NCBI GenBank assembly: GCA_018661705.1 | Contig: JABJHR010000003.1 | Coordinates: forward strand, 601-64,600 | From: Candidatus Woesearchaeota archaeon | GTDB lineage: Archaea > Nanobdellota > Nanobdellia > Woesearchaeales > DSVV01 | DNA length: 64,000 bases | Reading direction: 5' to 3' | Shown: one piece after another, positions 1 through 64,000 of the stretch | Layout of the letters: each line of letters begins with the position of its first letter | Position numbering within the stretch: position 1 is the first letter of the stretch | Made by a program: the position numbers and the translations under genes | Notes under the pieces: model-generated | What the model was told of the DNA's origin: nothing | The model's input: the letters and a program-made list of their open reading frames with translations, nothing else | Database searches by the model: none

Positions 1-2125
1 GACTTTGTGAATTACCACAACCATTTGCATTTGTTGTAATAGTGCTTTCTGCATCAATTGTCAAATTTGCAACATTTATATCAAACCAATCAGCATCCCA
101 AGTATCACTTGTTAAATTATAACCGGAAGTTAAAGACTTAAAACTAATCATTTCATAATCACTAAAAGTTAAATTATTTACATTAAAACTTTCGCTGATA
201 TTAAAAACATCTTCTGTCCAAACTTCCCCTCCTTTATATACAAAACTAAGATTTGTTTCTGAAGGATCACCATCAAAAGTCATTGTATCTTCTATAATTG
301 TAAAATTACCTACATTAATAACACCAGTCATTTCAAGACGTAATAAACTTCCAAGTAAAGTTAAATTATTAAATGAAAAATTTACATTTTGTGAGACTTT
401 AAAACTACCATCACTTGCATAGTCAGTTACATTAAACTCCATCCCTTCATCAATCCAAGCATTATTATCATCAGTATCAACAAATAATAAAGTTCCTTCT
501 TCACCATCATCTGCACTATTTGGACCAGAACCACCAGTTACACTGCTTGCTGACATACTATTCAAACTATTTTCGTTAAAATAAACAGCAATTCTACCTC
601 CTGAACCACCACCACCACTATCAGAACCACAATTCCCACCTGCACCACCATCTGCAGTAAAATTACCAACACCAGTAAAAACATTAGATGTAACCCAAAT
701 ACTACCACCACTACCACCACCTGCGGCATAATAACTACAACTTGCTCCACCAACACCACCATTTACAGTAATTGTTCCTGATAAATTAAAAGTATCAGTA
801 GAATTAATTCTAATTACACCACCACCACTACCACCAACACCTGAACTTCCAGAAGTACCACCACCACTACCAAAATAACTTGGTCTTAAAGCACTACCAT
901 AATCACTGCCACCAGCATAATTACTTTCACCATCACCACCATCACCACCATATGCTCCACCACCACCACCATTTTGATAAATCCCATCTCTTCCTTCACC
1001 AACACCAGCAACAGAAGTTCCTTGACTAGCACATCTGTTTGAAGCATCAGGGCTTTGTGAATTACCACAACCATTTGCATTTGTAGTAATACTACTTCCT
1101 GCATCTATTGATAAATTTGCAACATCTATATCAAACCAATCTGCCTCCCAAGTATCATCTGTTAATTCATAACCAGAAGTTAATGATTTAAAACTAACCA
1201 TTTCATAATCAGTAAATGTTAACCTATTCACATTGAAACTTTCACTGATATTAAAAGCATCTTCTGTCCAAACCTCCCCACCCTTATACACAAAACTAAT
1301 ATTTTGCTCTGAAGGATCACCATCAAAAATTAAAGTTGCTTCATCAATTGTAAAATTTCCTACATTAATAACACCAGTCATTTCAAGACGTAATAAACTC
1401 CCAAGTAAAGTTAAATTATTAAATGAAAAGTTTACATTTTGTGAAGCCTTAAAACTACCATCACTAGCATAATCAGTTACATTAAACTCCATTCCTTCAT
1501 CAATCCAAGCATTATTATCATCTTTATCAACAAATAATAAAGTTCCTTCTTCACCATCAGTTGCACTTCCTGGACCAGAACCACCAGTAACAGTACTAGC
1601 AGAGAAATCATTCAAACCACCATCATCAAAGTAAACTGCAATTCTACCACCACTACCACCAGCACCATCTGCTGCACTACAGTCTCCACCTGCACCACCA
1701 TCTGCTGAGAAATTACCAACACCAGTTAAAACAATTGAACTAACCCAAATACTACCACCACTACCACCACCAGCAGCATAATAAGAACAAGTTGTACCAC
1801 CAGCACCACCATCTGCTGTAACAACACCACTTAAGTTAAAAGTATCAGTTACAATTATTCTTAAATTACCACCACCACTGCCACCAACTCCTGCATTTCC
1901 AGATGTTCCACCACCACTACCAAAATGTGATGGTCTTAAAGCACTACCATAATCACTACCGCCAGCATAACCACTATCACCATTACCACCATCACCACCA
2001 TATCCTCCTCCACCACCAGCTTCATGATAAATTCCATCTTTTCCTTCTCCTACTCCTGCACCAGTTCCCTGACTAGAACAATTATTTTCATCATCTGGGC
2101 TTTGTGAACTACCACATCCTTTCTC
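1..2125. repeat. Tandem direct repeat with a 1050-bp period, ~90% identity. Copy 1 is nt 1-1050, copy 2 is 1051-2100, and a third unit begins at ~2098 and then diverges.
   Basis: gactttgtgaattaccacaaccatttgcatttg at nt 1 recurs as ggctttgtgaattaccacaaccatttgcatttg at 1051 and as gggctttgtgaactaccaca at 2098. Long colinear near-identical blocks are visible by eye. The repeat is intragenic and encodes the 349-aa repeat of the surface protein. Confidence 0.85.
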
Positions 2126-3694
2126 ATCTGCACTTATAGTAGCACCAATATCAACTGTTAAATTAATTGCAGTTAAAGCATAATCTCCATTAACAGTTAA
2201 TGTTGCAGAATTATTTACAATAATAACATCACAAGCTGCACTTGAATTTAATATATAACTTTCATTTACAACCCAAGTTTGACCAACACCTGGACAAAGA
2301 CCATCTAGAGACACAGGTGGACCACCAAATCCAAAAATTGTTACATTATCTGTTTCATTAAAAACATCATATCCTAACAAACTACCATTACAACTTATGT
2401 TATATTCAAACTCATCTTCTGATAAAAACGTTCTTTCATATTCATAAAGTTGGTGTGCAGCAACAAAATCCATTTCATTGTTTATGCTATCATTAAAACT
2501 AATCAAACAAGTAACATTATCTCCAGAAACATTACCACCAATTAAACTACCATTCGGCATTGTATAGTTTGCAAAGAATTCAACTTCATCCAAAATATAC
2601 TTTTCTTCATCCCCTCTAAACACGCCTTCATCTGTACTATCCCAAATAACTAAACTAGTTACATTTGTAACATTTGTTTGGTTTGTTTGATTAATTGATG
2701 CATAAATAGTAATATTATCCATAATGTTCAAAGGGACATAACCAAGCAAAGAACCATCACAACTTATGTTGTAATCATAATCACCTGCTTCTTCAAAAGT
2801 ATTATCAAATTCATATAAATCATATGCACCAATATAATTCATTTCATCAGAATCACCATTTGAAAAATTAATTACACAATTAACACCTTCTCCGTCTGTT
2901 TCTTTTCCAATTGCACTTCCATTTTCCATACTGTAATTTGCAAAAAACTCTACTTCCTCATAAGTAAACATTTCCTGATTACCATGAAACTCTCCAAGAT
3001 CTGAATTATCCCAAATAGTTAAGTTTGCAATGTTTGTTTCATTACTTCCCCCACCTGCATAAGCAGTAAAGTGTGTTACTGAGAACGAGATAGTATTTCC
3101 ATTATCAACAAAAGGTGTATTTGTTTCTTGCCAACCATGAAGATCAACACATTCAAACTCTTCTTTATCAAACTCATCACACCTCATAATATACTCAACA
3201 TTATGTGTTTTAGGTAAAGTTAGAGATGCGCTTTCAATTTCTACTGTATCAGAGGCAAAAACAGCTGTCTTAATAAAACCAAATCTTTCATCATCCTCAT
3301 CTAAAGTATCAATGATTGTTTTTAATTCAAGACTTTCATTGTGACTATTAATCCCATAAATCTCAACAATTGCTTCAGGAGTTTCCCCTACATGTACAAG
3401 CCCAGGAATACCAGGGGAACTACTTAAGGTAACATCAAATAAATTATCCTCTCTTTTCGTAATATCATGGTGCCCTGTTGCATAGCCATATTGATCGTGT
3501 AAATCAACATCAATAATTCTGACTTCCACATCTGGATTTTGATCAACAAATGCCATTCCTGTTATTAAATTCCCACCAAGATTAAAACCACTAAAAGTTA
3601 TATCCTCTCTTAAGCCAATATGAAACACAACTGCCACAATCAAAACTAAAAGAATAAACCCAACACCAGTTGTTTTGTTAATTCTTTGTTTCAT
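1..3694 (-). CDS. Giant secreted Gly-rich repeat surface (glyco)protein, >1230 aa. The C-terminal part lies beyond the window start.
   Basis: Continuous minus-strand frame from the ATG at 3694 down to nt 1, with no in-window stop (hence absent from the ORF track). The N-terminus MKQRINKTTGVGFILLVLIVAVVF is a signal peptide/TM helix. There are many N-x-S/T sequons. It contains repeated ~349-aa units with GGSGG / GGAGG / CSYYAAGGGSGGSIWV segments, and a second diverged ~130-aa repeat pair (NISC[DN]GSLLGY). Confidence 0.7.
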   Translation of the reverse strand, partial: MKQRINKTTGVGFILLVLIVAVVFHIGLREDITFSGFNLGGNLITGMAFVDQNPDVEVRIIDVDLHDQYGYATGHHDITKREDNLFDVTLSSSPGIPGLVHVGETPEAIVEIYGINSHNESLELKTIIDTLDEDDERFGFIKTAVFASDTVEIESASLTLPKTHNVEYIMRCDEFDKEEFECVDLHGWQETNTPFVDNGNTISFSVTHFTAYAGGGSNETNIANLTIWDNSDLGEFHGNQEMFTYEEVEFFANYSMENGSAIGKETDGEGVNCVINFSNGDSDEMNYIGAYDLYEFDNTFEEAGDYDYNISCDGSLLGYVPLNIMDNITIYASINQTNQTNVTNVTSLVIWDSTDEGVFRGDEEKYILDEVEFFANYTMPNGSLIGGNVSGDNVTCLISFNDSINNEMDFVAAHQLYEYERTFLSEDEFEYNISCNGSLLGYDVFNETDNVTIFGFGGPPVSLDGLCPGVGQTWVVNESYILNSSAACDVIIVNNSATLTVNGDYALTAINLTVDIGATISADEKGCGSSQSPDDENNCSSQGTGAGVGEGKDGIYHEAGGGGGYGGDGGNGDSGYAGGSDYGSALRPSHFGSGGGTSGNAGVGGSGGGNLRIIVTDTFNLSGVVTADGGAGGTTCSYYAAGGGSGGSIWVSSIVLTGVGNFSADGGAGGDCSAADGAGGSGGRIAVYFDDGGLNDFSASTVTGGSGPGSATDGEEGTLLFVDKDDNNAWIDEGMEFNVTDYASDGSFKASQNVNFSFNNLTLLGSLLRLEMTGVINVGNFTIDEATLIFDGDPSEQNISFVYKGGEVWTEDAFNISESFNVNRLTFTDYEMVSFKSLTSGYELTDDTWEADWFDIDVANLSIDAGSSITTNANGCGNSQSPDASNRCASQGTSVAGVGEGRDGIYQNGGGGGAYGGDGGDGESNYAGGSDYGSALRPSYFGSGGGTSGSSGVGGSGGGVIRINSTDTFNLSGTITVNGGVGGASCSYYAAGGGSGGSIWVTSNVFTGVGNFTADGGAGGNCGSDSGGGGSGGRIAVYFNENSLNSMSASSVTGGSGPNSADDGEEGTLLFVDTDDNNAWIDEGMEFNVTDYASDGSFKVSQNVNFSFNNLTLLGSLLRLEMTGVINVGNFTIIEDTMTFDGDPSETNLSFVYKGGEVWTEDVFNISESFNVNNLTFSDYEMISFKSLTSGYNLTSDTWDADWFDINVANLTIDAESTITTNANGCGNSQS

Positions 3695-4263
3695 TTTAGT
3701 TTTTTACCCCTCATAGGATTTTTTTTGTGGGGATTCTTTCTTTCAGAATTCAGTTTTTTTATTGCACGATTGTATACAGTCCAAATTGTTCTTTGATTTC
3801 TTCCAAGAAGTTTTCCAATTTCATTATATTTCAATTCTTTATCATCTTTCAAGAACTTAACAAGAGCTTCTAACATACTTAATTTAGAAACAAAAATATT
3901 TAATGGAACAAACACAATAGCACCAGTAACTTTTCTGTGTTTATCAACAACATTAATTGTTCTAAATTTCTTAAGATGTTTCTTTGATGCTTTTGAGTAA
4001 CTAATTCTTACATTAGCTTCACTTTTTTGTAGTTTTGCAGCAATATCTTTAAGTTTTAGATTTAGATTTTCTCGGAGATATTTAACCACAGCTTCTAAAC
4101 AACCTAATTCAGGAACAAATATAGAACTAGGCAAAAAGATCTCATTATACCAAGATTTTATGATTTTTTGAGGGTCATGATTAGGTTTTACCTTGTGATA
4201 AGCATAAACAAGTTTAAGAAAATCTTTGTCATTACAGATTTTTTGATGATTTTTTGTCATCAA
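3691..4263 (-). CDS. Small DNA-binding protein with two tandem sigma-70 region-4 / LuxR-like HTH motifs.
   Basis: Two internal repeats, LGCLEAVVKYLRENLNLKLKDIAAKLQKSEANVRISYSKASKK and LSMLEALVKFLKDDKELKYNEIGKLLGRNQRTIWTVYNRAIKKL, match the ECF sigma r4 pattern (L..RE..V..L...G.S..EIA..LG.S..TV......A..KL). Its stop overlaps the start of the downstream giant gene (ATGA). Confidence 0.5.
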   Translation of the reverse strand: MMTKNHQKICNDKDFLKLVYAYHKVKPNHDPQKIIKSWYNEIFLPSSIFVPELGCLEAVVKYLRENLNLKLKDIAAKLQKSEANVRISYSKASKKHLKKFRTINVVDKHRKVTGAIVFVPLNIFVSKLSMLEALVKFLKDDKELKYNEIGKLLGRNQRTIWTVYNRAIKKLNSERKNPHKKNPMRGKKLK

Positions 4264-4657
4264 TCTGTTAAATTTATAACTAAAAACCTAAGAAGTCCCT
4301 CCTAATAATTCAAACAAAAAACCCATATTCAACATTTTCAGCTCATTCATTTCTTACACCCCTTATATTTTAGTTATATTATATATATATCGATCAGATA
4401 GATCCATTTTATAAACTATGTAAGTATCTATTTATAAACTTTCTTATAAAATACTTACAAATAGATATAAATCAAGAATAATTAATAATTATTAATAATA
4501 ATTAAAGATAATTAAATATAGTAAAAAATAATAAATATTTAATAAAAAGAAATAAATAACAATAAAAAACACAAGTTTAGAATTATTCAATGAATTATTT
4601 AATGAATAAATCAATAAAAAACAAAGAAGAAACGTGAAAAAAAGAAGAAAAGTTAAA

Positions 4658-5767
4658 TTACAAGAAATCTGTTTCAACATTTAAAGAATCAACAGTAGGA
4701 TATTCTTTAACAATTGCAATTTTAATAGATTTAGAACATTTTTTAAGTTCTTTTACTAGTTTTTCAACAACAACTGTTGTTGTTAGTAATCTTTTTCTTT
4801 TTTTATCTAAACCATAATACTTTTTTGGAACATTATTTTGTTTTAAAACATTAATTATGCACTTCAAACTAGTTCCATTATGATAATAAATTGCTCCCCT
4901 AATTAACATTCCTTCTTCATCAACAATATCGTATGGTTTCGCAGCATTCTTTGACCTTTTTTTAATTCTATTTCTTAATTGAACATTATCTTTTAATTTA
5001 CAAGTGCAATAATGAACATTTAGTTTGTATTTTTTTGTAAAAATATATTTCAAAAGTTTTTTTGATAATTCTTCACTGCCTTTAACTCCATAACTATACT
5101 TGTCTTTTGCTCTAAAGCCTTTCTCGACGAGCTTACAAGCATTAGTATCACTAATTTCTAGTTCATTTAAATTCAAAAATTTAATTTTATTTCTTTTTTT
5201 ATCTTTATTACAAAGAAAATCAATCATTTTTTTATACTGTTTTTCAATACCAGGAATTACTGGAACTTCAACACCAATATCCCAACCATATTTTTCTGCA
5301 AGAGTTATTTTTTCCCAAAAATTAGAATTATAAACATCTAAATGAAATCTAATTTCATCTAAACCAGCATTAAAAAGTTTTTTTAATTTATTATCAGCAA
5401 CAAGTTCCAATGGGGTGTATAAATGAATATGAAATTTTTCACCAAACCTTTTTTTTAGTGCTTTAATAAATTTAATTGTTCGTTCTAATTTAATTAATGG
5501 GTCCCCTCCTGTGATACCAACGCCTTTACTACCACAAAGTGTTATTTCAGTAAACAAATCATTAATTTGTCGAGATGGCCATTCATTAAAATAGATTACA
5601 TCTTTATTTTTTTTCTGATCACTAATTGGACAAAAAAAGCAATTTTTACTGCATAATCCAGTGATTAATAAAACTGTTTTTTCACCTTTAATACATTGTT
5701 GACAACCTTTTGCAAGACTACCAATTTTGTAAGAATTAAATTTTGTTTTTTGTATTTTTTTTATCAT
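4658..5767 (-). CDS. Radical SAM domain protein.
   Basis: CSKNCFFC (CxxxCxxC) cluster motif near the N-terminus, plus a GGDP glycine motif. I place the start at the internal Met (MIKKIQ...) at 5767 instead of the ORF-track start at 5836. Confidence 0.6.
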   Translation of the reverse strand: MIKKIQKTKFNSYKIGSLAKGCQQCIKGEKTVLLITGLCSKNCFFCPISDQKKNKDVIYFNEWPSRQINDLFTEITLCGSKGVGITGGDPLIKLERTIKFIKALKKRFGEKFHIHLYTPLELVADNKLKKLFNAGLDEIRFHLDVYNSNFWEKITLAEKYGWDIGVEVPVIPGIEKQYKKMIDFLCNKDKKRNKIKFLNLNELEISDTNACKLVEKGFRAKDKYSYGVKGSEELSKKLLKYIFTKKYKLNVHYCTCKLKDNVQLRNRIKKRSKNAAKPYDIVDEEGMLIRGAIYYHNGTSLKCIINVLKQNNVPKKYYGLDKKRKRLLTTTVVVEKLVKELKKCSKSIKIAIVKEYPTVDSLNVETDFL

Positions 5768-5813
5768 TTTATTTAAAAAAGATAATTGATTATTATAAAA
5801 TAAAAAATAATAG

Positions 5814-6428
5814 TTAATCTGCCCCGCAGTAATCATGTCCTGGACATAATTTTAAATTTTTATTCTGTTCTTGAATTTTTTTAACTTTTTCTAAACTTTT
5901 TTTCATTTCTTCTGAAATTGACGTGGGAAGATCAGTTCTTCCAACACATAAATTAACCCCTGTTTCAATATTACCACCAAAATAAGTATCACCAGTAAAC
6001 AAAACCTTATCTTTTTCATACCAAAGACAAATACTTCCACGTGTATGACCAGGAGTATTTATGGTCTGTAAACCATTCATGTTCACCATTGGTTTTAATT
6101 TTTCATCCAAAAACTTCATCCTTGCAATAATTTCTGCATCTAAGACAGTAAATTCAGGATTTTCTTTAAAATCTTTAATTTCTTGTTTTGAAGCAAAAAA
6201 TTCAGCATTAGGAAATAAATCTGCGTTCCCAATATGGTCGTAATGTAAGTGAGTAAAAATAACTTTTTCTACTTTATCTAATGCAATCAATTTTGGTAAT
6301 AATAATTTTAAAACACTTGATTTAATTCTATCACCAGTATCAATAATTATTTTTTGATCAAAATCTAAGAGATATAGATTAGAATCTAACCCTAATTTCC
6401 AAATATTGTTTGATATCTTTTTTAACAT
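5814..6428 (-). CDS. MBL-fold metallo-hydrolase.
   Basis: THLHYDHIGN (HxHxDH) and downstream PGHTRGS / CPGHD motifs typical of the metallo-beta-lactamase fold. Confidence 0.75.
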   Translation of the reverse strand: MLKKISNNIWKLGLDSNLYLLDFDQKIIIDTGDRIKSSVLKLLLPKLIALDKVEKVIFTHLHYDHIGNADLFPNAEFFASKQEIKDFKENPEFTVLDAEIIARMKFLDEKLKPMVNMNGLQTINTPGHTRGSICLWYEKDKVLFTGDTYFGGNIETGVNLCVGRTDLPTSISEEMKKSLEKVKKIQEQNKNLKLCPGHDYCGAD

Positions 6429-6506
6429 GATATATAGTTAATAAGGCTTATATTTATACTTTTGGCATTTGTAAGAAAATCATAAAAAGACTTAATTTGT
6501 CAAAAA

Positions 6507-6516
6507 CTATATAAAT
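6507..6516 (+). promoter_or_regulatory. Archaeal TATA box (ctatataaat) ~25-30 bp upstream of the ATG at 6540.
   Basis: A TATA-like octamer at the canonical distance for a leaderless archaeal transcript. Confidence 0.3.
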
Positions 6517-6539
6517 CAAGATAATAGATATAAAATACA

Positions 6540-7382
6540 ATGGAAAAAAGCATAGAATCATTTGATGGAACAAGATTATTTTACATCCATAAAGAAACAA
6601 ATAATCCACACACAATCATTTTTTTACATGGGATTGGCGGGAACTGGACAGTTTGGAGAAAAGAAATAGATTTTTTCATTGAAAAAGGATATTCAATAAT
6701 TGCACCAGACTTGAGAGGACACGGATTATCTGATCGCCCTGTTGAAAAAGAAAGATACGACATACACCATTTTAGCGACGATATAAAAAATATTTTGAAG
6801 AAAGAAAGAGTTAAGAAATTTAGTATTATTGGGCATAGTTTAGGTGGTATGATTGCTTTAAATTATTGTGAAATAAGTAAACAATTACCAAAATCATTAG
6901 TGCTTATTGATACAGCACATAGATTTCCTTATAAAACAGATCATGAGTTTAAGCTAAACCCATATCTAATACATTTATTAAGGAAATTATCAAATAGTAA
7001 ATACCATTTAGTAAATTTCTTTCCACATTTATGCAATGATAGAGAAGAGTTAAAAAGTTTTAAAGCAAAGCACAATATTTTGTTTAGTTTAATATATCAT
7101 ACTCCATTAAAATGCATTTTTAATTGTGTTGATAGTTTTCATGAATACTCAGATAAACATGTAAAAGACACCGAACAAGTTCTAAAATCCTTAAATATAC
7201 CTGTATTAATTATTGCCTCAAATAAAGATAGAACAATTAATCCAAAATATTCAAAAGAATTGCATGAATTAATTAAAGAATCAGAATTAAAAGCAATTAA
7301 TCATAGACATCATCGAGTCCATATTAGGGCTAATGAATTAAACTCAAATATTTTCGAATTTCTAACAAAATACAAGTTATAA
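6540..7382 (+). CDS. Alpha/beta-fold hydrolase.
   Basis: GHSLGG nucleophile-elbow motif (GxSxG) and an HG oxyanion motif (FLHGIGG). Confidence 0.75.
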   Translation: MEKSIESFDGTRLFYIHKETNNPHTIIFLHGIGGNWTVWRKEIDFFIEKGYSIIAPDLRGHGLSDRPVEKERYDIHHFSDDIKNILKKERVKKFSIIGHSLGGMIALNYCEISKQLPKSLVLIDTAHRFPYKTDHEFKLNPYLIHLLRKLSNSKYHLVNFFPHLCNDREELKSFKAKHNILFSLIYHTPLKCIFNCVDSFHEYSDKHVKDTEQVLKSLNIPVLIIASNKDRTINPKYSKELHELIKESELKAINHRHHRVHIRANELNSNIFEFLTKYKL

Positions 7383-7587
7383 AATTAATTTGCTAGATTT
7401 GAATTATATAAAACAATATAACGGCAAAATAACAATAAAAACATTGTTTTCATTATTGAAAAGAAATAATAAATAGACCGGTATAAAGGTAGCGTCGACA
7501 AAAAGAATAAAATTTGAAATCACTACTCTGAAATAACTATTCCAACACATATTTCTATTTATATTAGTTTCTAATACTTATGATAAA

Positions 7588-8916
7588 ATGGTAGGAAAAC
7601 TGTTGGGAACATTAGCAGGACTTGGTCTTGGTATGGGTGTTGTAGGAACTGCAAATGCTGCAGACATTGATGATTACTTAGCTAGAAGAGCTATAGAAAA
7701 TATTTCTAATGTTACAATTGAAGCACCTGAAATATTATTAAGAGGGCCCCTATCCATTTATGCAATGGAGAATAACAAAGATGACAATGCTTATATTGGA
7801 CCTGATCCAAATGAAAATACTAAAACAGAAGATCCATTAATGGTTAAATTACCAGATTTAGATAATATTAGAGAACCGCAAAAAGAAGATACTCCTTTAA
7901 TTAAACCTATTACATTATCAAAAGGTTGGGATTTAGATTTAATGTTTGAATTTCTCATAGTTCCAAAATTAATGGGATGTGATGCACTAGAAGAAAGATT
8001 AGATGTTACCAGAGAAGGCTTTGAAGGATCAATGGGTGAAGAATTTGGTAATCAATTACAAATTAGTCCAATGTTTGGATCATTAGGTGTAGTAACAAGA
8101 TTAACATCACCATGGGGATTTACAAGCAGAGATCATTTAACATTTTTATTAAGTGCACATTATGCATCATCTTCAATCTTTGGAAAAATAACAAGTAAAA
8201 AAGATTATAATGCAACATTATTAGATGGTGTAATTGAATTAGGAAAAACAACTGCACTTTGGGAACAAAATCTAAATCACCATCTTGCCCTATTAGCAGG
8301 AATTGGTTATGATTGGGATTTAGTAAGAAAACCTAATTTCAAATTAGGAGCAGAACTTAGTGCAAGAGCCGGCCTAGCTTATATGGAATTTTCCACATTA
8401 TTAGATTTATTTGTTCATGACACAACCCAATTTGAAAAATTTACTTACGAGGTTGCTGCTGCCATTGATGTATACAGACATAGATTTACAGAATCAGAAG
8501 GAGATGCCTGGGGTGGCCTTGGAAGATTTGAAGGAACATTCCAATTTAGATTCTGGAAAGGTCTTGCTTTAGATATAGGTGGTGGTTTTCAGGTAGAAGA
8601 ATATTCTAATTTTCATATGAATGTAACAGAATATTCAGGAGGATTTCCCGATCAAGAGATTAGTGAATATTTGGTAAGAAAAAATCCAATTAATGATAGA
8701 GATGATGTTGGAAACATAGATAACAATATTAATCCTATGACAAGAAATGGATGGTATGCATTTGCAAGACTAGGGTGGACATTTTCAGGTATTTTTGGTA
8801 CAAAAAAAATTGAAACAGAAACAGGGGAGAAAGAGTTATATTTACCTATACAATATTTAACACCAGCAACAACAACAGATAATTCAACAACAACAGAAAC
8901 AAGACTCTTAAGATAG
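7588..8916 (+). CDS. Secreted hypothetical protein with a Sec signal peptide, beta-rich.
   Basis: The N-terminus MVGKLLGTLAGLGLGMGVVGTANA|AD has an AxA cleavage site. Alternating hydrophobic beta-strand-like segments are rich in G, Y, F and W. GC content is locally higher than in neighbouring genes. Confidence 0.5.
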   Translation: MVGKLLGTLAGLGLGMGVVGTANAADIDDYLARRAIENISNVTIEAPEILLRGPLSIYAMENNKDDNAYIGPDPNENTKTEDPLMVKLPDLDNIREPQKEDTPLIKPITLSKGWDLDLMFEFLIVPKLMGCDALEERLDVTREGFEGSMGEEFGNQLQISPMFGSLGVVTRLTSPWGFTSRDHLTFLLSAHYASSSIFGKITSKKDYNATLLDGVIELGKTTALWEQNLNHHLALLAGIGYDWDLVRKPNFKLGAELSARAGLAYMEFSTLLDLFVHDTTQFEKFTYEVAAAIDVYRHRFTESEGDAWGGLGRFEGTFQFRFWKGLALDIGGGFQVEEYSNFHMNVTEYSGGFPDQEISEYLVRKNPINDRDDVGNIDNNINPMTRNGWYAFARLGWTFSGIFGTKKIETETGEKELYLPIQYLTPATTTDNSTTTETRLLR

Positions 8917-8945
8917 AAGTTCTTAAAACTTACTTTTTTCTTTTA

Positions 8946-10511
8946 TCAATCTATATACTTATTCTTAATCCTACAAACATTAAACAATTCATGATCATGG
9001 CAATGAAGACAGATACAAGGATTAATAATAGATCTATCGTTCAAATAAGATTCTTTAAAATCAGAATTAATTTCCATTAATCTCTTTAAAATGATATTAT
9101 GATATAGCTGTTTTAAATTATCATTTGCTTTAACACCTTTGTTTAAATGAATTTTAATATTAAAATTAATATTTTCTTTTTTATCATAATCCACACCAAT
9201 TCTAAAACTTTTAGTAGATTTAATTAATCTTGGATGAGAATGGAGACACATCTCTATTTGGTGAGGATAAACATTTGCGCCATCTAATGAGATTGTACCA
9301 TCACTTCTTCCAACAACATACAAAAATGGAAGTTTAAGAACATCATTTTTAAGAACTTCTTTTGTAATAGATTTATTTCCAAATTTCTTTAATTTTTTTG
9401 CAATTTTGGGTTCATATTTATCTAATAGTTTAATCATGTCTGTATATTTAATCACACCGCCTTCATCATGAAGATTATATTTTATTTTAGGACTAACAAC
9501 ATTCTTATCAAGTAAACTAATTTGATATTCTTGTTTGCCTTGTTTGTTGATATGATTAGTAATACAATGCATTGAAGGATTATATTGAAATAACATAGGC
9601 AATTTTTCATGATGTCCAAACAATTCCATACTTAATTTTTTATTCTTACTGGCCACCTTTCTTATTAATTGCGAAAACGGAGTTTCAAAACCAACACCTA
9701 TATCAATATCACTTGCACCATATGAACTAATAACTTTAGCTCCTTTTTTGAGATGATTTTTAACATAATCAACCCATTCGAGAATAATACCTTCTCCACC
9801 CGTAATGATATCAACATTATAGTCTTTCCAATTAATTTTCTTTTTTCCTTCATCAAGCAAATGTTTAACAAAAGGCGGATAACCAGCAATAATATAATTA
9901 TATTTTTTACCAAAGGTCTTTAGTGTTTTGATTATATTTTCAACATCTGTATCAGTATTTTTTACAAGACAATAATGTTCGATAATTTCGCAGAATTTAA
10001 CGCCAGTTGCCCACGGACCAGTCGACCATGCACTTAATACAATGTAATCTTTATTATCAGAATCAAAGGTATAATTAAATTCAAACTTTGCTGCTTTAAA
10101 CAACATATCTTCTTCCTTTACAGACCTTATCCAGTTTGTTGGACTCCCACTACTACCAGAACTTTCGTCAATATTTCCCCTAAAAGGAAGCACACCATTA
10201 AAACATCTAGCTTCATACCCATATTTTTTAATATAATTCTTTTTATTTGTTTGAGGCACAAATTTGTTATAATCTTCAAAAGTTTTAATTTTACTAACAT
10301 CCACATTATTTTTTTTCAAGAAATCAGCATAAGCAGGAACATTCTTGGCTGCGTGTTTAAAAACAGCAATTAATTTTTTTTTAGAAATTTCTTCTAAAAC
10401 TTCAGGATTAGACTTTGTAACAAGAATTTTGGCTTTTTTGTAATCATTCATTACAAAAGACTCAAACCTAGTTAAAACTGATACAGGTAATAATTTCACC
10501 AAATTTTTCAT
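8946..10511 (-). CDS. Adenylate-forming enzyme of the PaaK / CoF390-synthetase / GH3-like superfamily.
   Basis: A DESSGSSGSPTNW P-loop-like motif resembles the (S/T)SG(S/T)TG.P motif of acyl-adenylate-forming enzymes. Length is 521 aa. Confidence 0.4.
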   Translation of the reverse strand: MKNLVKLLPVSVLTRFESFVMNDYKKAKILVTKSNPEVLEEISKKKLIAVFKHAAKNVPAYADFLKKNNVDVSKIKTFEDYNKFVPQTNKKNYIKKYGYEARCFNGVLPFRGNIDESSGSSGSPTNWIRSVKEEDMLFKAAKFEFNYTFDSDNKDYIVLSAWSTGPWATGVKFCEIIEHYCLVKNTDTDVENIIKTLKTFGKKYNYIIAGYPPFVKHLLDEGKKKINWKDYNVDIITGGEGIILEWVDYVKNHLKKGAKVISSYGASDIDIGVGFETPFSQLIRKVASKNKKLSMELFGHHEKLPMLFQYNPSMHCITNHINKQGKQEYQISLLDKNVVSPKIKYNLHDEGGVIKYTDMIKLLDKYEPKIAKKLKKFGNKSITKEVLKNDVLKLPFLYVVGRSDGTISLDGANVYPHQIEMCLHSHPRLIKSTKSFRIGVDYDKKENINFNIKIHLNKGVKANDNLKQLYHNIILKRLMEINSDFKESYLNDRSIINPCICLHCHDHELFNVCRIKNKYID

Positions 10512-10764
10512 TGTTCTAATTTAGAGATATATCTTTATATAAAGATTGTGGTGAAACATATATTTTCAATAATGAAAATAAATAAATAGATAAAAAAGTT
10601 TATATATAGATATAGATAACTATATGGTGTCGGTTACCATTAAAGTGTGACAAACAACATAGTGATTTGGTGATAATATCGCAGAAACAGTAATTGATTT
10701 TTCAAACATTGTACTTGATAGAGTTAGATCAGAGAATAGAGTAAGTGTTAGTTACCTTTGTGGC

Positions 10765-12543
10765 ATGTATGCTATATACAAAAGCAAAGGAAAAGATGAT
10801 TTAGAATTAGTTCTTAAAGATGTTATGGAAAAGAATGTTAGGGCAAAATTAATCCCCTTTGAAGAATTTAGTGCAATAGTTACAAACCCAACACAAAGTG
10901 TTGATGCAATCCTATATCATGTTATAAAAGAAAGAATGATCCAAGAAACAGGATTGCCAAGAGAAGAACTATCTTATTTAACAGGTTATAGGGGAATATT
11001 AAAAGATCCTGAGTTTAAAGATAGAATACACTTAGCCCCTGTTAATTTTATGTTTGATCAGTTTACAAAACTAAATGCAGATAAAAATAATGTTGTAGAT
11101 GGAAATTCTCTTCGTAAAGAAAGGATATTAGGAGAAAAATTAATGATTAGACATATAGAAAGGGCATGTACATTAGAATATTTAAAAGCATTAAGATTAC
11201 ATTTTAGAGACGATAATGAAACCATTAGTCAATTATTAGAAGATGATTGGCACACTACAAGAGGTGCTTGGAATGTTTCTGGAGAAGCAAAAAGTGATGA
11301 AATAATTATATCTGATTTTTTAAACTTAGATAGTTATACAAAAAGCACAAGAAGAAAATCAATTTTATCAACGCCAGGATTTAGTGGTGACGAATATGAA
11401 AGAGCAAGTGAAGGATTAAAATTTGTCTACACATTAAATACAATAACGCATCGAGATTCAGGATGGTTAAGAAAACTTGGAGAACTTTTAAATCCATTTA
11501 TAAGAACAAGACGAGAATCCAGAGAATTACTTATGGACCTAGATAAAGGTGCATCATATAAAAAAGAGATTACCACCTTATCTCAACAAAGAGAACATGA
11601 AGCACTAAGAAGAGTAGAAGAAGCAGAAACACATTTAGAAGAACAAAAAAGATTAACAGAAATTGCAGAAGATGCAAGGGACAATGCTGAAAATGCAAGA
11701 GACCACGCCCTAGTAGCTCAAAGAAATGCTGAACAAGCAAAAACTGAACTTGAAAGAATCTATAAAAGATTTTCACATGATGTTGGAAACACCTTAAATA
11801 TGTTAGCACAACAAGCACATTCTTTGTATAATAATGCAAAAAAAGCAGAAGGTCTTGATGATATTGTAGCATTTAGGACATTTCATCAGAGACATTTATT
11901 GGCATTAAAATCTCAAAGTGAATTAAGTAAAATTAATCATGGAATTGCAGAGGCTAGTCTTTTATTCTTAGATAAAAAATATGAAAAAATTAGAACCAAA
12001 TCACAAATGTTAGATCTAGAAGAATTATTTTCTAATTTTTTACCAACAACAGCGGGCATATATAATGGACTTTTAACCAATTACGAAGAAGATAAAAATT
12101 ATGATTCAAAAAAATTATTAATTACTGAAGTGAAATTTGAACCTGGAGATTATAAAACGTTTTTACATCAATCATTATTTTACAGTTTTGCGTTTAATTT
12201 ATTTAAAAACGCATATGATGCAACAACAGATAACAATAACGAAAGAAATATTGCAGTTTATGGAAGAGACTTAGGTGATTCAATTGAACTAAGATTTAAA
12301 GATAATGGTTGTGGCATGGATGAAGAAACAAAAAGAATATTGATGACGCCGGATCAAAAAGTAGTATCAAATGAAGGAACAGGCCTTGGTTTTTTTACAA
12401 TTCGACAATTCATAGAATTATACAAAGGAACATATGAAATATTAACACAACAAGGAACTGATTCATACACAGAATTAGTTGTTACATTACCAAAAGAGCA
12501 AGTAAAAGTTCAAACAAGAAAAAGAAGAAGAACTATTGGATAG
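10765..12543 (+). CDS. Cytoplasmic sensor histidine kinase (HisKA + HATPase_c) with an uncharacterised N-terminal sensor region and a central coiled coil.
   Basis: H-box FSHDVGNTLNM, N-box NLFKNAYDAT, G1 DNGCGMD and G2 GTGLGF. No TM helices are present. Confidence 0.75.
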   Translation: MYAIYKSKGKDDLELVLKDVMEKNVRAKLIPFEEFSAIVTNPTQSVDAILYHVIKERMIQETGLPREELSYLTGYRGILKDPEFKDRIHLAPVNFMFDQFTKLNADKNNVVDGNSLRKERILGEKLMIRHIERACTLEYLKALRLHFRDDNETISQLLEDDWHTTRGAWNVSGEAKSDEIIISDFLNLDSYTKSTRRKSILSTPGFSGDEYERASEGLKFVYTLNTITHRDSGWLRKLGELLNPFIRTRRESRELLMDLDKGASYKKEITTLSQQREHEALRRVEEAETHLEEQKRLTEIAEDARDNAENARDHALVAQRNAEQAKTELERIYKRFSHDVGNTLNMLAQQAHSLYNNAKKAEGLDDIVAFRTFHQRHLLALKSQSELSKINHGIAEASLLFLDKKYEKIRTKSQMLDLEELFSNFLPTTAGIYNGLLTNYEEDKNYDSKKLLITEVKFEPGDYKTFLHQSLFYSFAFNLFKNAYDATTDNNNERNIAVYGRDLGDSIELRFKDNGCGMDEETKRILMTPDQKVVSNEGTGLGFFTIRQFIELYKGTYEILTQQGTDSYTELVVTLPKEQVKVQTRKRRRTIG

Positions 12544-12559
12544 TTTGGAGGGCAATAAA

Positions 12560-13828
12560 ATGGTTGGAATAAATGATGATGAATTACAAGCAAGATTAAG
12601 AACAAATCCAGAACCTGGGAGGGGCACTAGACATATTATTGAGGATTATCAACTTGAAGAAATTGAAACAGAATTAGGAACAAAGCAAGCTGAACAAGAA
12701 TCAAAAGTAGAACATGAAAAAGGCACATTTTTAGTTGTTGATGATAGCATTTTAGTATGTAGAACAATTACAGATGCATTAAAAAATTGCGGTTATCATG
12801 CAGAATTTGTTCAAATTGATAGTGGTAAGGCAGATGGACTTAGTCAAGTAGGAAACAGATTAAGACGTGGCACAGAACAAGGAGAATTTTTTGATACAAT
12901 CTTAATGGATGTTGACATGCCAAGTCCAAACAATGGACCAAGCATTGTTATGTCCTTAGATAAAATAATGCACAGTGGTGATTTGCCTTATGCAAACATG
13001 AATTTCTTTACTGGACAAGAAGATGTTGAACCAATTGAAGACATGTTAAGGGGTTATACACTTAATGAACCATGCGGATTTTATTTAAAATCAGAATTAA
13101 GTAATATTAAAGAGATTGAAGGGGAATTAGATGGCCTTGTAAGAACCGGTAGAAGAACAAGAAAACGTGTTTATGAAAGAGTAAGTACTGAAAACACAAG
13201 GGATTTATTGTATATGTTAGGAAGAACACTAGTGGGAAAAATCGTAAGAATAAAGCCAGTTAGAGATAATACAGAAGCTAATGAATTAGTAAGGGGATTT
13301 TATCAATCACTAGAAGCCGCATATAGTGGTTCTAATCTAAAAACTTATCCTGTAAATAGATTAGTCCAGGATTTAGAAAGAAATGCTTATGTAAGAGTAG
13401 ACATAACATCAAGAACAAATGAAGTTGTAAATTGCGATGTGAATTCCACTGAAATTGATAAAAGTGCAAAATTAAATCCTTTTATTAAAAGATTACCAGA
13501 CGTTATTGGAAATATTGGACAACAAGCTGCCGCATACACGCAAAAAGAATCTGATTATGAAGTGAGATTAATCGGAGACACCGCAAGAAATTCAATAAGA
13601 ATTACATTTAGTGGGACGCTAGCAGAAGGTAGAGATTACAGAGAAACAGCAAAAGAATTATTACAAAAAGTTGAGAAAGACATTGCATTTTTAAAATATA
13701 TTGGCGCAAGCATTAGTCCAACACCAGAAATGTTAGATGAAAGGACAGGAGAAACAGAGAAGTATAAAATTCCAGCAACACAAAATTTTAGATTTACAAT
13801 GTTGCTTAAAAATGCCTACACCAAATAA
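12560..13828 (+). CDS. Response regulator (REC domain) with an unknown ~240-aa output domain.
   Basis: LVVDDSILVCRTITDALKNCGY ... ILMDVDMP receiver-domain signature. It starts 17 bp after the HK stop. I prefer the ATG at 12560 over the track's TTG at 12536. Confidence 0.65.
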   Translation: MVGINDDELQARLRTNPEPGRGTRHIIEDYQLEEIETELGTKQAEQESKVEHEKGTFLVVDDSILVCRTITDALKNCGYHAEFVQIDSGKADGLSQVGNRLRRGTEQGEFFDTILMDVDMPSPNNGPSIVMSLDKIMHSGDLPYANMNFFTGQEDVEPIEDMLRGYTLNEPCGFYLKSELSNIKEIEGELDGLVRTGRRTRKRVYERVSTENTRDLLYMLGRTLVGKIVRIKPVRDNTEANELVRGFYQSLEAAYSGSNLKTYPVNRLVQDLERNAYVRVDITSRTNEVVNCDVNSTEIDKSAKLNPFIKRLPDVIGNIGQQAAAYTQKESDYEVRLIGDTARNSIRITFSGTLAEGRDYRETAKELLQKVEKDIAFLKYIGASISPTPEMLDERTGETEKYKIPATQNFRFTMLLKNAYTK

Positions 13829-13916
13829 TTAATTTTTTTCTTTTTTAATTTTATTTTTAAAGATATAAATACCAATATAAGAATCAATAATAACAGAAAA
13901 ATCAATAAAAATTAAA

Positions 13917-14291
13917 TCAGATTAATTCCCTACTATGTAACACATATCCAATATACATTCCCACAATAAAGAATATTAAGATATATTTTGTTTCTCCATG
14001 AAAACTTCCAAAAACAAAACCCACTAAATAAGCAATAGTTATCAAAACAAAAGGAATTTGAAAGTGGTATTTCCTTAAAAGCCAACCCCTACCAATAATA
14101 ATTCCAGACAGAAGAATAATCATGTAAGTAACAACCGCACTTCCAGACCATAAAGCAACAATAAAACCAATTATTAAAATAAATATGAAAGAATACTCTA
14201 CCCAAAATCTAGTAAGATTAAAAAAACCAGCTTTTTTGTTTTTCAATATTTCTATCATATTTTCACCAGCACATAATAATTCAATAAACAT
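13917..14291 (-). CDS. Small integral membrane protein.
   Basis: About 4 predicted TM helices. No recognisable motif. Confidence 0.4.
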   Translation of the reverse strand: MFIELLCAGENMIEILKNKKAGFFNLTRFWVEYSFIFILIIGFIVALWSGSAVVTYMIILLSGIIIGRGWLLRKYHFQIPFVLITIAYLVGFVFGSFHGETKYILIFFIVGMYIGYVLHSRELI

Positions 14292-14294
14292 GCA

Positions 14295-15035
14295 TTAATC
14301 TGCAAGGTTCCACGCCCCTCTTTCAAACAACACATAGTAAACTAACCAAACAACTAATCCAATTAATGCGGCAAATATTAAGGAATAAAACTTAAATTGG
14401 AAAAGGAAGATATAACCTATTAAAAAGAAGAGTATGATAATAAACCAATTTCTGTTTGCAAAAAACATATGTGTCCCATCATGCCTTGGGAAAGGCAGCA
14501 TTGCAAAAATAGCAAAGTACAAACAAATGAAAGTAACATGATTAAAAAAAGCAGATGCAACATTAAACAAAGCTAATGTCTTAAAAAAGGTTGCAACTAA
14601 AAGCAATGCTAAAGGGCCTGCAGCAGCTATAAAACCAGTTGTAAAATAATTTAATCCATACCTAAAATGCCCTAGTCTTAAAACTACCATGTGATGAAAT
14701 ATAATTCCTCCTGGTAAAACAACATATAATTTTCCTCCAGAAAGAATGGCAACAATTACACCGATTAACAAACCATTAGACCATTTTTTATATTCACAAG
14801 TAAAATTCATAAATAATGATGCGGCTTTATGAACAAAATCATAAACAAAAATAACACCACTCATAATCAAAATATGTTTTAAATAATTAAATAACCAATA
14901 ACTCAATGTAAAAGTTGGTTGTTTATCATTATACGCAAAAATGAAAGCTATAACTAATACAGTTATAACAAGATCTTGCACCTCTGCTTTTTTCCACCTA
15001 AGATGACGCCTTAATTTCATTAAATATTGGCCCAT
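14295..15035 (-). CDS. Polytopic membrane protein.
   Basis: About 7 hydrophobic helices. No clear protease (HExxH) motif. Confidence 0.4.
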   Translation of the reverse strand: MGQYLMKLRRHLRWKKAEVQDLVITVLVIAFIFAYNDKQPTFTLSYWLFNYLKHILIMSGVIFVYDFVHKAASLFMNFTCEYKKWSNGLLIGVIVAILSGGKLYVVLPGGIIFHHMVVLRLGHFRYGLNYFTTGFIAAAGPLALLLVATFFKTLALFNVASAFFNHVTFICLYFAIFAMLPFPRHDGTHMFFANRNWFIIILFFLIGYIFLFQFKFYSLIFAALIGLVVWLVYYVLFERGAWNLAD

Positions 15036-15364
15036 ATATCTATCTATTATATTAAGTATTTTTAAATATTGTGATATTTTATAGATATATTCTCTTTTTT
15101 ATAATAATATAGTAATAAGATAGTAAGGATATAATAAGAGTATACCATGAAAAAACAAAATTTAGTGAAAAAAATAGCATTCGCAATTGTTGAAGAATAT
15201 TTTACTTTATTTTCTATTATAAAAAACAACATGGCCAGATGATCCGAATAAAATGAGGCGAATAGGATATTTTCTGCAGGAAAAAGTCCGTCTATGCCAT
15301 GAATGTTGTTTTTTGTTCATTCATTATTTCTTAATAATACAACATATCAAATCAAAAACAAAAA

Positions 15365-16582
15365 TCATAAAGAATAATAATCTTGCAATACAATTTTATC
15401 AATTTCTTTAACATCTTTTACAACATATAATTTACCATTACCGGTTTCAGCTAATTTTTTTGCTAAAATCTTTCCTGGCTTATCAAGATTAATTCCAACT
15501 ACAGAAATAGTAATGCCATTCGCAGCAGCAATGTTAGCAGCATCCAAAGTTTCTTGTTGAGGATCTTTTCCAACTGTTGGCAAAGCATCTGTTAATATTA
15601 AAAGATGTTTTGTAACATCTTCTGCAGGAAACATATTAATTGCACGTTTAATTGTAACTCCAAAATCTGTTTCAGAGGTTGCTTTAATCACTGAAATTTC
15701 TTTAAGTAACATTAAAAAGTCATCTGTCGGCATTATTTCTTGTTTTATTTCTTTTCCAAACACCATTAATCCTACTTTGTCTTTTTCTTCAATTGCTTTA
15801 AACGCTAGAGAGATTCCTGCTTTTTTACACATGACTAGTTTCTCTCCTTTCATACTTCCACTACTATCCAAAGCATAAACAACATACACCTTTCCTTTAG
15901 CTTGTCTTTCAAAACTTTTTAGATCATTTATCTTTAAACTAGAATGGCCTCTTCTAATTGCAGTCTTAATTGATCTTTTCAATGCAACATCCCTATATCT
16001 ATCAGATTTTCTAAAAATTTTAGTATTTGTCTTACTACCATAAATATGATTCTTTTTATGAAACCTTTCTCCAAGAACACCTTTTGGGGTTAAATTATCA
16101 ATTTCTTCTGTGTATAAAATCAGACCAGCTAACTGAATTCCTTCGTCAGTGATTGTATTATTTTTATCAATAATTCCTTCTGCTTTAAGATCTCTTAATT
16201 GAGATTCCATTTTTCCTGCTAATTCTCTTTGAAACTCAGGAATTTTAATATTTTTTTCAATATATCTTGGATCATATCCACTAAAATATTTTATCAAAGA
16301 TTCACCATAAATATTTTTAGCTAATTTATAATTATCAACAAACTTTTCCATCATTAAATCTGGTGCAAAAGAAGTTATACCTTGGGTTAATGCACCCATA
16401 ATTAGTTTTCCATTATCAATAGTTTTTTTATCATTTTCCATGATAGAATTCATTAACTGGCTACCCTTACCTGGTTTTCCTTTTTGTTCAAAAGATGGCT
16501 CGGTTTTCTTAACCTTTGCCTTTTTACCTTTTTTTAATTTATCTACAGATTTATCACCCTGACACCTCGCCTTTCTTCTCAC
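15365..16582 (-). CDS. VWA-domain protein (ChlD-like partner of the AAA+ ATPase).
   Basis: MIDAS motif YALDSSGSM (DxSxS) in the C-terminal half, with a Lys-rich N-terminus. It overlaps the upstream ATPase gene by 29 nt. Confidence 0.7.
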   Translation of the reverse strand: MRRKARCQGDKSVDKLKKGKKAKVKKTEPSFEQKGKPGKGSQLMNSIMENDKKTIDNGKLIMGALTQGITSFAPDLMMEKFVDNYKLAKNIYGESLIKYFSGYDPRYIEKNIKIPEFQRELAGKMESQLRDLKAEGIIDKNNTITDEGIQLAGLILYTEEIDNLTPKGVLGERFHKKNHIYGSKTNTKIFRKSDRYRDVALKRSIKTAIRRGHSSLKINDLKSFERQAKGKVYVVYALDSSGSMKGEKLVMCKKAGISLAFKAIEEKDKVGLMVFGKEIKQEIMPTDDFLMLLKEISVIKATSETDFGVTIKRAINMFPAEDVTKHLLILTDALPTVGKDPQQETLDAANIAAANGITISVVGINLDKPGKILAKKLAETGNGKLYVVKDVKEIDKIVLQDYYSL

Positions 16583-17597
16583 TATTGGAAGAAAAGCCAG
16601 GGTTTTTGTCTAAAAATTTTTCAAATTCATCTTTAACAAATTTAACAGGATCTTGAAGATATTTCACAGAAGGTTTTAATTTTATCCTGTGTGCAATTAC
16701 TGATTCCATTACAGCTTTTATATCATCAAATTTAACTTCATTACTTCCATTTAATTTTGCATTTGCTTGCGCTCTTTCGTATAAACCTAGGGTAGCCCTT
16801 ACACTTGGTTTTTGTTCAAGATTTTCATTCTGTCTTAATTCTTGAATAAATGCAACACAGTAATGCAAAAGATCTTCTGGAAATGTAATTCCTAAATCAA
16901 GACCTTTTGATATTGCAATCTTTTTTTCTATTTCAAGATTTTCAGGGTAACCCATGTAAACTAAATCAAATCTATCTAATAAAACATCATTTAATTTTTC
17001 AGTTGAACTATCATGCGGATTCATTGTTGCAATCAACACAAAATCAGCTGTTAAATCAACATCATAACTCCCAATAGTTGCTTTTTTCTCCTCAAGAACT
17101 TGTAATAATGCGTTTTGTAATTTTTCAGGACACCTATTTAATTCGTCAAAGAACAAAACACCATTATTTGCCTTAAAGATCTTACCAGGGGTAAATGCTT
17201 CTAATGATAATGGACCAAATTTCATTGCTTTAATTGGGTCAATATCACCAATTAAATCTTCAGCTGTTAAATCTGGGCTTCCTTGCAGTCTTACAAAACG
17301 TTGTATTCCTGAAATTTTAATTTGTTTTACTTTTTTTCCTAAACGACAAGTAGGACATAAAGGTTCAGATGGCAAACAATTATAACCACAATCATTAACC
17401 TCTATTTCTGGTAACAATTTAGCTACACTTTTTGCTAATGTTGTTTTACCAATACCTGGTGGCCCCACTACTATAATGTGTCTGCCACATAATAAAGCAG
17501 ATTTAAGATGATGTTTGATTTCTTGTTGTCCAAGTATGTCTTGTAAAATGTCTTTCCCCAATAGTTTTAAATCTAGTTTTTTTGATATCATGGCCAT
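16554..17597 (-). CDS. Mg-chelatase subunit I-like (ChlI/BchI/MoxR) AAA+ ATPase.
   Basis: Walker A GPPGIGKTT, LLPEIEV motif followed by a Cys/Pro-rich segment as in ChlI/BchI, and ATMNP....LLDRF sensor/arginine-finger region. Confidence 0.7.
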   Translation of the reverse strand: MAMISKKLDLKLLGKDILQDILGQQEIKHHLKSALLCGRHIIVVGPPGIGKTTLAKSVAKLLPEIEVNDCGYNCLPSEPLCPTCRLGKKVKQIKISGIQRFVRLQGSPDLTAEDLIGDIDPIKAMKFGPLSLEAFTPGKIFKANNGVLFFDELNRCPEKLQNALLQVLEEKKATIGSYDVDLTADFVLIATMNPHDSSTEKLNDVLLDRFDLVYMGYPENLEIEKKIAISKGLDLGITFPEDLLHYCVAFIQELRQNENLEQKPSVRATLGLYERAQANAKLNGSNEVKFDDIKAVMESVIAHRIKLKPSVKYLQDPVKFVKDEFEKFLDKNPGFSSNSEKKGEVSG

Positions 17598-17648
17598 TAA
17601 AAAAACCACATGGCCTTTATAAAGATTCTCCTTGAAATTAACCAGAAA

Positions 17649-17658
17649 TTATATAAAT
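17649..17658 (+). promoter_or_regulatory. TATA box (ttatataaat) 20-29 bp upstream of the ATG at 17678.
   Basis: Position and sequence fit an archaeal box-A promoter. Confidence 0.3.
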
Positions 17659-17677
17659 TAATTAACCTTAACAAACG

Positions 17678-18860
17678 CATGGAACTTTCACCAGAGCAAC
17701 AAAAGGCATTAGAGGCACAAAAAGAACAATGTCCATTCTGTAAGATAATTAAAGGAGACATCCCTAGCCAAAAAGTCTATGAGGACGATTTAATTACTGC
17801 TGTTTTAGATATTAACCCTGCAAATAAAGGTCATTTGTTAGTAATGCCCAAAGAACATTATCCGATAATGCCACTAATCCCACCAAAAACATTTGAACAT
17901 TTAGCCATTAAAACAAAACAATTAAGCAAATCTGTAAAAGAAGGTGCATTAGTGTTTGGAACAAACATATTTATTGCAAATGGGGCAGCAGCAGGTCAAC
18001 AATCACAACATTTTATGTTACATATAATCCCAAGAGAAGAAAATGACGGCATTTCTGCGTTTGATTATGAAAAAATTGATGTAGATAAAGCAAAAGAAGA
18101 CGAAGCATTCAAAATTTTAGGTCATAACTTGCCAAAAATGTTAAGAGATGTATGTAAAAGATTCCCAATGGAGGGGATTCAACAACCAAAAGTAGGTTAT
18201 TCAAAAGAAGAACTTCTAAAAATAATTGAAATGAATCCACAATTAAAAGAGGCAATCATCAAAAGCCCAGAACAATTTAAGCAAATGATACCCTCTAACC
18301 CACAATTAAAACAACTATTTGAAAATATTGATGTTAATGAAATAATTGAAACAGTTAGTGGTAAGAAAATGACAAACGCAATTGACGCTGAGTTTAATGC
18401 TCCTGAAGTTACTGAAACGCCAGAAGGAAATGGTAAATTTGATGCAATCCAACAAGTATTACAAGGAGGAGCACAAGAAGGCATTACAGGAGAAGAAACA
18501 ACAAACAAAGATGAAGAACCAGAAACAATTATAGATACTATTGAACATAATCCAAAATTAAAAACATTACTAATTAATGACCCTGAAACATTAAAACAAA
18601 AGATTCAGGACGTTCCACAATTACAAGAATTATTTGGAGATCAAGATATTGATGCATTAAGAAATGAAATTTTAGAAAGAGAACAAAATAGAAGTGAAGA
18701 AAGTAGTGATGATGATGAAGACCAAAACGATGAAAATCAAGAAAAATCTTCAGATGATGAGGATTATGACGCAGAAGAGGATAGCTCTAATCAAAATAAA
18801 ACAACTAAAATTCCAGAAGAAAATGGTACAAGATCAGATGACATAGCTGATATATTATAA
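17678..18860 (+). CDS. HIT-family hydrolase with a long C-terminal tail containing STI1/DP-like NPxL...PE...PQL repeats and an acidic end.
   Basis: The N-terminus CPFCKIIKGDIPSQKVYEDDLITAVLDINPANKGHLLVMPKEH with HFMLHIIPR is the HIT fold/histidine motif. Two ~40-aa repeats follow: NPQLKEAIIKSPEQFKQMIPSNPQLKQLF and NPKLKTLLINDPETLKQKIQDVPQLQELF. I prefer the start at MELSPEQ (17678). Confidence 0.65.
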
Positions 18861-18861
18861 A

Positions 18862-19392
18862 ATGACTGACTGCAAAATTTGTGCAATTATAAATAAAAAA
18901 GTTCCAGCTAAAATTCTTTATGAAGATGGAGCTGTAATGGCAATTTTATCAGATGAACCAACAATATTTGGGCATTTGTTAATTTTTCCAAAACAACATC
19001 ATCAGACATTAGAAGAAATAGATGATAAAGTAACTTCACAATTATTTTATGTTGCTAGTTATGCTGCCACTGCCATCTTTGAAGGTCTTGGCGCAGAAGG
19101 AACCAATATTGTTATTTGTAATGGTAAAGATAGTTCACAAAAATATCCTCATTTAGTTGTAGATGTTCTCCCTAGAAAAACAAACGACGGAATTAATTTT
19201 CAATGGGATCCTAAAAAACTAACACCAGAAGAAATGGAAGAAATGAAAACAAAAATTAAAGATAAAGCAGATGTAATAACACTAGGTAAAGAAGATACAA
19301 AACCAACACAAGCACCCTCAGAAGGAAAAGAAGAAACAATGAATTATGATGAAGATAATTATTTAGTAAGGCATCTGAGAAGAATCCCCTGA
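18862..19392 (+). CDS. HIT-like protein (second, shorter paralog).
   Basis: CKICAIINKKVPAKILYEDGAVMAILSDEPTIFGHLLIFPKQHH parallels the upstream HIT protein. The histidine triad is degenerate (HLVVDVLPR). It starts 1 nt after the upstream stop. Confidence 0.55.
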   Translation: MTDCKICAIINKKVPAKILYEDGAVMAILSDEPTIFGHLLIFPKQHHQTLEEIDDKVTSQLFYVASYAATAIFEGLGAEGTNIVICNGKDSSQKYPHLVVDVLPRKTNDGINFQWDPKKLTPEEMEEMKTKIKDKADVITLGKEDTKPTQAPSEGKEETMNYDEDNYLVRHLRRIP

Positions 19393-19471
19393 AATTCTAA
19401 TTAAGAATTAACAAATTAACACCAAAATTCTAAACTCTTATTAAAAAAATAAAAGAAGTAAAAAATTTAAT

Positions 19472-20353
19472 TTAAGTACATCTTCCTTCTGAGCAACTAT
19501 TAGGACATTCCATGGTCGTATAACCAACACCACCATTTGAACCACATTTATACTCTTTCAAGGTTTTTCCATTTAAACAAGAATCAGAAACAAGACCTTG
19601 TGCACCAGATCCAGACATACCGCCCTTCACTACTCCTTTAACAGTAGGTTCTTCACCACCATCTGAATCAGTACATTTAACTGTTCGACATTTACCTTCT
19701 ACGCAACCAAAATCGCAAGATGCAATTTTAAAGTTAGCAAAACCATCTTTATCACAATAATGTTCTGTTAATTTTTTTGCTGAGATACATTTATCATTTT
19801 CATCAACTTGTTGTCCTTCTTTTTTTTGACCAGTGGTTGTACCAGTTTCAAAAACATTAAATCCATTATCTGTTTCTCGGCATAAGTCTTCTCCACATTG
19901 TCCCTCAGTACAACCATATTCACATTTTTGAAGATTATATGCTTTTTTGCTACAATCTGAAAACTGATAATACTTTTCTACAAAAATTCTACCGTGTGGA
20001 TCTTTGTTTTTCCCACAACGCTCTGTTCCAGGTAAATATCCGTCATCACAAAAACCTCGGTCTTTAATGTAAATTTCACAACCTTGATTACCTTCAATAA
20101 AACATTGACAATATTTGTCTTGTCGTTCATAAACTGGGGGGGGATATTCTTGTTCTGCTATATCTATACAATCTTGATAAGAACCTAATTGTTCAAAAGA
20201 CACTTCGGCAACAGCATAACCCTGCATTGCAAGTGTTGCTTTTCCAACAAAGGTCGGATTTGAACCAAGGATAGAAAAGACCAAAAGAATTGCAATAATC
20301 CCTACTAAAAATAAGAATATATTTGATATTTTTTGAAGTTTCATAATAATCAC
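19472..20353 (-). CDS. Secreted cysteine-rich protein (~30 Cys).
   Basis: N-terminal signal/TM MKLQKISNIFLFLVGIIAILLVFSILG, then repeated Cys spacings (C..C, CxxGxC). Confidence 0.5.
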   Translation of the reverse strand: MIIMKLQKISNIFLFLVGIIAILLVFSILGSNPTFVGKATLAMQGYAVAEVSFEQLGSYQDCIDIAEQEYPPPVYERQDKYCQCFIEGNQGCEIYIKDRGFCDDGYLPGTERCGKNKDPHGRIFVEKYYQFSDCSKKAYNLQKCEYGCTEGQCGEDLCRETDNGFNVFETGTTTGQKKEGQQVDENDKCISAKKLTEHYCDKDGFANFKIASCDFGCVEGKCRTVKCTDSDGGEEPTVKGVVKGGMSGSGAQGLVSDSCLNGKTLKEYKCGSNGGVGYTTMECPNSCSEGRCT

Positions 20354-20483
20354 CTTTTTTTGTTATTGAAAGTATATGTATAGTTAATTTTTTTAGATAT
20401 ATATAAATATATTGGTTATTTATACAATTAAACACCAAAACACCACAAATAATAAAAACCAGTAGTACGAAACAAGTATTAAT

Positions 20484-21161
20484 ATGAGAGTTTTAGCTGT
20501 AGCAGATATCCATGGAAACCAAAAAGCCATTGAAAAGGTTAAAAAAAAAGCAAAAAAGGTTGATTTAGTAATTATGGGTGGTGACTTTACAATTTTTGGT
20601 AACCATATGGAACAAATAATGCGAAAATTAAATGCCATGAAAAAAAAGACACTTGTTATTACTGGAAATCATGAAACAGAAAGCAAAGTAAGGACCTTGT
20701 GTAAAAAATTCAAAAATTTGTATTTTATGAATAATAAAATTATGAAGATAAACAACATTCTAATTTATGGTTATGATACAAATGGTTTTAGTTTTAGGGA
20801 TCGACCATTTGAAAAAGATAGTAAAAAGTTTGTAAAAGCAATAAAAAAAGAAAGAGCTGTCTTAAAAAAAACAAATAAGAAAAGAAAAGACAAAATCAAA
20901 CTCGCAGATGCAAAATATAAAAAACCAAAGATTCAGATATTAAAGACAATATTTATTAGTCATGCACCAGCTTACAAAACAAAAGCTGACAAAATTATGG
21001 ATGAACATTGTGGCAGTAAATCAGTCAGAGATTTCTGCATAAAGAATAAAATAGATTATTGCTTTTGTGGACATATCCATGAAGGAAGTCATACTGTTGA
21101 CAAAGTTAAAAACACAATCGTTGTTAATTCAGGACCATATGGCATGGTGTTTGAGATATAA
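20484..21161 (+). CDS. Calcineurin-like metallophosphoesterase.
   Basis: VADIHGN, GGDF, GNHE and GHIH motifs. Confidence 0.75.
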   Translation: MRVLAVADIHGNQKAIEKVKKKAKKVDLVIMGGDFTIFGNHMEQIMRKLNAMKKKTLVITGNHETESKVRTLCKKFKNLYFMNNKIMKINNILIYGYDTNGFSFRDRPFEKDSKKFVKAIKKERAVLKKTNKKRKDKIKLADAKYKKPKIQILKTIFISHAPAYKTKADKIMDEHCGSKSVRDFCIKNKIDYCFCGHIHEGSHTVDKVKNTIVVNSGPYGMVFEI

Positions 21162-21205
21162 TTAGATTCTGATTTTTTATAGAACTTGTTTTTTAAAATT
21201 ATTTT

Positions 21206-22195
21206 TTAATCAAACTTCATAACCCTACCATCAAAATCTTCTTTCATTAATAATACTACCCTACTTCCTTCTTTCTCGTCAATGATTTTATATCCAGTAA
21301 ACTCACAAATTTTTTTAGAAAATTCAACTATTTCAGGATGTCTTGGCATGTATTCAATTCCTAATCGTTCTCTGGCATAACCAACTGACATGTAGGATTT
21401 CACTTCTACAAACAATGGTTGTGCTAATTTAATTATTTCTGCCCATTGTTCTGGAAAAAGATCATTCATGCCCTTAATAATTGTAAATCTCAAACTAGTT
21501 CTTGCTTTTTCTCTCCATTTGGGCAGTAATGATAAAGTTTTCATTAATCTTTGCCAACCATCTTTTAATAGAGGATTATCAATCTTCTTAAACAATTCTT
21601 CATTAGGAGCATCTACTGAAACATAAAGTTGTGTAGGTAATGCATCTTCTTTTTCTAATTTTTCTAAAACTTCTGGTTGTAAACCATTTGTAACTAAAAA
21701 AGATGTGGCCCCAATACCATGGATTGTTTTAATTAATTCACCAAGTTTAGGATAAAGGGTTGGTTCTCCTGTTAAACTAATTGCAAAATGTTTAGGTAAA
21801 GATGCTTCTTTTAATTTTTCCATGTTAGTTCCATCATAACCACCTAAACCACTCAATAATTTTTTTTGCATTTTAAGACAACCATCAATTATTGATTTAG
21901 GATCATCAATTTCTCCCTCAATTTTAATAGAAGTATGTGCAGATGTATCTCTCCAACACAAAACACAACGATTGTTGCAGACCATAATAGGGGTCATTTG
22001 GCAACAAAGATGGCATCTAATACCATAGAACTGTTCTTTATAACAAACATCTTCTTCTTTAATTGATCTTTTAGTATAAGTACAAATCTTGCAAGCACTA
22101 TGTTGACCTACAAACCCATACTGCTGCTTTTGAAGCTGTTTTCTTATTTTTTCTTCATGATTCTCATCTTTCATTGCCATTAGGTAAAGAATCAT
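21206..22195 (-). CDS. taw1: tRNA 4-demethylwyosine synthase (TYW1/Taw1), a radical SAM enzyme.
   Basis: CYKEQFYGIRCH ... MVCNNRCVLCWR closely parallels the TYW1 signature (CYKHTFYGI ... CANKCVFCWR). The auxiliary N-terminal Cys cluster and a GEPTLYP motif are present. Confidence 0.75.
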   Translation of the reverse strand: MILYLMAMKDENHEEKIRKQLQKQQYGFVGQHSACKICTYTKRSIKEEDVCYKEQFYGIRCHLCCQMTPIMVCNNRCVLCWRDTSAHTSIKIEGEIDDPKSIIDGCLKMQKKLLSGLGGYDGTNMEKLKEASLPKHFAISLTGEPTLYPKLGELIKTIHGIGATSFLVTNGLQPEVLEKLEKEDALPTQLYVSVDAPNEELFKKIDNPLLKDGWQRLMKTLSLLPKWREKARTSLRFTIIKGMNDLFPEQWAEIIKLAQPLFVEVKSYMSVGYARERLGIEYMPRHPEIVEFSKKICEFTGYKIIDEKEGSRVVLLMKEDFDGRVMKFD

Positions 22196-22272
22196 TACCT
22201 AATTTAAAAAAATTCCCCATTATTACATAGAAATTGCAAAATCTAAGGGTGCAGATATAATAAAAAATATAA

Positions 22273-23379
22273 ATGGCACACATACTTAAAATATCTATGA
22301 AAAAGCTAATTAAAGATAATCTTAAACTATTTTACAATGTTTTAGTGTTTTCTAAGCGTACATTAAGCTTAAGAGACAGATTTTTCCTATTTAGACATCT
22401 TGATAGAATATGGGGGAAAGTTTGTGAAACACCTCACCTCAATTTTTTGTCTCAATTAACAGATTATAAACTAATCGGGGATGTTCTTGATGGAGATGTT
22501 GAACATTTTTACAAGTCACGAAATAGACTATGGTTTAAAAATTACTTTGAAGATCGAGATTTATATGAGATAATAAAACAAGATATTGAAAAACTTTATC
22601 CAAAGTATAAAGAAATAAAGCTTACCATTACCCACAAAGGCATTATTGTTTTTGATAATTACAAACCCAACAAATTTAATTCATTATTATTAACAATACA
22701 TAATGGGACTTGGATAGATAAAGAAATTAAAAAAAATATGGCAATGCCAGACAAAAAAAGACTAACAGAAGAAGATTTAGGTTCTGGAATGTTATATGCA
22801 ATGACTGTTTTAGAAGAAGGTGGTATATGGATTGATTGTAAACAATCCAGATTTATGTGTGATTTTAACAGAAGCTATGCTAAAGCCATTTATGCAAATA
22901 ATCAAGAAAAAATGTTAAGGTCTGTATGGAAAGAAGAGTTAAATGAACAACAAAAAGAAATTATTTTAGATTCATATAGGCATTTTTATTATATTCTTTC
23001 TAGACTAATAAGTTCTTATAGATTCAACATAATCTTTGATGGACATTCAATGCGAGATAAAGATAACAGACCAGAAATAAGTTTTGGTACAAAATATGTA
23101 CCTGCATTTTATATGCCAATTGTTCAAGCATTTAGACAACGATTAAAAAAGTTAGATTATAAAGACGTTAGAATTAATGATCCATATAAGGGTGGTTATA
23201 TTTTAAAGTTTCTTACTAGCAAATTTCCAAACGTGTTTATATTTTCCATGGAAGTTAATAAGAAACTTTATATGCGAGCTGATGAAACAACCATTGTTAA
23301 AAGTAAAGTTGATAAAATTTCTCAAGACATCATAAAAATGTTAAAAATAGAAGCAGATGAAAATGGCGAAGTTAAATAA
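22273..23379 (+). CDS. Hypothetical protein, possibly an N-formylglutamate amidohydrolase (FGase)-like hydrolase.
   Basis: No strong motif. IIFDGHSM and its 23-nt overlap with the downstream GCS2 ligase suggest an FGase-like amidohydrolase partner. This is inference only. Confidence 0.3.
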   Translation: MAHILKISMKKLIKDNLKLFYNVLVFSKRTLSLRDRFFLFRHLDRIWGKVCETPHLNFLSQLTDYKLIGDVLDGDVEHFYKSRNRLWFKNYFEDRDLYEIIKQDIEKLYPKYKEIKLTITHKGIIVFDNYKPNKFNSLLLTIHNGTWIDKEIKKNMAMPDKKRLTEEDLGSGMLYAMTVLEEGGIWIDCKQSRFMCDFNRSYAKAIYANNQEKMLRSVWKEELNEQQKEIILDSYRHFYYILSRLISSYRFNIIFDGHSMRDKDNRPEISFGTKYVPAFYMPIVQAFRQRLKKLDYKDVRINDPYKGGYILKFLTSKFPNVFIFSMEVNKKLYMRADETTIVKSKVDKISQDIIKMLKIEADENGEVK

Positions 23380-24772
23380 AGAAAAAGAAGAATTAAATCT
23401 CGAGTCTAAAAACCAAGGAAATAATAAAAAAAGACCCTTGAAAAGATCCATGATAGGACTTGAAATGGAATTTATGCTTTTAAATAATAAGGGCAAAGTA
23501 GTTAATAAAGCAGACGAGATTCTTGCGGCAGTTAAAAAAAAAGAACCTGAAACAAACATTGTCAAAGAATGCGGCAAAAATATGGTTGAACTTGGTTGTT
23601 ATCCTTCTGTTAAAATGTTTAACACGGCATTAGATATCCTAAAACATGCTGAAACATTATATGATGTAGCATCAAAAAAAGATTTATTACTACATTGTTT
23701 TGGAACTTACCCAGGAAAATTTGATCCTGAAGTAAGAAATAATATTAATTATTTAATGAAAAAAAAGATATTTGGAGAAGAACGATTTTTAGCAGCAGCA
23801 AGATGTATTGGTTTTCATCACCATTATGCCTTACCGAGGGGAATGTATAATCCATTAACTAAATTTATAAGAGTAACTTTTGATGGAAAAATTAAGAGAA
23901 GTTTTATGGGAAGTTATAACTTTGAAATTGCGGCAGATCCTGCTTTAACATGTATTATGCAATCTTCTCCATTTTATCAAGGCCAACATTTTGCAATGGA
24001 CACAAGACTACCAGTTTATAGAGGAGGGAAAAAATTAAAATACATGGATGGAGTTTATGCAAACTTACAACAGATTGGTGGGCTACCACCATATAAACAA
24101 ACAGAGATGGATTTAATTGAATCATTAAATAGAAAAGTACAAAGATGGATGAAGGTATTAAAAAAACATAATGAAAATGCAAAATTTGATGAAATTTATA
24201 ATAGCAAATTAGATGTTAATTGGGGACCTGTAAAAGTAAATAATCATGGAACACTAGAACAAAGAGGTATGGACATGAATTACCCCAGCAATATTATGGC
24301 TACTTCTGTACTTCTTAAATTTTGTTTAATGAAAATTCACAGAGAATTTTTAGAAGTTGAACCTGCTGATATTGGAATAAAAGAACCATTTAAGATTGAA
24401 GATAATAGAATGTATGTTCCACCACACACATTTGTTAGAAACAAACTTCAGTATTTTAGTGCATATGAAGGCCTTAATAATAAACACATGGAAAACTATG
24501 TTAAAAGGTTTCTAAGAATGGCAAAAAAGTTTACAAACAAAAGTTACCAAAAATCAATTAGACCAGTTATTAATATGTATGAAGAGAATAATACTGTTTC
24601 AACACAAATTCTTAAAAAAGCAAGAAAATTAGGTTGGGAAAAAGAAACCGAATTAGATAATGAAACCGCACAAGAACTTTCATTACATTTTACAGATAAG
24701 TTTTACAAAGATTTAGTTAATACAATTGAATTATTAAAAAAGATAGATGTTACCGCTAACTATAGTTTTTAA
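23357..24772 (+). CDS. GCS2-family carboxylate-amine ligase (YbdK / glutamate-cysteine ligase 2-like).
   Basis: MIGLEMEFMLLN (G.E.E... catalytic Glu motif) and GFHHHYAL (H.H motif) typical of GCS2. Confidence 0.6.
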   Translation: MKMAKLNKEKEELNLESKNQGNNKKRPLKRSMIGLEMEFMLLNNKGKVVNKADEILAAVKKKEPETNIVKECGKNMVELGCYPSVKMFNTALDILKHAETLYDVASKKDLLLHCFGTYPGKFDPEVRNNINYLMKKKIFGEERFLAAARCIGFHHHYALPRGMYNPLTKFIRVTFDGKIKRSFMGSYNFEIAADPALTCIMQSSPFYQGQHFAMDTRLPVYRGGKKLKYMDGVYANLQQIGGLPPYKQTEMDLIESLNRKVQRWMKVLKKHNENAKFDEIYNSKLDVNWGPVKVNNHGTLEQRGMDMNYPSNIMATSVLLKFCLMKIHREFLEVEPADIGIKEPFKIEDNRMYVPPHTFVRNKLQYFSAYEGLNNKHMENYVKRFLRMAKKFTNKSYQKSIRPVINMYEENNTVSTQILKKARKLGWEKETELDNETAQELSLHFTDKFYKDLVNTIELLKKIDVTANYSF

Positions 24773-24814
24773 AATTAAATTTAGAAAATTAATTAGGGTT
24801 TAAGAGGTTAAAAA

Positions 24815-25291
24815 ATGAAATGTGAAGAAACAATTAAAAAAGTAGAAGAAAGCAATGAATTTAAAGAATTTAAAAAACAACATCCTAATGCTTATTTAAT
24901 ACATGTATTCATGATGGATGCAGCAAACACACAAGTTGGTTACTATTTAAAAGAAAACAAACACATAATTACTTTTGAAATTTCAGATGCTGGCATAAGA
25001 GCAGAAGAAGCAAAACCATTTCAAAAAGAAGAGCACGACATTGTTGCTCTTGACCTAGATAAAATAAAAGTAGATTTTGATGAAGCAAAAGAAATTGCAG
25101 TTAAGACGAAAGAAGAAAATTATAAAGGGGAAATCATAAACAAAAGTATTTTAATCTTACAAAATATTTCTGAAGGACAGATTTATAATGTTACGTTTAT
25201 TACTGCATCATTTAAAACATTAAATGTAAAAATAAATGCAGAGACAAAACAAATTATTGACCATAATCTTGCAACATTAATTGGACTTTAA
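24815..25291 (+). CDS. Hypothetical protein.
   Basis: ORF of 158 aa with no recognisable motif. Confidence 0.35.
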   Translation: MKCEETIKKVEESNEFKEFKKQHPNAYLIHVFMMDAANTQVGYYLKENKHIITFEISDAGIRAEEAKPFQKEEHDIVALDLDKIKVDFDEAKEIAVKTKEENYKGEIINKSILILQNISEGQIYNVTFITASFKTLNVKINAETKQIIDHNLATLIGL

Positions 25292-25917
25292 TTTTTTATC
25301 TTTTTCTTATTCTGAGAGGGTTCTTTTACAAATAATGATAGCAGAAATATTAAAAGGCCCACCAAAATTACGTTTATAAAAGCATTGTTCTTAAGTTTTG
25401 TATTAAAAAAGAGACTCATACCAGTAATTAAATTATGTTCTTCATGATTTATGGAATTATTAAGAGACGTGTCAGTAAGACCATCATTTAAAGATTCATT
25501 TGCGAAATAAAATTCAATAGGATTAATTTGATTAGTAATATTAAGTCTGGCTTTTACACCAATACTGCTTTTAATTTTTCTTCCAGGTTTATAGACGGAG
25601 ATAAGAATAATATCTTCATAAATTTTGCTATCAAAACCTTGTTTTTTATTTACAACCACAGAAATACTTTTTTTACTATTCTTAGACAATTTACCTTCTG
25701 ATGGGAAAAAGCTCAGAAATTCATTTGTTGAGGAAACTACAAAATCAAAACTCGCATTATTTGAATTAATAATCCATAAAGTCTGATTTACAGATTCATT
25801 TTCAAGAAAAATCTTTGGTGGACTAACACCAATACTAGCAGCATTAACAGAGATTGAAAATAAAGATAAACCAAGAACAAAAAAGATAAGAAATAAAAAA
25901 AAATTTAATTTGTTCAT
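25288..25917 (-). CDS. Secreted/membrane-anchored hypothetical protein.
   Basis: Signal peptide MNKLNFFLFLIFFVLGLSLFSISVNA, a C-terminal hydrophobic anchor and a basic tail. There is a 4-nt overlap with the upstream LTD gene. Confidence 0.45.
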   Translation of the reverse strand: MNKLNFFLFLIFFVLGLSLFSISVNAASIGVSPPKIFLENESVNQTLWIINSNNASFDFVVSSTNEFLSFFPSEGKLSKNSKKSISVVVNKKQGFDSKIYEDIILISVYKPGRKIKSSIGVKARLNITNQINPIEFYFANESLNDGLTDTSLNNSINHEEHNLITGMSLFFNTKLKNNAFINVILVGLLIFLLSLFVKEPSQNKKKIKN

Positions 25918-27308
25918 GAAGCAACACCCACAATGTTCATGTTTGCACCATACATGTCTGGTTTCAAATATTTTTCAAGGTGTAATTTAAAACCAAGACC
26001 AATTGTTTGGTTCACACCAAAATTTAAACTTTCCATTGCCATTACCAACTCAGGTGTTACATTATAATATTCTGCACCAAGACTATATTGTAGGTTATTA
26101 TCATTAATTGCAAGATCACCACTATAAATACCATAACTTAAGTTTGTATTACCTAAATTTTTAATTGTTGGGCTAGTTGTAGTACTAAAATCTAAATCGC
26201 CATTAATTTCTGCAGTTTCTTTATTCTTTGCATTATCAAACACAAGAGATTCAGCATCAATATCAAAGGCAATTAATGGTAAATATTCCATTACAAAATT
26301 TTGTTCACTATTTTCACTACTTTTATCAGTAGCACTTAACAAAAGATTATAATCACCTGGCGCATTGTAATAATCAAAAAGAACATCTCCTGAAAATAAA
26401 ACCCAGTCAGTATTATTCTCAGTGTTTGTTAGTACTACTTCTTGCACATAATCTTGCGCCGTAATTAAAACTTTAACATTGTTAATATCAGAAACACCAT
26501 CATTATCTGCAACAACAACATTTAATGGAATTGTTTTTATTGCACCGGGTTCTGGTAATACTTGGTATCCTTCTTCTTCATTATCATCTACAGTGAGATT
26601 ATAGTTTAGAATAAGGGGAAGGGAATTAGTGAGATTAATAAACAAGGGTAGATCCACTTCAGAGTCATCTGTATCAGGATCTTCTTGTTCTTCCTCACCA
26701 CCATTCCCTTCATCTTCGGGATCACCCTGTGGGACTTCAACCACAGAACTAGAGTTGTGAAAATTAGGTTGAGAAATTATTAAGTCATTAAGATTATTGT
26801 CAGTATCTACAAAATTTAGTCTTGCTAAAACAAAACCAGAATCTGGATTATAAGCAGGTGTTGTTTCATATAATCCTGGTTCAATACTTTCAGTATCACC
26901 CCAACCAATTACATCAACAATAACATCTTCTGCAGTAATTAATGCTATACCAGAATTTGTATTATACATTGTTAGTGCTTCTTCATGGTCTGCATTTGGC
27001 CAAGATTCGTTATCTTTAAGAACACCCCAGCCATTATCAGCAATCAAATAATAACTATTTGCGCTGATAATGGCTCCATCTAATAAAGTCACATCACTAT
27101 TGCTACTTTCAGTTTTTATTTTGTATCCAGAAATATCAATCTCTGATGTCGTAGGATTGTATAATTCAATTGCTTCCCCACCTGCTTCAGTATCCACTGC
27201 ATCAACATAAACTTGATTAATAACAATATGTTCTGTTGCCATTGCTGAAATTGCAACTACAAGTATAAAAAAACCAATTATTGGTAATAATAAAACTATC
27301 TTTCTCAT
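25914..27308 (-). CDS. Secreted Lamin-tail-domain (LTD) protein.
   Basis: Signal peptide MRKIVLLLPIIGFFILVVAISAMA, then HIVINQVYVD ... GGEAIELYNPTTSEIDISGYKIK, the LTD signature (INE...E[FW]IELYN). The acidic linker is EEEQEDPDTDDSE. Confidence 0.6.
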   Translation of the reverse strand: MRKIVLLLPIIGFFILVVAISAMATEHIVINQVYVDAVDTEAGGEAIELYNPTTSEIDISGYKIKTESSNSDVTLLDGAIISANSYYLIADNGWGVLKDNESWPNADHEEALTMYNTNSGIALITAEDVIVDVIGWGDTESIEPGLYETTPAYNPDSGFVLARLNFVDTDNNLNDLIISQPNFHNSSSVVEVPQGDPEDEGNGGEEEQEDPDTDDSEVDLPLFINLTNSLPLILNYNLTVDDNEEEGYQVLPEPGAIKTIPLNVVVADNDGVSDINNVKVLITAQDYVQEVVLTNTENNTDWVLFSGDVLFDYYNAPGDYNLLLSATDKSSENSEQNFVMEYLPLIAFDIDAESLVFDNAKNKETAEINGDLDFSTTTSPTIKNLGNTNLSYGIYSGDLAINDNNLQYSLGAEYYNVTPELVMAMESLNFGVNQTIGLGFKLHLEKYLKPDMYGANMNIVGVAS

Positions 27309-27567
27309 GATTTCACCTTTTTTAATTTTTTGTCATCATGAGATCAATTAACCCAAAAACTATAATGGAAAACTCCTTAAAATACTTTTACTAAGATTTT
27401 CTGAATAATTTCCGACGACAAGTAACAAAAACAATCAAATTTCGGAAATGGTATTTAAAGCAAGAAATATCATCGGAGATTTTGTATTGAATCTGAAAAG
27501 ATTCCGGAAGAAAAAGTAATATTTAAGTGTAAATTAAAAATAATAAAGAAAAATAAAAAGTAAAGAA

Positions 27568-28431
27568 TTAAACATTCATCCCTTTCAATCTACTTATCCT
27601 TTCTTTCATGGGTGGATGAGTACTTAATAATTTCATCATACCACTTCCCTTAAAAGGATTTGCAATAAATAATGATGACGTAGATGGACTACCCATCTTC
27701 ATTGGATTTTGTTTAATACCTGAATCTAGTTTTTCTAATGCACTTGCTAAACCATGAGAGCTATGCAATATTTTTGCTGCACTTTCGTCTGCTAAATATT
27801 CTCTGCTCCTAGAGATTGCTAATTGTATTAACATTGCTATAAGTGGCGTTATAATTGATAACACAAGTAAGCTAATTAAATTTCCACCATCTCTGCTTCT
27901 CCCACCAAGTCCACCAAAAATTGCACCCCATCTTGCCATGATAGCAAGATAAGAAATAACACCTGCAATTGTTGCTGCAACTGTTTGAATTAAAATATCC
28001 CTATTTTTAATATGACTAACTTCGTGAGCAATAACTCCTTTTAATTCATCCTTACTTAACAATTGCATTATTCCTTGCGTACATGCAACAACTGCGTGTT
28101 TAGGATCTCTACCTGTTGCAAATGCATTAGGAGACATAGTAGGAATAACATAAACCTTTGGCATTGGAATATTTGCTAGATGTGCAACTTCTCTTACTAA
28201 TTTAAATAATTCTGGTTGCTCTTTTTCAGTTGCTTCCTTTGCTTTATACATTGCTAAAACTAATTTATGAGAAAAAAAGTATGAGAACACATTCATTAAC
28301 ACTACAAAAACACCTGCAATTGCTAACCCAGTTGGTCCTGCAAGAGCCCTGCCTGCAAAAAGTAGCACAGCTGTTAACAAAGCCAATAAAATAAATGTCT
28401 TTAATTGATTCTTTATCATAATAACACCCAA
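27568..28431 (-). CDS. htpX: HtpX-like M48 zinc metalloprotease.
   Basis: IAHEVSHIKNRD (HExxH), 4 TM helices, a C-terminal MMKLLSTHPPM motif. Confidence 0.8.
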   Translation of the reverse strand: MGVIMIKNQLKTFILLALLTAVLLFAGRALAGPTGLAIAGVFVVLMNVFSYFFSHKLVLAMYKAKEATEKEQPELFKLVREVAHLANIPMPKVYVIPTMSPNAFATGRDPKHAVVACTQGIMQLLSKDELKGVIAHEVSHIKNRDILIQTVAATIAGVISYLAIMARWGAIFGGLGGRSRDGGNLISLLVLSIITPLIAMLIQLAISRSREYLADESAAKILHSSHGLASALEKLDSGIKQNPMKMGSPSTSSLFIANPFKGSGMMKLLSTHPPMKERISRLKGMNV

Positions 28432-28450
28432 TAGAATAGAGGAATTAAGG

Positions 28451-28460
28451 TTTTATAAAA
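28451..28460 (-). promoter_or_regulatory. TATA box (ttttataaaa) ~20-30 bp upstream of the htpX start.
   Basis: Canonical archaeal TATA-like element at promoter distance. Confidence 0.3.
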
Positions 28461-28686
28461 CTTGTGGAAAAGTATTAGTTTGTATTAAGAAAAAGATTGA
28501 AAATAAAAAGAAAATATAATCTTTTTGTGAGAAGCATTGGCTTCGCCCCGGTGTTGTAGCGTAACAGTTTACAATTTACTCTTCAGCTCCAGCCGTTAGG
28601 CTCCTTTTCTCACTAAGATTTTGATTTAATTTTTAAAATAGATTTAAACTTTGGCCGACAGGCTTTTTTCACTAAGAATTCTCACA

Positions 28687-28716
28687 TAAAAAAAGTAAAG
28701 AAAAGAAAAAAAACAA
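28687..28716 (-). terminator. Poly-T tract (archaeal-type terminator) immediately downstream of dnaG.
   Basis: The minus strand reads ttgttttttttcttttctttacttttttta directly after the dnaG stop. Confidence 0.3.
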
Positions 28717-28721
28717 CTTAT

Positions 28722-29981
28722 CTAAAAGTCATCTACTGTTAAAACACAAACAGAGTTGCTTGATTTTGCCTTAGCACCCATTGCTACTAAGAACTTAACG
28801 CCAGATTTCTCTGCAATTGAAAGAATGTTTGCATCGATTTCTCCATCAAATACAACAGCATAAATTCCTGATCCAAGACTCTTTAGTGTGGTTGTTAGCT
28901 CACTTAATGGAACCTTACCGAGGATGTTTAGTTTGTTATCTAAAACATAAGCTCCTCTTGTACCAATTAAATCTTCTAACAATTTACTAAATTTCTTTTT
29001 CTCATCGGCAGTTGCTTTTACTGGTGTAGCTTTTGCTGCACTTGGTTGTGGTCTTGAAGATTGTTGATAAGATCTCTGTGGAGGTCTTCTTTCAAACCGT
29101 TTATTTTCAACAGGCCTTTCTGCTTTTTCAGTAGAACGCCTATCTTCTCTAACAGTATCAACCTTAGCTTGTTCAGGACTAACTTTACTTCTGATGGCTT
29201 TGTGAATTTCTTTCTTTGTTAACTCTTCAACTTCTTTACCATCTGGAGCTTTTGTAACAAAGTCAATTTCTGCGATAGAAGTTAGTTCCTTAATAATTAG
29301 GTCTCCTCCCCTATCACCATCAACAAATGCAGTTAAGATTTTCTTTTTAGAAAGCTCAACAATTGTTTGTGGAACAGAAGTTCCATTAACAGCAATTGCG
29401 TTTTTAAATCCATGCTTTAGTAAGTTAAGAACATCTGCTCTGCCTTCTACGATGAGAACTTCATCAGAATCATCAATTGAAGGGCCTGCAGGTAATCTTT
29501 CCTTACCATATTCTGTAATTTCCATTACTCTTACAGAATAAGCAACCTCATCAGCTAATTCTTGTGAATCCGGCATAGACGTATCCATTAAATGTTTTAA
29601 CAATTCTTTAGCTCTTTCAACTACAAATTGTCTTTTGCTTACTCTAACATCTTCAATTTTCTCAACTCTAATCTTAGCGTTGCAAGGACCAATTCTTTGA
29701 ATTACTTCTAAAGCAGCACCAACAATAGCTGTTTCTGCTTTGTCTAAACTAGAAGGAATTATGATTGTACCTAATGTTTTACCTGTTTTAGTTTCAACAT
29801 TAACTTCAATTCTACCAATTCTACCGCTTCTTTGTAATTCTCTAAGCTCTAGATCTGCTCCTAAAAGACCTTCTGTTTGCCCAAAAATAGCACCAATTAC
29901 GTCTGGTCTGTCTACTACTCCACCAATATTAATAGTTGCGTGAACAATATATTTTGCACTTACTGGGCTAATTTTACCCAT
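28722..29981 (-). CDS. dnaG: Archaeal DnaG-type primase (Toprim).
   Basis: The N-terminus KYIVHATINIGGVVDRPDVIGAIFGQTEGLLG matches the conserved archaeal DnaG N-terminus. Toprim motif VLIVEGRADV ... VDGDRGG. A GGAGGT SD lies 10 nt upstream. Confidence 0.85.
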   Translation of the reverse strand: MGKISPVSAKYIVHATINIGGVVDRPDVIGAIFGQTEGLLGADLELRELQRSGRIGRIEVNVETKTGKTLGTIIIPSSLDKAETAIVGAALEVIQRIGPCNAKIRVEKIEDVRVSKRQFVVERAKELLKHLMDTSMPDSQELADEVAYSVRVMEITEYGKERLPAGPSIDDSDEVLIVEGRADVLNLLKHGFKNAIAVNGTSVPQTIVELSKKKILTAFVDGDRGGDLIIKELTSIAEIDFVTKAPDGKEVEELTKKEIHKAIRSKVSPEQAKVDTVREDRRSTEKAERPVENKRFERRPPQRSYQQSSRPQPSAAKATPVKATADEKKKFSKLLEDLIGTRGAYVLDNKLNILGKVPLSELTTTLKSLGSGIYAVVFDGEIDANILSIAEKSGVKFLVAMGAKAKSSNSVCVLTVDDF

Positions 29982-30571
29982 AAATATCTACCTCCAATCT
30001 AGAAGGAGCCATCTACTTTATCAAGCATAAATCTTTTGTGTGAATGATAAGTGATGCAATGAATGTGAATCATTTTACTCCTTCTCCTATTTTCTTATTT
30101 TATTATCTTTCGTATTATAATGTGTTTAGAACAAACCTAACTATAGGAAACCTGCCTTAAATGTACCTAATTTACATGGTACCTCTCTGGTCCCCCCATC
30201 TTAATCAAATAAATAATGATGAAATGAATGATGATAAGCTTGTTCTAAGCATTTATAAGCGCGATTTAGGCTTCTTTAGCCCAAATAAAGGTTTGTTGCC
30301 CGAAACACTAACTCCCAACTTCATAGCTTGCTTTTAGCGTGAGCTTCATTGGGTACTCTCGTGCCGGGCTGGTATACGCAAGAGTGGCTCTAATTCACAG
30401 CCATAACCGATGTTATTGCTCGTAAGAGGACCAATTTGCATACAATTTACTAATCTTTACTAAAGATTAATAAGTATATAAAGGTAGAGGTTTTATATAA
30501 AGTTTATTATTTAAGAGTAGTTACTATTAAATTGGAAAAGTATATTAGCTGGTAAGGAGATTTAACAAACA

Positions 30572-31285
30572 ATGGCAAGAAAAGCACGTAAAGAAGAATG
30601 GAAAGTATGGGGTAATGTATTTGATAATTATACCAATAGAAATCTATTCAAGCTAAAAGGACAAGGTTATTTTGATGAGTTAGAAAGCCCAATATCCGTA
30701 GGAAAAGAAGCAAACATATTCTCAGCTAAAACAAAAGATGGAAAAAGAGTAATTATTAAGATTTACAGATTAGAAACATGTAATTTTAATAAAATGTTTG
30801 ATTATATTAGACAAGATCCACGTTATGCTGGAATGAAGAATCAAAGAAGAAAGGTTATTTTTTCCTGGACACAAAGAGAACAACGAAATCTTCTAAAATC
30901 AAGGCAAGTTGGAGTAAGAGTCCCATTAGTACATACTTGCTTAGACAATATTTTAGTTTTAGAATATATTGGTGATGATATTATTGCACTACAATTAAAA
31001 AATCATTTTCCAAAAAATAAAACTAAGTTTCTAAATAAAATTATTGAGTATATGCATATAATGTGGAAAAAAGCAAGACTTGTACACGGTGATTTAAGTT
31101 GTTTTAATATATTAAATTATAATGAAAATCCCGTATTTATTGATTTTTCCCAAACAACAGACATAAAATCACAAAACGCAAAAGAATTATTAATCAGAGA
31201 CATAAAGAACATTTCCGTCTTCTTCAGAAAAATAGGATTAAAGAATGTTAATGAAGAAAAGATACTGAAGAAAGTGTTAAAATAA
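30572..31285 (+). CDS. rio: RIO-type serine/threonine protein kinase.
   Basis: ISVGKEANIF (ATP-binding), LVHGDLSCFNIL (catalytic loop). An AAGGAG SD is upstream. Confidence 0.8.
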   Translation: MARKARKEEWKVWGNVFDNYTNRNLFKLKGQGYFDELESPISVGKEANIFSAKTKDGKRVIIKIYRLETCNFNKMFDYIRQDPRYAGMKNQRRKVIFSWTQREQRNLLKSRQVGVRVPLVHTCLDNILVLEYIGDDIIALQLKNHFPKNKTKFLNKIIEYMHIMWKKARLVHGDLSCFNILNYNENPVFIDFSQTTDIKSQNAKELLIRDIKNISVFFRKIGLKNVNEEKILKKVLK

Positions 31286-31308
31286 AAAATTAAAAGAAAA
31301 AAGAAAAA

Positions 31309-32382
31309 TCAGTTATCCTTAATCCCATCCTCTTTAACCCAGAATGTACATTCTGCATCCGGTAAAGCAGGTGCGTCTACTAATTTAGCTACCCTACTCC
31401 CTTTCTTACCTTTACGCAAGTAAATTCTGAATGTAGAATTATGGGCAACAATATGGCCGCCAATTGCTTCTGTTGGATCTCCAAAAAATTGATCTGGCTT
31501 AGACATTACTTGATTAGTTACATATACAGACAAATTATGTATATCAGCTAATCTTGCTAAAACATGCATATGTTTGTTTAACTTTTGTTGTCTAACTGCT
31601 AATGTACCACGACCAACAAACTCAGCCCTGAAATGTGCAGTTAAAGAATCAACAACAACTAATTTAATATTTTTACCTTTCTTAGTAATTAATTCATCAA
31701 CTTTTTCAGATAATAACATCTGATGATCTGAATTATAAGCTCTTGCAACATAAATGTTTTTCAAGACTTTATCAGGATCAAGACCAGCACCTTCTGCAAA
31801 TTGCTTTATTCTTTCTGGACGAAAAGTATTTTCAGTATCAATGTAAACTGCACATGCATCTTCACCATAACTTTGTACATTAACTGCTAATTGATGTCCA
31901 ATTTGTGTTTTACCACTACCATATTGGCCGAAACATTCAGTTATTGCTCCCGTCTCAACTCCCCCTCCAAGAATATCATTAAAACCATCACAATTAGTTG
32001 AAATTTTATCAATTCTAGCTCTTTTTTTTAAGAGTTCATCGCCAGATTCAAAACCCATATCCATGGCATCCCGACTAACATTAATAAGTTTCCTCCCAAC
32101 AGTTTCAGTTATGCCAGACGCATCAACTAATTCTCCTGGTGTTGCTACGGCAATTGCCATTAAGGTATCATAACCACTCATTCTTAATTTCTCCGCCGTT
32201 GCTGCTCCAACTCCTGGTAGATCCTCTACTTTAGTAATTTTCTTAGATTTAGTTTCTTTTACTACAACATTATCTTCTTTATCAGATTCTTTATTATCTT
32301 CACTAATTATTTTTTCTTGCTCTTCTTGAGCTTTATCTCCAATTATATCTTCTTCCATTTTCTTCGCTAACATGGGTAGCAC
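31309..32382 (-). CDS. radA: DNA repair and recombination protein RadA.
   Basis: Walker A GQYGSGKTQ, HhH N-domain LPGVGAATAEKL, plus a ~50-aa Lys/Glu-rich N-terminal extension. A GGAGGTG SD is upstream. Confidence 0.9.
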   Translation of the reverse strand: MLPMLAKKMEEDIIGDKAQEEQEKIISEDNKESDKEDNVVVKETKSKKITKVEDLPGVGAATAEKLRMSGYDTLMAIAVATPGELVDASGITETVGRKLINVSRDAMDMGFESGDELLKKRARIDKISTNCDGFNDILGGGVETGAITECFGQYGSGKTQIGHQLAVNVQSYGEDACAVYIDTENTFRPERIKQFAEGAGLDPDKVLKNIYVARAYNSDHQMLLSEKVDELITKKGKNIKLVVVDSLTAHFRAEFVGRGTLAVRQQKLNKHMHVLARLADIHNLSVYVTNQVMSKPDQFFGDPTEAIGGHIVAHNSTFRIYLRKGKKGSRVAKLVDAPALPDAECTFWVKEDGIKDN

Positions 32383-32694
32383 CTCCTTTAATAAATACTT
32401 TATTGTTAAATCAGCCTTTTTAGAGCCTAATTGAACAATCTTAAAAACTCCATCAAGTTTCCAATGTGGAAATTAGCTAATTCCTTTTTTTAGGAAAGCA
32501 TAACTTCTTAAAATGTTTAATTCAGATTTTTTCGGAAGATTTTCACAAGACCTGAAAAGATTCTGAACTCTACCGAAAAAACATAATTAAAAAAAATAAA
32601 AAAATGTAAAATTTCTGGGTGTGTCGGAAATGTTACGGTGTTTTTCGTCTTGGGCAAAAGACATTTAACACCTATTCCCGACGACAACAAGAAA

Positions 32695-32967
32695 CTACTG
32701 GGCTTGAACGTTTTCTTTTAATACAAGATACTCATAAGCTTTAGACAAGACAACAACAGCTTTAGGTAGATCAGCCACCCTTAAGTTATTGGTGTTTTGC
32801 CACTTACCTTCTTTATCTTTGTAACATCTTCCTAAAGACAAAGAAGAAAAATTATATTCTTTCCCATCTTTTTGGCCATTATTAGACCATATTGTAGCAG
32901 AAATAGCTCCTGCACTAAACTTTTTTTCAGGCATATTTGTTTGGTTTTCCATTTGAGTCACCCTCAT
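32695..32967 (-). CDS. Small hypothetical protein, possibly a PC4-like ssDNA-binding fold.
   Basis: 90-aa ORF. The KFSAGAISATIWSN ... YNFSSLSLGRCYKD pattern is weakly reminiscent of PC4/YdbC-like folds. It is flanked by unusually long (>300 bp) intergenic regions. Confidence 0.3.
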   Translation of the reverse strand: MRVTQMENQTNMPEKKFSAGAISATIWSNNGQKDGKEYNFSSLSLGRCYKDKEGKWQNTNNLRVADLPKAVVVLSKAYEYLVLKENVQAQ

Positions 32968-33272
32968 TTTGCTTTTCGCATTTTATTTCATCATCTCCTT
33001 AATTAGAAGCTACGAGGCTTCAAGAGACTGAAGGTTTGTTGCAATTGCAATCAACAATTAACTTAAGCCCGTTCTCATTTATATACCTCACAACAGAATG
33101 TCCAGTGCAACCCAAAAAAAGAGCTGAAAACACAGTATATAAACAATACAACGGCTCTATGCCAGTGGACAAAGTCTAAAATGAACCTCCTTTTGTGTGT
33201 AAAAAATCATAAAATCTGTCTAGTGAAGATAAATCGAAAATTATATTAAGACATACATTTTTTAGAAATCTC

Positions 33273-34220
33273 ATGGAATTAAAGAATAAAATTGAAGCAT
33301 TGTTATTTGCCTCTGGCAGAAAAATGTCATTAGAAGAAATTGGAAAATTAGTTAAAATTAAAGATAGTGCTATTCTAAAAAAAGAATTAATTGAACTAAA
33401 AAAAGAGTATCAAGAAAGAAGCAGCCCAGTTATTGTTATTGAAGATGACGATGGTTGGAAACTTACAACCCATGAAGAACACGTTGCACTTGTAAGACAA
33501 ATTAATCCACATACTGAGCTTAGCAAAACAATGATGGAAACTTTAGCAGTAGTTGCTTGGAAACAACCAATGTTGCAAAGTGATGTTATTAAAATTAGAA
33601 CAAATAAAGCATATGATCACATTAAAGAATTAATGGATATGGGTTTTCTTGTAAAAGAAAGATATGGAAGAACATATTTATTAAAATTATCTCAAAAATT
33701 CTTTGAATATTTTGATGTACGAAATGATGACTCCTTAAAGTCCTTATTCAAAGACATAAAAGAAGAAGTTGTTGATCAAAAACAAATGAGTGATTTTAAT
33801 GAAGGTGATGAACAAGTTTCTAATGAAAGTGAAGAAACAACTGATGAAATAGAAACCCCTAATGAGAATGAACCGAAAATAGTTAAAGAAAATAATGAAG
33901 AACCTTTGATTTCTGAAAAAGAAGAAACTGAAACCCCTAACGAAAACGAGCATCCGCCAGTTGTTGAAGAACCTTCTGAAGAGAAACATGAAGAATCTTT
34001 GATTTCTGAAGAAGAGGAAAAAGAAACCCCTAACGAAAACGAGCATCCGCCAGTTGTTGAAGAAAATCCTGTAGAAGAAGAACCTGAGCAAGAACCAGCA
34101 ACAGAAGAGCAAAATACTGAAGAAGAAAAAGAAGAGGAAACAACAGTAGAAGATTCTAACCAAGAGGATAAAGAAGAATCTGAGAATCAAGAAACAGAGG
34201 AAAAGCATGAAGACTTATAG
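33273..34220 (+). CDS. scpB: Segregation and condensation protein B (ScpB) with a C-terminal acidic repeat tail.
   Basis: IEALLFASGRKMSLEEI ... TMMETLAVVAWKQPMLQSDVIKIRTNKAYDHIKELMDMGF winged-helix ScpB signature. The tail carries ETPNENEHPPVVEE repeats. Confidence 0.8.
   Translation: MELKNKIEALLFASGRKMSLEEIGKLVKIKDSAILKKELIELKKEYQERSSPVIVIEDDDGWKLTTHEEHVALVRQINPHTELSKTMMETLAVVAWKQPMLQSDVIKIRTNKAYDHIKELMDMGFLVKERYGRTYLLKLSQKFFEYFDVRNDDSLKSLFKDIKEEVVDQKQMSDFNEGDEQVSNESEETTDEIETPNENEPKIVKENNEEPLISEKEETETPNENEHPPVVEEPSEEKHEESLISEEEEKETPNENEHPPVVEENPVEEEPEQEPATEEQNTEEEKEEETTVEDSNQEDKEESENQETEEKHEDL
33850..34064 (+). repeat. Intragenic 93-bp tandem repeat (3 copies, the last two nearly identical) encoding EPLISE-EETETPNENEHPPVVEE.
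   Basis: aaacccctaacgaaaacgagcatccgccagttgttgaagaa occurs identically at 33931 and 34024. A more diverged copy lies at ~33850. Confidence 0.7.
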
Positions 34221-34425
34221 AGTTAAATGTAAGAAATGTGGCCATAAAATGAATTATTTGCCACTAAAAAAGATTTCTCCAAAAAGTATGAAAAAGTGCG
34301 TTTATTGTGGATATTCTATTAAGGTAAAAGATTACCTGTGTTAGGAGATTTTTCAACTAAATTTAACACAAAAATAAGTGTAATTAATCGAAACATATTT
34401 AAATAAACACACATTCATTTCGAGT

Positions 34426-37044
34426 ATGGAAGACCCTAAAAATAGCGACGAGAAAATGCCTGAAGATTCTGGTGAAGAAATAGAGCAAAAAAGCACCGAA
34501 AATGAGGAAAAAATAGAGCCTCAAAACACTAATCCAGAGCCAGAAGAACCTGTTCCAGAAAAAGGAATTTCTCCGATTATGATTGAAGATGAGATGAAGA
34601 ATTCTTATATAGATTATGCTATGAGTGTTATAGTTGGCAGAGCCTTACCAGATGTAAGAGACGGTCTTAAACCAGTTCATAGAAGAATTCTGTATGCAAT
34701 GAATGACATGGGCATGTTACATAATAAACCATATAAAAAAAGTGCTAGAATTGTAGGAGAATGTTTAGGTAAATATCACCCACATGGTGACCAAGCAGTT
34801 TATGATTCTATGGTTAGAATGGCTCAAAGTTTTTCTTTAAGATACCCTTTAGTTGATGGTCATGGAAACTGGGGAAGTATTGATGGAGACAGAGCAGCTG
34901 CAATGAGATATACTGAAGCCAGACTAAAAAAGATTTCAGAAGAAATTCTTCAAGATATTGAAAAAGAAACTGTTAACTTTACTGACAATTTTGATGGAAG
35001 CCTTAAAGAGCCAACAGTTTTACCTTGTAAATTTCCTAATTTATTAATCAATGGTTCAAGTGGTATTGCTGTTGGAATGGCAACTAATGTACCGCCACAC
35101 AACATTTTAGAAACATGCGATGCTATAATTCAAATCATCGATAATCCAGAAATTTCAATAAGAGAGATTATGGAAGTTGTTAAAGGTCCAGATTTTCCAA
35201 CGGGTGGAATTATTTGTGGAAAACAAGGCATTGGTCAGGCATATACAACTGGCAGAGGTAGAGTTATTGTCAGAGGTAAAACACACATTGAAAAACACAA
35301 AGAAAGAGAACGTATTATTATAGATGAAATCCCATATATGACCAATAAATCATTATTAATTGAACATATTGCTGATTCAGTAAGATCTAAAGTAATAGAG
35401 GGCATAAGTGATATTAGAGATGAAAGTGATAAGCGAGGAATGAGAGTTGTTATTGAATTAAAAAGAGACGCTAACCATGAAGTTGTTCTTAACCAATTAT
35501 TTAAACATTCAAGATTACAATCAACATTTGGAATTATCATGCTCGCATTAGTAAATAATGAACCTAAAATTCTTAATTTAAAAGAATTAATGATGAATTT
35601 CATAGGCCACAGAAAACAAGTTGTAACAAGGAGAACACAATATGAACTTAAAAAAGCAGAAGAACGAGCACATATTTTAGAAGGCCTAAAAGTGGCTTTA
35701 GCAGACATTGATAAAACAATTGCCATTATTAAAAAATCAAAAGATGCGGCAACAGCAAGAGCACAATTAATAGAAGTTTATAGTTTAACAGAAAAACAAG
35801 CTCAAGCAATTTTAGATATGAAACTTCAAAAGATCACATCATTAGAAACAGAAAAAATTCTTGAAGAGTTTACCCTGTTAATGGAAAAGATTGAAAATCT
35901 AAAAAATATTCTTGATTCTGAAGAAAGAATTAGAGGCATTATAAAAAATGAATTAACAGAGATTATGGACAAGTACGGTGATGTTAGAAGAACAGAAATA
36001 CTTGAAAATTTTGAAGAAGAAATTGAAATTGAAGACTTAATTGAAGAAGAAGACATGGTTGTTACAATCAGCCACGCAGGTTATATTAAAAGAATCCCAC
36101 TTACAATGTATAAGGCACAAGGTAGGGGTGGAAAAGGAATTATTGCTGCAACAACAAAAGAAGAAGATTTTGTAGAAAACCTATTTGTTGCAAACACACA
36201 TGATTATTTACTTGTGTTTACTGATAAAGGAATTGTACATTGGATTAAAGTATTTAGATTACCAGAAGGTTCAAGACAAGCAAGAGGAAAAGCAATTATT
36301 AACTTAATTGGTATCGAAAAAGACAGCAAAGTAACTGCTTTTATTCCTGTAAAACAATTTGATCCTAATCATTTCTTAGTTATGGTTACTAAAAATGGCA
36401 CAGTAAAGAAAACAAGCTTAAGTGCATTTTCAAAACCTAGACAAGGTGGAATAAGAGCAATTAATATTGAAACAGATAATGAACTAGTGAATGTTTTAAG
36501 AACAGATGGAGATAAACAAATCATAGTTGCAACTAGTAATGGTCAAGCTGTTAAGTTTAATGAAAAAAATGTAAGACCAATGGGAAGAGCATCTTTTGGT
36601 GTTAGAGGAATTAAACTAAAAGAAACAAAAGACAGCGAAGGCAAAACAATTTCAAAAGATTATGTTGTTGGTGGAGTTATTGCTGATGACAATAAAACAT
36701 TATTAACCGTAACCGAACACGGATACGGAAAAAGAACTACTATTTCTGAGTATAGATTAATTAACAGAGGCGGTTCAGGTGTTAAAAACATAATTTGTAG
36801 TGAAAGAAATGGTGGTGTAGTAGCCATAAAAAGCGTTACAAATGACGATGAAGTCATGTTAATTAGTCAGAAAGGAATTATTATCAGAACAAGATGTAAT
36901 TTAATCTCAACAATTGGTAGAAACACACAAGGAGTAAGATTAATGAGATTAGGTGCAGGAGACAAAGTAGTTGCAACGGCAAAAATCATTGGTGAAGACA
37001 GAGACGTTGAGGATGTTATAGAGGAAGAAGAAACCTCTGAATAA
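34426..37044 (+). CDS. gyrA: DNA gyrase subunit A.
   Basis: [29 protein letters not shown] (active-site Tyr region) and C-terminal beta-pinwheel repeats. An acidic N-terminal extension is present. Confidence 0.9.
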
Positions 37045-37210
37045 AAAAATATTTATATCTTTATTCTATTATAATCTTAAAATGGATGAATTAAACAAAC
37101 TAAAAAAGAAAATAAAGAAAGATTTTGAAGAACATATTGAAATAGATGAAGATTCGGATCACCCAGTACATGAAAAATTTACTAAAGAGAAGAAAATAAA
37201 AAAATAGAAA

Positions 37211-38071
37211 CTAACAAATAACTTCTAATGCCCTTTCATACATTTTCACACTAACAGGTGTTTTCCCAATAATCTCAGCATCTGCATGTGCAATTACTTT
37301 TTCAGAAGATGAAACCTTAATTTTCTTAGCTCTTACATGAACCAAATCCTTAAATTTGTGCATTTGTTTTGTTGCAACACCAAACATACATCTAAAAAGA
37401 TCTCCAATTTCTTTCTTTTTAATAATAATTACATCAAAATAACCATCATCATTTCTTGATTTCGGAATCATATCAAATAGTTTATGAAATTTAGTAATAT
37501 TACAGATTAATACATAATAACCATAATGAGATTCATGATTAATTCTTATTTTTAATCTATGTGGTTTATAATTAAAAACAGTCTTAATAAACGACAAGGG
37601 ATATGCAACCTCTCCAAATATTTTTTTAATCTTTGGTTCTACATTTTTATACATTTCAGCATCTAATCCAACACCACACCCTATGGCAAAAAATCTTTTG
37701 TTAACTTTTCCAATATCTAAGTCTTTTCTTCTATTATTAGAAATAATTTCTACTGCTTTTGCAAGATTTTTAGGAATACTAAGAGATCTTGCCACCATAT
37801 TAGATGTTCCTGCCGGAATAATACCTAAACGTGGCCGAGAATTTATGCTTTTTTGCATTAAACCATTAATAACTTCATTAACTGTACCGTCACCACCAGC
37901 TGCAATAACAACATCTGCTTTTGCTTTTTTTGCATATGTTATTGCATCTCCTTGTTTTGTAGTAACTTTAATAACTAAATCTTTCCCTAAGAAATGCTTT
38001 CTTAATTCTTTCAAAATCAATTTATGATTTTTTTGACCTGATTTGGGATTTATAATCAACACATATTTCAT
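37211..38071 (-). CDS. Diacylglycerol-kinase catalytic-domain (DAGK_cat / YegS-like) lipid kinase.
   Basis: The IINPKSG start and AAGGDGTVNEV motif. Confidence 0.7.
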   Translation of the reverse strand: MKYVLIINPKSGQKNHKLILKELRKHFLGKDLVIKVTTKQGDAITYAKKAKADVVIAAGGDGTVNEVINGLMQKSINSRPRLGIIPAGTSNMVARSLSIPKNLAKAVEIISNNRRKDLDIGKVNKRFFAIGCGVGLDAEMYKNVEPKIKKIFGEVAYPLSFIKTVFNYKPHRLKIRINHESHYGYYVLICNITKFHKLFDMIPKSRNDDGYFDVIIIKKKEIGDLFRCMFGVATKQMHKFKDLVHVRAKKIKVSSSEKVIAHADAEIIGKTPVSVKMYERALEVIC

Positions 38072-38112
38072 TTCGCACCTATTTAATTATTAACTAACTG
38101 TTTAATATCAGA

Positions 38113-38859
38113 TCATTGAATATCAAACTCAACAATCATTGGTAAATGATCTGAAAACTTAACTTTAGGAACAATTGTTTTCTTTATTTTTATTTCTTTT
38201 GAAAATAACACGTAATCCAGGGACTTTTTTGGTTTCCATGCTGGAAATGTCTTTCCTTTATGCTGGGCAACCATAAGATCAGTTTCCTCAACAAATAAAT
38301 TTATTTCTTCTTCCCCTGATAAGGTATTAAAATCACCTAAAACAATTTTAGGATTATTGTTAGAGTTAACGAATTTAGCAATTTCTTTAATTTGTTTTCT
38401 TCTTGCTCTTTTTCCAAGAGCTAAATGAACCAAAAAAATACTTAATTTGCCCTTACCATGATCAATCTCAACTTCAATTACCAATTTTTTATTCCCACGT
38501 TTCAAAAAATGTTCCTTGATTGAACTAAATTTGTATTTAGACATAACAGAGTTACATAAATGATGAAAATAAGGTAATTTTGATAATGCAGACTTTTTAC
38601 CATACTTGCAAAAACACGCCATAGACTTAAAATCCAAAGTTTCTTTAATAAATTCCGCTTGATCAATTTTTCCTGCACGAAAAGAGCCATCATCAATCTC
38701 AACCAAGCAAACAATATCAGGTGATTGTTTCTTAATAAAAGTAGAAATATTCTCTAAAGCTTTTTTTCTCAAATGAAGGTGTGCATTTTTTGTAACATAG
38801 TCTTTAATTCCTTTACCAACACCCATACAATAACACACATTGTATAATAATAATTTCAT
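38113..38859 (-). CDS. Endonuclease/exonuclease/phosphatase (EEP) family protein.
   Basis: LLLYNVCY N-terminal pattern, LGDFNT and SDHLP C-terminal catalytic motifs. Confidence 0.6.
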   Translation of the reverse strand: MKLLLYNVCYCMGVGKGIKDYVTKNAHLHLRKKALENISTFIKKQSPDIVCLVEIDDGSFRAGKIDQAEFIKETLDFKSMACFCKYGKKSALSKLPYFHHLCNSVMSKYKFSSIKEHFLKRGNKKLVIEVEIDHGKGKLSIFLVHLALGKRARRKQIKEIAKFVNSNNNPKIVLGDFNTLSGEEEINLFVEETDLMVAQHKGKTFPAWKPKKSLDYVLFSKEIKIKKTIVPKVKFSDHLPMIVEFDIQ

Positions 38860-38915
38860 TTTATAGTTTCAACCTCTTTTTATCCTCGCATTGTATTAAT
38901 TTCATCTTAACAACT

Positions 38916-40253
38916 TTATTTCATGCCAGCAACAATCGCATTCTTAAACAAGGCTATTTTTGGTCCTCTATAACCCTTAACTTCAATTATTTCTTTTGAT
39001 AGCCACATGTTTTCAATAATTTTAAACATATTACCAATGAACATTCCTCCTTTGAATGGTTTTCTAATTATTTTGCCTGCTTTATTTTTCTCACTAATGT
39101 AACCTAACCTAATTTCAGCAGAAAAGTCACCAGAAATACTGTTAGGAACAAAACTAGAGAATGAAACAATCTCTACTAGAGGTAATGTTTGTTTTAAATT
39201 TTTCATACTCTTCTTACCACCATTAACTTCAACTGCCCCTAGTGCCCCTGTTGCCGTTATTCCTAAATAATCAGCATATTGTTTTGAAGCAAACCAATTC
39301 TTAAAAATACCTTTTTCAATTAATTTAACTTTTTTAGAGATAACACCATCCCCATCAAACAAAGAAGAAGTTGGATTAAGTTTTAATAATGGATTTGTAG
39401 ATATAGAAATTTTATCTCCTTTAAAATTAGCAATTTTTTTCTTAGGAGAGTAAACACATAATCCCATTTGTTTTATTTTTGCAGATGCATGCATAACTAA
39501 AGGACTTAAACCCAAATGGGGTGCAAAAAAATCAGCAGCCGCATCATCTGTTAAGACCACATTTCCTTTAAAACTATTAATAAGATCTGAATTTAAAACA
39601 TCTTCTACAATATTAACATTTTCTTTTACAAATTCCTTTGCATTAAATTGAGATAATGACGCATGTTCTTTCATTGCAACAAATTCTTGTTCTTGAACTT
39701 TTCCATCTGCCTTTTTAGCAGTTGTTAATGTTAATTCAACATAAAAACTAGTTTTTTCCTCTTTAAGATCAACACCATTACTATTAATTACATTTAATTT
39801 GAGATATGATCCTTGGAGTTCGAGATTATTTGGCTTGACATTATACTTCTTCAAATTAGTTCTAATTCCATTAGCAATTTTTCTAAGATTTTTTAATGGA
39901 CTTATCAATTTTTTATCCACGAGAATTAATTTTTTGGGCTTAGACTTTAATTCTGATTTTGTAGGTAAAGAAAATTTAGGTTTTCGAGAATAATCACAAA
40001 TAACTAATGCATCATCAATCATTTTATTTATAGATTTTTCATTAAATTCAACGATACTAAAACTACTCTCACCAATTTCCTCCCCATAGTCTTTATATAC
40101 AACAATCTCAATAGAAAACCTATCACCAATTAATTCTGATTCTGATTCAAGATTTTTTGTAAAATATAAATCTGTACTCTTGGAACTAATTACTTCTATT
40201 TTCCATCCAAAAATTTTTCTTTTTTGAAGTAATTGTTTTATTTTATTAATCAT
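38916..40253 (-). CDS. PmbA/TldE-family metalloprotease component.
   Basis: Length, adjacency to TldD and overall TldD/PmbA-like composition without the HExxxH motif. Confidence 0.55.
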   Translation of the reverse strand: MINKIKQLLQKRKIFGWKIEVISSKSTDLYFTKNLESESELIGDRFSIEIVVYKDYGEEIGESSFSIVEFNEKSINKMIDDALVICDYSRKPKFSLPTKSELKSKPKKLILVDKKLISPLKNLRKIANGIRTNLKKYNVKPNNLELQGSYLKLNVINSNGVDLKEEKTSFYVELTLTTAKKADGKVQEQEFVAMKEHASLSQFNAKEFVKENVNIVEDVLNSDLINSFKGNVVLTDDAAADFFAPHLGLSPLVMHASAKIKQMGLCVYSPKKKIANFKGDKISISTNPLLKLNPTSSLFDGDGVISKKVKLIEKGIFKNWFASKQYADYLGITATGALGAVEVNGGKKSMKNLKQTLPLVEIVSFSSFVPNSISGDFSAEIRLGYISEKNKAGKIIRKPFKGGMFIGNMFKIIENMWLSKEIIEVKGYRGPKIALFKNAIVAGMK

Positions 40254-40281
40254 TTTATTCAGTTTAATTATTTATGATAAA

Positions 40282-41730
40282 TTAAGCTAAATCAACTTCC
40301 TTTATCAACAAGTGTGGTCCTCCTTCCGATACCCTTACCCATTCTTTATGGCCTTTACCACATCTTCCCGTTCCAGGAACAATTAATTTATCACTAACTG
40401 CTTTAATATTCTTAAGTATTGTTGGAAGATAACCCGTCATTCCAATTTCATAAAATAATTCACCAGTTAACTTTCCATTCTTAATTTTCTCAGCAACAAC
40501 TCCTTGAATTTGAACATGCCATCCTTTTGGATCTTCCATCCCACCAGAAGAATTGTGTAAATAAAGCCCATCTTTAATACTTTTAATCATTTTACTAAGT
40601 TTTGCTTTTCCTGGTGCAAAATAAGTATTACTCATTCTTGCATAAGATTTATGATCATAACTTTCTGCTCTTGCATTTGCAGATCTCTTAACATTAATAC
40701 CTTCCATGCAAAGCCTAGAAGCAGAATACATATCTGTTATAGGTGCTTTAACAATTCCTTTTTTAATTAAATATGTTGGAGAGGCCATAACACCCTCGTC
40801 GTCAAAGAAAAAACTACCATTTCTTGCAGGAAAGGCAGGATTATCAATAATTGAAACAAATTTGGGGGCAATTTGTTTACCTAAAAATTCTTTTGCTTTA
40901 GCACGATCCTTATAGAGTGTATCTGATTCCATACCATGTCCAAAACTTTCATGAGCTAATAACCCAGATAAATGTGGACTTAAAATACAAGTATATTTTC
41001 CAGGGGTTAATTTTTTTGCTTTAGCAATTTTATAAGTGGTGTTAATTAATTTTTTAATCTTTTGTAAAGGAATTTTCGTTACTTCATAACCAGAAGAAAA
41101 GAAACTCTTATAATTATATCTTGTGTTGCCATCAATTGCTTTAATAAATGGCAAAGTCATAAGAAAACAGCTATTAATATTTTGAGAAAGTTGTTTATAT
41201 TGGTTAACAAATATTTTTAATTCTTGTTCTTCCATATACAGAACACGTGCATTAATTATTTTCCCACCAAGAATTTGTTTTTGTAATTTATTCACGGTTT
41301 CTGCTTTCTTTCTGATACTTATTTTGCCAGGATCTAGTTTTCCTTTCACAAGAAAATGTTTATTAATCTTTTTTTTACAAATGTTTAATCTAATTTTATT
41401 CAATGCTTTAATTTTTGATAACTTAACAGCTTCTTTTTCTAATCTTGGCTTATCAAGACCACTCATCCCAAAAACATGAAACTGTTCTCCATCAAATAAT
41501 CTTAGCTTAACACCAAAATCCATACCATTATCAATATTAATATCAACATTATCCTTGGAGATTGTTAAAGAATTCTCCTTAATTAGCAAGACATCAGCAT
41601 AATTGTTATTTTTAGTCATAATTCTAACTAACTTAAGAAAAAACTGTTTTACACCTAAGACTTCCTTTTTATTCATAGTTACACACCAAGAAGGGAAGTT
41701 TATATATTTTGTTGTACAATTGTGTGACAT
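40282..41730 (-). CDS. tldD: TldD-family zinc metalloprotease.
   Basis: LLAHESFGHGMESD (HExxGHxxE) and a C-terminal GG..G...I motif. Confidence 0.75.
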   Translation of the reverse strand: MSHNCTTKYINFPSWCVTMNKKEVLGVKQFFLKLVRIMTKNNNYADVLLIKENSLTISKDNVDINIDNGMDFGVKLRLFDGEQFHVFGMSGLDKPRLEKEAVKLSKIKALNKIRLNICKKKINKHFLVKGKLDPGKISIRKKAETVNKLQKQILGGKIINARVLYMEEQELKIFVNQYKQLSQNINSCFLMTLPFIKAIDGNTRYNYKSFFSSGYEVTKIPLQKIKKLINTTYKIAKAKKLTPGKYTCILSPHLSGLLAHESFGHGMESDTLYKDRAKAKEFLGKQIAPKFVSIIDNPAFPARNGSFFFDDEGVMASPTYLIKKGIVKAPITDMYSASRLCMEGINVKRSANARAESYDHKSYARMSNTYFAPGKAKLSKMIKSIKDGLYLHNSSGGMEDPKGWHVQIQGVVAEKIKNGKLTGELFYEIGMTGYLPTILKNIKAVSDKLIVPGTGRCGKGHKEWVRVSEGGPHLLIKEVDLA

Positions 41731-41774
41731 TTTTCACATTAAGATTTATATTTATTAAAGTAAATTAACAAGAA

Positions 41775-42305
41775 ATGAATAGTTCTAACTATGGATCTTC
41801 GCCAAAATATGATCAAAACAGCCCATTATCAAATAAAGATAGTGTGAAGAATAAAAAGGGTAATCATGAAGATGTTGAAGCAATAATAACTGAAGAGATA
41901 GTTAGAAAAAAAGTTTTAGAAGTAAACATATATGAAAAACATTATGGAAATGATAAATACACAAAATCAGAAACATATAGTATCCCATTAGAGGGATATG
42001 AAGAATTAATGTTAAAAGATTTATTAGATATGAGCCGTTTTTTCCCTGCAAAACATTTACATATTGAATCTATGCCTGATTATTTATTAGGATATACGGC
42101 AATTGGTTCACCAAATATATTCAGAAATTCAAGATTAATTCCTGGTAGTGAAAAAGCATATGAAGTTGATGTCCATGAAACAATACATACAAATGACGAA
42201 TTTGAGACAAGAGTATTAACATCATGGATATTAGATAATGATGTTAATAAGTATATGTTTGAGAGAGGTATTGTGCTAAAATATGATAAAGAAAAAATTA
42301 ATTAA
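41775..42305 (+). CDS. Hypothetical protein.
   Basis: 176-aa ORF. No motif recognised. Confidence 0.35.
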   Translation: MNSSNYGSSPKYDQNSPLSNKDSVKNKKGNHEDVEAIITEEIVRKKVLEVNIYEKHYGNDKYTKSETYSIPLEGYEELMLKDLLDMSRFFPAKHLHIESMPDYLLGYTAIGSPNIFRNSRLIPGSEKAYEVDVHETIHTNDEFETRVLTSWILDNDVNKYMFERGIVLKYDKEKIN

Positions 42306-42326
42306 AAAATTAAATTAAATAACTAA

Positions 42327-43070
42327 TTAATCATTTTCTACCCTTGGTGCTAGAATAAAGCTAAGCATGATTTTATCAACTGCTTTATAGTCCAGTCTTA
42401 AAGGATAGTCTTTGTTAAAGTTAATTTTGACTTCTGGAACTAGTTTGCCTGCATTCATCATTTTTTTCAAATATTCAATGCTGTATTTTGCTTTAATAAC
42501 TTCGCTGACATCACTCATAATTTTAACTTCTTCAGTTTCTTGTATGGCAATATTTGCTTCACTTAAGTCACTTTCGGCAGATATAACTAGTTTTTTCCCA
42601 TCAATCATAAAACTTACACTTTCTCCAATAATGTCTACATCCTCAACAGCATCACTTAATACATATGATGGGGCGGAGATAGTAATTGGAAAGTTCAAAT
42701 CAGGAACTTTTTGTTCTTTTTCTTCTAATTCAATGATTGGCAAGGAAAATGTTCTCTTACTTGCTCCTTGAAGAATTATTTTCAGTTTATTTTCATGTAC
42801 TTCTAAACTCAACATATCACTTGGCTTTGCTCTTCTTAGAACTTGCTTCAGATTGCTAAGATTAATTGCAATTTCTGTGTCTTCTTGCACATCATATTCA
42901 ACAAATGTACTTGATAACAGCTTAAAAACAACCATTGCTACGTTTGCTGGATCCATTGCAACTAGTTCAATTGCATTTTTAGTAATCTTAAATGTAGCTT
43001 CATTTACTAGTTCAGAAATTATTGATACGCTCTCTTTTAGATATTTTGGCTCTGCTAATGTTAATTTCAT
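42327..43070 (-). CDS. pcn: DNA polymerase sliding clamp PCNA.
   Basis: 247 aa. MKLTLAEPKYLKESVSIISELVNEATFKITKNAIELVAMDPANVAMVVFKL is the typical PCNA N-domain. Confidence 0.85.
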   Translation of the reverse strand: MKLTLAEPKYLKESVSIISELVNEATFKITKNAIELVAMDPANVAMVVFKLLSSTFVEYDVQEDTEIAINLSNLKQVLRRAKPSDMLSLEVHENKLKIILQGASKRTFSLPIIELEEKEQKVPDLNFPITISAPSYVLSDAVEDVDIIGESVSFMIDGKKLVISAESDLSEANIAIQETEEVKIMSDVSEVIKAKYSIEYLKKMMNAGKLVPEVKINFNKDYPLRLDYKAVDKIMLSFILAPRVEND

Positions 43071-43414
43071 CTTTTTAAACCCCCTTTGGACTATTAATTG
43101 TATTATTTTATATGTAAATCGTGAATGAATTCCTATATATAAAGATTTAGATTAATTTTCATAATAATATAATCTAATGTATACGATGCAAAATAGGTAA
43201 TTTAATATGCATAATGGATTGGTTTATTTAGAAATAGGGTTTTTAAGAGGTTTTTTTGATAAAAAAGAAATTTCCGAGGTTACATATCCTTCGGACCCAG
43301 TGTAGTGGTGATATGCAAAATAATACTCTTTAACACCGATGAATGCTCTTTTTTTCATGAATTTAAAAAATAAAATACACAATCAAAACAAATTATTCAG
43401 AAAAAATCAAAAAA

Positions 43415-44734
43415 CTAAGAAATATTAATTCGATCGCCATCATTAACCATTAAAATCTTCTTAACACCGCATTCTTCTGCTAATTCTTTCATTGCAATTT
43501 TCATATGATCTTCGCAATGTGCAGGTATTAATGACTCCGGTTTAATCATGTTAATTAAATCTCTTAAATCTTCTTTTGCAGCATGACCACTTACATGAAT
43601 ATCTTTAAAAATCCTTACGTGTTTTTTTCTAAGCTCATTTTCTAATGCTTCTCTTGCATCAATATTAATTTTATTTGGAATAACACTACATGAAAAAATA
43701 ACTGAATCATCTTTCTCTAGCTTAAAATCAAACTCACCCCTTGCAATTCTGCTCAAAACAGCTTTGCTTTCTCCCTGATGTCCTGTAACAACAATCAAAT
43801 ATTTGGATTTGTTTTTTTCAATTAATTTTAAAGCATTTTGAACTTTGCTACCATATTTTACAATTTTAACATCTTTAGAAAAATTAACAAGATTAACTTT
43901 TTCAGCCGCCATTACATATTTAGCTAAACTTCTTCCCAGTAAAATAACTTTTCTGTTAATTCTTTTTCCATAATCAATAATTGATTTTAATCTTGCAATA
44001 TGTGACGAGAAAGTTGTAACAATAATTGCATTATTACTAGATTCAATCCCTAACAACAAATCTTTTAACATTTGTCTTGCCACACTTTCTGAAGGTGTTT
44101 TCTTAGCATCATCTGCCCTTGTTGAATCACAAATTAATACTTTCACTCCTTTTTCTCCAATTTCCTTCAAACGTTTAAAATTTGGTTTTTTTCCTAAGAC
44201 TGGAAAACTATCAAACTTAAAATCATTACAATATACTAAGGTCCCATATTTAGTATGTAACGCAACCATAACCGCATGTGGTGTTGAATGAGTAGTATGA
44301 ATAAACTCAACAGTAACCTCCCCCATGTTATATTTTGCATTTGGAGAAAGTGATTTAATTCTGTTCATTAATTTAATTTTTTCATCTCTACAAATAGTTA
44401 GTACTAGTTCTTTGGTATAGGGGGTACAAAGTATTTCTGCATTAAAATCATTAGAAATAAAGGGTACAGCACCAACATGATCAAGATGTGCATGAGTTGG
44501 AATAATTGCAACAACTTTATCTTTCCAATCCTTAATTAATCCATTATCAGGAATTGCACCTTCTTTTACTAAAAGAGGAATTGGAATATTTTTAATATCT
44601 TCATCTTCAGTATATTCAATATATTTTGGCAAATAAAGCCCCATATCAATAATAAAAACTTGATCATCAACTTTAACGGCAGTCATATTTTTACCAATCT
44701 CATTATAACCACCAACTGCACAGATTTCTATCAT
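43415..44734 (-). CDS. rnj: Archaeal RNase J (beta-CASP MBL-fold ribonuclease).
   Basis: HAHLDHVGAVPF (HxHxDH), beta-CASP motifs, ~440 aa length typical of archaeal RNase J. Confidence 0.8.
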   Translation of the reverse strand: MIEICAVGGYNEIGKNMTAVKVDDQVFIIDMGLYLPKYIEYTEDEDIKNIPIPLLVKEGAIPDNGLIKDWKDKVVAIIPTHAHLDHVGAVPFISNDFNAEILCTPYTKELVLTICRDEKIKLMNRIKSLSPNAKYNMGEVTVEFIHTTHSTPHAVMVALHTKYGTLVYCNDFKFDSFPVLGKKPNFKRLKEIGEKGVKVLICDSTRADDAKKTPSESVARQMLKDLLLGIESSNNAIIVTTFSSHIARLKSIIDYGKRINRKVILLGRSLAKYVMAAEKVNLVNFSKDVKIVKYGSKVQNALKLIEKNKSKYLIVVTGHQGESKAVLSRIARGEFDFKLEKDDSVIFSCSVIPNKINIDAREALENELRKKHVRIFKDIHVSGHAAKEDLRDLINMIKPESLIPAHCEDHMKIAMKELAEECGVKKILMVNDGDRINIS

Positions 44735-44870
44735 GATTCAAACTATCAAACCTACATTTATAAATGTTATCAAAAGAGTAAAGTATATATGTAAGATAAT
44801 ATAGATTAATAAGAGATTACATGATATTAGACATAATTCCATTAATTGTACTAAAAAAGAGGAAAACTAA

Positions 44871-45029
44871 ATGAAACTTAAAAAAAGCAAAAAAGCAGCA
44901 CATATGTGGTTAGAAGAAACAAGTAAATGGGTTTATATTATTGCTATTATGATAGGTTTGTTAGCAATCTTATTGTATTTTACTAGAAAAAACATAATGA
45001 ATCTAGTTTCAAGAATTATTTTTGGATAA
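44871..45029 (+). CDS. Small (52 aa) membrane protein with a KKAAH-hydrophobic N-terminus, the same N-terminal motif as the 51532 gene.
   Basis: MKLKKSKKAAHMWLEETSKWVYIIAIMIGLLAILLYF. Not in the ORF track (<60 aa). It sits at the head of the pilin-like locus. Confidence 0.35.
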   Translation: MKLKKSKKAAHMWLEETSKWVYIIAIMIGLLAILLYFTRKNIMNLVSRIIFG

Positions 45030-45105
45030 AATATAACAAGTTAATTACATTGGCTTAATCCTATACATCATTCGTTAAAAATTATTAAAAAAAAGGAATT
45101 AAAAA

Positions 45106-45648
45106 ATGAAAACAAAAAGAGGTATGACTTTTATTAGTTGGATTGTGATTGCAATACTTTGTGTTGCGTTTATTATGTTTGCCCCAGTTATGGTTAACAA
45201 GGTATATGAATTAACAAAAAGGTTTGAACTACCTGATAATGCAGAACAAAATCTTCTTCAACACCAACAAGATCAAGAACAAAAAAGTAATGCAAAAAAA
45301 GCTTTTGAAGCAGGACAGTATAATGAAGCAACACAAGGTTATCAACAATTGATTGATAGAGATTCAAATGGAAAAGAAGTTCAAACATCGTTATTTGAAA
45401 TTGCTAAATCATTCTATGAAACAGATAAAAAAGATAAATCAATGATGTATTATAGATTATACGTCGATACTAGTCCAGGTTATAATTTTAAAGTTAAGAT
45501 TGCATATCAAGATTTATTATCAATTTACAAAGAAAAAGGTATGGGAACAGAAACAACTGCTTTATTAAATAAATTTAAAGAAACATACCCAGAAAGAGAA
45601 TTTGAATTTAATGAATTAAGTAAAAACATTCCAGGTGATGCAAAATGA
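45106..45648 (+). CDS. Class-III-signal-peptide (prepilin-like) protein with TPR-like repeats.
   Basis: MKTKRG|MTFISWIVIAILCVAFIMF is [KR][KR]G followed by a hydrophobic helix. AFEAGQYNEATQGYQQLI and FEIAKSFYETDKKDKSMMYYRLYV are TPR-like. Confidence 0.5.
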   Translation: MKTKRGMTFISWIVIAILCVAFIMFAPVMVNKVYELTKRFELPDNAEQNLLQHQQDQEQKSNAKKAFEAGQYNEATQGYQQLIDRDSNGKEVQTSLFEIAKSFYETDKKDKSMMYYRLYVDTSPGYNFKVKIAYQDLLSIYKEKGMGTETTALLNKFKETYPEREFEFNELSKNIPGDAK

Positions 45649-46034
45649 ATAGAATAATGAAGAAAAAAAACAATAAAGCTCAAGGTTTAAGCTTAAATAT
45701 GGTTGCTAGTTCAGTTATTGTTTTAGTTGTTATAATTGTTATTATTATTATTTTCACAGGCAAATTCTCATTATTTTCTGGAAGTATAAGTGCTTGTGAA
45801 TCAAAGCCAGGTGCAAAATGTGTTCAAGAAAATAATTGCCCAAGTACTGAAACAACACCCCATTATTTTTCACAAAAAATGGATTTTAAATGTCCAGATT
45901 CTAGCCAAGTTTGTTGTTATAGCCAATGTAAAGCAATTAGTGGAATTTGTAAACCAAGTTGTGGAAATCCAATAAATGATCAAGGACCAGCAGACTGTAA
46001 AGGAAATAATATCTGTTGTAAAGAAAGTTCATAA
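45645..46034 (+). CDS. Pilin-like protein with a 10-Cys C-terminal domain (paralog A).
   Basis: KKKNNKAQG|LSLNMVASSVIVLVVIIVIIIIF class-III-type N-terminus, then a SACESKPGAKCV ... CCYSQCKAISGICKPSCG Cys-rich module. Confidence 0.6.
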   Translation: MNRIMKKKNNKAQGLSLNMVASSVIVLVVIIVIIIIFTGKFSLFSGSISACESKPGAKCVQENNCPSTETTPHYFSQKMDFKCPDSSQVCCYSQCKAISGICKPSCGNPINDQGPADCKGNNICCKESS

Positions 46035-46042
46035 ACTAAACG

Positions 46043-46423
46043 GTGATAATAATGAATTTTAAAAAACAAAATAAAAAAGCACAAGGACTAAGCTTAAATA
46101 CGGTTGCAAGTGCAGTGATTGTTCTTGTAGTAATTATTGTAATCATAATTATTTTTACAGGTAAAGCATCACTTTTTTCAGGAAGCGTAAGTGCTTGTGA
46201 TTCAAAACCAGGTGCAAAATGTGTTCCAGAAACTGAATGTCCAAAAAAAGCTGACAATGTATTTTATTCACAGAAATTAGACTTTAAATGTGGAGATAAA
46301 GATCTTGTTTGTTGTTATAGCCAGTGTAAAGCAATCAGTGGGAAATGTGAACAAAAATGTAAACCAGATGATGATGATGTAGGTCCGGCAGATTGTATTG
46401 ATGGAGAAACATGTTGCAAATAG
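46043..46423 (+). CDS. Pilin-like protein with a 10-Cys C-terminal domain (paralog B).
   Basis: KKQNKKAQG|LSLNTVASAVIVLVVIIVIIIIF, with the Cys spacing conserved relative to paralog A (SACDSKPGAKCV ... CCYSQCKAISGKCEQKC). Confidence 0.6.
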   Translation: MIIMNFKKQNKKAQGLSLNTVASAVIVLVVIIVIIIIFTGKASLFSGSVSACDSKPGAKCVPETECPKKADNVFYSQKLDFKCGDKDLVCCYSQCKAISGKCEQKCKPDDDDVGPADCIDGETCCK

Positions 46424-46469
46424 GAATTAATCTTAATTTTTTTCAATAAAAATAATAACAGGTGAAAAC

Positions 46470-46760
46470 ATGTCAAAAAAAGCATTAAGTTTACCACAAA
46501 CCGCAATTGTAGTCTTTATTGTATTATTAGTTTTTTTAGGTTTAAGCCTTGTTTTTCAAGGAAAAGGGTATGCGTTTGTCCAAAAAAACATATTAGGGGC
46601 AGAAAAATGTATCACACCATTAGATTGTTCCACAAGCCTTAATCCAGGGGCTGGCGAAGATAATGACGGGAATGGAGTATATGATGGACAAATCACAACA
46701 AAAGAGGGTGTGGTTGATTGTGGTGCAGCAAATACTTGTATTATGGGAAACGCCCCTTAA
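46470..46760 (+). CDS. Small pilin-like secreted protein.
   Basis: MSKKA|LSLPQTAIVVFIVLLVFLGLSLVF, with 4 Cys in the mature part. Confidence 0.5.
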   Translation: MSKKALSLPQTAIVVFIVLLVFLGLSLVFQGKGYAFVQKNILGAEKCITPLDCSTSLNPGAGEDNDGNGVYDGQITTKEGVVDCGAANTCIMGNAP

Positions 46761-46852
46761 CAAACCCATGTAAAAAATTAAAGAACAAAAAACATTCAAA
46801 ATTTAATATTAAAATTTTCAATTAAAAAATAGAAAGTTAGTAAAAAAGTAAA

Positions 46853-49021
46853 ATGTTTAAAAAAAGAGGTACGATTGATATAGAATTCTTAGTTAATTTA
46901 ATTAGAGGTGTCTTGGTTTTATTTGTATTATTTATTATTGCAGCCTCTATTTACAGCATTTTTATTTCTGACAATAATCAAGAAAGAGTTTATGAAAATT
47001 TTTTAGGTTTTGTTGAAATTATTGAGTATATGCCACCAAACAGCCATTTAACATATGCACTTGATTTAGGTGATCCTGAACAATATTCTATTGTTGATAC
47101 AATTACTATGGGTGGACCAATAATTCCACAGGAAGAAACAAATGGTGAATGTAGATTTAAAGATTGTTTATGTTTGTGTGAGGGTGTTAGAAAAAATTGT
47201 GAAAATCCAAGATGTGTAAGAGTAACCTCAAAGATTGGTGCAAATATTGATGCAAATGAATTAGATTTACACCAATTTTGGTCCTCATCAAAAGATTATG
47301 TGGAAATAAATTATTCAGAAAAAGAAAAAGAAATGATCATGCCCGCAAGAGTATTACTAAGAAGAACAGGTAATGAAGTTGCGATTTGTAGATACATACC
47401 TGGGGAGCCGCAAGTTCATGATTCTTGTTTAAGAAGGTTTGATGCTTCAATTGCAGATAGAATGTTAGATGATCTTTCTCAATCATTAGAAAGGTGTGGA
47501 AAAAATAGTGCTGTTAGTAGTTTATTAACACCAATTATTGACGAAAAAACAAAACAACAAACATTTGTAGAAAATATTTATCAATTTGATTCTGATACAA
47601 ATCAAGTTTGTAGACTTGAGACACAAGAAGATAAATTAGAAAAATCAGATTGTCACAAATTAGATAAACAAATTATTCCTAAATGGAATTTAAAGAGTGA
47701 AGATGAAACATATGACACAAGAGAAAATTTAGGTTATATGTTTTTATACAAAACAGGCCCAGGTAGTAACTATATTGTAAATTGTGATGAGATAGAAGAT
47801 CCAAGTAAATTTAATGATTATTATGCGGAGATTAATACAGAAATAACCAATAATAAATATTCAGTAGGATCTGGTTTTTGTATTGATGGCGATACACAAC
47901 AATTTTTATCAACAGTTCAAGAATTTAACATTAATTTTGAAACACAATCTGCCCAGGGACCAGATGCAGACATAATTTGTTGTGAAACAGACATAGAAGA
48001 ATACTATAGTGAGGAGGAAAAAAGCTTTGGTTGTTTAGAATGGACAGACTTAAACAATTTAATGTGTTTAGATATCCCAACACCATACAAATCAAAATCA
48101 AACCCTGATTCAGTTCAATATTGGCAAGATCCTGAAACAAATAAAATTTCTCTAGCAATGAATTCTTGTTTAAATAACTTTAATATTCCAAATTCAGCAA
48201 TGTGTAAAGAGGAGTATGAAACAACACAATTATCCCAATTTCTAAACGAATTAAACAATAAAAATATTAAATTAAAAGCCTATCTCAGAGTTCATGATAA
48301 TAGCCAAGTATATTTTTCAAAAACAATTCCAATCAAAAGAATAATAAAAACTCCAGACGGTGAAGAACTAGATTATGAAACTAATAAAGAATTATTTTCA
48401 GAATCTGAAATTCAAGAGATAATTAAAATAGGTAATTTAAATGGCCTAGATTTAAAAGAATTAGAAATTTATTTTGATTCATACACTACAATTGATGAAG
48501 GAGATTATCTTTACCTCATGCCACAATTATTTGAAGATGAAAGTAATAAAAACATAAACAAGATTAGTTTAACAACAGGAGAGATAATGCCTTTGTATGA
48601 TGAAGAAGGTATGAAAACTAAACAACAAGTATTTATTAAAGAAGAAATTCAAGATTTAATTAAAACACAAGGAAATGTGATTTGTAGGGAAGAAATTGAA
48701 AACACTTTACCTGCAGAAGCAATAAACACAGAAACTGGAGAGATTGAAATTAGTGCAACAGGTTATAGCCTAGTTATTGAAAAAAATAAAGCATATATTG
48801 AATATGAGGGAGTTAAAGGAACAGATATTGTTTTACCAACAAATCTTGATTGTGTAATTTATACCTTTGCTCCTGGCAGTAATGAAGAATATAAGTTTGA
48901 GTCAAATGCTCCAAGAATTACAATAACACCCGCTGACCAAAACCCAAATCCTGAAATAGTTGATATTGGAATAGGAGAACCTTGTTTATGGCTAAAAAAG
49001 CCACATATTGAATTTAAATAA
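46853..49021 (+). CDS. Large (722 aa) pilin-like / pseudopilin protein, Cys- and acidic-rich.
   Basis: MFKKRG|TIDIEFLVNLIRGVLVLFVLFII is a canonical prepilin-type motif (Gly, Glu at +5, then a hydrophobic helix). Confidence 0.55.
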   Translation: MFKKRGTIDIEFLVNLIRGVLVLFVLFIIAASIYSIFISDNNQERVYENFLGFVEIIEYMPPNSHLTYALDLGDPEQYSIVDTITMGGPIIPQEETNGECRFKDCLCLCEGVRKNCENPRCVRVTSKIGANIDANELDLHQFWSSSKDYVEINYSEKEKEMIMPARVLLRRTGNEVAICRYIPGEPQVHDSCLRRFDASIADRMLDDLSQSLERCGKNSAVSSLLTPIIDEKTKQQTFVENIYQFDSDTNQVCRLETQEDKLEKSDCHKLDKQIIPKWNLKSEDETYDTRENLGYMFLYKTGPGSNYIVNCDEIEDPSKFNDYYAEINTEITNNKYSVGSGFCIDGDTQQFLSTVQEFNINFETQSAQGPDADIICCETDIEEYYSEEEKSFGCLEWTDLNNLMCLDIPTPYKSKSNPDSVQYWQDPETNKISLAMNSCLNNFNIPNSAMCKEEYETTQLSQFLNELNNKNIKLKAYLRVHDNSQVYFSKTIPIKRIIKTPDGEELDYETNKELFSESEIQEIIKIGNLNGLDLKELEIYFDSYTTIDEGDYLYLMPQLFEDESNKNINKISLTTGEIMPLYDEEGMKTKQQVFIKEEIQDLIKTQGNVICREEIENTLPAEAINTETGEIEISATGYSLVIEKNKAYIEYEGVKGTDIVLPTNLDCVIYTFAPGSNEEYKFESNAPRITITPADQNPNPEIVDIGIGEPCLWLKKPHIEFK

Positions 49022-49205
49022 CCCCTGATACATTTTATGCATTATTTAATTCACTAAATTTTATGTTTATTAATAAAGATCTTTTCTTTTAATAAGATTA
49101 TAGCATATAGTTATATTACCATTATACTCTTATATCATTATAATGTATTTTACTCTTAAAGACATGAAAAACTATATAAATCTATAAATTAATTGATTTA
49201 TATAC

Positions 49206-50330
49206 ATGTTTAAAAATAAAAGGGGTATTACACTAGATAAAGTCTTTTTAGTAGAAGCTATACTCATTGTAGTTGTATGTGCCTCCATCATGGTTTACAT
49301 TGGAAATTTATATAATGATACTTCATTTGACAAAAGAATAATTGCAAGAGATCTTGCATTTTTAGCTGATTCTGCTCAATCTGTCCCGGGAAATTTATAT
49401 TACGAATATACATCTCCCTTGGGTAAAAAAGATCATTCATTTATTTTTTCAAAAAACACCGCAATAATTGCAGAAGGTTGGTTCGCAAAGGTGGGATATC
49501 CTTTTTTCTATAACAAAAACATGATGTTTGAGTCATTTCCAATTGCTTTCAAGAAAAGTTTTTCTATTAGTAATTTTAATAATGTTTTAGTAATATCTCC
49601 TGAAAAAAGATTTGGGTTAAAACAACCAAAAGATCAATTTTATGTGGAAACTCCTTCACAAACATATGAGATAAGTGAAACTAAACAAGTTGCTGAACAA
49701 ACATTAGAATGCACACCACCAAAACTAGAAACTAAATTTACATTTGACATAATTGCTATTGATGCTGATGGAAATTCAGATACACCAAAACAAAACATTG
49801 CGGGAACACAAGTAGAGCATTTAATAACACATGATATTTCAAAAGCAATAATAGAAGAATTAAACATAATTTTAGAAGGCATTATTATTGAAACAAGACC
49901 AGAAATAGATACAACATACGATACAGAATCAAAATTACTTCTTATTCCACCTTCAACAAGTTTTATTTTACAAATAAGTACTGAACAAACACAAAATCAA
50001 AACAATAATCCAGTATATGCTTATATTCCAAAGAATAGTGAACTAAGCAATTACCTTGCTTGCACCATATTACAAAATTTGAAAAAAGAATTGCCAGAAG
50101 TAATCACGGAAACAAAGATATTAACACAGAACCAAGAAGATAATTTATTGTTATATGCAAATAAAGATCCAACTGGTGTAAATACAAATAAACAAAATTT
50201 AGCTATAAAAATTGGAATAGGAAACATCCTGCATGATAATAATCTATTATATGAAAAAGAAACCACGAATATAATTGCTTATTCAATAGCTCAAAGTATT
50301 GAAGAATTTCAAGAATCAATTAACAACTAA
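49206..50330 (+). CDS. Pilin-like protein (374 aa).
   Basis: MFKNKRG|ITLDKVFLVEAILIVVVCASIMVYI. Confidence 0.5.
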   Translation: MFKNKRGITLDKVFLVEAILIVVVCASIMVYIGNLYNDTSFDKRIIARDLAFLADSAQSVPGNLYYEYTSPLGKKDHSFIFSKNTAIIAEGWFAKVGYPFFYNKNMMFESFPIAFKKSFSISNFNNVLVISPEKRFGLKQPKDQFYVETPSQTYEISETKQVAEQTLECTPPKLETKFTFDIIAIDADGNSDTPKQNIAGTQVEHLITHDISKAIIEELNIILEGIIIETRPEIDTTYDTESKLLLIPPSTSFILQISTEQTQNQNNNPVYAYIPKNSELSNYLACTILQNLKKELPEVITETKILTQNQEDNLLLYANKDPTGVNTNKQNLAIKIGIGNILHDNNLLYEKETTNIIAYSIAQSIEEFQESINN

Positions 50331-50355
50331 AAAAGTTTGGGAGACACAACATAAG

Positions 50356-50955
50356 ATGAACAAAGTTAAAATAAATAAAAAAATTGGAAAAATAGGGAAA
50401 AAATCACAATTAGCATACTTCCAACTAATGTTTTTGTTCATAAGAATTGCGGTTCTTTTATTGGTATTATTTTCAATTGTTATACTTGTTCATATGTTCA
50501 TAAATGAGAGTACAAATATACAAAAAGAGGAAATCAACATGTTTACAGAGTTTTTATTATACTCTAAACACGGACTAAGCCATTACGACAAACAAGCAGG
50601 TAGACTTTACCCTGGAATTTTAGATTATGCAGAGTTAACTAACACAGGTTTAATTCAAGCAAAATTAGATTATGCTTTTGATTATGGAGATTACAAAGTA
50701 ATGGCAATTAAATTTAAATTTAACAGTTTAGTACCAGAAGTATCCGAAATCCAAGAATTTTATTATAATAAAGAGAGATATGATGAGTGGTTACATTTAA
50801 CAGGACTTAAAGCACGAATCACAAAACAGTTTGTTACAAAAAAACAAAGAACTGTTAATGTTATCATCAGAAAAGAAATTGAAATAGAAGGAATAATTAA
50901 AGAACAGTTTTTCCCTACAAAATTAGAATTAACAATGCTAAGCCCAAACACATAA
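50356..50955 (+). CDS. Pilin-like protein.
   Basis: MNKVKINKKIGKIGKKS|QLAYFQLMFLFIRIAVLLLVLF. The start is placed at the internal ATG (50356) just after the upstream stop. Confidence 0.45.
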   Translation: MNKVKINKKIGKIGKKSQLAYFQLMFLFIRIAVLLLVLFSIVILVHMFINESTNIQKEEINMFTEFLLYSKHGLSHYDKQAGRLYPGILDYAELTNTGLIQAKLDYAFDYGDYKVMAIKFKFNSLVPEVSEIQEFYYNKERYDEWLHLTGLKARITKQFVTKKQRTVNVIIRKEIEIEGIIKEQFFPTKLELTMLSPNT

Positions 50956-50967
50956 GAGAATTAAAAA

Positions 50968-51507
50968 ATGATAAAAAACAAAAAAGCACAAGAAACAATT
51001 ACAACAGATGCAATAGTTACACTTTTAATTGTTGTAGTGATTACTATGAGCTTTTTTTATGTAAATCTATTACCACATAACAAAGTAGAGAATAAAATTG
51101 AAGCCGATTATGAGGATTTAGAATCAAGAAGAGAATTATTTACATTACTAAAAACCCCATTAGACACACCATTTGAATCAGACTACGGAAATTCAGCAGA
51201 TAATAACTTTGCAAGCCTAATTGTTAAGTATCATCATTCTGAAGGTGATGTAAAACAAGAGTATAAAACAAAAGTTCAAGAATTCATTAAATCCTATACT
51301 CAAGAAAAAAGTCTTTGCTTTAATTTAGTAATAAGTGCAGATAATGATTATGAAACAGAGTTTATTGGTGATAATTCCATTTGTACAGAATATTATTTAG
51401 ATTATATTTCCATAAATGAACTTATTGCACATTTACCAACATTAGACTCAGAAAAAACAATCATGGTTGAAATGATGAAAACTAGATTTAAGGTTTGGGA
51501 AGGCTAG
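50968..51507 (+). CDS. Pilin-like protein.
   Basis: MIKNKKA|QETITTDAIVTLLIVVVITMSFFYV. Confidence 0.5.
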   Translation: MIKNKKAQETITTDAIVTLLIVVVITMSFFYVNLLPHNKVENKIEADYEDLESRRELFTLLKTPLDTPFESDYGNSADNNFASLIVKYHHSEGDVKQEYKTKVQEFIKSYTQEKSLCFNLVISADNDYETEFIGDNSICTEYYLDYISINELIAHLPTLDSEKTIMVEMMKTRFKVWEG

Positions 51508-51531
51508 TGTAAGAAGAAAAGAAAAAATCAA

Positions 51532-52851
51532 ATGAAAAAAATAAAAACAAACACCAAAATTTGGAAAAACAAAAAAGCAGCACACGTGTTTATGTTAATC
51601 TTATTAGGAATTACAATAATTGCATTTGCATCACTAATAGGAATTTTAAACATAAAATTAGGGCACGTAAAGCCTCTTGGTGAAGCCCCAATAACAATTT
51701 TCAAGGCTGTTCATGAGGGAGAGGATATATTAAATTATGTTGATGAAGGGGCAAAACATGCCGTAAGACAAGCAGAGTTTGACCTTGCAATGCAAGGCGG
51801 CGTATTAACATCTGGTTGTGGAAATCTAAACGGAATTAATTATTGGTATAAAGATGGGAAATTATGCATGCCAAAACAATACAAAGAAGATTTTAAGCAG
51901 ATTTTGTCTCAAAACTTGAATGTTGGTTATTACATTAAAACATCTGGATTAGACATTCCAACAAATAACTATGAAATAAAAATTCTCCCAAACAAAGTCT
52001 TAGGATTGGCAAAAAAAGAAATTGTTATTGATGGAACAAGAGTAGAAGTTCCGACAACTTTTAGTTATAATGTAGAATCCACTAATGCAGCAATAGAAAA
52101 AGATAAATTAGAGCAAACAAAAACACCTTCAAGCAATTTAATAACTGAAAATAAAGAACAAGGTAAAGAGAATATTATTTTACTGGGACAAGAATGCCAA
52201 ATCACTAATTTTATTTTAGATTCTGAATCATTATGGTATAACAATGCAGGGGGCATTAAAAATGCTGCAATGATTGAGGAATCAACTGAATATTACTACA
52301 ATCCAAATTATCATCGTAACAAGTTTTATGGTACAATAGAAATGGTAAATATGCTAGAAAAAGCAAGCTGCATTACAAAAGAACTTACAGGAGCAAGAAC
52401 TAGAATACACGATCTTAGCGCAAAGCAAGGAGGAAAAATTGGTCACAGATCACATCAAAACGGAAGAGATGTTGATACAGGTATTTTAAAAAACAGTGGT
52501 GGAAAAATCACATCTGTATTTAAAAATTTAAATGGTTCTAAAATAGATCTTTTTGATGCAAAAGCAAACTGGATATTCCTTAAAGCAATTTATTTATCTG
52601 CAAATATTGAAATGATAGGAACAGACAAAGAATTTATTGATAAGCTAAAATCATATACAGAACAAAATGAACCAGATAAAGAACTTGCAGCTAATATCAT
52701 TAAAAAATTATCTTATTGGAAGGGTCATGCAGATCATTACCACATTAGAATTTATTGTAGCCCAGAAGATAAAATGTGCAAAGACGGGTCTGCTAAAAGC
52801 TCAGAAAAAGCATACTGGAAAAACCAAGTAGAGGAGTATTTGGAAACATGA
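51532..52851 (+). CDS. Membrane-anchored LAS-family zinc peptidase, a homolog of MepA (peptidase M74, penicillin-insensitive murein DD-endopeptidase).
   Basis: IGHRSHQNGRDVD (SHQ.G.DVD zinc-ligand motif) and GHADHYHIRIY (H.DH.HVR motif), the two MepA/LAS signatures. N-terminus KNKKAAH|VFMLILLGITIIAFASLIGIL. Confidence 0.6.
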   Translation: MKKIKTNTKIWKNKKAAHVFMLILLGITIIAFASLIGILNIKLGHVKPLGEAPITIFKAVHEGEDILNYVDEGAKHAVRQAEFDLAMQGGVLTSGCGNLNGINYWYKDGKLCMPKQYKEDFKQILSQNLNVGYYIKTSGLDIPTNNYEIKILPNKVLGLAKKEIVIDGTRVEVPTTFSYNVESTNAAIEKDKLEQTKTPSSNLITENKEQGKENIILLGQECQITNFILDSESLWYNNAGGIKNAAMIEESTEYYYNPNYHRNKFYGTIEMVNMLEKASCITKELTGARTRIHDLSAKQGGKIGHRSHQNGRDVDTGILKNSGGKITSVFKNLNGSKIDLFDAKANWIFLKAIYLSANIEMIGTDKEFIDKLKSYTEQNEPDKELAANIIKKLSYWKGHADHYHIRIYCSPEDKMCKDGSAKSSEKAYWKNQVEEYLET

Positions 52852-54080
52852 GAAAAACCAAGTTTAAAACATTAGTTCAAACAATATTGGCATGCGTATT
52901 ACTCACAATGTTAATGTTTGTAGTTTCAACTACTATTTTTGGCGAAGAAATCATGTATATTGAAATCAATGAAGAAGACAACCTAAAAACCCTTAAAATC
53001 CTCGATGACTCAAATTTATTTTACTTATTTGGAGAGGATGAAGAAATTTACATAGGGGAGTTAGGAGAAGAAAGTTCATTAGAAAAGAAATTTATTGTTG
53101 AAGTAACAGATCAATTCAAAAAAACAATTTTAAAAGAAGAATTTAGTGATACAACAATATATATCCCTTACAACAAGAATATAAGACACATAAAAGCCTC
53201 AACATTTGGCCCTCAAATTCAAGAGAAGATAATAATAAACAAGGAATTCAATTTTTGTAACCAAAATAACATTTGTGAACCGTGTTTTGATAAAACCTGG
53301 TGTGAAGTAATGGAAAACTTTGTTTCTTGCCCAGAAGATTGTAATTCTGGCAGTAACGATAATTATTGTGATTTAGAACAAGATAGTGTATGTGATCCTG
53401 ACTGTATTAACACAAATGAAAATAATGTTGACAAAGACTGTGAATCCTGCCAAATATCTGATTATACCTTAGAAGGATATGAAAACATAGAAGAATTACA
53501 GGAAGAAACAAACAAACAAGAAATAACTCAAAGTAAAACATGCTATTACAACAATCTTAATCATCATTGTATGTTTGAATATAATGGTGTAAAATGCAAT
53601 AAAAAACAACATTGTTCAAATGGGGAATGGATTACACTTGAGGACAATACCGCATGTTGCTTAGAAGGATACTGTTTAGATGATGAAATACTAGCAATAA
53701 ACACACTAGAAGAAGAAAATTCATATCCTGCTGAAAAAAAAATAGAACCAACCATTAATATTGAAAAATATAAAGATTTTGGAACAGAACAAAAAGATTA
53801 TATTGGAACAATTATTTTATTTAGTATAATTATTTTGATAATTATAATAACTGGAACCCTGTTATTGTTTTATGAAATTAAAAAATCTAATGGTCATCAA
53901 GCTTCACCAGTGAAAAATAAATTACGGGCAAATGAATTAATCAGAACAATAAATGAATTACATTCCAAAGGAATGAATTATTCTAAAATTAAACAACATT
54001 TGATTAGAAGAGGATATTATGAAGAAGAAATAGATAATTACCTAAATCATCATCATTCTTCAAATAAAAATCACAATTAA
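52848..54080 (+). CDS. Type-I membrane protein with an extracellular Cys-rich acidic domain.
   Basis: N-terminal signal anchor, Cys-rich middle (CEPCFDKTWCEVMENFVSCPEDC ...), a TM near residue 330 (IGTIILFSIIILIIIITGTLLLF), and a basic/His-rich tail. 4-nt overlap with the upstream gene. Confidence 0.5.
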   Translation: MRKTKFKTLVQTILACVLLTMLMFVVSTTIFGEEIMYIEINEEDNLKTLKILDDSNLFYLFGEDEEIYIGELGEESSLEKKFIVEVTDQFKKTILKEEFSDTTIYIPYNKNIRHIKASTFGPQIQEKIIINKEFNFCNQNNICEPCFDKTWCEVMENFVSCPEDCNSGSNDNYCDLEQDSVCDPDCINTNENNVDKDCESCQISDYTLEGYENIEELQEETNKQEITQSKTCYYNNLNHHCMFEYNGVKCNKKQHCSNGEWITLEDNTACCLEGYCLDDEILAINTLEEENSYPAEKKIEPTINIEKYKDFGTEQKDYIGTIILFSIIILIIIITGTLLLFYEIKKSNGHQASPVKNKLRANELIRTINELHSKGMNYSKIKQHLIRRGYYEEEIDNYLNHHHSSNKNHN

Positions 54081-54111
54081 AAATTAATATGATTATAACA
54101 GTTTAAAAAAA

Positions 54112-57100
54112 ATGAAAAAACAAAAAATAAAATTAGAAGGCAAGCAGTTATTTGTTATAGCCTTAATTGCAATTTTCATAGTTGCCAGCATATTATTTTT
54201 AAGTGATTCAACAACAAATGTAGATAAAAATCTTATTGGAAAAGCCACCACTACCCAAAATCAATATCCGGAAGATTATAAAGTCGTGTTTCTTTCTGAC
54301 ACACATGTATCATTAAATGGTGGAGTTAGACAAGACTTTAAAGATGCTGTACAAGCCACACTAAAATTAAATCCAAATATGGTTGTAGTATTAGGTGATA
54401 TGGTTAATGGTGGAAGAAGTTCAACAAGCACAATAAAAATTCAATCTGCATGGGAGAAGTTTGATGAAACAATACTGCCTTTAATAGATGCAGGCATTGC
54501 CGTATTTCCTGTTGTTGGAAATCATGATGCCGCTTATACAGATGAACTAGAACAAGGTTACAAAAAACATTGGCAATCATACACAACCCCAATATCATTA
54601 AAAAGTGGAGTTATGAATAATTATTATAGTTTTGAATATAGTGGGGATTTACATATTGTGCTTTATGTTCCAAACAGAATAAAACATGATAAGCAACAAT
54701 TAAATTGGTTAGATGAACAATTAACACAAGCACATACATTAAATCAATTAACAAATGAAAAACCGTATAGAAATGTTTTCTTATACACTCACAAACCAAT
54801 TATAACAATTAGTCCGCAATCAAGCCAACTTTATACCAAAGAGTTAGGAGAGATTATTAAAAATAGAATTTCTGCTGTTTTTTCTGGCCATGATCATGTT
54901 GTTGGGGTAACAATTATTGCAGATACAAACGTCCCACAATTTATTATTGGAACAACAAGTGGTGCCCTTGGAAGAAGAAACAGCGATGGTGTTTTAAAAC
55001 CATACACTGATTTAGAAGGAAACTCATACCAAAATACCTTTGGGTATATGGAGATTAACTCTCAAGGCTACCAAGTTACAAATATAGAAGAACCATTTGA
55101 TCAATTAACATCAGCAATAGGTTATACACCAGGAATTCCACAACCAAAAGATTGTAAGGACATGATTGGTTATGAACACATGCCAAAAATTCCAGAAGTT
55201 GATAAATTTGATAATGAATTTTTTGAAGAGTATATGAAAAAGATTTCTGAATATGAACCATACATACAAGAATTATATGAAAATGAGAAATATCAAATTA
55301 GACCCGAATTAATTAAAGCAATTATGGTTCCTGAAAGCAGAGGTAATGTGTATAGAAATAAAAAATACAAAAAAATTGATAATGCTGGCAATAAAATTGA
55401 ACCAACTGCAAAAGTATTATGCAACGGTAGGTGCAAACAGTGTAATTTTTGTGGGGGTCCAGGTGATGCTGAATTGTGCATGGAAAACAGCAAAGAATGT
55501 ATTTATTATGATAAAAACACATGGGAAAAAAGCATTAGTTCTTCTTGTGGTTTCTGTAGTTTGATGCAAACTAACATAGGCAAATGTGAAGACGTAGAAG
55601 AATGTGATGTAGAAAGATTCCTTGCAGGAAATCCCAGAGATGCAATTTTCTCTTCTGCAAAGTACATAAAAATGATTATGCAATCTTACAAGAACACAGT
55701 AAAAACAGTAACAAATAATAAACTTCCAGAACACAATTATTATTGGGCAATTGGTTTTGCTTACAACAATGGCCCCGGTAGTTTAAAAGTTGCAATTAAA
55801 GAGATTACTAAAAACAAATATGGGGGAGATTATTCTAGATTTAATTGGTGGGAATTAACAAAAGAGGATTTTGAACCAATCATGCAACATTTTTCACCAC
55901 ATGTTTCTGTAAAAGATCCCCTTGGCAGAGTTTTGTATGCGTTGCGTGTACTAAAAATTCTTCAACACCAAAACTTTAAAGATTGCGGACAACCAAATGC
56001 AAATTTTAAATCAATAACAGAAACAACAACAAAAGAATTAAGTACACCAGATACTATCTACATGGATATTGAAGATCAATTTGTTTATCAAGTAGATCCC
56101 AGCTTTAGTATTCCTTTAACACATGATCTTGACGTATATGTAAGATTAAGAGAAAAAGTATTTTTAATTGCAAAAGAAGTGGAAGATTGTCATGAAAGTG
56201 AAAAATATTTGGTAGAGGTTATTAGTAAAAACACATATGATAAATGCATGACAAAAGTCATTTCAAATAATGCAGAAATAAACTTACCGCCAAAATTAAA
56301 ATTAGAAATATGTGAAACACATGACACCATTCCAAATTATGGTTTATGTTTTGAATCAAAAGAGAAAGTATTTGTGAAAACCAAAGACAAATACTCAATA
56401 CAACAATTAACATACAAGATAGCATTAGGTTTTGATATACCAGAACTAAAAAACAAGGAAATTAAGAATAAAGAAATAAAAATACAAGGAGCCCAAACAC
56501 AGTACGCAAGTGGCGATACAATAAATTACGACGACAAGATTTCATTTACTGAAACAACCCACAATAATAAAGAGACATTAATTATTTCATTAGATCCTAA
56601 ACATTTTGACATAAAAGTAGAAAGTGCAAAAACAATTACAGGGAATCAAAAAGCAACACTAAAAGAAATGGTTGAGAAAACGGGTGCAATTGCAGCCATC
56701 ACTGGTGGTTTTTTTAATGTAAACACTGCAGAAGCAGGTAAAAAATGTTCAAGACCAGAAAAACGAAGTGAACCACTTGGATTGGTTGTTGAAAATTCCA
56801 ATACTTTAAGTGAAATGTTTAATATGGATTGGGATTGTCATTTAATGCAACAAGGAACAATTGATCCGCACCATATTTTTGTTGTTGATAAAGAATCACC
56901 AGATGAATTTATAATTGAGAGAGAAGAATATAACACAAACTATTTTGACTCAAACACTCCCAATTATGCGCTTCAATCTGGAGCATTAATTTATAATAAT
57001 GAACTTTTGGAATGTCCGTTCTCTAAGTCTTTTTGTACATCTTCACCAAAAAGAACTCTTCTTTGTATTACAACAGACAATAAAATAAAATTAATGGTGT

Positions 57101-57954
57101 TTCAATCATTAGCTTTAACAAAACTTCCATCTTGGATAATTGAAGATTGTAAAGATTTACTTAATTTAGATGGTGGTGGTTCAACATCCATGGAATACAG
57201 GCAAGGAGAGTATCATTCTGTACAATGGGAACACAATAAATATGAAGATGGCCAATTAGTAAAAAAGAAAGAAAATCATTTTACAACACAATCAACAACA
57301 GATGGGGGAAGATCTATTGTTAATGGAATATTTATTTATCCAAAAAAAGAACAAAACAAAGATTCAGAATCTACAACAACTTCTGAAGAAAGAAAGATTG
57401 CTGTTTTTGGTGGTTCAGTTGTAGCTCAAGCCACAAGTAATGACAATTCTGTAGAGGACTTTATTACAAGATTAAATACAAAAAACATTGGTGAAATAAC
57501 GGGATATGGTGACTATATTGTTGAGAGCGGCGATATAAAATCAACATTATTAACAACACTAGATCAAAATCCCGATAATGAATATCATGAAATTTTAATT
57601 TTAGCTGAATCAGATAATGTTTGTGAAAGCTGGGAAATAGTTAAAGAAGATTTACAAGATATGTACACTTATGCTAAGAAATCTAAAAATCTGCGTGTTG
57701 GAGCATTAACTGCGTTACCATTTAAAGGACATTTCTCTTGGAAACCAAAATGTCAAGAAGGCCTTGAAGCTTTAAACAACTGGATAATGCAAGAAGCAAT
57801 TGATGTTGATTTTAGAGTAGATCTTTATACAAAACTAGTAGATCCAAATGATAACCAAAAAATAGCTGATTCTTTAACAGTAGATTTTTATCATCCTAAC
57901 AGTTTAGGACATGAAAGAATTACTGATGAAATTCTTCTAATAGGTTATTCATAA
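54112..57954 (+). CDS. Giant (1280 aa) membrane-anchored multidomain cell-wall hydrolase: metallophosphoesterase, SLT lytic transglycosylase, DUF2233/phosphodiester-glycosidase-like and SGNH esterase.
   Basis: N-terminal TM (LFVIALIAIFIVASILFL). Phosphoesterase motifs VVFLSDTHV, VLGDMVNGG, GNHD, GHDH. SLT motifs AIMVPES...GFCSLMQ...FAYNNGPG (ES / LMQ / AYNxGPG) with a Cys-rich insertion. AAITGGFFN...NLDGGGSTS (DUF2233 LDGGGS motif). C-terminal SGNH: IAVFGGS ... FYHPNSLGHERI (GDS-like block I and DxxH-like block V). Confidence 0.6.
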   Translation: MKKQKIKLEGKQLFVIALIAIFIVASILFLSDSTTNVDKNLIGKATTTQNQYPEDYKVVFLSDTHVSLNGGVRQDFKDAVQATLKLNPNMVVVLGDMVNGGRSSTSTIKIQSAWEKFDETILPLIDAGIAVFPVVGNHDAAYTDELEQGYKKHWQSYTTPISLKSGVMNNYYSFEYSGDLHIVLYVPNRIKHDKQQLNWLDEQLTQAHTLNQLTNEKPYRNVFLYTHKPIITISPQSSQLYTKELGEIIKNRISAVFSGHDHVVGVTIIADTNVPQFIIGTTSGALGRRNSDGVLKPYTDLEGNSYQNTFGYMEINSQGYQVTNIEEPFDQLTSAIGYTPGIPQPKDCKDMIGYEHMPKIPEVDKFDNEFFEEYMKKISEYEPYIQELYENEKYQIRPELIKAIMVPESRGNVYRNKKYKKIDNAGNKIEPTAKVLCNGRCKQCNFCGGPGDAELCMENSKECIYYDKNTWEKSISSSCGFCSLMQTNIGKCEDVEECDVERFLAGNPRDAIFSSAKYIKMIMQSYKNTVKTVTNNKLPEHNYYWAIGFAYNNGPGSLKVAIKEITKNKYGGDYSRFNWWELTKEDFEPIMQHFSPHVSVKDPLGRVLYALRVLKILQHQNFKDCGQPNANFKSITETTTKELSTPDTIYMDIEDQFVYQVDPSFSIPLTHDLDVYVRLREKVFLIAKEVEDCHESEKYLVEVISKNTYDKCMTKVISNNAEINLPPKLKLEICETHDTIPNYGLCFESKEKVFVKTKDKYSIQQLTYKIALGFDIPELKNKEIKNKEIKIQGAQTQYASGDTINYDDKISFTETTHNNKETLIISLDPKHFDIKVESAKTITGNQKATLKEMVEKTGAIAAITGGFFNVNTAEAGKKCSRPEKRSEPLGLVVENSNTLSEMFNMDWDCHLMQQGTIDPHHIFVVDKESPDEFIIEREEYNTNYFDSNTPNYALQSGALIYNNELLECPFSKSFCTSSPKRTLLCITTDNKIKLMVFQSLALTKLPSWIIEDCKDLLNLDGGGSTSMEYRQGEYHSVQWEHNKYEDGQLVKKKENHFTTQSTTDGGRSIVNGIFIYPKKEQNKDSESTTTSEERKIAVFGGSVVAQATSNDNSVEDFITRLNTKNIGEITGYGDYIVESGDIKSTLLTTLDQNPDNEYHEILILAESDNVCESWEIVKEDLQDMYTYAKKSKNLRVGALTALPFKGHFSWKPKCQEGLEALNNWIMQEAIDVDFRVDLYTKLVDPNDNQKIADSLTVDFYHPNSLGHERITDEILLIGYS

Positions 57955-58117
57955 TCTGAGCAGCAATTTAAGTAAATTATCACTAAAATTTAAGTTAATA
58001 ATTAGAAAAAATTGATTTCACACAGAACATATATTATCTATACTATAGGTCCAAATATAAGAACCCATATAAATAAAAGAAATTTGCTATTATTTATAAG
58101 ATAAGGGGGGATTTATT

Positions 58118-59167
58118 ATGATTAATATACCATATGATGTTGTAATTAAGAAAATTACAGAAAAAACAGGAACTTCTCAAGCAGAGATTGAAATTAAGAT
58201 AAAACAAAAAATGGAGCAATTAGCAGGATTAATTTCTAAAGATGGGGCTGCCCACATTGTTGCTAATGACCTTGGTGTTAAGCTAATGGAACAAGGTGGT
58301 CCAGTTAAGATAAATGAAGTCTATGCAAATATGAAAAATGTGGAAACACAAGGAAAAGTAACAAAAAAATTTAATTTATATGAATTTCAAAGAGGCGAAA
58401 CAACTGGCAAGGTTGCAAGTTTTTTTATTGGGGATGAAAGTGGACAAATTAGAATCACATTATGGCATGACCAAACAAAAGAATTTGATAACATAAAAGA
58501 AGGAGATATAATAAAAGTTAAAGGAACTAATGCGAGATTAAACAATAATTTTGTAGAGTTACACCTTGATACAAACTCACAATTAATGATAAATCCAAGT
58601 GGGGTTGAAGTTGGAGAAGTTAAGCAATTCTCAAGACAAAGAAAATCAATTGCAGACCTAAAAGAAGATGATAAAAATATTGAGTTACTAGGCACAATTG
58701 TCCAAGTATTTGATATTAGATTTTTTGAAGTTTGTGGAACATGCAATAAAAAATTACAACCAGGCCCAGATGGCCCACATTGTTTAGAACATGGAAAAGA
58801 GAAATTAGATCACAATTATGTATTAAATGTATTCTTAGACGATGGAAATAGCACAATAAGAGTTGTTTTCTTCAGAAATCAACTACAGAACCTATTAAAG
58901 AAAACACATGAAGAAGTTTTAGCTTATAGAGTTAATGCAGAAGGTTTTGAAAGTGTTAAAAATGAGCTATTAGGAGAAGTTATTAAAGTAATTGGCAGAG
59001 CTACAAAAAACAAAATGTTTGACAGATTAGAGTTCATGTCTAACCTTGTTTTTGTTGATATTGATCCAGAAGAAGAAATTAAAAAAATGGCAGCTGAATC
59101 AAAGCAAGAACCACAAACACAAAACCCAGTTACACCAGAAACAAAGCCAACAGATCAACCATTGTGA
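58118..59167 (+). CDS. rpa: Replication protein A (OB-fold ssDNA-binding protein with a zinc ribbon).
   Basis: Two OB-fold-like segments and CGTCNKKLQPGPDGPHCLEHGK (C4-type zinc ribbon), with a typical archaeal RPA arrangement. An AAGGGGGG SD is upstream. Confidence 0.7.
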   Translation: MINIPYDVVIKKITEKTGTSQAEIEIKIKQKMEQLAGLISKDGAAHIVANDLGVKLMEQGGPVKINEVYANMKNVETQGKVTKKFNLYEFQRGETTGKVASFFIGDESGQIRITLWHDQTKEFDNIKEGDIIKVKGTNARLNNNFVELHLDTNSQLMINPSGVEVGEVKQFSRQRKSIADLKEDDKNIELLGTIVQVFDIRFFEVCGTCNKKLQPGPDGPHCLEHGKEKLDHNYVLNVFLDDGNSTIRVVFFRNQLQNLLKKTHEEVLAYRVNAEGFESVKNELLGEVIKVIGRATKNKMFDRLEFMSNLVFVDIDPEEEIKKMAAESKQEPQTQNPVTPETKPTDQPL

Positions 59168-59210
59168 GCCTTGTAAAGCCATGTATAAAAGATAAAACAA
59201 AAAACGCAAA

Positions 59211-59696
59211 ATGATGTTTAAAACACACCGAATCTTTATTATTCTTTTTTGTTTAGTTGTTTATCTGAACCCATATAATTTATTTAATTGGATTTCTCTA
59301 CCAAATTTATTCTCATTTGAATTTCTAATTTTCATATTAATTGCCATATTTGCTTCAATGGTTCCCGATATCGATAACCCCAGTTCAAAATTAGGTAAAA
59401 ATGTTAAAATATTTGGTTATGTATTCAAACATCGTGGGTTTTTTCATTCTTTACCTGCATTATTACTTTTTTCATGGATTTTTTCTAATTTTGTTAACAA
59501 TACCTATGCTGCAGCGTTTGCTTTAGGTTACTTTTCCCATCTATTATTAGATAATCTTACCCACCAAGGCATTTACTGGCTTTACCCATTTAAATTTAGA
59601 GTAAAAGGTATTGTTAAATCAAATGGTTGGTTTGAGAAGATATTATTTTATGTATGCTTACTTTTAATTTTAATACTGTTGTTGTTATTAATTTAA
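59211..59696 (+). CDS. Membrane-bound metal-dependent hydrolase (DUF457 / YdjM-like).
   Basis: 4-5 TM helices, with the DIDNPSS ... HRGFFHS ... HLLLDNLTHQG motifs typical of this family. Confidence 0.5.
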   Translation: MMFKTHRIFIILFCLVVYLNPYNLFNWISLPNLFSFEFLIFILIAIFASMVPDIDNPSSKLGKNVKIFGYVFKHRGFFHSLPALLLFSWIFSNFVNNTYAAAFALGYFSHLLLDNLTHQGIYWLYPFKFRVKGIVKSNGWFEKILFYVCLLLILILLLLLI

Positions 59697-59777
59697 TCAA
59701 CTAATATGAAACCATTTTTAAGAATACCAATATTTAAATATTAGATTTCCTTAAAGAAACAAGAGTTGTGAATAAAA

Positions 59778-60728
59778 GTGAAAAGAAAAGTAATTCAAAT
59801 TGCTGATAAGACTTTTGTAGTTTCTTTACCAACTGAGTGGGTTAAAAGATTTAATATTGCAAAAGGTGATGAACTTTTTCTTAACAACAAAGATAATGAC
59901 TTAGTGATCTCACAAGATTCCACACCAAGTGCAAAAACAATTAGGATTACTATCTCGGGGCTTGAAGAAAGAGTTGTTAGGTGGTATTTATCTGCTTTAC
60001 ACAAGGCAGGTTATGATGAAATTGAGATAGTATATGAAAAAAATCAGCTTTCTTTGATTTATGAACTAATGAAAGATCTATTTACTGGATTTAATACAAG
60101 TGCTGAAACTAATTCCAGCATAACTTTAAAGTCCATTTCATCAGAAAACAAAGAAGATTTTAATACTGCTTTAAGAAGAGCTTTTCGTATTACTTTATTA
60201 ATGGGAAAAGAGCTAATTGATTATATAATGGCTATTAATTCAAGAAGGGAAGTTAATAACCAAACCTTAAATAATATAGCAGAAAAAGAACTATTAAACA
60301 ACCAATTAACTAATTTTTGCCAAAGATTAATTAATAAATACAAATTTGGTGGAGACAAGGGTACATTTCTTTATGCAATTCTCTGGAATTTAGAAAAGGT
60401 TTGTGATAATTATAAATATATCCTTAATGAATTAAATAGTGAAGGCAAAAGAACACAAGTAGGGAGCCAAAAAATAACAATTTCAAAGGAAATTATTGAA
60501 ATTCTAGAAGAAACAAACAAATATTTAGAAGAGTACTATGAATTATTTTACTCCTACAATCTTGAGAGATTAAATAAGATAAATCTAAAGACAAAGCAAA
60601 TAAAAGAGAAATTAAACCAAATTAAGCCAGAAAACCAAATAGATACTAAATTATTGTGTCGTCTCTCCACTTTAAGAGTACAAATAACTGATTTCTCTGC
60701 ATCAATAATTGCCTTAAATCAGAAATAA
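59778..60728 (+). CDS. AbrB/SpoVT-type N-terminal DNA-binding domain fused to a PhoU-like helical domain.
   Basis: The N-terminus VIQIADKTFVVSLPTEWVKRFNIAKGDELFL is a swapped-hairpin AbrB-like motif. The remainder is helical with PhoU-like spacing. Probable GTG start. Confidence 0.45.
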   Translation: MKRKVIQIADKTFVVSLPTEWVKRFNIAKGDELFLNNKDNDLVISQDSTPSAKTIRITISGLEERVVRWYLSALHKAGYDEIEIVYEKNQLSLIYELMKDLFTGFNTSAETNSSITLKSISSENKEDFNTALRRAFRITLLMGKELIDYIMAINSRREVNNQTLNNIAEKELLNNQLTNFCQRLINKYKFGGDKGTFLYAILWNLEKVCDNYKYILNELNSEGKRTQVGSQKITISKEIIEILEETNKYLEEYYELFYSYNLERLNKINLKTKQIKEKLNQIKPENQIDTKLLCRLSTLRVQITDFSASIIALNQK

Positions 60729-60763
60729 AAATTAAAGAACATAAAATAATTAAAATAATTCAT

Positions 60764-62065
60764 TTATTTTTTCTTTGGTTCATCAACAGTTTCTTTAGAC
60801 TCATTTTTTGGCTTCTTTTTTTTAGTAGAAACTTTAGCATTATCGCCTTTCCAATACTTTGTCAAGAGATCAACTAATTGGTGCGTATCCATCAAATAAT
60901 TTCCTTGAATATTATAGGTTCTATTTGCTTTTTCCTTTTTTTCAGAGTATGTTATTTGTATCTTAAGCTCTCCTTTTTCATGAATATGTCCGTATGAAAA
61001 CCATTTAGTGGTTATACCTTTAACAGATGCCCAAGGAACAACATATACAATATCAAAAACTCTTTCAATAATACCATCCATTGTTACAATCAAAACTTGT
61101 CTTTGTGTTTTAATTATATTAACTAAACTAATAACAATCAATGCCATTGCCCCAATTGCCAGTACAGAGAACAAAACAATAAGGAATACTTTAAAATTAA
61201 TATTAAAACTAATATCCCCTAGCCCTAAAAAAGGTGTTAGGCCCACTAATTCTAAGATACTCATAGTAAATCCAAACAAGAATACAAATGATAACACAAT
61301 TGCAAAAATCTTCCAAAAATAACCTTTTTTAGATTCAAAATAAAGTGTTTTATCATTTCCATCTTTATTTTTAACAAATTTTAAAATGTTTTCTGGTAAC
61401 ATTTTGTTATGAATAGATAATCCTAAAACAATTGGCCAGGATTTTAATTTTGTTTCAACTTCTTTTGTTTCTACATCTTCTGCTTTTGTTTCTTCAATCA
61501 CAACATAATCAGATAAATAATCCTGAATCTTGTTAAAATGATTAGAAAAAAAGTCAGGAATATTAAAAGATTTAATTCCTTTTTTAAATTTAAACAATAA
61601 TTTAATGGATGTTACAAAATTATCAGTTTCTCTTCGCTTAGAACTATAATTAGTAATAGAACTCCAAGGTATAAATGAAGCTTTTTGATTTTTACGTATT
61701 ACAAAAAATTCTGGCGTCACTAACATAAAGAATTTTTCATGTTTAAAATGAGCACATAAACCATGTAAAGATTGCCAAAAGAAAAATATTACAAATAGTA
61801 ACAACAATAATACCACAATAGGAAATACTGTTAAAGAAAAGATATAATCAGGATAAGATTTAATTTGAGATAAAGTTAGTATTACAATAGAAACTAATAA
61901 TAGAAGTGCAAAAATTCCTGCAAAGATTTTGAGCACAAGTGCCCCTTTTTTTAAGGGCTTTGAATAAAACACATTTTCCTTTTCAGTAACATTTTCAACC
62001 ATATCCTTCAAATTATCAGGTAAATTCTTAATTTTCTTATTCAGATATAGATTATTTTCTACCAT
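60764..62065 (-). CDS. Polytopic membrane protein.
   Basis: 433 aa with multiple TM helices and a Lys-rich C-terminal tail. Confidence 0.4.
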   Translation of the reverse strand: MVENNLYLNKKIKNLPDNLKDMVENVTEKENVFYSKPLKKGALVLKIFAGIFALLLLVSIVILTLSQIKSYPDYIFSLTVFPIVVLLLLLFVIFFFWQSLHGLCAHFKHEKFFMLVTPEFFVIRKNQKASFIPWSSITNYSSKRRETDNFVTSIKLLFKFKKGIKSFNIPDFFSNHFNKIQDYLSDYVVIEETKAEDVETKEVETKLKSWPIVLGLSIHNKMLPENILKFVKNKDGNDKTLYFESKKGYFWKIFAIVLSFVFLFGFTMSILELVGLTPFLGLGDISFNINFKVFLIVLFSVLAIGAMALIVISLVNIIKTQRQVLIVTMDGIIERVFDIVYVVPWASVKGITTKWFSYGHIHEKGELKIQITYSEKKEKANRTYNIQGNYLMDTHQLVDLLTKYWKGDNAKVSTKKKKPKNESKETVDEPKKK

Positions 62066-62113
62066 ATATTAGTAAGAGACTAACTGGTTTATATATTTTA
62101 TTTATTTAATACA

Positions 62114-63016
62114 CTATTGGCCCTGGTTCAGTTCATTAATCAATTCCTTAAGTGCATTAACAGCAGCCCCAACATAATCATCTGTACCTTGTTTTAGGTA
62201 TGCAAAGTTAATTCCAGAACTAGAATTAATCCTATGTAATGCAAGTTCATTTCCTGTGTTTTTAAGAGCTTCTACAACCTCCTTTGCACTACCTCCTTGG
62301 GCACCTACGCCCGGAATTAATAATGGAATTTCTTTGCCAGAATCAACAAAAAATTTACTAATTTGTTCTAATTCTTTAATATAAGTAGCACCCACAACAG
62401 CTCCAATTCCCAGTTTATACCAATCTCCTGCTAATTTTTCTGCTGTTTTCATATAAATCGTGGTCCCATCTTCTGTTTTTAGATTTTGTAAATCAACTGC
62501 CCCATTATTAGAGGTTCTACACAAAATATAAACTCCTTTCCCATTTTCTACATTCTCTCCAGAGTAATTATCACAATATTTAGTAAAGGGTCCAACTGAA
62601 TCTGCCCCCATATATGGTGCAATAGTAATTGCATCTGCTTTCCAAACTTCAAATAATGCTTTTGCATAAGCTTTACTTGTCTTTCCAATATCTCCACGCT
62701 TTGCATCTAAAAGTACTGGTATTTCTAATTCTTTACATTTGTCCATGATTTCTTTCAAAGCTTTTAGACCTTCAAAACCATATTGTTCATAAAAAGCAAT
62801 ATTTGGCTTAACAATTGCTGGAATAACTCCCTCTTTAACAAAACCTTCTAGCATTGTAACGTAAAATTTAGCAATTGCTTTTCCTGGTTCTGATTTTTTA
62901 TTAACAAATTCTTCACAACCTTCAGAAGGAATCTTTTCTAAAACAGGATCTAGGCCTACGCACACAATATTTCCTACTTTTTCTGCTCTTTTTCTTAATT
63001 GTTCAATATAATTCAT
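62114..63016 (-). CDS. pyrF: Orotidine 5'-phosphate decarboxylase (type 2).
   Basis: N-terminal IVCVGLDP substrate-binding motif of type-2 OMP decarboxylases, adjacent to pyrE. Start chosen at the second Met (MNYIEQL). Confidence 0.65.
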   Translation of the reverse strand: MNYIEQLRKRAEKVGNIVCVGLDPVLEKIPSEGCEEFVNKKSEPGKAIAKFYVTMLEGFVKEGVIPAIVKPNIAFYEQYGFEGLKALKEIMDKCKELEIPVLLDAKRGDIGKTSKAYAKALFEVWKADAITIAPYMGADSVGPFTKYCDNYSGENVENGKGVYILCRTSNNGAVDLQNLKTEDGTTIYMKTAEKLAGDWYKLGIGAVVGATYIKELEQISKFFVDSGKEIPLLIPGVGAQGGSAKEVVEALKNTGNELALHRINSSSGINFAYLKQGTDDYVGAAVNALKELINELNQGQ

Positions 63017-63034
63017 GATTTCACCACACAAAGT

Positions 63035-63724
63035 CTATTCAAATTTTAATTCTCTTAATCCATGCTTTTCAAATCCTGATTCTACTTGTTTTAGTACTTC
63101 TTCACTAGGATTAAATTTAATCTTAGCCATTGGTAGCAAAAAGATACTATCACTCATAGCATAGTAAGGAACACCTAATTCATTAACTGCTTCTTCAACA
63201 CTTTTTCCATCATCTCTTTTTTCCATTCTATTAACAATCCCAATTGCTCCAACAATTTCAACATTAACTTCCTTTAATTGTTTAATTGTTTTTATTAAAG
63301 AACCGCCAGTTGTTGTAACATCTTCCAATACCAAAACCTTATCTCCTTCTTTAACTTCCCCTATAAAATATTTATCTTTAGGAGCACCATATTCCTTTAT
63401 TCTTCCTCTACCAATAACAATTCTTTGTTCTGGTCTTTCCATCCCTAGTTTATAATTAACAATAACTGCTAATTTAGTAGCTCCTTCAGGAACCCCATAA
63501 ACATAATCAAAATCTAGATCCTCTGATTTAATAAAGTTAAGAACGTACTGTGCAGATTTATCTAATAATTGAAAAGTATTAGACAAATATCTACAATTAG
63601 CATACCAATAACTTTGTCGTCCTGATTTTAAAGTAATTGGTGTATCAAAAAATCCAACAACATTACTTTCAATAATAAATTTGTTAAATTCATCTTCATT
63701 AAATATAATATTTTCATTAGACAT
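63035..63724 (-). CDS. pyrE: Orotate phosphoribosyltransferase.
   Basis: ITLKSGRQSYWYANCR (orotate/PRPP loop) and VLVLEDVTTTGGS (PRPP-binding motif). Confidence 0.75.
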   Translation of the reverse strand: MSNENIIFNEDEFNKFIIESNVVGFFDTPITLKSGRQSYWYANCRYLSNTFQLLDKSAQYVLNFIKSEDLDFDYVYGVPEGATKLAVIVNYKLGMERPEQRIVIGRGRIKEYGAPKDKYFIGEVKEGDKVLVLEDVTTTGGSLIKTIKQLKEVNVEIVGAIGIVNRMEKRDDGKSVEEAVNELGVPYYAMSDSIFLLPMAKIKFNPSEEVLKQVESGFEKHGLRELKFE

Positions 63725-64000
63725 TGTAATTTACCTCCTCCCCATAATAATTTGTTTTTAATACTACTTCACCAAGATTATAATCATAAACAACATTACC
63801 ATTAACAATAGTCATAATTGGCCAACCTTTTAATTTTTTACCTGCAAAAGGCGACCATTTACATTTTGTAAAAAGTTTATCATTATCAACAACCCTTTCC
63901 ATTCCAATATCAATGATAACAAGATCTGCATCATAACCTTCTTTAATAAAACCTTTATTTTTTATTCCAAATATTTTTGCAGGGTTTTCACAACATAATT
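63717..64000 (-). CDS. pyrC: Dihydroorotase-like cyclic amidohydrolase, C-terminal part (the gene continues beyond the window end).
   Basis: The open minus frame through nt 64000 reads ENPAKIFGIKNKGFIKEGYDADLVIIDIGMERVVD, the conserved C-terminal motif of dihydroorotase/amidohydrolases (NPAKIFGL ... GYDADLVI.D). Confidence 0.6.
   Translation of the reverse strand, partial: LCCENPAKIFGIKNKGFIKEGYDADLVIIDIGMERVVDNDKLFTKCKWSPFAGKKLKGWPIMTIVNGNVVYDYNLGEVVLKTNYYGEEVNYNV

Follow-up and report, generated by a model that had tools for sequence, protein, structure and literature searches.

What kind of protein is encoded by the large, repeat-built reading frame that runs off the edge of this archaeal DNA, and what could it do for the cell that carries it? 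The frame occupies positions 3694 to 1 on the minus strand of the window, the whole stretch of 64,000 nucleotides that was analysed. It had been described as open, and it indeed contains 1231 codons and no stop, with a translation that begins MKQRINK. The product is 100% identical to the 1431-aa P0001, 'hypothetical protein HN695_04505, partial [Candidatus Woesearchaeota archaeon]', a label that bears out an earlier guess at a DPANN host, as do the archaeal markers in the window. We favour, with fair confidence, the view that the locus encodes a large extracellular protein of Woesearchaeota (DPANN) that acts as an anchored, N-glycosylated adhesive or structural fibre. It is most likely a protein of an ordinary kind built from an uncharacterised module. 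The features are as follows.

1..3694, minus strand: N-terminal part of the large protein (aa 1-1231 of at least 1431), translated without a stop
3611..3694, minus strand: basic stretch and sole hydrophobic segment (aa ~8-28), a signal anchor or signal peptide (Kyte-Doolittle; homologues)
3029..3610, minus strand: N-terminal region, aa 29-222 (phmmer domain map, AF2, alignment)
2675..3028, minus strand: Ig-like beta-sandwich domain 1, aa 223-340, sequon-dense (AF2 pLDDT 80-96, Foldseek)
2309..2674, minus strand: Ig-like domain 2, aa 341-462, paralogue of domain 1 (47% identity over 110 aa, E 5e-38)
2180..2308, minus strand: linker or N-terminal cap into the first unit, aa 463-505 (phmmer match to P0002 aa 139-192, E 3e-17)
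1133..2179, minus strand: repeat unit 1, aa 506-854, with cap, Gly-rich solenoid core and beta-rich extension (78% aa identity to unit 2)
83..1132, minus strand: repeat unit 2, aa 855-1204, the modelled unit (AF2, DCA, conserved core)
1..82, minus strand: repeat unit 3, start only, aa 1205-1231 (public contigs carry on to aa 1431 and all end there)
3691..4263, minus strand: 190-aa protein with two Sigma70_r4-like HTH repeats, upstream of the large ORF (Pfam)

Probable anchor, Ig-like array and partner gene

The protein starts with a basic stretch and a hydrophobic segment, and its homologues have an N-terminus of the same kind. No other hydrophobic segment is present, the Kyte-Doolittle 19-residue window exceeding 1.6 at aa 4-16 only. 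A class III (pilin-like) signal peptide, with its boundary between ...KTTG and VGF, was considered but not adopted because the -2 position, which is basic in the class III motif, is not basic here. In the region that follows (aa 29-222), conservation of the first ~110 aa is limited to close relatives, and the AF2 model of the N-terminal part is confident only from about aa 138 on. There, a beta-rich (beta-sandwich) domain spans aa ~138-222, with the Cys pair 172/182 and THFTAYAGG at its end. An older duplication of a ~130-aa domain had been placed at nt 2150-3100; the duplication exists, as two ~120-aa Ig-like domains with 47% identity, though its position is nt 2309-3028. The Cys pair 273/312 of the first Ig-like domain is invariant across 19 homologues. 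Foldseek matches this stretch to Ig/FN3/BIg arrays, and among structures the N-terminal region is matched best by SiiE, with the bacterial BIg arrays of giant adhesins (2yn3, E 7e-7), a likeness at the fold level only, with 10-12% identity, low multi-domain TM and no Pfam Big match here.

The surface-protein reading of the preliminary description agrees with the single N-terminal hydrophobic segment, the pairing of cysteines within each domain and the composition of the protein (D+E 14% vs K+R 2.9%). The dozens of sequons noticed earlier amount to 48 N-x-S/T motifs, a 2.6-fold excess (z = 8.1) over the 18.2 +/- 3.7 expected from 5000 composition-preserving shuffles, whose maximum was 33. The other 50 ORFs of the window have a median observed/expected ratio of 0.57. 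The Ig-like domain pair holds 19 sequons compared with 3.8 expected, and the sequons NLTIWD, FFANYT and NVSC are conserved across the 19 homologues. Both the excess and the conservation make glycosylation of this surface protein plausible, as had been suggested, although in the beta-rich extension part of the N-x-T motifs may be Asn ladders with a structural role instead of glycosites. No STT3/AglB was found among the window ORFs scanned.

In architecture, the protein can be likened to the membrane-anchored giant surface proteins of DPANN (SPEARE, SVXNc_0300 of nanohaloarchaea), which likewise have a DPANN host, an N-terminal secretion signal, Ig/fibronectin-like arrays and an acidic composition; such giant Ig-bearing proteins have been proposed to bind hosts (PMC10266531). 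They differ in their length of 5-9 thousand aa and in a VirB4/TraG-like ATPase, which is absent from the 1431 aa available here.

The upstream HTH gene matches Sigma70_r4_2 (1.3e-7) and Sigma70_r4 (1.9e-4) in Pfam, and ends in a stop codon overlapping the start ATG of the large ORF (ATGA). Its homologues, at 31-49% identity, lie directly upstream of three related surface-protein genes; judged by these neighbourhoods, the double-HTH gene is a conserved partner gene. A candidate palindromic operator, TGAATNATTCA, had 0 matches in the upstream AT-rich repeats. At the syntenic locus of a relative, where identity is 71% for the adjacent 521-aa gene and 49% for the HTH gene, P0005 combines the same anchor and Ig part with LamG domains instead of the units; it is a complete protein without a C-terminal anchor. 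Other payloads, NosD/beta-helix and LamG among them, are found on paralogues of the gene in relatives.

Could the protein be an envelope (S-layer-type) structural glycoprotein, forming the wall lattice or its spacer, rather than a ligand-binding adhesin? Archaeal S-layer glycoproteins are sequon-rich and acidic, as this sequon-enriched, acidic protein is, and its Ig-like array matches the archaeal S-layer protein 7ptp (Foldseek, E 4e-5). However, a distal payload that is swapped between relatives is unexpected for a lattice protein, as are the NosD/beta-helix and LamG payloads of the relatives' paralogues, and the Gly-rich module is abundant in bacteria without an S-layer of such a type. An S-layer-type role is thus unlikely, and we continue with the anchored fibre as the preferred reading.

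Fold and family of the Gly-rich module

At least three units are present, and in each a cap precedes a Gly-rich core of ~175 aa, followed by a beta-rich extension of ~130 aa. AF2 modelled unit 2 with a pLDDT of 90.9 and a pTM of 0.91, and strands in the model return about every 37 residues. Mean-field DCA, run on 794 copies, places 37 of its 100 strongest couplings at a separation of 33-41, in register (for example I107-I145, G125-G162, G138-G174 and R180-T214), with a peak at 36-38. The AF2 strands and the DCA couplings have the features of the beta-solenoid fold class, namely stacked parallel coils of constant length, and the unit is predicted to be a parallel solenoid with ~37-residue coils. 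The choice between a beta-helix and a beta-roll, raised in the preliminary description, is thereby answered in favour of such a solenoid: an RTX beta-roll is ruled out, given that the 1431 aa contain only four GGxGxD motifs, none in tandem, and that neither HemolysinCabind nor any other Pfam family matches. A Foldseek search of the unit model against the PDB returned no significant match, and the term solenoid therefore rests on prediction and co-variation; the weak matches were all beta-solenoids. Marginal matches in BFVD to Gly-rich giant-virus proteins (E 7e-4, TMq 0.34) were taken as composition-driven and set aside. The Pfam families of the right-handed parallel beta-helix, PF13229 Beta_helix and PF05048 NosD, had no match in the protein at E<=1. 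The NosD/Beta_helix labels of P0003 and P0004 derive from parts outside the shared module.

How does this solenoid compare with known folds? Beta-solenoid adhesins and exoproteins (tapirin C-terminal domain 6n2b, HpmA/FHA-type TPS domains, Hap and EtpA) likewise use extracellular stacked parallel coils for attachment, but their Foldseek matches are not significant (E >=0.65, TM <=0.17), and the units here differ in their ~37-residue coils with long Gly-rich arcs and in lacking a TPS/autotransporter signature and a Pfam Beta_helix/NosD match. Unit residues 17-105 have a pLDDT of 83-98 yet almost no DSSP helix or strand. PPII segments would look like this, which is only suggestive, and (GGx)n tracts are common to Gly-rich PPII helix bundles (ALK/LTK glycine-rich domain, phage S16 gp38 tip, snow-flea antifreeze and Obg N-domain), of which six known domains have been listed (10.1101/2023.11.25.568672). 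However, no sequence or Foldseek search matched these bundles, and the co-variation indicates parallel coil stacking, not an antiparallel bundle. The GGA[ILV] / FxxN repeats of chlamydial polymorphic membrane proteins resemble the pattern GGS-IWV ... G-NFTA-DGG; they were rejected as relatives, PF02415 matching neither the protein nor any of 46 module copies at E<=1 and the coil length being different.

A view of the Gly stretches as loose low-complexity repeats is not supported: they belong to a conserved ~175-aa domain (unit residues ~40-215) with invariant non-Gly positions, the conserved non-Gly residues being Y78, P84, S89, R180 and I181. Units 1-3 all match profile A1 and are thus members of its family, for which A1 retrieves 4479 cluster representatives at E<=1e-3, a lower bound given as clusters at 50% identity, and 530 at E<=1e-30. 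Secreted proteins carry 2-11 copies of the module and reach 7138 aa, and its partner domains elsewhere include dockerin, LamG and Ig. The taxonomy of 79 loci comprises 8 archaea (6 labelled as DPANN phyla), 17 CPR, 9 Bdellovibrionota/Bradymonadales/Myxococcota and 27 PVC, counts that come from the best 80 matches to the archaeal query and do not represent a controlled enrichment. The largest group, PVC, consists mostly of bacteria that live neither as symbionts nor as predators.

Searches with the whole protein against Pfam, NCBIfam and PDB sequences gave nothing above threshold, alignment A1, used as a profile against the PDB, had 0 matches, and the cluster members of ten homologues bore no informative names. 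By the taxonomy of its loci, the module appears common in symbiotic and predatory microbes; it has no Pfam family and no solved relative. The sole curated model that touches the Gly-rich core is NF047640 (gliding_AgmC_N), the N-terminal domain of Myxococcus AgmC. Positions ~216-405 of this NCBIfam model are matched by 29 of the 46 module copies (best E 9e-12) and weakly by the query protein (E 0.01, 14.8 bits). With scores of 15-74 bits (74 for the best homologue) against a cut-off of 275, these proteins are not classed as AgmC equivalogs; one sub-region of the model is common, whereas the host here is archaeal and the domain context is another. To our knowledge, the mechanism of AgmC is known only from a gliding-motility mutant screen, and a literature search yielded nothing relevant on AgmC or on Gly-rich Woesearchaeota surface proteins.

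A bolder reading holds that the ~175-aa core is a structurally new solenoid, with the (GGx)n arcs as polyglycine-II-like segments on one face of a 37-residue-coil beta-solenoid, and that it is a cross-domain module marking cell-contact lifestyles (DPANN/CPR episymbionts, Bdellovibrio-like and myxobacterial predators) as a common fibre or contact element. We regard this combination as quite unlikely.

Might the units instead be catalytic, as a polysaccharide lyase or hydrolase that degrades the envelope of a partner from a beta-helix scaffold? The weak Foldseek matches include a PL6 alginate lyase and the RbmB lyase, and murein-directed enzymes are also encoded in the window. Nevertheless, the lyase matches are not significant (E 5-8, TM <=0.15), no Pfam/NCBIfam enzyme family matches, conservation falls mostly on Gly and structural residues, and tandem near-copies of a whole unit are atypical of enzymes, making catalysis very improbable. 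The prospects are fainter still for the module as a binding face for ice, mineral, metal ions or another non-biological ligand, in the manner of antifreeze proteins (Gly-rich or solenoid) or Ca-binding beta-rolls: the (GGx)n and acidic composition and one weak Foldseek match to a fungal ice-binding protein would suit it, but the tandem RTX nonapeptide and any match to HemolysinCabind or another Pfam family are missing, and the wide ecological spread of the family does not track cold or mineral habitats.

Divergence of the tandem units and the end of the contigs

The claimed 1050-bp periodicity was recovered by a repeat search, with a spacing of 1050/1047, and the recurring sequence motif was found as CSYYAAGGGSGGSIWV, one copy per unit (aa 636, 986 and 1336, the third outside the window), along with 15 GGxGG motifs. 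TRF did not detect the 1050-nt repeat because its longest period is 500. The units are less alike than the '~90%' or 'near-identical' of the preliminary description: identity between nt 1-1050 and nt 1051-2100 is 82% ungapped and 85% gapped, varies from 68% to 94% by 150-nt block, and includes no exact match longer than 42 nt. The between-unit dS is 0.33-0.41, and a dN/dS of 0.16-0.48 across copies indicates purifying selection on all of them. Therefore, the units are old copies under selection and not an assembly artefact. Of the 'recent expansion or concerted evolution' proposed earlier, the recency fails at such dS values, whereas lineage-specific duplication or concerted evolution is supported by a unit-to-unit identity of 73-90% within one protein compared with at most 64% to units of other proteins.

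Assembly trouble at the repeat had been foreseen as well, and every contig read stops at the same nucleotide in unit 3 (at least three assemblies). Collapse within the assembled part is not supported, the copies being too diverged; with 15-18% differences and a longest exact word of 42 nt, the assembled part is unambiguous. That the repeat structure itself is an artefact (a chimera, or a repeat joined wrongly or collapsed) is hardly credible, even though every contig terminates within the repeat and repeats are known to fragment assemblies (10.1101/2023.11.21.568195), because the 4294-nt gene is base-identical among three assemblies, the unit differences show a synonymous excess, and the tandem layout recurs in homologues that come from unrelated samples.

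The C-terminus is outside the window, and no public contig carrying the gene includes it. For this missing part, an exact 41-mer common to units 1 and 2 had 0 matches in genome and metagenome contigs, and a protein query with the beta-rich extension also had 0 matches, a null that is uninformative given that the source protein itself was missed. Since the C-terminus is missing, the protein may also possess a C-terminal anchor or sorting signal, such as the tripartite one of archaeosortase substrates (PGF-/PEF-CTERM). The homologue P0002 ends in ...IPEF, a TM segment and RKKN, and an analogous signal here would reverse the polarity of the fibre.

Proposed working of the protein and its significance

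We propose that the single N-terminal hydrophobic segment directs Sec passage and probably retains the chain in the membrane. The short beta-sandwich (Ig-like) array that comes next would be heavily decorated with N-glycans and would bear the at least three tandem 350-residue units. Within each predicted parallel solenoid, a ~37-residue coil would have a (GGx)n arc followed by a long strand, then a turn at G-x-G and, after a short strand, [AN][DN]GG, and the solenoid core would run on into the beta-rich extension. Stacked end to end, the units could build a stiff fibre extending outward from the cell, which may contact a partner cell, prey cell or substrate. Specificity would reside in the distal modules, in keeping with the relative's syntenic locus, where LamG replaces the units. 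The translationally coupled upstream double-HTH protein probably regulates the gene pair.

This protein exposes a very large Gly-rich module family in archaea and bacteria, and the confident model together with co-variation provides a testable architecture for the module. The conserved HTH partner and the exchange of payloads suggest that the locus is a modular and regulated one for surface proteins. As the contigs here illustrate, short-read assembly truncates genes of this sort at one and the same base every time, which leads to reports that understate their length and number of copies. When it comes to how DPANN archaea with reduced genomes grip their partners, large surface proteins built from repeats are the foremost candidates.

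Domain architecture and predicted glycosylation

The minus-strand surface-protein gene had been described as an open frame running from nt 3694 down to nt 1, and translation bears this out with 1231 codons lacking a stop. A partial public entry of 1431 aa, hypothetical protein HN695_04505 from Candidatus Woesearchaeota archaeon, matches the translation at 100% identity. Domain order was derived from phmmer mapping and alignments, and unit borders were set by anchoring on the motif GC[GP]xSQSP. A repeat search of the window places the copies at 1050- and 1047-nt spacing; TRF is silent on the 1050-nt repeat because its longest period is 500.

Features of the surface protein, from the N-terminus (minus strand)
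aa ~8-28: basic N-terminus and sole hydrophobic segment of the available protein (hydropathy)
following region: conservation limited to close relatives
next: beta-rich domain ending in THFTAYAGG, preceding the Ig-like pair
next: two Ig-like domains; Cys pairs invariant, sequons NLTIWD, FFANYT, NVSC and DNVTI conserved
next: short cap, then the tandem units
aa 506-854, nt 1133-2179: repeat unit 1
aa 855-1204, nt 83-1132: repeat unit 2
from aa 1205, nt 1-82: start of repeat unit 3

Cysteines are paired in every domain, and the composition is acidic (D+E 14% versus K+R 2.9%). Each unit carries one copy of the CSYYAAGGGSGGSIWV motif. The older domain duplication of the preliminary description exists as two ~120-aa domains with 47% identity, but it lies at nt 2309-3028 rather than 2150-3100. 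The reported richness in sequons is borne out by 48 N-x-S/T sites, against 18.2 +/- 3.7 (maximum 33, z = 8.1) in 5000 composition-preserving shuffles. This enrichment is most pronounced in the Ig-like pair (19 observed versus 3.8 expected), and the median observed/expected ratio in other window ORFs is 0.57. An AF2 model of aa 29-465 has a mean pLDDT of 65 and is confident for about aa 138-333 only. Foldseek matched this model to Ig, FN3 and BIg arrays, with SiiE (2yn3, E 7e-7) as the best hit, and also to the archaeal S-layer protein 7ptp; that the protein plays an S-layer-type structural role nevertheless seems rather unlikely.

Fold and distribution of the Gly-rich module

What is the fold of the tandem unit, for which a beta-helix or beta-roll had been considered? 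AF2 models the whole 350-residue unit (46-sequence alignment) with a pLDDT of 90.9 and a pTM of 0.91, placing strands at residues 106-117, 144-153, 180-188 and 214-219 and a beta-rich extension at residues 251-333; residues 17-105 are modelled with high confidence and almost no DSSP helix or strand. In an independent mean-field DCA of 794 copies (Meff 724), 37 of the 100 strongest couplings fall at a separation of 33-41, with 23 in the 36-38 bin, although alignment register slips among internal repeats could inflate couplings at coil spacing. These couplings are in register (for example V106-S144, I107-I145, G125-G162, G138-G174, D161-S197 and R180-T214) and argue for a predicted unit built of parallel, stacked ~37-residue coils, an arrangement of which this pattern is the signature. 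That the coils form a catalytic beta-helix, or a surface that binds ice or ions, is highly improbable.

A full HMMER scan with unit 2 against 1.84 billion cluster representatives retrieved 4479 proteins at E<=1e-3, of which 530 reach E<=1e-30. A protein carries 2-11 copies of the shared core (unit residues ~40-215); the carriers are secreted, measure up to 7138 aa and have dockerin, LamG and Ig among their partner domains. The consensus of 819 copies reads ...GGGGGGhGG.GG.G..g..GG..YGS...P..lGSGGG.g.....GGaGGGAirL.V.GtLtldG.IsANG..G...gGGGSGGSIWitagtL.G.G.IsANGG.G...GGGGGGGRIAiYY.... No Pfam family is consistently matched at E<=1 by any of 46 module copies, 29 of which partially match NCBIfam NF047640 (AgmC N-terminal domain) with scores far under its cut-off, and neither single-sequence nor profile searches match the module to PDB sequences. 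The module itself is uncharacterised.

The best 80 matches to the archaeal query among GTDB species genomes define 79 loci, an uncontrolled listing rather than an enrichment test: 8 are archaeal (6 labelled Nanoarchaeota, Woesearchaeota or Aenigmarchaeota), 17 belong to CPR/Patescibacteria, 9 to Bdellovibrionota, Bradymonadales or Myxococcota and 27 to PVC, and the rest to various other taxa. This distribution is suggestive of contact-dependent lifestyles. Among these loci (L008-L086), four groups account for most occurrences of the module: DPANN archaea, CPR/Patescibacteria, predatory bacteria and PVC phyla. The predators include Bdellovibrio, Halobacteriovorax, Bradymonadales and Myxococcota; the Bdellovibrio genome NZ_CP178623.1 has three module loci.

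Divergence and assembly of the units

The repeats had been called near-identical, at ~90% DNA identity. Between nt 1-1050 and 1051-2100 we measure 82% ungapped and 85% gapped, ranging from 68% to 94% per 150-nt block, so both descriptions go too far. At the protein level, units 1/2 share 78% identity and units 2/3 84%. Inter-unit dS is 0.33-0.41 and dN/dS 0.30-0.45 overall, falling to 0.16 in the beta-rich extension (Nei-Gojobori). By these values the copies are not decaying, nor are they recent, contrary to the recent expansion proposed earlier. Concerted evolution, also proposed, fares better. Across the query protein and four homologues, unit identity within a protein is 73-83% (query), 90% (two units of P0021) or 74% (P0026), versus at most 64% between different proteins, which is consistent with lineage-specific duplication or concerted evolution. 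In the aa 1282-2319 stretch of P0021, a 3180-aa homologue (locus L005), two adjoining units share 90% identity over their first 225 aa, which comprise the cap and the Gly-rich part, and units c and d have beta-rich extensions of the same sequence; the same within-gene homogenisation thus occurs in a second lineage.

Seven contigs carry the gene. Three of differing lengths, one each from GCA_018673555.1, GCA_018698995.1 and ERZ27237631, have it base-identical and share their last nucleotide, 682 nt into unit 3. Collapse had been suspected, but the assembled part is not collapsed because exact matches between its units reach at most 42 nt; with the gene base-identical in three assemblies, a repeat structure created by misassembly is scarcely credible. 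The common break point suggests that the units beyond it share much longer identical stretches. Fragmentation of large genes by repeats is documented (10.1101/2023.11.21.568195). A search of genome and metagenome contigs with an exact 41-mer common to units 1 and 2 brought up no further part of the gene. The window encodes the archaeal markers RadA, a Taw1-type wyosine enzyme, an RPA-like OB-fold protein and RNase J; its GC content is 24-36%, and ARAGORN finds no tRNA genes in the 64 kb. The strong negative GC skew at nt 1-4000 (-0.34 to -0.50) is probably just minus-strand Gly (GGN) codons.

A probable regulator gene and a proposed exchangeable payload

Features of the locus and of related loci
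3691-4263, minus: HTH gene, 190 aa, two Sigma70_r4-like HTH repeats, directly upstream of the surface-protein gene
L004 3405-3980, L005 3553-4014, L007 2448-2993: double-HTH homologues
4477-4615: AT-rich tandem repeats (period 10 x6, period 20 x4.5, period 12 x3) within the 394-nt intergenic stretch that lies upstream of the HTH gene
7588-8916, plus: 442-aa protein, bacterial-looking Sec signal ..GTANA/ADIDD, also neighbouring the locus in other assemblies; no Pfam match
15365-17609, minus: MoxR-type AAA ATPase then VWA-domain protein, a classic MoxR-VWA pair
25914-27308, minus: 464-aa protein, Lamin Tail Domain (LTD) at its N-terminus; probably also surface-located or secreted
51532-52851, plus: Peptidase_M74 (murein endopeptidase-like) protein
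54112-57954, plus: 1280-aa protein with Metallophos, SLT lytic transglycosylase and NAGPA domains

The HTH gene's stop codon overlaps the ATG of the surface-protein gene, and double-HTH homologues (31-49% identity) lie directly upstream of the genes for the homologues P0003, P0021 and P0005 (loci L004, L005 and L007). The arrangement appears to be a conserved pairing of regulator and surface-protein genes in Woesearchaeota-like archaea. The three downstream genes are giant and related, with differing payloads, and the double-HTH genes often overlap or are translationally coupled to them. TATA-like TTTATAAA motifs occur near 4430; these and the AT-rich repeats may have a promoter or operator function. 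A palindrome suspected in the same intergenic region does not exist.

L007, from a related MAG (GCA_043813525.1, JBDRKY010000039.1), is syntenic with window positions 1-12543: its 521-aa neighbour is 71% and its HTH gene 49% identical, and it also has an HATPase_c gene. P0005, complete and without a C-terminal anchor, has the N-terminal ~300 aa in common with the query protein, followed by LamG domains in place of the Gly-rich units. The distal payload thus appears swapped between the two loci, and paralogues of either domain set are absent elsewhere in the window. The homologue P0002 (2019 aa, locus L006) ends in ...TAIPEF, a hydrophobic helix and RKKN, which resembles a putative PEF-CTERM-type archaeosortase sorting signal.

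Proteins of the kind that we envisage are already known, DPANN included (PMC10266531). The Peptidase_M74 and SLT/NAGPA genes encode putative peptidoglycan-directed enzymes, a hint that this archaeon may interact with bacteria. We propose, with moderate confidence, that the surface protein is most likely an N-terminally anchored, N-glycosylated fibre, in which stacked solenoid units would form a rod borne on an Ig-like stalk. Such a fibre would function in attachment or in the structure of the envelope, and its locus would combine an exchangeable distal payload with a dedicated regulator.

Follow-up and report, generated by a model that had tools for sequence, protein, structure and literature searches.

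A Woesearchaeota gene cluster encoding pilin-like proteins and murein hydrolase modules: a putative type IV filament directed at bacterial peptidoglycan

Introduction

Bacteria possess modular type IV pilins such as PilB and PilC of Streptococcus sanguinis (Raynaud et al. 2021, PMC8179133), in which the modules are vWA or lectin adhesins. Among archaea, the loci of the 'system 1' or Epd-like pili found in methanogens and part of the DPANN encode many diverse pilins, often with Gln as the first residue past the cleavage site (KKA|Q, KRG|Q); in this context, both accounts of archaeal type IV filaments that we consulted are silent on peptidoglycan and hydrolases (Makarova 2016, PMC4858521; bioRxiv 10.64898/2026.04.22.720090). 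In the Sulfolobus bindosome (Bas system; PMC3047682) class III signals are carried by functional proteins that are not filament subunits and whose genes lie together with those of small pilin-like proteins. Its cargo consists of sugar-binding proteins for uptake, without hydrolases, and its locus includes an ATPase and a membrane protein of its own (BasEF). Finally, a 'large lytic murein transglycosylase' with a CAZy GH23 match is known from Woesearchaeota (Castelle 2015 AR20, cited in Vigneron 2022, PMC9723730), from which it was inferred that some of these archaea attack bacterial walls.

Here, we describe a Woesearchaeota gene cluster, analysed within a window of 64 kb (the whole stretch of DNA under study), that shares traits with each of these systems. 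Like the 'system 1' or Epd-like loci it encodes many diverse pilin-like proteins with Gln often following the putative cleavage site, and close to one of its relatives lie genes for a T2SSE-family ATPase, an A24 peptidase and a polytopic membrane protein; unlike them, the subunit cluster of the window stands apart from any ATPase or platform gene. It differs from bacterial modular pilins in being archaeal, in having murein hydrolases or hydrolase folds as modules, in its [KR][KR][G/A/S] leaders without N-methyl-Phe or E5, and in holding two distinct carrier families in one cluster. One of its products resembles the Woesearchaeota transglycosylase mentioned above, which appears alone in the passages of PMC9723730 devoted to it, where no pilin-like cluster, no M74, M23 or Amidase_3 partner and no carrier-module pattern is mentioned. 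We know of no description of an archaeal type IV filament system that includes murein-hydrolase modules.

Results

The survey of open reading frames revealed 12 genes, all on the + strand, spanning positions 44871-57954 of the window:

44871..45029, +: w52, a 52-aa mini membrane protein with a KSKKA leader, a single helix and a C-terminal ...FG
45106..45648, +: w180, 180 aa, class III-like N-terminus (KRG|MTF) and a TPR domain
45645..46034, +: w129, a small Cys-rich pilin-like protein of 129 aa (NKA|QGLSLN)
46052..46423, +: w123, 123 aa, a tandem paralog of w129 (68% identity)
46470..46760, +: w96, a 96-aa pilin-like protein (KKA|LSLPQ)
46853..49021, +: w722, a large pilin-like protein of 722 aa with 22 Cys (KRG|TIDIE; G-1, E+5)
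49206..50330, +: w374, a modular pilin-like protein of 374 aa, with a pilin-like module (1-131), a disordered linker (138-163) and an Amidase_3-fold module (182-373)
50356..50955, +: w199, a 199-aa pilin-like protein (KKS|QLAYF)
50968..51507, +: w179, a 179-aa pilin-like protein (KKA|QETIT)
51532..52851, +: w439, 439 aa (KKA|AHVF), with a carrier N-domain (about 12-206) and a Peptidase_M74 (MepA/LAS) module (222-439)
52848..54080, +: w410, an accessory membrane protein of 410 aa, with a Sec-type signal peptide, a Cys-rich ectodomain (19 Cys), a C-terminal TM segment and a cytoplasmic tail
54112..57954, +: w1280, a multi-enzyme of 1280 aa, with a signal anchor, Metallophos (57-263), SLT/GH23 (about 400-565), a conserved region to about 790, NAGPA (858-1075) and an SGNH-like domain (1099-1280)

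Successive genes are spaced by 76, -4, 17, 46, 92, 184, 25, 12, 24, -4 and 31 nt. The strands and frames agree with the initial annotation, and since two of these values are -4, the 4-nt overlaps that it reported at 45645 and 52848 are real. Calls in public assemblies make ATG starts at 46052 rather than 46043, and at 50356 rather than 50299, likely. The DPANN origin proposed from the letters alone was right, as these exact proteins are named Candidatus Woesearchaeota at NCBI; the source is described as a tiny marine archaeon.

Synteny of the cluster extends over at least nine diverged lineages that are Woesearchaeota-like, and it is usually adjoined by an RPA gene, itself only 37-58% identical among the lineages with the cluster beside it. 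Between 8 and 15 genes for small pilin-like proteins are kept in it, among them shaft-like subunits in several copies. Its proteins evolve much faster than their surroundings (29-61% identity vs 75-85% for flanking genes), as would be expected of surface or interaction proteins.

Ten of the twelve proteins, and not the eight initially counted, start with a short Lys/Arg leader and [KR][GAS] followed by a hydrophobic helix. Among ten related loci this motif occurs in 105 of 124 cluster proteins, vs 9 of the 81 genes around them (Fisher p=6e-17), and the difference holds when only proteins with an N-terminal hydrophobic stretch are compared (49/60 vs 9/25, p=8e-5). It is present in all 43 members of a family with a mean column identity of 22%, and G/A/S right behind the basic residues is conserved in the orthologs of all ten proteins. 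Behind it comes a semi-polar spacer with Q/E/D/S, like in archaeal pilins, and the acidic residue that is conserved is found near +10 instead of +5. Of two proteins thought to keep G|xxxxE spacing, only w722 has G-1 and E+5; w374 has D+4. Curated class III and pilin models give no significant match, with nothing in NCBIfam and a Pilin_N E-value of 0.023 for w129. Lys makes up 10.5% of window proteins, G/A/S is expected by chance behind 21% of [KR][KR] pairs, and in the window KK[AG] also precedes the first TM helix of a few polytopic proteins that are unrelated. Ordinary Sec signal peptides are found elsewhere in the window and in the locus itself (w410, ...TTIFG|EE, with a TM segment at about residue 315), so the organism does not use the motif as its generic export signal. 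From its presence in all 43 members of the diverged family, we take the N-terminal motif to be class III-like and under constraint. Prepilin-type N-termini had also been proposed for both hydrolases: w439 does have one (KKA|AHVF), whereas EGKQ|LF of w1280 lacks a conserved [KR][GAS] in orthologs and makes an unconvincing class III signal.

The most conserved cluster protein is w129 (61% identity to L007), whose family counts 2-5 copies per related locus and has the consensus KKAQGLSLNT, a helix and four conserved Cys; it is a candidate major subunit. The ortholog of w96 in L007 is 29% identical, with KKA|QLSIPQ. Orthologs of w52, of 41-52 aa, are present at the corresponding place in L007, L014-L016 and L018-L020, those of w199 are found in L007, L011, L013-L016 and L018-L020, and w179 has positional orthologs in all related loci. 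TPR_6 matches w180 just under the cut-off (E=2.5e-5) and its L007 ortholog at 9e-9 (N-terminus KKA|QE), and in L018 a TPR protein of 671 aa is encoded in a comparable place. The large w722, annotated at NCBI as hypothetical protein HN695_04715, matches nothing in Pfam, NCBIfam or PHROG; its L007 ortholog starts with KKG|LIDLE, and we regard it as a candidate adhesin or tip protein.

The assignments to M74 and SLT are above Pfam cut-offs, with intact catalytic motifs. Peptidase_M74 matches residues 238-423 of w439 (Pfam E=1.8e-16; NCBIfam 9.5e-17). Alignment with E. coli MepA (PDB 1TZP) shows that the metal motifs H-x-x-H...D and H-x-x-H-x-H are intact, with GHRSHQNGRDVD at residue 304 and HADHYH at residue 399 conserved; unlike in MepA, the module sits behind a carrier domain of 200 residues with a pilin-type N-terminus. 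This conserved N-domain is joined to M23 in L013 and L015, to SLT in L018 and to PGA_cap plus M74 in L007, and stands alone in L014, L016 and L020, which gives it the appearance of a carrier whose wall-cutting modules can be exchanged. Depending on the lineage, the same carrier positions are taken by Amidase_3, M23, M74, M15_4, SLT and possibly NlpC/P60, and such swapping points to murein as the common substrate. In the predicted structure of w374, a linker connects a pilin-like module to an Amidase_3-fold module, missed in the initial annotation, in which the zinc ligands are lost (G-E-S-G).

NCBI names w1280 'transglycosylase SLT domain-containing protein'. Its SLT match (1.4e-5; 25.1 bits vs a gathering score of 21.3) keeps the motifs of family-1 lytic transglycosylases (SLT/GH23), as seen from the motifs and the alignment with the L007 ortholog: E-S at 408, LMQ at 484 and AYNNG at 550. 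Unlike in that family, a Cys-rich insert of about 60 residues separates E-S from LMQ, and the domain is part of a five-module protein. Of the three further hydrolase domains once proposed, Metallophos (3e-18) and NAGPA (3.4e-12) stand, whereas Lipase_GDSL_2 is below the cut-off (E=0.014), with GxS (FGGSV, residue 1099) and DxxH (DFYHPN, residue 1258) present. Upstream of it, w410 has orthologs in L007 (34%) and L015 and no family match in Pfam.

No ATPase, platform or prepilin peptidase was found in the 64-kb window, as initially noted, nor within 10 kb to its right. In the diverged lineage L014, six collinear orthologous families lie directly behind a T2SSE-family ATPase (E=1.2e-14, Walker A present; assigned to the family only) and a polytopic membrane protein of 712 aa whose T2SSF match has an E-value of only 0.36. 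A gene matching Peptidase_A24 and Arc_PepC, i.e. a prepilin peptidase, follows about 4 kb downstream with both Asp motifs. The L014 orthologs were detected with HMMs from which L014 itself had been left out (E-values between 5e-14 and 8e-5, and not one decoy match), which recovered w52 at 8035-8187 (E=6.7e-5), w199 at 10347-10847 (E=5e-14) and w179 at 10840-11325 (E=7.8e-5). L014 is the only one of about ten lineages with an ATPase adjacent to the cluster, and has no hydrolase modules there.

Discussion

We propose, with moderate confidence, that the locus is an archaeal type IV filament subunit (pilin) gene cluster in which modular, enzyme-bearing subunits target bacterial peptidoglycan. One might instead see a bindosome-like or plain surface display, where class III signals only anchor or arrange proteins and the enzymes kill competitors or scavenge murein and necromass. 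Such signals are established on Sulfolobus non-filament proteins (PMC3047682), bacteria-killing archaeal murein hydrolases are documented (PMC12352652), w1280 resembles a simple signal-anchored enzyme and most lineages have no adjacent ATPase. Yet, Woesearchaeota genomes are reduced, with presumed dependence on partners (PMC9723730), the number of small pilin-like genes, some of them multi-copy, exceeds the needs of anchoring, and the L014 cluster follows a filament ATPase; we thus find this reading rather unlikely. More doubtful still is that these are ordinary type II signal-anchor proteins of a surface island, neither processed nor assembled, with N-termini reflecting the positive-inside rule in a genome rich in AT and Lys. 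The abundance of Lys, the chance rate of the motif, the 9/25 controls that pass its detector and the silence of curated pilin models all agree with it. It is at odds with the persistence of G/A/S in 43/43 members of a family so diverged and in the orthologs of all ten proteins, with the archaeal pilin-like spacer, with the predicted pilin-like fold of the w374 N-module and with the orthologs beside an ATPase and an A24 peptidase in L014.

The hydrolases might also be autolysins making space for the filament in the producer's own wall, as in the trans-envelope machines of bacteria. Specialised lytic transglycosylases are known to come with type II, III and IV secretion and pilus systems there, a subject reportedly addressed by Koraimann (2003). 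We consider this very improbable. We know of no murein production in archaea of this group; murein synthesis genes were not found in the 64-kb window, nor reports of Woesearchaeota murein synthesis in the literature searched. Up to four distinct wall-cutting activities per locus are far above need, and since the L014 cluster has machinery without hydrolases, these seem dispensable for assembly. That the locus is the remnant of a virus or another mobile element with a lysis cassette is hardly tenable. Amidase_3, M23, SLT and M15 murein hydrolases are typical of phage endolysins, but the sole PHROG match is the generic metallophosphoesterase module, no integrase, capsid gene or tRNA was found, GC is 0.294 in the locus vs 0.300 elsewhere in the window, and the chromosomal slot beside RPA is fixed across lineages in spite of the divergence of RPA.

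The idea of a pilus-coupled apparatus breaching bacterial walls, put forward in the initial annotation, is thus partly supported. Its main thrust gains from the pilin-like motif, the link to machinery through L014 and the murein hydrolases; w1280 is hard to accept as a prepilin-type protein, and G|xxxxE is kept by w722 alone. That it serves to breach the wall of a host, rather than to kill competitors or scavenge murein, is something we infer. In a filament directed at peptidoglycan, the ten proteins with [KR][KR][G/A/S] leaders would enter the membrane and then be cleaved by an A24 prepilin peptidase, whose gene would lie in another part of the genome. Judging from size, copy number and conservation, the small, duplicated, disulfide-rich w129 and w123 would form the shaft, and w96, w180, w199, w179 and w52 would be minor or priming subunits. 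By analogy with bacterial modular pilins, w374, w439 and w722 may be displayed along or at the tip of a filament or short pseudopilus, w374 as a murein-binding pseudo-amidase, w439 as an M74 cross-link endopeptidase and w722 as an adhesin-like protein. The membrane-anchored w1280 would supply the lytic transglycosylase together with phosphoesterase, phosphodiester-glycosidase and esterase modules, and w410 might be an accessory membrane protein.

The presence of pilin-like proteins fused to, or encoded beside, enzymes cutting bacterial walls suggests a surface filament used by these archaea to attack or attach to bacteria. Its components would jointly bind and locally digest bacterial murein, with attachment, access to the bacterial membrane or lysis as possible outcomes.

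Layout and source of the locus

The locus comprises 12 genes, whose products we name by length in residues (in gene order w52, w180, w129, w123, w96, w722, w374, w199, w179, w439, w410 and w1280). Intergenic gaps range from -4 to 184 nt, and both the co-directional arrangement and the two 4-nt overlaps described in the initial annotation are present. The flanks are archaeal housekeeping genes.

The locus and its surroundings
Window 44871-57954, + strand: the 12-gene locus
Upstream of the locus, - strand: PCNA and RNase J
Downstream of the locus: RPA and a YdjM-family protein
Farther from the locus: GyrA, RadA, DnaG-like and wyosine genes

GC content is 0.294 in the locus and 0.300 in the rest of a window that is GC-poor (~0.30) throughout. 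Exact copies of the cluster proteins are filed at NCBI under Candidatus Woesearchaeota archaeon (locus tags HN695_047xx), as expected from the proposed DPANN source. They occur in at least 24 independent assemblies, mostly from marine oxygen-minimum-zone samples, with a largest contig of 922 kb. Hence, the sequence is real and the DPANN assignment is right. Neither an Rfam family nor a tRNA was found when the window was scanned.

Elsewhere in the window, a - strand ORF of at least 1233 aa at 1-3700, open at the left window end and starting with a TM/signal segment (MKQRINKTTGVGFILLVLIVAVVF...), probably encodes a giant surface protein; GC is higher there (0.32-0.36) and GC skew strongly negative. 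The + strand at 7588-8916 encodes a 442-aa protein of unusual composition, lacking a Pfam match, with a classic Sec signal peptide (…GTANA/AD; here and below a slash marks the end of the signal or leader) and a C-terminal part rich in Gly, Thr and aromatic residues. Also outside the locus, 19472-20353 (- strand) encodes a Cys-rich protein of 293 aa (~30 Cys), secreted or anchored, without a family match. Two neighbouring polytopic proteins at 13917-15035 (- strand), of 124 aa (3 TM) and 246 aa (6 TM), have no family match and carry KKA ahead of the first helix. We considered them as a cryptic prepilin peptidase and rejected this, as they have neither a GxGD motif nor an A24 match.

Predicted murein-directed enzymes of the window

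The enzyme assignments of the initial annotation hold for four domains. The w439 protein matches Pfam Peptidase_M74 (E=1.8e-16, 60.9 bits for a cut-off of 25), and alignment with E. coli MepA (1TZP) shows both metal/catalytic motifs conserved. In w1280, the SLT match is significant (E=1.4e-5, 25.1 bits for a gathering score of 21.3), and its motifs (E-S at 408, LMQ at 484, AYNNG at 550) are conserved in the ortholog of L007, a related locus. The region contains a Cys-rich insert of ~60 residues, and SLT scores higher in relatives from loci L015 and L018 (5e-18). By profile and motifs, this domain would belong to the GH23 lytic transglycosylase class. The same protein carries Metallophos (E=3e-18, 67.3 for a cut-off of 21.5) and NAGPA (E=3e-12, more precisely ~3.4e-12, 47.3 for a cut-off of 25). 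Its GDSL/SGNH match is below threshold (E=0.014, 16.4 for a cut-off of 32.9), with GxS (block I) and DxxH (block V) seen by eye.

Class III-like N-termini

Eight prepilin-like N-termini had been counted in the locus. The motif is borne out but the count is not: ten of the 12 proteins have it. Their leaders are of 3-17 residues, rich in Lys/Arg and ending in [KR][G/A/S], and precede a semi-polar stretch (often with Q, S, E or D) followed by a hydrophobic helix. We ran a simple, purpose-written motif detector on the cluster and flanking genes of ten related loci, and it picked 105/124 cluster genes against 9/81 flanking genes (Fisher p=6e-17, computed on the first six loci). When only proteins with an N-terminal hydrophobic stretch are considered, the motif was found in 49 of the 60 from clusters and 9 of the 25 controls (p=8e-5). 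What passes the detector among the controls is the first helix of a polytopic protein, and the proteome is rich in Lys. The motif is thus not proof by itself. Nor is the motif the general export signal of the organism, since w410, an accessory membrane protein, and two window proteins with an LTD domain, encoded outside the locus, have ordinary Sec signals with sites of the A-x-A type.

The hydrolases were thought to share these N-termini. This is true of w439 but not of w1280, which lacks the motif and whose orthologs differ at this position, and which seems therefore better read as signal-anchored. A G/xxxxE spacing had also been ascribed to two proteins; among cluster proteins only w722, with its ortholog, has G-1/E+5. 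Glu at +5, a feature of bacterial pilins, is not known to be required of archaeal pilins. In the w374 family, a conserved acidic residue at ~+10 may be the counterpart of the bacterial E5 in a different register. In the family alignment it falls at w374 residues 17-20 and is mostly Glu, within an 'L[IV]E' segment; it lies in the hydrophobic helix at the N-terminus, ~10 positions past the [KR]G site.

Curated pilin models (Pfam Pilin_N and Class_IIIsignal; NCBIfam) gave nothing above cut-off for the cluster proteins. The best match was that of w129 to Pilin_N (E=0.023, 16 bits for a cut-off of 25.2), and the NCBIfam search gave no class III or pilin match. A profile of small w129-like pilins retrieved only generic TM-helix matches among PDB sequences. 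When we compared four cluster families locally, profile against profile, their globular parts were unrelated and only the N-terminal segments aligned. The w129 and w123 genes (window 45645-46423) are a tandem duplication of small Cys-rich pilin-like genes, 68% identical and with 12 Cys each; related loci have 2-5 copies of this family, with four nearly invariant Cys.

A conserved cluster with exchanged modules

The M74 protein led us to L007, a syntenic locus of Candidatus Woesearchaeota archaeon SI047_bin3 (L010 is from the same organism). L007 occupies the same slot, with PCNA/RNase J on one side and RPA/YdjM on the other, and has collinear orthologs for all eleven genes. Identity with the window is 29-61% for cluster proteins and 75-85% for flanking genes. 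Hence, the cluster evolves fast. Leader motifs are retained (KKA/Q, KRG/I, KKG/L, KKS/M), whereas the enzyme modules are unlike those of the window. The w374 ortholog (871 aa) combines a near-threshold Amidase_3 with a C-terminal Peptidase_M15_4, a PGA_cap domain is inserted in the M74 protein, and the last protein keeps SLT and is devoid of Metallophos and NAGPA. At 6098-8713 and 13469-15910 of L007, regions without Pfam match contain a G-H-S-x-G-G 'nucleophile elbow' (IKGHSGGG, FMGHSNGG). This suggests that its large proteins may have alpha/beta-hydrolase (esterase) modules in place of the NAGPA/SGNH of the window.

Indexed homolog searches with w199 and the SLT region gave almost no matches, and a scan of genome contigs with poorly chosen patterns matched the L007 organism only. 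A metagenome scan with a 10-sequence subset of the 43-sequence w374 alignment, together with context look-ups, provided further loci (L011, L013-L016, L018-L020 and L024). The comparison of synteny proposed in the initial annotation was made across these Woesearchaeota-like loci. They share the order w52-like mini-protein, small Cys-containing proteins, w374-like, w199-like, w179-like and w439-N-domain-like, often ending in a large last enzyme. The small Cys-containing proteins, of which there are several, have the motif 'K[KR][AG]/QG[IL]S[LI]N'. RPA follows the cluster in L013, L014, L016, L018 and L019, and YdjM too in L013, L014, L018 and L019; RPA identity among these lineages is only 37-58%. 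In L024, from the Woesearchaeota-like MAG GCA_043826135.1, GyrA takes the place of RPA after the cluster. In L016, the gene immediately ahead of the cluster (1-1903) encodes a giant surface protein of 5589 aa that contains CarboxypepD_reg/Big_13 repeats.

The N-domain of w439 (~residues 12-206) recurs in several combinations.

Modules associated with the w439 N-domain
Window: M74
L007: PGA_cap and M74
L013, L015: Peptidase_M23 (E=3.5e-24 and 1.9e-29)
L018: SLT
L019: a module without assigned family
L014, L016, L020: N-domain alone

With the w374-type module goes an Amidase_3 that looks active or is degenerate, except in L014 and L024, where the module carries nothing. In the window, as in L007 and L015, the product of the last gene is an SLT protein. 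The last gene of L024 (12569-16021) encodes a 1150-aa protein with weak NlpC/P60 and Amidase_6 matches and a beta-lactamase-like domain. Across loci, five or six unrelated murein-specific enzyme families are thus found at the same positions, so that murein is likely the common substrate of the exchanged modules. This combination of carriers and swapped modules matches the 'modular pilin' principle of bacteria (PMC8179133).

Cluster proteins are also poor in N-X-S/T sequons. Those of the window have 5, against 37 expected from shuffles (P=5e-11), with none in w1280; the other window proteins have 72 for 80 expected, and two other secreted ones are likewise undepleted. Eight related loci (L007, L013-L016, L018-L020) have 69 for 148 expected and their flanks 57 for 63. 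The depletion is lineage-dependent, since it holds in most related loci and is absent in L016 and L019. Archaeal surface filaments are normally heavily N-glycosylated, and such depletion is unusual for them.

The w374 family and its predicted structure

An exhaustive HMMER search with w374 gave 157 cluster representatives, and the family alignment has 43 members (22% mean column identity). All 43 have [KR][KR][G/A/S] near the start, followed by the helix with the acidic residue and a conserved 'DNTLFEK..ARDLALL...QS.PG' region. Amidase_3 is matched by 19 of the 43 (best E 5e-19), and several members are annotated at NCBI as N-acetylmuramoyl-L-alanine amidases of Woesearchaeota.

Structure prediction covered w374, with AlphaFold2 on the 43-member alignment, and the model is confident (pLDDT 86.4). 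A long kinked N-terminal helix (12-59) packs on a seven-stranded sheet (64-131), and a low-confidence linker (138-163, pLDDT below 50) leads to an alpha/beta domain (182-373). With Foldseek, the latter matches CwlD, AmiC2, CwlV, AmiB and LytH (E=1e-10 to 1e-8, target TM 0.73-0.80), and the model firmly points to an Amidase_3 fold. Yet, w374 has no Pfam match and has G-E-S-G at the four catalytic/zinc positions, where only 8/43 relatives retain H-E-H-E. It is thus probably a member of the fold and not of the enzyme class, and in the window organism the module is probably a murein-binding or regulatory pseudo-enzyme.

A structure search with w374 in a library of 48,164 chains retrieved the T2SS pseudopilins EpsI (score 5.3) and GspI (4.9), the modular minor pilin PilB of S. 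sanguinis (4.8), and also a Shewanella pilin, XcpV, PilV, PilX, PilE, ComP, EpsG and others; ~17 of the best 60 matches are pilins or pseudopilins. Foldseek with the N-module returned only long-helix proteasome subunits (E>=0.05). The predicted model leaves the pilin fold of this module supported but not proven. As such, w374 fits a modular-pilin architecture, i.e. a pilin-like part (1-131), a linker and an Amidase_3-fold domain. For w439 we infer this architecture with domain swapping as the only basis.

A link to filament machinery

As initially noted, no assembly ATPase, platform protein or prepilin peptidase is encoded in the window. The next 10 kb to the right contain pyrimidine genes and proteins without assigned function, with neither filament machinery nor an A24 gene. 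An ATPase/platform association is likewise absent within 10 kb in L016, L018-L020 and L024. L014 is the most distant lineage by RPA. Directly upstream of its cluster lies a gene for a 769-aa T2SSE-family ATPase (E=1.2e-14, Walker A GTRSSGKTS), overlapped by that of a 712-aa polytopic protein, presumably the platform (T2SSF match with E=0.36 only). A gene matching Peptidase_A24 and Arc_PepC, in which both Asp motifs of the catalytic site are present, is found ~4 kb downstream of the cluster. We built family HMMs without any L014 sequence and searched 252 ORFs, including window decoys. They matched exactly six L014 genes, in the order of the window (E 5e-14 to 8e-5), and nothing else. This is the strongest evidence that the window cluster may provide the subunits of a type IV filament system. 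The L014 cluster lacks hydrolase modules. Hence, the hydrolases seem to have been added to a pilin cluster that already existed, and to be unneeded for assembly.

Discussion

We lean towards the view that the locus is a type IV filament subunit cluster, whose modular subunits, together with the enzymes encoded alongside them, would bind and cut the peptidoglycan of bacteria. A bindosome-like surface display, for killing or scavenging, strikes us as doubtful yet worth keeping in mind: machinery is absent around the cluster in the window and several relatives, and present around it in L014. That the N-termini are plain signal anchors without processing would agree with the lack of matches to curated pilin models and with the controls passing our detector; given the leader motif kept by all 43 members of the w374 family and the L014 matches, we regard this as unlikely.

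The enzymes might instead remodel the organism's own wall. Murein synthesis genes are absent from the window and none is reported for Woesearchaeota in the literature searched, and we give this reading very little credit. Still less credible is a viral cassette: the only PHROGs match is to a generic phosphoesterase, and prophage origin was rejected on this basis.

From a murein-directed surface filament of the type we favour, we infer host-wall breaching by analogy with the type IV pili of bacterial episymbionts and predators, from the lack of murein synthesis genes in the window and of reports of them in the literature searched, and from genome size and way of life. Indeed, Woesearchaeota have small genomes and are presumed to depend on partners (PMC9723730). 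One might speculate, tentatively, that the filament carries murein-binding and murein-cutting modules as tip or minor subunits, with which these ultrasmall archaea would attach to bacteria and open their walls (a 'wall-drilling pilus'). If true, this would be the first molecular apparatus for parasitism or predation of an archaeon on bacteria, and its swappable modules would follow differences in wall chemistry from one bacterial partner to another.

Some of these elements are known. Large lytic murein transglycosylases in Woesearchaeota, with the suggestion of predation on bacteria, have been published (Castelle 2015, as cited in Vigneron 2022, PMC9723730), and so have archaeal murein hydrolases that kill bacteria (PMC12352652). 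Surveys of archaeal type IV filaments (PMC4858521; bioRxiv 10.64898/2026.04.22.720090) make no mention of peptidoglycan hydrolases, and in the literature searched no paper joins Woesearchaeota, pilin and peptidoglycan. Hence, three elements seem to be new, namely that the enzymes are embedded in a conserved cluster of pilin-like genes, that the carriers form two families, and that there is a link to filament machinery. The finding belongs with modular type IV pilins and archaeal type IV filaments. With it, the 'modular pilin' principle known from bacteria would apply to archaea too, and would cover enzymatic attack besides adhesion.

For most DPANN archaea, neither the host nor the lifestyle is known, and the idea that Woesearchaeota attack bacteria has so far been based on isolated lytic transglycosylase matches. 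The locus makes this idea concrete, with a conserved cluster, defined candidate filament subunits and two carrier families with exchangeable wall-cutting modules. It yields clear predictions on cleavage sites, enzyme substrates and localisation. The set of modules present (mDAP-type cross-link endopeptidase, M23, SLT, amidase) could also serve as a fingerprint of the partner's cell wall.

Follow-up and report, generated by a model that had tools for sequence, protein, structure and literature searches.

Woesearchaeota rank with the most abundant DPANN archaea that have not been cultured. Peptidoglycan hydrolases (PGHs) of DPANN archaea, read as tools against bacteria, have already been published (PMC12352652; PMC9723730; PMC8204110). 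Modular PGHs are especially common in Nanoarchaeota/Woesearchaeales in a survey that demanded a known wall-binding domain (LysM, PG_binding_1 or SH3), and halobacterial M23 enzymes are secreted and kill competing bacteria (PMC12352652). In published genome studies, the bacterial partners of Woesearchaeota are hinted at mainly through giant SLT proteins (PMC8204110; PMC9723730).

The 64-kb stretch of DNA analysed here (the window) encodes a 439-aa protein which is a genuine Peptidase_M74 protein of the MepA-type LAS enzymes with the predicted active site intact, set at the end of an array of genes with prepilin-like N-termini (Table 1). Our preferred reading, to which we assign a probability of about 0.7, is that of a surface-tethered MepA/M74 zinc endopeptidase of Woesearchaeota that would act on the bacterial wall at cell-cell contact together with neighbouring enzymes. 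A description of the two elements that characterize the locus, a carrier module (N-module) shared between hydrolases and a conserved prepilin-like array, was not found in the literature.

Table 1. The prepilin-like array, the M74 gene with its parts and the genes downstream (positions in the window; aa numbers of parts refer to the M74 protein).
Feature	Position	Strand	Basis or remark
Array gene 1, TPR-like protein, 180 aa	45106..45648	+	start KTKRG, then hydrophobic
Small pilin-like protein, 129 aa	45645..46034	+	NNKA/QGLSLNMV..., Cys-rich tail
Tandem paralogue of the 45645..46034 gene, 126 aa, 67% identical	46043..46423	+	
Third small pilin-like gene, 96 aa	46470..46760	+	MSKKA/LSLPQTAIVV...
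722-aa protein	46853..49021	+	start KKRG/TIDIEFLV; kept in syntenic locus L001
374-aa protein	49206..50330	+	start NKRG/ITLDKV
199-aa protein	50356..50955	+	GKKS/QLAYFQL...
179-aa protein	50968..51507	+	NKKA/QETITTD...; directly upstream of M74 gene
M74 protein gene: anchor module, linker, MepA-type catalytic domain	51532..52851	+	ATG start, 439 aa
Basic leader ending KNKKA and hydrophobic helix, aa 1-43	51532..51660	+	motif, hydropathy, AF2 helix 14-43
N-module ectodomain, aa 44-171	51661..52044	+	AF2 pLDDT ~81-90
Disordered linker, aa 172-209	52045..52158	+	AF2 pLDDT <50
Peptidase_M74 (MepA-type LAS) catalytic domain, aa 210-439	52159..52848	+	Pfam, AF2 pLDDT >95, Foldseek
LAS motif 1 HRSHQNGRDVD, aa 305-315	52444..52476	+	H308 (52453-52455) and D315 (52474-52476) aligned with zinc ligands of E. 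coli MepA
LAS motif 2 GHADHYHIRIY, aa 398-408	52723..52755	+	H402, catalytic His of HxH; H404, zinc ligand
Cys-rich protein, 410 aa, hydrophobic segments at N- and C-terminus	52848..54080	+	without prepilin-like motif
Anchored multi-enzyme, 1280 aa: Metallophos, SLT, NAGPA phosphodiester glycosidase, weak GDSL/SGNH	54112..57954	+	
RPA-like ssDNA-binding protein and YdjM	58118..59696	+	housekeeping context outside the system; mark array position

The assignment of the catalytic domain is carried by profile, sequence and fold alike. Pfam PF03411 (Peptidase_M74) matches aa 238-423 far above chance (E=1.8e-16; 60.9 bits, where the gathering cutoff is 25) and is covered from position 6 to 199 of 240, with the final ~40 positions unmatched. 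Among the PDB sequences, phmmer retrieves E. coli MepA (1TZP/1U10; E=1.5e-5) as the sole match with both motifs aligned, H308...D315 and H402-x-H404 standing opposite GHASHQTGLDVD and HRAHMH of 1TZP; the residue numbering of the E. coli zinc ligands follows the MepA structure paper. Comparison of the AF2 model of the domain with the PDB by Foldseek places MepA chains on ranks 1-5 (E 1e-12 to 6e-12, probability 1.0, TM(target) 0.60-0.66), with hedgehog N-domains as the next matches only at E>=1e-2 and no chain of VanY or another non-MepA LAS peptidase at E<=0.001. The pair C409...C416 downstream of motif 2 matches the Cys pair RCPADSLEC of MepA, and C222/C280 form an additional, clade-specific Cys pair. 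The NCBIfam model NF006947 (MepA equivalog) gives 61.2 bits at a cutoff of 272, and, judged at this level, the M74 protein and E. coli MepA are not orthologues. At NCBI the protein is labelled 'hypothetical protein' only; a few archaeal M74 homologues already carry automatic annotation.

An earlier note on this DNA had read the gene as a MepA-like M74/LAS homologue, which is borne out by the Pfam profile it proposed to search (60.9 bits against 25), by phmmer and by the fold, where MepA (E~1e-12) and not the hedgehog or VanY-type relatives named there as the competing outcome is the best match. It located the ORF and HRSHQNGRDVD correctly, whereas GHADHYHIRIY is present but begins and ends slightly upstream of the 52724-52758 given for it. 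Likewise, the membrane anchor it proposed corresponds to a hydrophobic N-terminal helix at aa ~15-43, and the lytic transglycosylase it placed next to the M74 gene is real but not adjacent, as it lies two genes downstream with the 410-aa gene between.

The same note asked for zinc ligands conserved in homologues, and indeed H308, D315, H399 and H404 are kept in 129/129 homologous M74 domains and H402 in 128/129. This conservation bears on the reading that the M74 fold serves as a silent adhesin, which would attach the cell by binding to bacterial peptidoglycan and leave the polymer uncut. Such a function would be in line with Pfam finding no LysM, PG_binding, SH3 or similar wall-binding domain at E<=1 next to PF03411, the sole domain, and with LAS-fold proteins such as hedgehog which serve binding and signalling; we consider it extremely improbable, as zinc ligands and catalytic His are kept across the 129 domains, all DPANN ones included, which is unexpected under relaxed catalytic constraint.

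In the structure model, the N-module of ~170 aa tethers the M74 domain to the membrane through the disordered linker. The start of the protein reads KNKKA/AHVFMLILL..., with a positive residue at -2, a small one at -1 and the hydrophobic helix following, and [KR][GAS] directly precedes the hydrophobic helix in 30/33 homologous N-modules. The ectodomain is modelled by AF2 as a long helix (51-87), the pair Cys96...Cys112, short helices and a beta hairpin, while C96, W105, C112 and P114 are invariant among homologues. It matches no Pfam domain, no PDB sequence and no PDB fold (best E=2.2), and a pilin-like fold is not supported.

The long disordered linker would also be a possible cleavage site if the M74 enzyme were a released, diffusible, bacteriocin-like hydrolase that kills competitors at a distance, for which the intact catalytic domain (by sequence and fold) and the demonstrated bacteria-killing archaeal PGHs, frequent in Nanoarchaeota, can be cited (PMC12352652). 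This scenario is nevertheless unlikely: a cleavable Sec/Tat-type signal is absent with the helix directly after the basic motif, no wall-targeting domain is detected by Pfam, the gene has about a dozen genes for membrane-anchored proteins around it, and the locus keeps a fixed, syntenic place on the chromosome, while weaponised PGHs are patchy and plasmid-biased (PMC12352652).

The catalytic head on the tether is exchangeable, as the N-module at the equivalent locus of related archaea bears other wall hydrolases. The 29 N-module proteins of an exhaustive search carry M74 (11), M23 (5) and M15_4 (4) heads as well as Amidase_3, NlpC/P60, SLT, VanY and lysozyme-like domains (one each), and another, independent 29 from metagenome loci carry VanY/M15 (14), M23 (3) and Amidase_2 (2). 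In the orthologue P0002, a CapA/PGA_cap domain is inserted at the position of the linker. The exchange of heads is presumably an adjustment to bacterial partners that differ in wall chemistry. The taxonomy of the N-module relatives is drawn from cluster names and locus context, a word-indexed profile search having given two matches. For P0020 (MFC1731645.1), an N-module plus M74 relative labelled 'KSB1 bacterium' at NCBI, we suspect that the bacterial label reflects mis-binning, since a Woesearchaeota protein is among its closest relatives.

Downstream, the start of the 410-aa gene overlaps the stop of the M74 gene by 4 nt. The SLT domain of the subsequent 1280-aa protein, which is labelled as an SLT protein at NCBI, scores 25.1 bits at a Pfam cutoff of 21.3 and displays the motifs ES (aa 408-409, within PESRG 407-411), LMQ (484-486) and AYNNG (550-554). 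An RPA gene is found at most three genes downstream of the N-module gene in 10/11 loci, and the array position, adjoining the RPA gene, is usually constant. No tRNA or Rfam RNA is present in the 64-kb window.

That the 1280-aa neighbour joins glycan-, phosphodiester- and ester-cleaving domains in the style of a digestive enzyme would also be compatible with nutrient scavenging, in which free peptidoglycan debris is turned into amino acids and amino sugars irrespective of a specific bacterial partner, and DPANN genomes are reduced, with scavenging lifestyles proposed for them (PMC9723730; PMC8204110). We hold scavenging to be decidedly unlikely, as the frequent exchange of heads at otherwise conserved loci better suits particular wall chemotypes than bulk digestion, a tether near the membrane restricts the reach to particulate substrate, and genes for muropeptide uptake or catabolism were not found in the array or its flanks.

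The archaeal nature of the host is evident from RadA, RIO1, Tyw1 and RPA on the window and from identical proteins deposited at NCBI under Candidatus Woesearchaeota archaeon (DPANN). The GC content of the M74 gene (0.314) and its codon-usage distance (0.143) are close to those of the window genes (0.305+/-0.025 and 0.171+/-0.028), and its GC3 of 0.216 is at the top of the set (0.176+/-0.020), yet still very low. Synteny is kept in relatives whose RPA is 46-75% identical, and PCNA or archaeal ribosomal protein operons are found on the contigs of the syntenic loci L001 and L016. Bacterial contamination or mis-binning of the window is ruled out by its archaeal markers together with the synteny on the PCNA/archaeal ribosomal operon contigs, and recent horizontal transfer is not supported in view of native-like codon usage and kept synteny. 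A viral/endolysin origin was considered as well, with no relatives of the N-module or of the M74 domain in two pattern-limited IMG/VR scans.

Among M74 proteins, those nearest to the window protein come from other DPANN archaea, and the nearest bacterial ones found are of Myxococcota type. In a neighbour-joining tree restricted to the top hits, the wider DPANN-like clade has a bootstrap value of 51% and the four-member clade of the window protein one of 98%; with a value of 30%, the tree gives no support to a single clade of N-module-linked M74 domains. By composition and synteny the M74 gene appears to be native. The archaeal host, the composition that does not look foreign and the long residence which the earlier note had proposed all stand, the last through native-like composition, synteny in divergent relatives and the DPANN-rich clade.

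Murein synthesis genes are absent from the 64-kb window and from ~10 kb past each end, and we know of no murein production by Woesearchaeota, so that cross-links of the bacterial sacculus would be the most likely substrate. Alternatively, the hydrolases might remodel the archaeon's own wall polymer or surface layer, for example for the passage of a filament; the M74 gene is located within an array of pilin-like genes, which parallels the murein hydrolases of bacterial pilus and secretion gene clusters, a dedicated murein hydrolase being common in bacterial trans-envelope machines. Such an endogenous role is very improbable. Apart from the lack of murein synthesis genes in window and flanks, LAS/M74 enzymes target D-amino-acid cross-links, from which pseudomurein is free, and at least seven murein-specific catalytic families are found in the same slot. 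In addition, archaeal classes that make pseudomurein possess very few PGHs (PMC12352652).

Nine co-directional genes in a row, with the M74 gene at the end, have prepilin-like N-termini, and related arrays comprise ~8-18 genes. The start [KR][KR][GAS] plus helix occurs in nearly all array genes; in a test on the level of the motif only, with class III signal criteria taken from the literature, it is present in 212/268 array products and in 30/212 products outside arrays (Fisher p~1e-48; PMC3387779). The families of the 199-aa and 374-aa proteins are together the most widely kept members: in 24/24 loci, at least one of the two is represented no more than three genes upstream of the gene for the N-module protein. 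The orthologue of the 374-aa protein at L001 has 871 aa with an Amidase_3-like region and Peptidase_M15_4, and the window copy is without the M15_4 end.

Whether such genes build a filament is to be judged against several searches. Pilin_N gives a single sub-threshold match (16 bits, cutoff 25.2) to the 129-aa protein, one of 29 small array proteins, and profile searches of the PDB sequences give generic TM helices only, or nothing. Of the filament machinery, neither an ATPase nor a platform protein nor a prepilin peptidase is encoded in the 64-kb window or within ~10 kb past each end, and none of the four genes that sample the upstream ends of related arrays codes for one. Many class III signal genes can rely on assembly machinery encoded elsewhere (bioRxiv 10.64898/2026.04.22.720090; PMC3387779). 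A basic stretch ahead of a hydrophobic helix also fits an ordinary signal anchor, and it is speculative that a class III signal peptidase processes the array proteins, including the M74 enzyme, and that they assemble into a pilus-like filament. As a tentative extension, which we regard as possible but doubtful, the locus would represent an RPA-adjacent type IV filament-like array of ~8-18 prepilin-type proteins, the terminal carrier of which, with its exchangeable hydrolase 'warhead', docks onto or preys on bacteria, with the type of warhead reporting the wall chemistry of the partner.

In the reading that we prefer, the basic KNKKA motif and the hydrophobic helix would hold the M74 protein in or at the membrane, while the ectodomain of ~130 residues with its Cys pair and the flexible linker of ~38 residues would display the catalytic domain outside the cell. 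There, the zinc endopeptidase is predicted to cut peptide cross-links of the D-Ala-mDAP type in the bacterial sacculus, and a division of labour can be envisaged in which the 1280-aa enzyme cuts the glycan part of the wall and the M74 enzyme the peptide part. With an extracellular bacterial substrate and the neighbouring genes in cooperation, the wall would be cut at the site where cells touch, with attachment, access to the contents of host or prey, or killing as the probable biological role.

As to its significance, the locus adds a second enzyme class, peptide cross-link cutting by prediction and with an intact active site. The shared carrier module delimits a family of archaeal wall hydrolases missed by surveys that demand known wall-binding domains, and the conserved array is easy to recognise and open to searches, expression and localisation. 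As the catalytic head varies between lineages, the type of head provides a testable handle on the bacterial wall targeted by each lineage. The isolated catalytic domains further offer a new source of possible muralytic enzymes.

Among known systems, the array resembles the class III signal-peptide proteins on archaeal type IV filaments, such as the Sulfolobus bindosome, in a short basic leader, a small residue, a hydrophobic helix and a variable ectodomain (bioRxiv 10.64898/2026.04.22.720090; PMC3387779). The cargo of the bindosome consists of solute-binding proteins, whereas that of the window array would be wall hydrolases, and unlike for these filaments, pilin homology, pilin fold and assembly genes were sought for the window array and not found. 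A functional analogy exists with the Tad-like Kil apparatus of Myxococcus and the type IV pili of Saccharibacteria, in which a predator or episymbiont uses a system of the type IV filament class to engage another cell; according to the available portions of these reports, both are bacterial with their ATPases identified (PMC8460266; PMC9894109). The locus shares with the giant SLT proteins of Woesearchaeota/Pacearchaeota, and the earlier AR20 genome, the lineage and the proposed wall binding or degradation, a theme into which the 1280-aa neighbour fits; the available portions of these reports treat glycan-cutting enzymes only and do not mention M74/M23/M15 partners, the N-module or a pilin-like array (PMC8204110; PMC9723730). 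Returning to the filaments, we know of no hydrolase-pilin fusions in the Kil apparatus or the Saccharibacteria pili.

With the archaeal modular PGHs (PLoS Biol 2025, PMC12352652), the M74 protein has in common a bacterial-type PGH domain in an archaeon that is read as aimed at bacteria. Having no recognised wall-binding domain, it would escape that survey, among the listed table rows of which the M74 entries are bacterial, and its chromosomally fixed, syntenic locus differs from the patchy, plasmid-biased occurrence of the modular PGHs noted above. E. coli MepA (MEROPS M74; 1TZP/1U10) shares with the archaeal protein the Pfam family, the fold, the H-x6-D and H-x-H motifs and the Cys pair after motif 2, at only ~17-18% identity to the M74 domain in the structural alignment. 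MepA is soluble and does housekeeping work in the periplasm of a bacterium that contains murein, whereas the archaeal M74 protein is anchored via its 170-aa N-module.

The simplest reading of the M74 gene and its neighbouring genes is that of a predicted surface apparatus which opens bacterial peptidoglycan at close range. An open reading frame of 439 aa with an ATG start lies where the earlier note placed it, and assignment to the M74 peptidases is borne out by Pfam (PF03411, Peptidase_M74, aa 238-423, E=1.8e-16; the score of 60.9 bits is well above the curated cutoff of 25). Of the two zinc-ligand signatures in the earlier note, HRSHQNGRDVD (aa 305-315) stands at nt 52444-52476 as reported, while GHADHYHIRIY (aa 398-408) is present but truly at nt 52723-52755, its earlier coordinates being off by 1-3 bases. 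In a sequence search of all PDB chains, E. coli MepA (1TZP/1U10) is the sole match (E=1.5e-5), with motif 1 (GHRSHQNGRDVD versus GHASHQTGLDVD) and motif 2 (HADHYHIRIYC versus HRAHMHVRLRC) in register, and chance resemblance of the two motifs is excluded on sequence grounds. With the AlphaFold2 model (58 input homologues; mean pLDDT 86.6), MepA chains are the first five Foldseek matches in the PDB, at E 1e-12 to 6e-12 with a probability of 1.0 and target-normalised TM of 0.60-0.66. The other LAS branch, that of hedgehog N-terminal domains, follows at E ~1e-2 only, and the best match to a non-MepA LAS relative that would have refuted the assignment did not occur.

Among 129 M74 domains aligned from an exhaustive HMMER search, H308, D315, H399 and H404 are kept in every one and H402 in 128, therefore the active site is under full constraint; a Cys pair past motif 2 is nearly as constant (C409 in 125/129, C416 in 124/129). 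That the protein could be a silent adhesin, binding without cutting, is at odds with this full conservation of the catalytic residues. A second Cys pair, C222 and C280 (52195-52197, 52369-52371), occurs in only 38-39 of the 129 domains, the window protein included, and may form a lineage-specific extra disulfide. Orthology to E. coli MepA was rejected, as the NCBIfam equivalog model scores 61 bits and its cutoff of 272 is not reached, which is also why the protein is named 'hypothetical protein' at NCBI.

The exhaustive search recovered 1672 proteins at E<=1e-3 and only 8 at E<=1e-30. The top-scoring source-named relatives are DPANN, namely Woesearchaeota proteins of 702-744 aa, giant Woesearchaeota proteins (1312 and 2816 aa) and one Micrarchaeota group; for the DPANN entries MBS3137931.1 and MFH0713028.1 automatic annotation has already assigned the name 'penicillin-insensitive murein endopeptidase'. 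When GTDB species genomes were scanned, a single close relative from an archaeon turned up, that of Woesearchaeota SI047_bin3 at 51% identity, followed by Sandaracinaceae/Myxococcota genes at 24-30%. In a crude neighbour-joining tree of the top matches only, the window protein and three others form a clade with 98% support inside a 37-member DPANN-like clade, which adjoins high-GC sequences, named Deltaproteobacteria/Myxococcota-type matches among them, with E. coli MepA distant. The DPANN-like clade has just 51% support; this placement favours an old acquisition followed by radiation inside DPANN.

The host is a DPANN archaeon, as the earlier note guessed. Products of the window include RadA/Rad51 (272 bits), RIO1 kinase, Tyw1 (a wyosine enzyme), an RPA-type OB-fold protein, gyrase A and a short RNase J. 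Several MAGs named 'Candidatus Woesearchaeota archaeon' at NCBI contain exactly the same M74, RPA, RNase J and 1280-aa proteins, and also the gyrase, matched within its 90% cluster, and all five deposited proteins are present too on a 922,230-bp contig. Composition is not foreign, with a GC of 0.314 for the M74 gene (window 0.305+/-0.025) and a codon-usage distance of 0.143 (window 0.171+/-0.028); its GC3 of 0.216 is the top of 28 window genes and still low. The guess of long residence was right in view of these native-like values. Several NCBI Woesearchaeota MAG assemblies split within the M74 gene (partials P0172-P0175; aa 1-209, 164-439, 250-439), and the contig ends cluster about the linker, where strain-level variation may exist.

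Features of the M74 protein, its gene neighbourhood and related arrays
Feature	Position	Strand	Remarks
M74 gene	51532-52851	+	ninth of nine consecutive genes, 45106..52851
Helix, M74 protein	aa 14-43		AlphaFold2 model
Second long helix, M74 protein	aa 51-87		AlphaFold2 model
Small beta region, M74 protein			invariant C96, C112; AlphaFold2 model
Two short helices and hairpin, M74 protein	end near aa 170		AlphaFold2 model
Disordered linker, M74 protein	aa 172-209		pLDDT <50; AlphaFold2 model
M74 domain after linker	aa 210-439		pLDDT >95; AlphaFold2 model
Small tandem paralogues, 67% identical	45645-46034, 46043-46423	+	regular pilin-like N-terminus, Cys-rich C-terminal head
Third small pilin-like gene, 96 aa	46470-46760	+	MSKKA/LSLPQTAIVVFIVLL..., Cys-containing tail
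374-aa array protein	49206-50330	+	short form of 871-aa orthologue at L001 6098-8713
Cys-rich 410-aa membrane protein	52848-54080	+	hydrophobic segments at both ends; no prepilin-like motif
1280-aa protein	54112-57954	+	Metallophos (calcineurin-like phosphoesterase), SLT, NAGPA phosphodiester glycosidase, weak GDSL/SGNH; no prepilin-like motif
Very large ORF running off window start	1-3690	-	>1233 aa here, 1749 aa on contig L066; N-terminal hydrophobic helix; region GC 0.36 (highest), strong GC skew (-0.5)
MoxR-type AAA ATPase with adjacent VWA-domain protein; TldD/PmbA metallopeptidase pair	15365-17609; 38916-41730	-	ordinary housekeeping modules, no evident link to array
Upstream-edge genes of several longer related arrays	L038 28-1056; L042 136-2139; L047 314-1147		bacterial thrombospondin type 3 (TSP3, calcium-binding) repeats; weak TSP3 matches also in a few small pilin-like array proteins

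The N-terminal ~170 aa (N-module) match nothing in Pfam, in NCBIfam or among PDB sequences, and the PDB fold search gives no match either (best E=2.2). In the closest orthologue, P0002 (744 aa), the N-terminal part is the same, the M74 domain is 51% identical and a CapA/PGA_cap domain is inserted in the linker. The exhaustive search also matched the first ~180 aa to >20 proteins without M74, and Pfam assigns to 29 N-module proteins Peptidase_M74 (11), M23 (5) and M15_4 (4), with Amidase_3, NlpC/P60, SLT, VanY and lysozyme-like once each. Scanning metagenomes separately, with a narrow alignment of the N-module, added 48 loci, whose 29 full or long proteins bear VanY/Peptidase_M15 (14), M23 (3) and Amidase_2 (2), the remainder being mostly short stand-alone modules or truncated ORFs. 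One module thus carries seven or more unrelated families of murein hydrolases and hardly anything else. One sub-lineage (L049, L052, L055-L060) has the N-module alone (~190-235 aa, no catalytic domain) directly before RPA, therefore the carrier can exist without a hydrolase head. All source-named N-module proteins are from Woesearchaeota except P0020 (MFC1731645.1; N-module and M74), which lies on a 19-kb contig under the label 'candidate division KSB1 bacterium'. The Woesearchaeota protein P0026 is among the closest relatives of P0020, which is either mis-binned, as we suspect, or the sole bacterial occurrence of the module. An endogenous role in the envelope of the archaeon itself would be a rival explanation to attack on a bacterial wall, but the murein-specific heads vary and murein genes are absent from the window and ~10 kb beyond each end.

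All nine array products start with a basic stretch ending in [KR][GAS], marked here by a slash, directly followed by a hydrophobic helix: KTKRG/M, NNKA/QGLSLN, NKKA/QGLSLN, SKKA/LSLPQ, KKRG/TIDIEF, NKRG/ITLDKV, GKKS/QLAYF, NKKA/QETIT and, for the M74 protein, NKKA/AHVFM. ORFs resembling the tandem paralogues number 37 over related arrays, often several per array, and the third small gene, whose place looks intergenic when ORFs under 100 aa are left out, has a 93-aa orthologue in L001, a Saanich Inlet Woesearchaeota contig also bearing PCNA. Gene order is matched on L001 and on L016, a more distant archaeal contig with an S13-S4-S11-RpoD-L13-S9 operon, whose N-module bears M23, not M74. In the 871-aa orthologue on L001, an Amidase_3-like region scores 25.6 bits, slightly short of the 27-bit cutoff, and a Peptidase_M15_4 domain lies at the C-terminus. 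Wall hydrolase domains can thus be borne by a second array gene too, and the window genome either lost them or never gained them.

In the metagenome loci the N-module gene is last or second-to-last in a co-directional array of ~8-18 such genes, with homologues of the 199-aa or 374-aa proteins at most three genes upstream in 24/24 non-redundant loci and RPA at most three genes downstream in 10/11. The strict motif, [KR][KR][GAS] plus helix, is present in 212/268 non-redundant array products versus 30/212 outside (Fisher p ~1e-48), and in 212/250 versus 30/87 when only proteins with an N-terminal hydrophobic helix are counted (p ~5e-18). A released, diffusible weapon of the classic secreted bacteriocin-like kind is an alternative to close-range action; against it, the locus is fixed and syntenic, and the M74 protein has neither a cleavable signal nor a wall-targeting domain.

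The array motif fits the criteria published for class III (prepilin-type) signal peptides of archaea, with a positive residue at -2, a small one at -1, a cut before the hydrophobic segment and no requirement for Glu+5 (PMC3387779), and a recent preprint argues that attaching functional proteins to type IV filaments by such N-termini is widespread in archaea. The small array proteins look like pilins: they start with K-K-[AGS]-Q-[GS]-I-S-I-N, their hydrophobic helix is very regular, and their head is small and Cys-rich. Only one of 29 matches Pilin_N, below threshold; profiles of array proteins against PDB sequences hit generic transmembrane helices only; the N-module has no pilin match in the PDB fold search; and neither the window, the 10 kb beyond it nor four genes taken from the upstream edges of related arrays encode a filament ATPase, a platform protein or a prepilin peptidase. 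As these formal pilin and assembly tests failed, we treat the filament as an inference rather than a finding, and a rather doubtful one.

The ATG of the 410-aa gene overlaps the M74 stop codon (ATGA), which suggests translational coupling; its product has no family match and is kept in L001 (33% identity). The SLT enzyme is encoded two genes from M74, ahead of RPA and YdjM; its SLT part keeps the catalytic Glu-Ser as well as LMQ and AYNxG, a long insertion rich in Cys separates ES from LMQ, and its L001 orthologue (813 aa) aligns only over aa 322-790. Besides glycan strands, its domain set might act on teichoic-acid linkages and O-acetylation. The M74 enzyme would cut the peptide cross-links of a bacterial wall and the SLT enzyme its glycan strands. 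The close-range reading is based on what is shown: the MepA-type active site is intact, the protein has a tether to the membrane or surface and a long flexible linker, the host is an archaeon, a glycan-cutting enzyme is encoded nearby, the murein-specific heads are exchangeable and the chromosomal locus is conserved. Debris scavenging is a further rival.

Wall hydrolases of archaea directed against bacteria are an idea already known, and automatic annotation has already named a few M74 homologues of archaea. In the accessible portions of the open-access papers and preprints searched, no description was found of M74 enzymes in archaea, of the shared N-terminal carrier module or of a conserved prepilin-like array closed by a hydrolase that can be exchanged. 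The main survey of archaeal peptidoglycan hydrolases demanded a recognised wall-binding domain, which the N-module hydrolases lack, and would therefore miss these proteins (PMC12352652). Close-range wall opening agrees with the experimental demonstration in that study that archaeal peptidoglycan hydrolases can kill bacteria, and it agrees with and extends published proposals of interaction with, or predation on, bacteria by Woesearchaeota (PMC8204110, PMC9723730, PMC10936187).

Follow-up and report, generated by a model that had tools for sequence, protein, structure and literature searches.

The gene and its neighbours

The gene considered here consists of a single open reading frame with an ATG start, encoding a protein of 1280 amino acids on the forward strand of the window, i.e., the whole 64-kb stretch of DNA that was analysed (Table 1). 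The encoding genome is that of a tiny symbiotic DPANN archaeon, Candidatus Woesearchaeota (GCA_018698995.1), an archaeal origin apparent from the neighbouring RPA gene and from the names of the NCBI records. The predicted modules follow one another in the order N-terminal membrane helix, calcineurin-like metallophosphoesterase (MPE), lytic transglycosylase (SLT), NAGPA/DUF2233 phosphodiester glycosidase and SGNH esterase. Since the N-terminal helix acts as a putative signal-anchor and a Kyte-Doolittle scan of the whole protein gives no second segment above 1.6, the remainder of the polypeptide, which comprises all of its 24 cysteine residues, is predicted to be located outside the cell. The four enzyme modules distinguished in a preliminary description of this DNA are present and the motifs it quoted all occur at the positions given, but residues 621-806 build a separate conserved domain outside all four.

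Table 1. Location of the multi-module gene, its predicted domains and the upstream genes in the window.
Feature	Residues	Nucleotides	Strand	Basis
Same-strand run of TPR protein and pilin-like genes		45106..51507	+	Translations
Membrane-anchored Peptidase_M74, MepA-like murein endopeptidase		51532..52851	+	Pfam, E 1.8e-16
410-aa Cys-rich protein, hydrophobic segments at N- and C-terminus		52848..54080	+	Translation, synteny
Multi-module extracellular enzyme (predicted), complete ORF	1-1280	54112..57954	+	Residues 1-1023 = NCBI record, 1027-1280 = MBT6040708.1
N-terminal signal-anchor, sole hydrophobic helix	about 12-31	54145..54204	+	Kyte-Doolittle scan
Calcineurin-like metallophosphoesterase module	57-330	54280..55101	+	Pfam, metal-ligand motifs
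Family-1 lytic transglycosylase (SLT/GH23) module	~372-620	55225..55971	+	Catalytic Glu408 in PESRG, SLMQ, AYNNGPG
Cys-rich insertion within SLT domain	416-474	55357..55533	+	Pattern CNGxCxxCxFCGGxG...C...C
Conserved central domain of unknown function	621-806	55972..56529	+	Opens with F-V-Y-Q-V-x-P-S-F-S motif
NAGPA/DUF2233 phosphodiester glycosidase module	807-1078	56530..57345	+	Pfam, nine-homologue alignment
Divergent SGNH/GDSL esterase module	1090-1280	57379..57951	+	Homologue alignments, PDB 7TOJ match

The four-enzyme gene occupies the end of a locus which is syntenic in three further Woesearchaeota genomes (L002, L003 and L004), where pilin-like genes precede a murein peptidase of the M74 or M15 type, which is followed by a Cys-rich membrane protein, a protein with the SLT core and then RPA. 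The upstream run of the window, with syntenic homologues in L002-L004, codes for a TPR protein, for a pair of small Cys-rich paralogues that resemble pilins, and for four proteins whose pilin-like N-termini consist of K/R-G/A and a subsequent hydrophobic helix. Pilin_N gives one weak match in this run, below threshold (E 0.023). Two genes upstream of the four-enzyme gene lies that of the M74 protein, whose orthologues keep the N-terminal domain and carry a catalytic part of either the M74 (plus PGA_cap) or the M15_4 type. Its stop is overlapped by 4 nt by the start of the gene for the Cys-rich 410-aa protein, which occurs at the same position in L002, L003 and L004 with 30-34% identity. The SLT-core proteins of the syntenic genomes have only the SLT and central domains in common, the modules added to this core being variable; MPE and NAGPA are wholly missing from all three orthologues and hence dispensable for the function of the locus.

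The enzyme modules

The Pfam Metallophos profile (PF00149) matches residues 57-263 with an E-value of 3e-18 and 67.3 bits, compared to a cut-off of 21.5. Besides the profile score, this family is defined by five metal-binding motifs, DxH, GD, GNH[DE], H and GHxH, all of which occur in the MPE module, e.g., SDTH at aa 62 (nt 54295), GDMVNGG at aa 95, GNHD at aa 136 and GHDH at aa 259. The corresponding metal ligands (D63/H65, D96, N137/H138, H227 and H260/H262) show little or no variation among 30 aligned sequences, and the module conforms to the beta-alpha-beta-alpha-beta sandwich fold of the family. Its best profile matches are purple acid phosphatases (PAPs, E 1e-21) and its nearest relatives comprise PAPs, Lmo2642, Rv0805, GpdQ and PhoD, the fold neighbours including cyclic-nucleotide, glycerophospho- and sphingomyelin-diesterases as well as monoesterases. 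A true PAP is ruled out by the absence of the Tyr ligand of GDxxY from the motif G95-D-M-V-N99; as judged from these residues, the module is PAP-like, not a PAP. Two phosphoester modules acting on phosphodiester-linked polymers had been proposed previously; NAGPA and MPE are both recognised as domains, but MPE may be a monoesterase finishing the reaction after NAGPA rather than a second diesterase.

The SLT profile (PF01464) scores 25.1 bits with the whole protein and 30.3 bits with the excised region, for a cut-off of 21.3. The motifs that define the family, a catalytic Glu in E-S together with GLMQ and AYNxG, are found as PESRG at aa 407 (E408-S409), LMQ at aa 484 (S483-LMQ) and AYNNGPG at aa 550. 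Glu408 aligns with the catalytic Glu of MltC, replaced by Q in the mutant entry 4cfo, and is kept in nine of the nine aligned homologues. The module displays the goose-lysozyme-like alpha-helical fold, and the structure model covering SLT and the central domain is of low confidence (mean pLDDT 60). The ten Cys formerly ascribed to an insertion of the SLT domain do occur at residues 437-498, but only six of them (437-463) belong to the insertion proper, Cys479, Cys482, Cys492 and Cys498 being part of the SLT core conserved in this protein family. Depending on the homologue, the insertion is present (P0004, P0011, P0030 and P0036), short (P0007-P0009 and P0012) or absent (P0003); it is modelled as small beta hairpins with low to moderate pLDDT.

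The NAGPA profile (PF09992) matches residues 858-1075 over positions 2-168 of 169, with an E-value of 3e-12 and 47.3 bits for a cut-off of 25. The motifs AAITGGFFN and NLDGGGSTS are located at aa 861 and aa 1018, respectively, and the catalytic motif D1020-G-G-G-S1024 is intact and invariant among all nine aligned homologues. The DGGGS motif is catalytic in NAGPA, and the human enzyme can dispense with neither the motif nor its Asp (PMC13474241).

Whereas Metallophos, SLT and NAGPA all pass their Pfam cut-offs, in accordance with the preliminary description, the SGNH module is recognised by homology. Lipase_GDSL_2 (PF13472) gives 16.4-19.4 bits with the whole protein and the excised region, under the cut-off of 32.9, but residues 1040-1279 share 33% identity (E 6e-33) with P0003, which itself passes the GDSL cut-off, and dozens of GDSIT-type homologues are retrieved at 1e-15 to 1e-22, so that the assignment stands. 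The module also matches PDB 7TOJ (E 7.5e-4) in an alignment that includes blocks III and V, and its closest solved structures are carbohydrate acetyl-esterases. Its blocks are identified as Ser1102 (I, in FGGS at aa 1099), Gly1140 (II), E1166-S-D-N1169 (III) and D1258-F-Y-H1261 (V, continued by HPNSLGHE at aa 1261). The proposed C-terminal esterase thus retains the Ser1102/Asp1258/His1261 triad but deviates in block I, where GGS replaces GDS with loss of the Asp, and in block III, where ESDN occurs in place of the G-G-V-N-D/N of the homologues and of the oxyanion motif GxND, the Asn being shifted by one position. Nearly all of the SGNH homologues keep both GDSIT and GxND.

Owing to these deviations, the putative SGNH esterase may be weak or inactive. 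The module, possibly together with the central domain, could then be a pseudo-enzyme that binds or targets carbohydrate within a two- or three-activity protein, a reading with which the sub-threshold Pfam score also agrees, although it is rather improbable. All three triad residues are retained, Asn1169 could substitute for the usual oxyanion Asn one position before it, and the orthologous P0003 is similarly non-canonical in block I (GTS), though normal in block III. The residues whose conservation had been suggested as a check, i.e., the catalytic Glu of SLT and the Ser and His of SGNH, are conserved in the homologues.

Relatives and previously described systems

Apart from the window protein, no polypeptide combining all four modules was found among 1.84 billion representatives. 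However, relatives of its MPE, NAGPA and SGNH modules share a polypeptide with SLT, Glucosaminidase, M23, M15_4, NlpC/P60, Amidase_2, 3D and C39_2 domains in other orders, these three modules being swappable add-ons to a core of SLT and central domain. Examples from metagenomes are P0007 (Woesearchaeota PIN86129.1), with MPE, two NAGPA and SLT, P0008 and P0009, with MPE, NAGPA, Glucosaminidase, an SLT-like domain and C39_2, and P0021 and P0025, with MPE, SGNH, M15_4, M23 and C39_2 or NlpC/P60. All five use the same module subfamilies (24-42% identity per module), with MPE usually N-terminal behind a TM anchor, but differ from the window protein in module order and content, and none possesses the complete set of four.

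The first mentions of large extracellular SLT proteins in DPANN are reportedly those in AR20 and of Rinke 2013. Such proteins are typical of Woese- and Pacearchaeota with small genomes, and the binding or degradation of bacterial walls has been proposed as their role (PMC8204110; PMC9723730). By description, the window protein fits the family fam00969 of Castelle 2021 (Woesearchaeota, SLT, one N-terminal TM helix), and it resembles fam00969 and the GH23 genes of Vigneron et al. 2022 (PMC9723730) in lineage, SLT/GH23 domain, large size, predicted extracellular location and proposed wall-binding or wall-degrading role. In both papers the SLT domain alone is reported. The present analysis additionally resolves the core that SLT forms with the conserved central domain, the Cys-rich insertion within SLT, the three further catalytic modules and the syntenic locus. 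The earlier statement that no protein of this architecture had been described thus holds for the exact four-module combination, but the class of proteins is already published (PMC8204110, PMC9723730).

Compared with the bacterial GH23 enzymes MltC, EmtA (MltE) and Slt70, the SLT module shows only 16-20% identity, and the window protein differs from them by its archaeal host, a Cys-rich insertion of 59 residues that follows the catalytic Glu, additional conserved Cys around LMQ and the fusion to three other catalytic modules. The NAGPA module shares the PF09992 domain and the invariant DGGGS with human NAGPA, known as the uncovering enzyme, and with DUF2233 proteins of bacteria. In humans the substrate is GlcNAc-1-P-6-Man on lysosomal enzymes, whereas for the window module a wall substrate is proposed. 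NAGPA is likewise associated with wall-targeting modules in conflict proteins of Bacillota, which combine NAGPA, TelC and NlpC/P60 (Lipocone paper, 10.1101/2025.01.14.632903).

Archaeal peptidoglycan hydrolases that kill bacteria have been described by Strock et al. 2025 (PMC12352652). They resemble the window protein in being archaeal, secreted or surface-exposed, directed against peptidoglycan and built from shuffled domains, but the survey required a recognised cell-wall-binding domain and the enzymes studied were M23 enzymes of haloarchaea. Since a Pfam scan of the 1280-aa protein gives no recognised peptidoglycan-binding domain (LysM, SPOR, PG_binding), the protein would not have passed that filter. 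Such multi-activity lysins, overlooked by surveys requiring binding domains of this sort, represent candidate antibacterial enzymes.

A predicted role at the bacterial cell wall

Because the archaeon makes no peptidoglycan, the target is probably a bacterial wall. The preferred reading, to which a probability of about 0.6 is given as a whole, is that of a membrane-anchored, extracellular and disulfide-rich multi-enzyme, with a topology deduced from hydropathy, that acts on the wall of a bacterium serving as host or prey, its substrates, order of action and role in host attack being proposed accordingly. The idea of a one-protein toolkit opening a bacterial sacculus, put forward in the preliminary description, appears strengthened by the peptidoglycan-less DPANN host, the nearby murein endopeptidase and the module subfamilies fused to peptidoglycan hydrolases.

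Lytic transglycosylases need a free MurNAc C6-OH, and the C6 oxygen of MurNAc can be occupied by O-acetyl groups and by the linkage units of wall teichoic acids. In the proposed mechanism, the SLT and central-domain core would cut the MurNAc-(beta1,4)-GlcNAc bond by attack of the MurNAc C6-OH on C1, and the three accessory modules would clear the C6 position for it. The SGNH module would take off 6-O-acetyl groups, while NAGPA would hydrolyse the GlcNAc-1-phosphate linkage unit that ties teichoic acids or other secondary polymers to MurNAc O6, a GlcNAc-alpha-1-P-6-sugar bond such as the human homologue cuts. The PAP-like MPE would take away the phosphate that remains on O6, or break down the polyol-phosphate set free. 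In addition, peptide cross-links would be opened by the murein endopeptidase encoded nearby, and the apparatus for contact would come from the pilin-like genes upstream. Taken in full, i.e., as a self-contained "C6-deblocking" lytic transglycosylase, in which the NAGPA and PAP-like modules strip the linkage unit and SGNH the O-acetyl groups for SLT to form 1,6-anhydro-MurNAc on otherwise protected walls, this scheme is tentative and rather speculative.

Predicted surface enzymes aimed at bacterial wall chemistry argue for bacterial partners or prey of the Woesearchaeota, and the pilin-like and murein peptidase genes of the conserved locus are concrete candidates for host interaction. The recurrent fusion of this MPE subfamily, NAGPA and this SGNH subfamily with peptidoglycan hydrolases suggests an action on wall decorations and points to a substrate for the DUF2233 domains of both bacteria and archaea. 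Should the C6-deblocking scheme be true, it would provide the first defined wall substrate for prokaryotic DUF2233/NAGPA domains, and would show that DPANN archaea possess, in a pilus-associated locus, dedicated machinery for getting through decorated bacterial walls of the Gram-positive type.

It is also conceivable, if unlikely, that the enzyme scavenges necromass, digesting free wall debris, teichoic acids, nucleotides or phospholipid head groups without any living host, and that phosphate, amino sugars and acetate are thus harvested for a metabolically reduced archaeon. The nearest folds of MPE are indeed broad-specificity phosphatases and diesterases (PAP, PhoD, GpdQ, Lmo2642), no peptidoglycan-binding or toxin-delivery domain was found in the 1280-aa protein, and DPANN genomes are auxotrophic and salvage cell components (PMC9723730). 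However, the TM anchor tethers the enzyme to the cell and the conserved locus contains pilin-like surface genes, with which a contact-dependent action fits better than the digestion of dispersed debris. Attack on a bacterial wall and scavenging are not mutually exclusive.

A self-directed role, in which the locus would remodel the archaeon's own envelope or make room for its own pilus-like appendage, is very improbable. Specialised lytic transglycosylases do accompany bacterial pilus and secretion loci, and the gene is co-oriented with, and closely spaced from, the pilin-like genes; but murein-type walls are absent from archaea outside Methanobacteria and Methanopyri, the 64-kb window contains no gene for murein synthesis, and the wall chemistry addressed by M74/M15 peptidases, NAGPA and SLT is in each case of the bacterial type.

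The four-module gene is split in the NCBI assembly: contig JABIPR010000055.1 stops at residue 1023 (record named [quoted passage not shown]), and residues 1027-1280 are annotated on a different contig as MBT6040708.1. This break, together with short ENA contigs on which the SGNH part looks chimeric (P0016, ribosomal protein L2 plus 47 aa of it) or follows a different N-terminus (P0002), could suggest two genes joined by mis-assembly, but such an artefact is extremely improbable, because a 47.6-kb NCBI contig carries MPE, SLT, the central domain and the N-terminal part of NAGPA without interruption, MBT6040708.1 unites the NAGPA C-terminus and SGNH in one ORF, and GC and GC3 are uniform over the modules. 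An open frame of 3.8 kb at 30% GC is far beyond chance. Moreover, the break falls within the NAGPA catalytic motif (NLDGGG|STS) and the join present in the window gives back the family consensus NLDGGGSTSxEY, which indicates that the fusion is real and bears out the single 1280-aa polypeptide described previously.

Integrity of the four-module gene

A single ATG-initiated open reading frame of 1280 codons encodes a metallophosphoesterase (MPE), a family-1 lytic transglycosylase (SLT) followed by a central region, a NAGPA/DUF2233 and an SGNH module. The fusion of four cell-wall-modifying modules had been noted from the sequence in a preliminary description; every motif quoted there was found at its position in this frame, the four-module observation proved real and the domain-level reading correct. 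The enzyme possesses a single hydrophobic helix (aa ~12-31) with all 24 cysteines located downstream, an organization in keeping with a predicted extracellular protein that has a signal anchor and disulfide bonds. GC and GC3 are even across all modules. The window itself is archaeal, with a gene for an RPA-type ssDNA-binding protein directly downstream of the 1280-aa gene, a GC content of ~29% and NCBI records that name Woesearchaeota.

With the whole protein as query, a word-indexed homology search retrieved nothing but the protein itself, and its close database relatives consist of only two pieces of the same gene in assembly GCA_018698995.1 (Candidatus Woesearchaeota). On contig JABIPR010000055.1 of this assembly the gene runs out at residue 1023, while residues 1027-1280 lie on another contig under the separate annotation 'SGNH/GDSL hydrolase'. 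Since the break (residues 1023-1027) occurs inside the NAGPA catalytic motif NLDGGG/STS, the window sequence over it corresponds to the family consensus NLDGGGSTSxEY, and the second fragment covers the NAGPA C-terminus together with the SGNH module, all four modules are parts of one gene. An assembly chimera of two genes was rejected on these grounds. Owing to the break in DGGGS, the gene has two entries at NCBI with no relation between them, 'SLT domain-containing, partial' and 'SGNH/GDSL hydrolase', and architecture surveys using GCA_018698995.1 would overlook the four-module fusion. Two other fragments, both from ENA contigs of ~1.1 kb, look like mis-assemblies of short contigs: P0016 joins the N-terminus of ribosomal protein L2 to 47 residues (1121-1167) of the SGNH module, and P0002 comprises residues 1078-1280 preceded by a foreign 'MSL' start.

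Structural assignment of the modules

The Metallophos Pfam match (aa 57-263, E 3e-18) is over the curated threshold, and none of the metal ligands D63/H65, D96, N137/H138, H227 and H260/H262 is missing; across a 30-sequence alignment these residues vary little or not at all. The AF2 model of the module is good (pLDDT 84, pTM 0.87). Used alone in phmmer against the PDB, the module gave noise only and a profile search was needed; the profile built from the 30 sequences has purple acid phosphatases (PAPs) as top matches (E 1e-21), followed by Rv0805, GpdQ, acid-sphingomyelinase-like enzymes and Mre11. A nuclease or nucleotidase is considered less likely, though possible, and was not taken as first choice, since Mre11 and the 5'-nucleotidases score below PAP, Rv0805 and GpdQ, and a purple acid phosphatase sensu stricto was rejected because the PAP tyrosine ligand is missing, the motif at this place being GDMVN. 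Due to this absence, the module is designated a putative PAP-like phosphomono- or diesterase.

The SLT Pfam match scores 25.1 bits with the whole protein as query; with the region excised it rises to 30.3 bits, split over two stretches (cut-off 21.3). Again, phmmer with the module alone found no match in the PDB and a profile was needed. In a profile built from ten members of the family, Glu408 (PESRG) lines up with the catalytic residue of E. coli MltC, a Glu replaced by Q in the inactive-mutant entry 4cfo, and the AYNGGAG motif of MltC pairs with AYNNGPG. Glu408, the proposed catalytic residue, is kept in every homologue aligned. The insertion of ten cysteines previously attributed to this module holds for six of them, located in a 59-residue insert (aa 416-474) which occurs in some relatives and is missing from others, whereas the other four lie outside the insert, around the LMQ motif, and are kept family-wide in the SLT family alignment. 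An AF2 model covering the SLT module, of modest confidence (mean pLDDT 60; 60-85 for the SLT part), gave no match in Foldseek. The central region (aa 621-806) has no Pfam match and shares 36-44% identity with its orthologues, with a conserved x-P-S-F motif at its start.

The NAGPA/DUF2233 Pfam match (aa 858-1075, E 3e-12) is over the curated threshold, and the homologue alignment places the start of the domain at ~aa 807, ahead of the Pfam envelope; phmmer with this module alone found no match in the PDB. The DGGGS motif is intact at residues 1020-1024, and its Asp is essential in human NAGPA (PMC13474241). Alignment A3, whose rows join segments of different proteins, came out well. In alignment A2, made of NAGPA and SGNH segments, the NAGPA rows fell on SGNH columns and it was used for the SGNH blocks only.

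The C-terminal GDSL/SGNH Pfam match is below threshold (16-19 bits vs 32.9). Despite this score, the SGNH assignment is regarded as real because of the homology of residues 1040-1279 to the Woesearchaeota protein P0003 (33% identity, E 6e-33), which passes the GDSL threshold, and of the module to dozens of canonical 'GDSIT' proteins (1e-15 to 1e-22) and to the solved SGNH esterase 7TOJ (E 7.5e-4, blocks III and V aligned). The closest solved relatives are carbohydrate acetyl-esterases. The triad Ser1102, Asp1258 and His1261 is kept but block I reads GGS, not GDS, and block III ESDN vs GGVND in relatives, so that esterase activity is plausible but uncertain, the alternative being a non-catalytic module.

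Module combinations and conserved gene order

When 1.84 billion cluster representatives were scanned exhaustively with HMMER, 421 proteins were retrieved at E<=1e-3, none of which carries all four modules, in line with the earlier remark that no protein of this architecture was known. The same module subfamilies reappear in differing combinations and orders, e.g., MPE, NAGPA(x2) and SLT in P0007 (Woesearchaeota), MPE, NAGPA and SLT in P0008, NAGPA and SLT in P0012, and NAGPA and MPE in P0005. Other homologues associate MPE and SGNH with M15_4, M23 and NlpC/P60 or C39_2 (P0025, P0021), or SGNH with an adjoining Amidase_2 or 3D domain (P0032, P0013, ~2,800 aa). Of the evidence that MPE, NAGPA and SGNH would act on cell walls, these recurrent combinations are the strongest. 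Where a homologue comes from a named source, this is Woesearchaeota or Nanoarchaeota, except for one bin named 'KSB1 bacterium'. P0009 (NCBI MFC1731647.1, 1633 aa), composed of MPE, NAGPA, Glucosaminidase, SLT-like and C39_2 (Peptidase_C39_2) domains, bears the source label 'candidate division KSB1 bacterium'; either bacteria also possess this module set, or the contig was mis-binned.

The 1280-aa gene is the last of a same-strand run which comprises, in order, a TPR protein, two small Cys-rich pilin-like paralogues, four proteins with a pilin-like N-terminus, an M74 peptidase, a 410-aa protein and the enzyme. In the ~127-aa paralogues the N-terminus resembles that of archaeal pilins, with KKAQGLSLN ahead of a hydrophobic helix and a Pilin_N match (E 0.023) below threshold; the N-terminal pattern and this sub-threshold match are the only grounds on which the upstream genes are classed as putatively pilin-like. 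Related loci were retrieved with the three-sequence alignment A4. The same gene order occurs in three other Woesearchaeota genomes (loci L002, L003 and L004), and in each of them it closes with the same RPA and YdjM genes, at identities of 75% and 63-69%. The four larger pilin-like genes have syntenic homologues in all three, that of the 374-aa gene being longer in L003 (871 aa). The locus peptidases have a common N-terminal domain of ~170-200 aa (40-45% identity) linked to distinct catalytic domains. Similarly, the SLT proteins of the three loci (482, 813 and 957 aa) have only the SLT and central core in common with that of the window; SGNH is added in one of them, MPE and NAGPA in none.

Features of the window and of the syntenic loci
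Feature	Location	Strand	Description
1280-aa enzyme	window 54112-57954	+	MPE, SLT + central region, NAGPA, SGNH
Break in GCA_018698995.1	window 57178-57190		inside NAGPA motif
Tandem paralogues	window 45645-46034, 46043-46423	+	~127 aa each; C-terminal half Cys-rich
Four pilin-like genes	window 46853-51507	+	722, 374, 218, 179 aa; no Pfam matches; K/R-G/A then long hydrophobic helix
Murein endopeptidase	window 51532-52851		M74 (MepA-like), membrane-anchored
410-aa protein			Cys-rich membrane protein between M74 and 1280-aa genes; start overlaps peptidase stop
Locus peptidase	L003:6332-8578		PGA_cap + M74
Locus peptidase	L002:7421-8572		M15_4
Locus peptidase	L004:5249-6418		M15_4
Subtilase	L003:17502-21287	+	1261 aa; Peptidase_S8, E 9e-47
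Open frame	window 1-3740	-	>=1234 codons, running off left window end
DNA gyrase A	window 34426-37044	+	bacterial-type, E 7e-171
Lamin-tail protein	window 25914-27308	-	464 aa
TldD/PmbA-like pair	window 38916-41730	-	adjacent metallopeptidases

Possible function and other coding regions

The C6-OH of MurNAc is the nucleophile of lytic transglycosylases, and the C6 oxygen is taken both by O-acetylation and by the GlcNAc-1-phosphate linkage unit of wall teichoic acids. NAGPA enzymes cleave the GlcNAc-alpha-1-P-6-sugar linkage, after which the 6-phosphate remains. From this chemistry and linkage specificity, we propose that the three accessory modules would free the O6 of MurNAc for the SLT core: the PAP-like phosphatase could take off the 6-phosphate left by NAGPA, the SGNH esterase could take the acetate off O6, and the cross-links would be cut by the neighbouring endopeptidase. 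This model goes one step past the 'toolkit' idea of the preliminary description. As alternatives to this de-blocking of MurNAc O6, the enzyme might serve in the scavenging of wall debris and phosphate, or have a role directed at the archaeon itself, in pilus assembly.

Large extracellular proteins with an SLT domain have been described as a hallmark of small-genome Woese- and Pacearchaeota (PMC8204110), a predatory lifestyle has been argued from GH23 genes (PMC9723730), killing of bacteria by archaeal peptidoglycan hydrolases has been demonstrated (PMC12352652), and NAGPA domains have been recorded in Bacillota conflict proteins (10.1101/2025.01.14.632903). None of these four publications was found to contain the four-activity architecture, the conserved SLT and central core on which modules are swapped, the repeated partnering of MPE, NAGPA and SGNH with peptidoglycan hydrolases, or the syntenic locus that combines pilin-like genes with a murein peptidase.

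Other genes deserve mention. The subtilase gene of Woesearchaeota SI047_bin3 follows the SLT locus downstream, at a distance of ~5 kb. In the window, a bacterial-type gyrase A subunit occurs in this archaeon, besides a lamin-tail protein and a TldD/PmbA-like pair. At the left end of the window, the open frame (at least 1234 codons) opens on a K-rich stretch, after which comes a hydrophobic N-terminus (KTKMKQRINKTTGVGFILLVLIVAVVF...). The GC content there is 0.36 vs ~0.29, the GC skew is strongly negative, and the frame probably encodes another giant surface protein.
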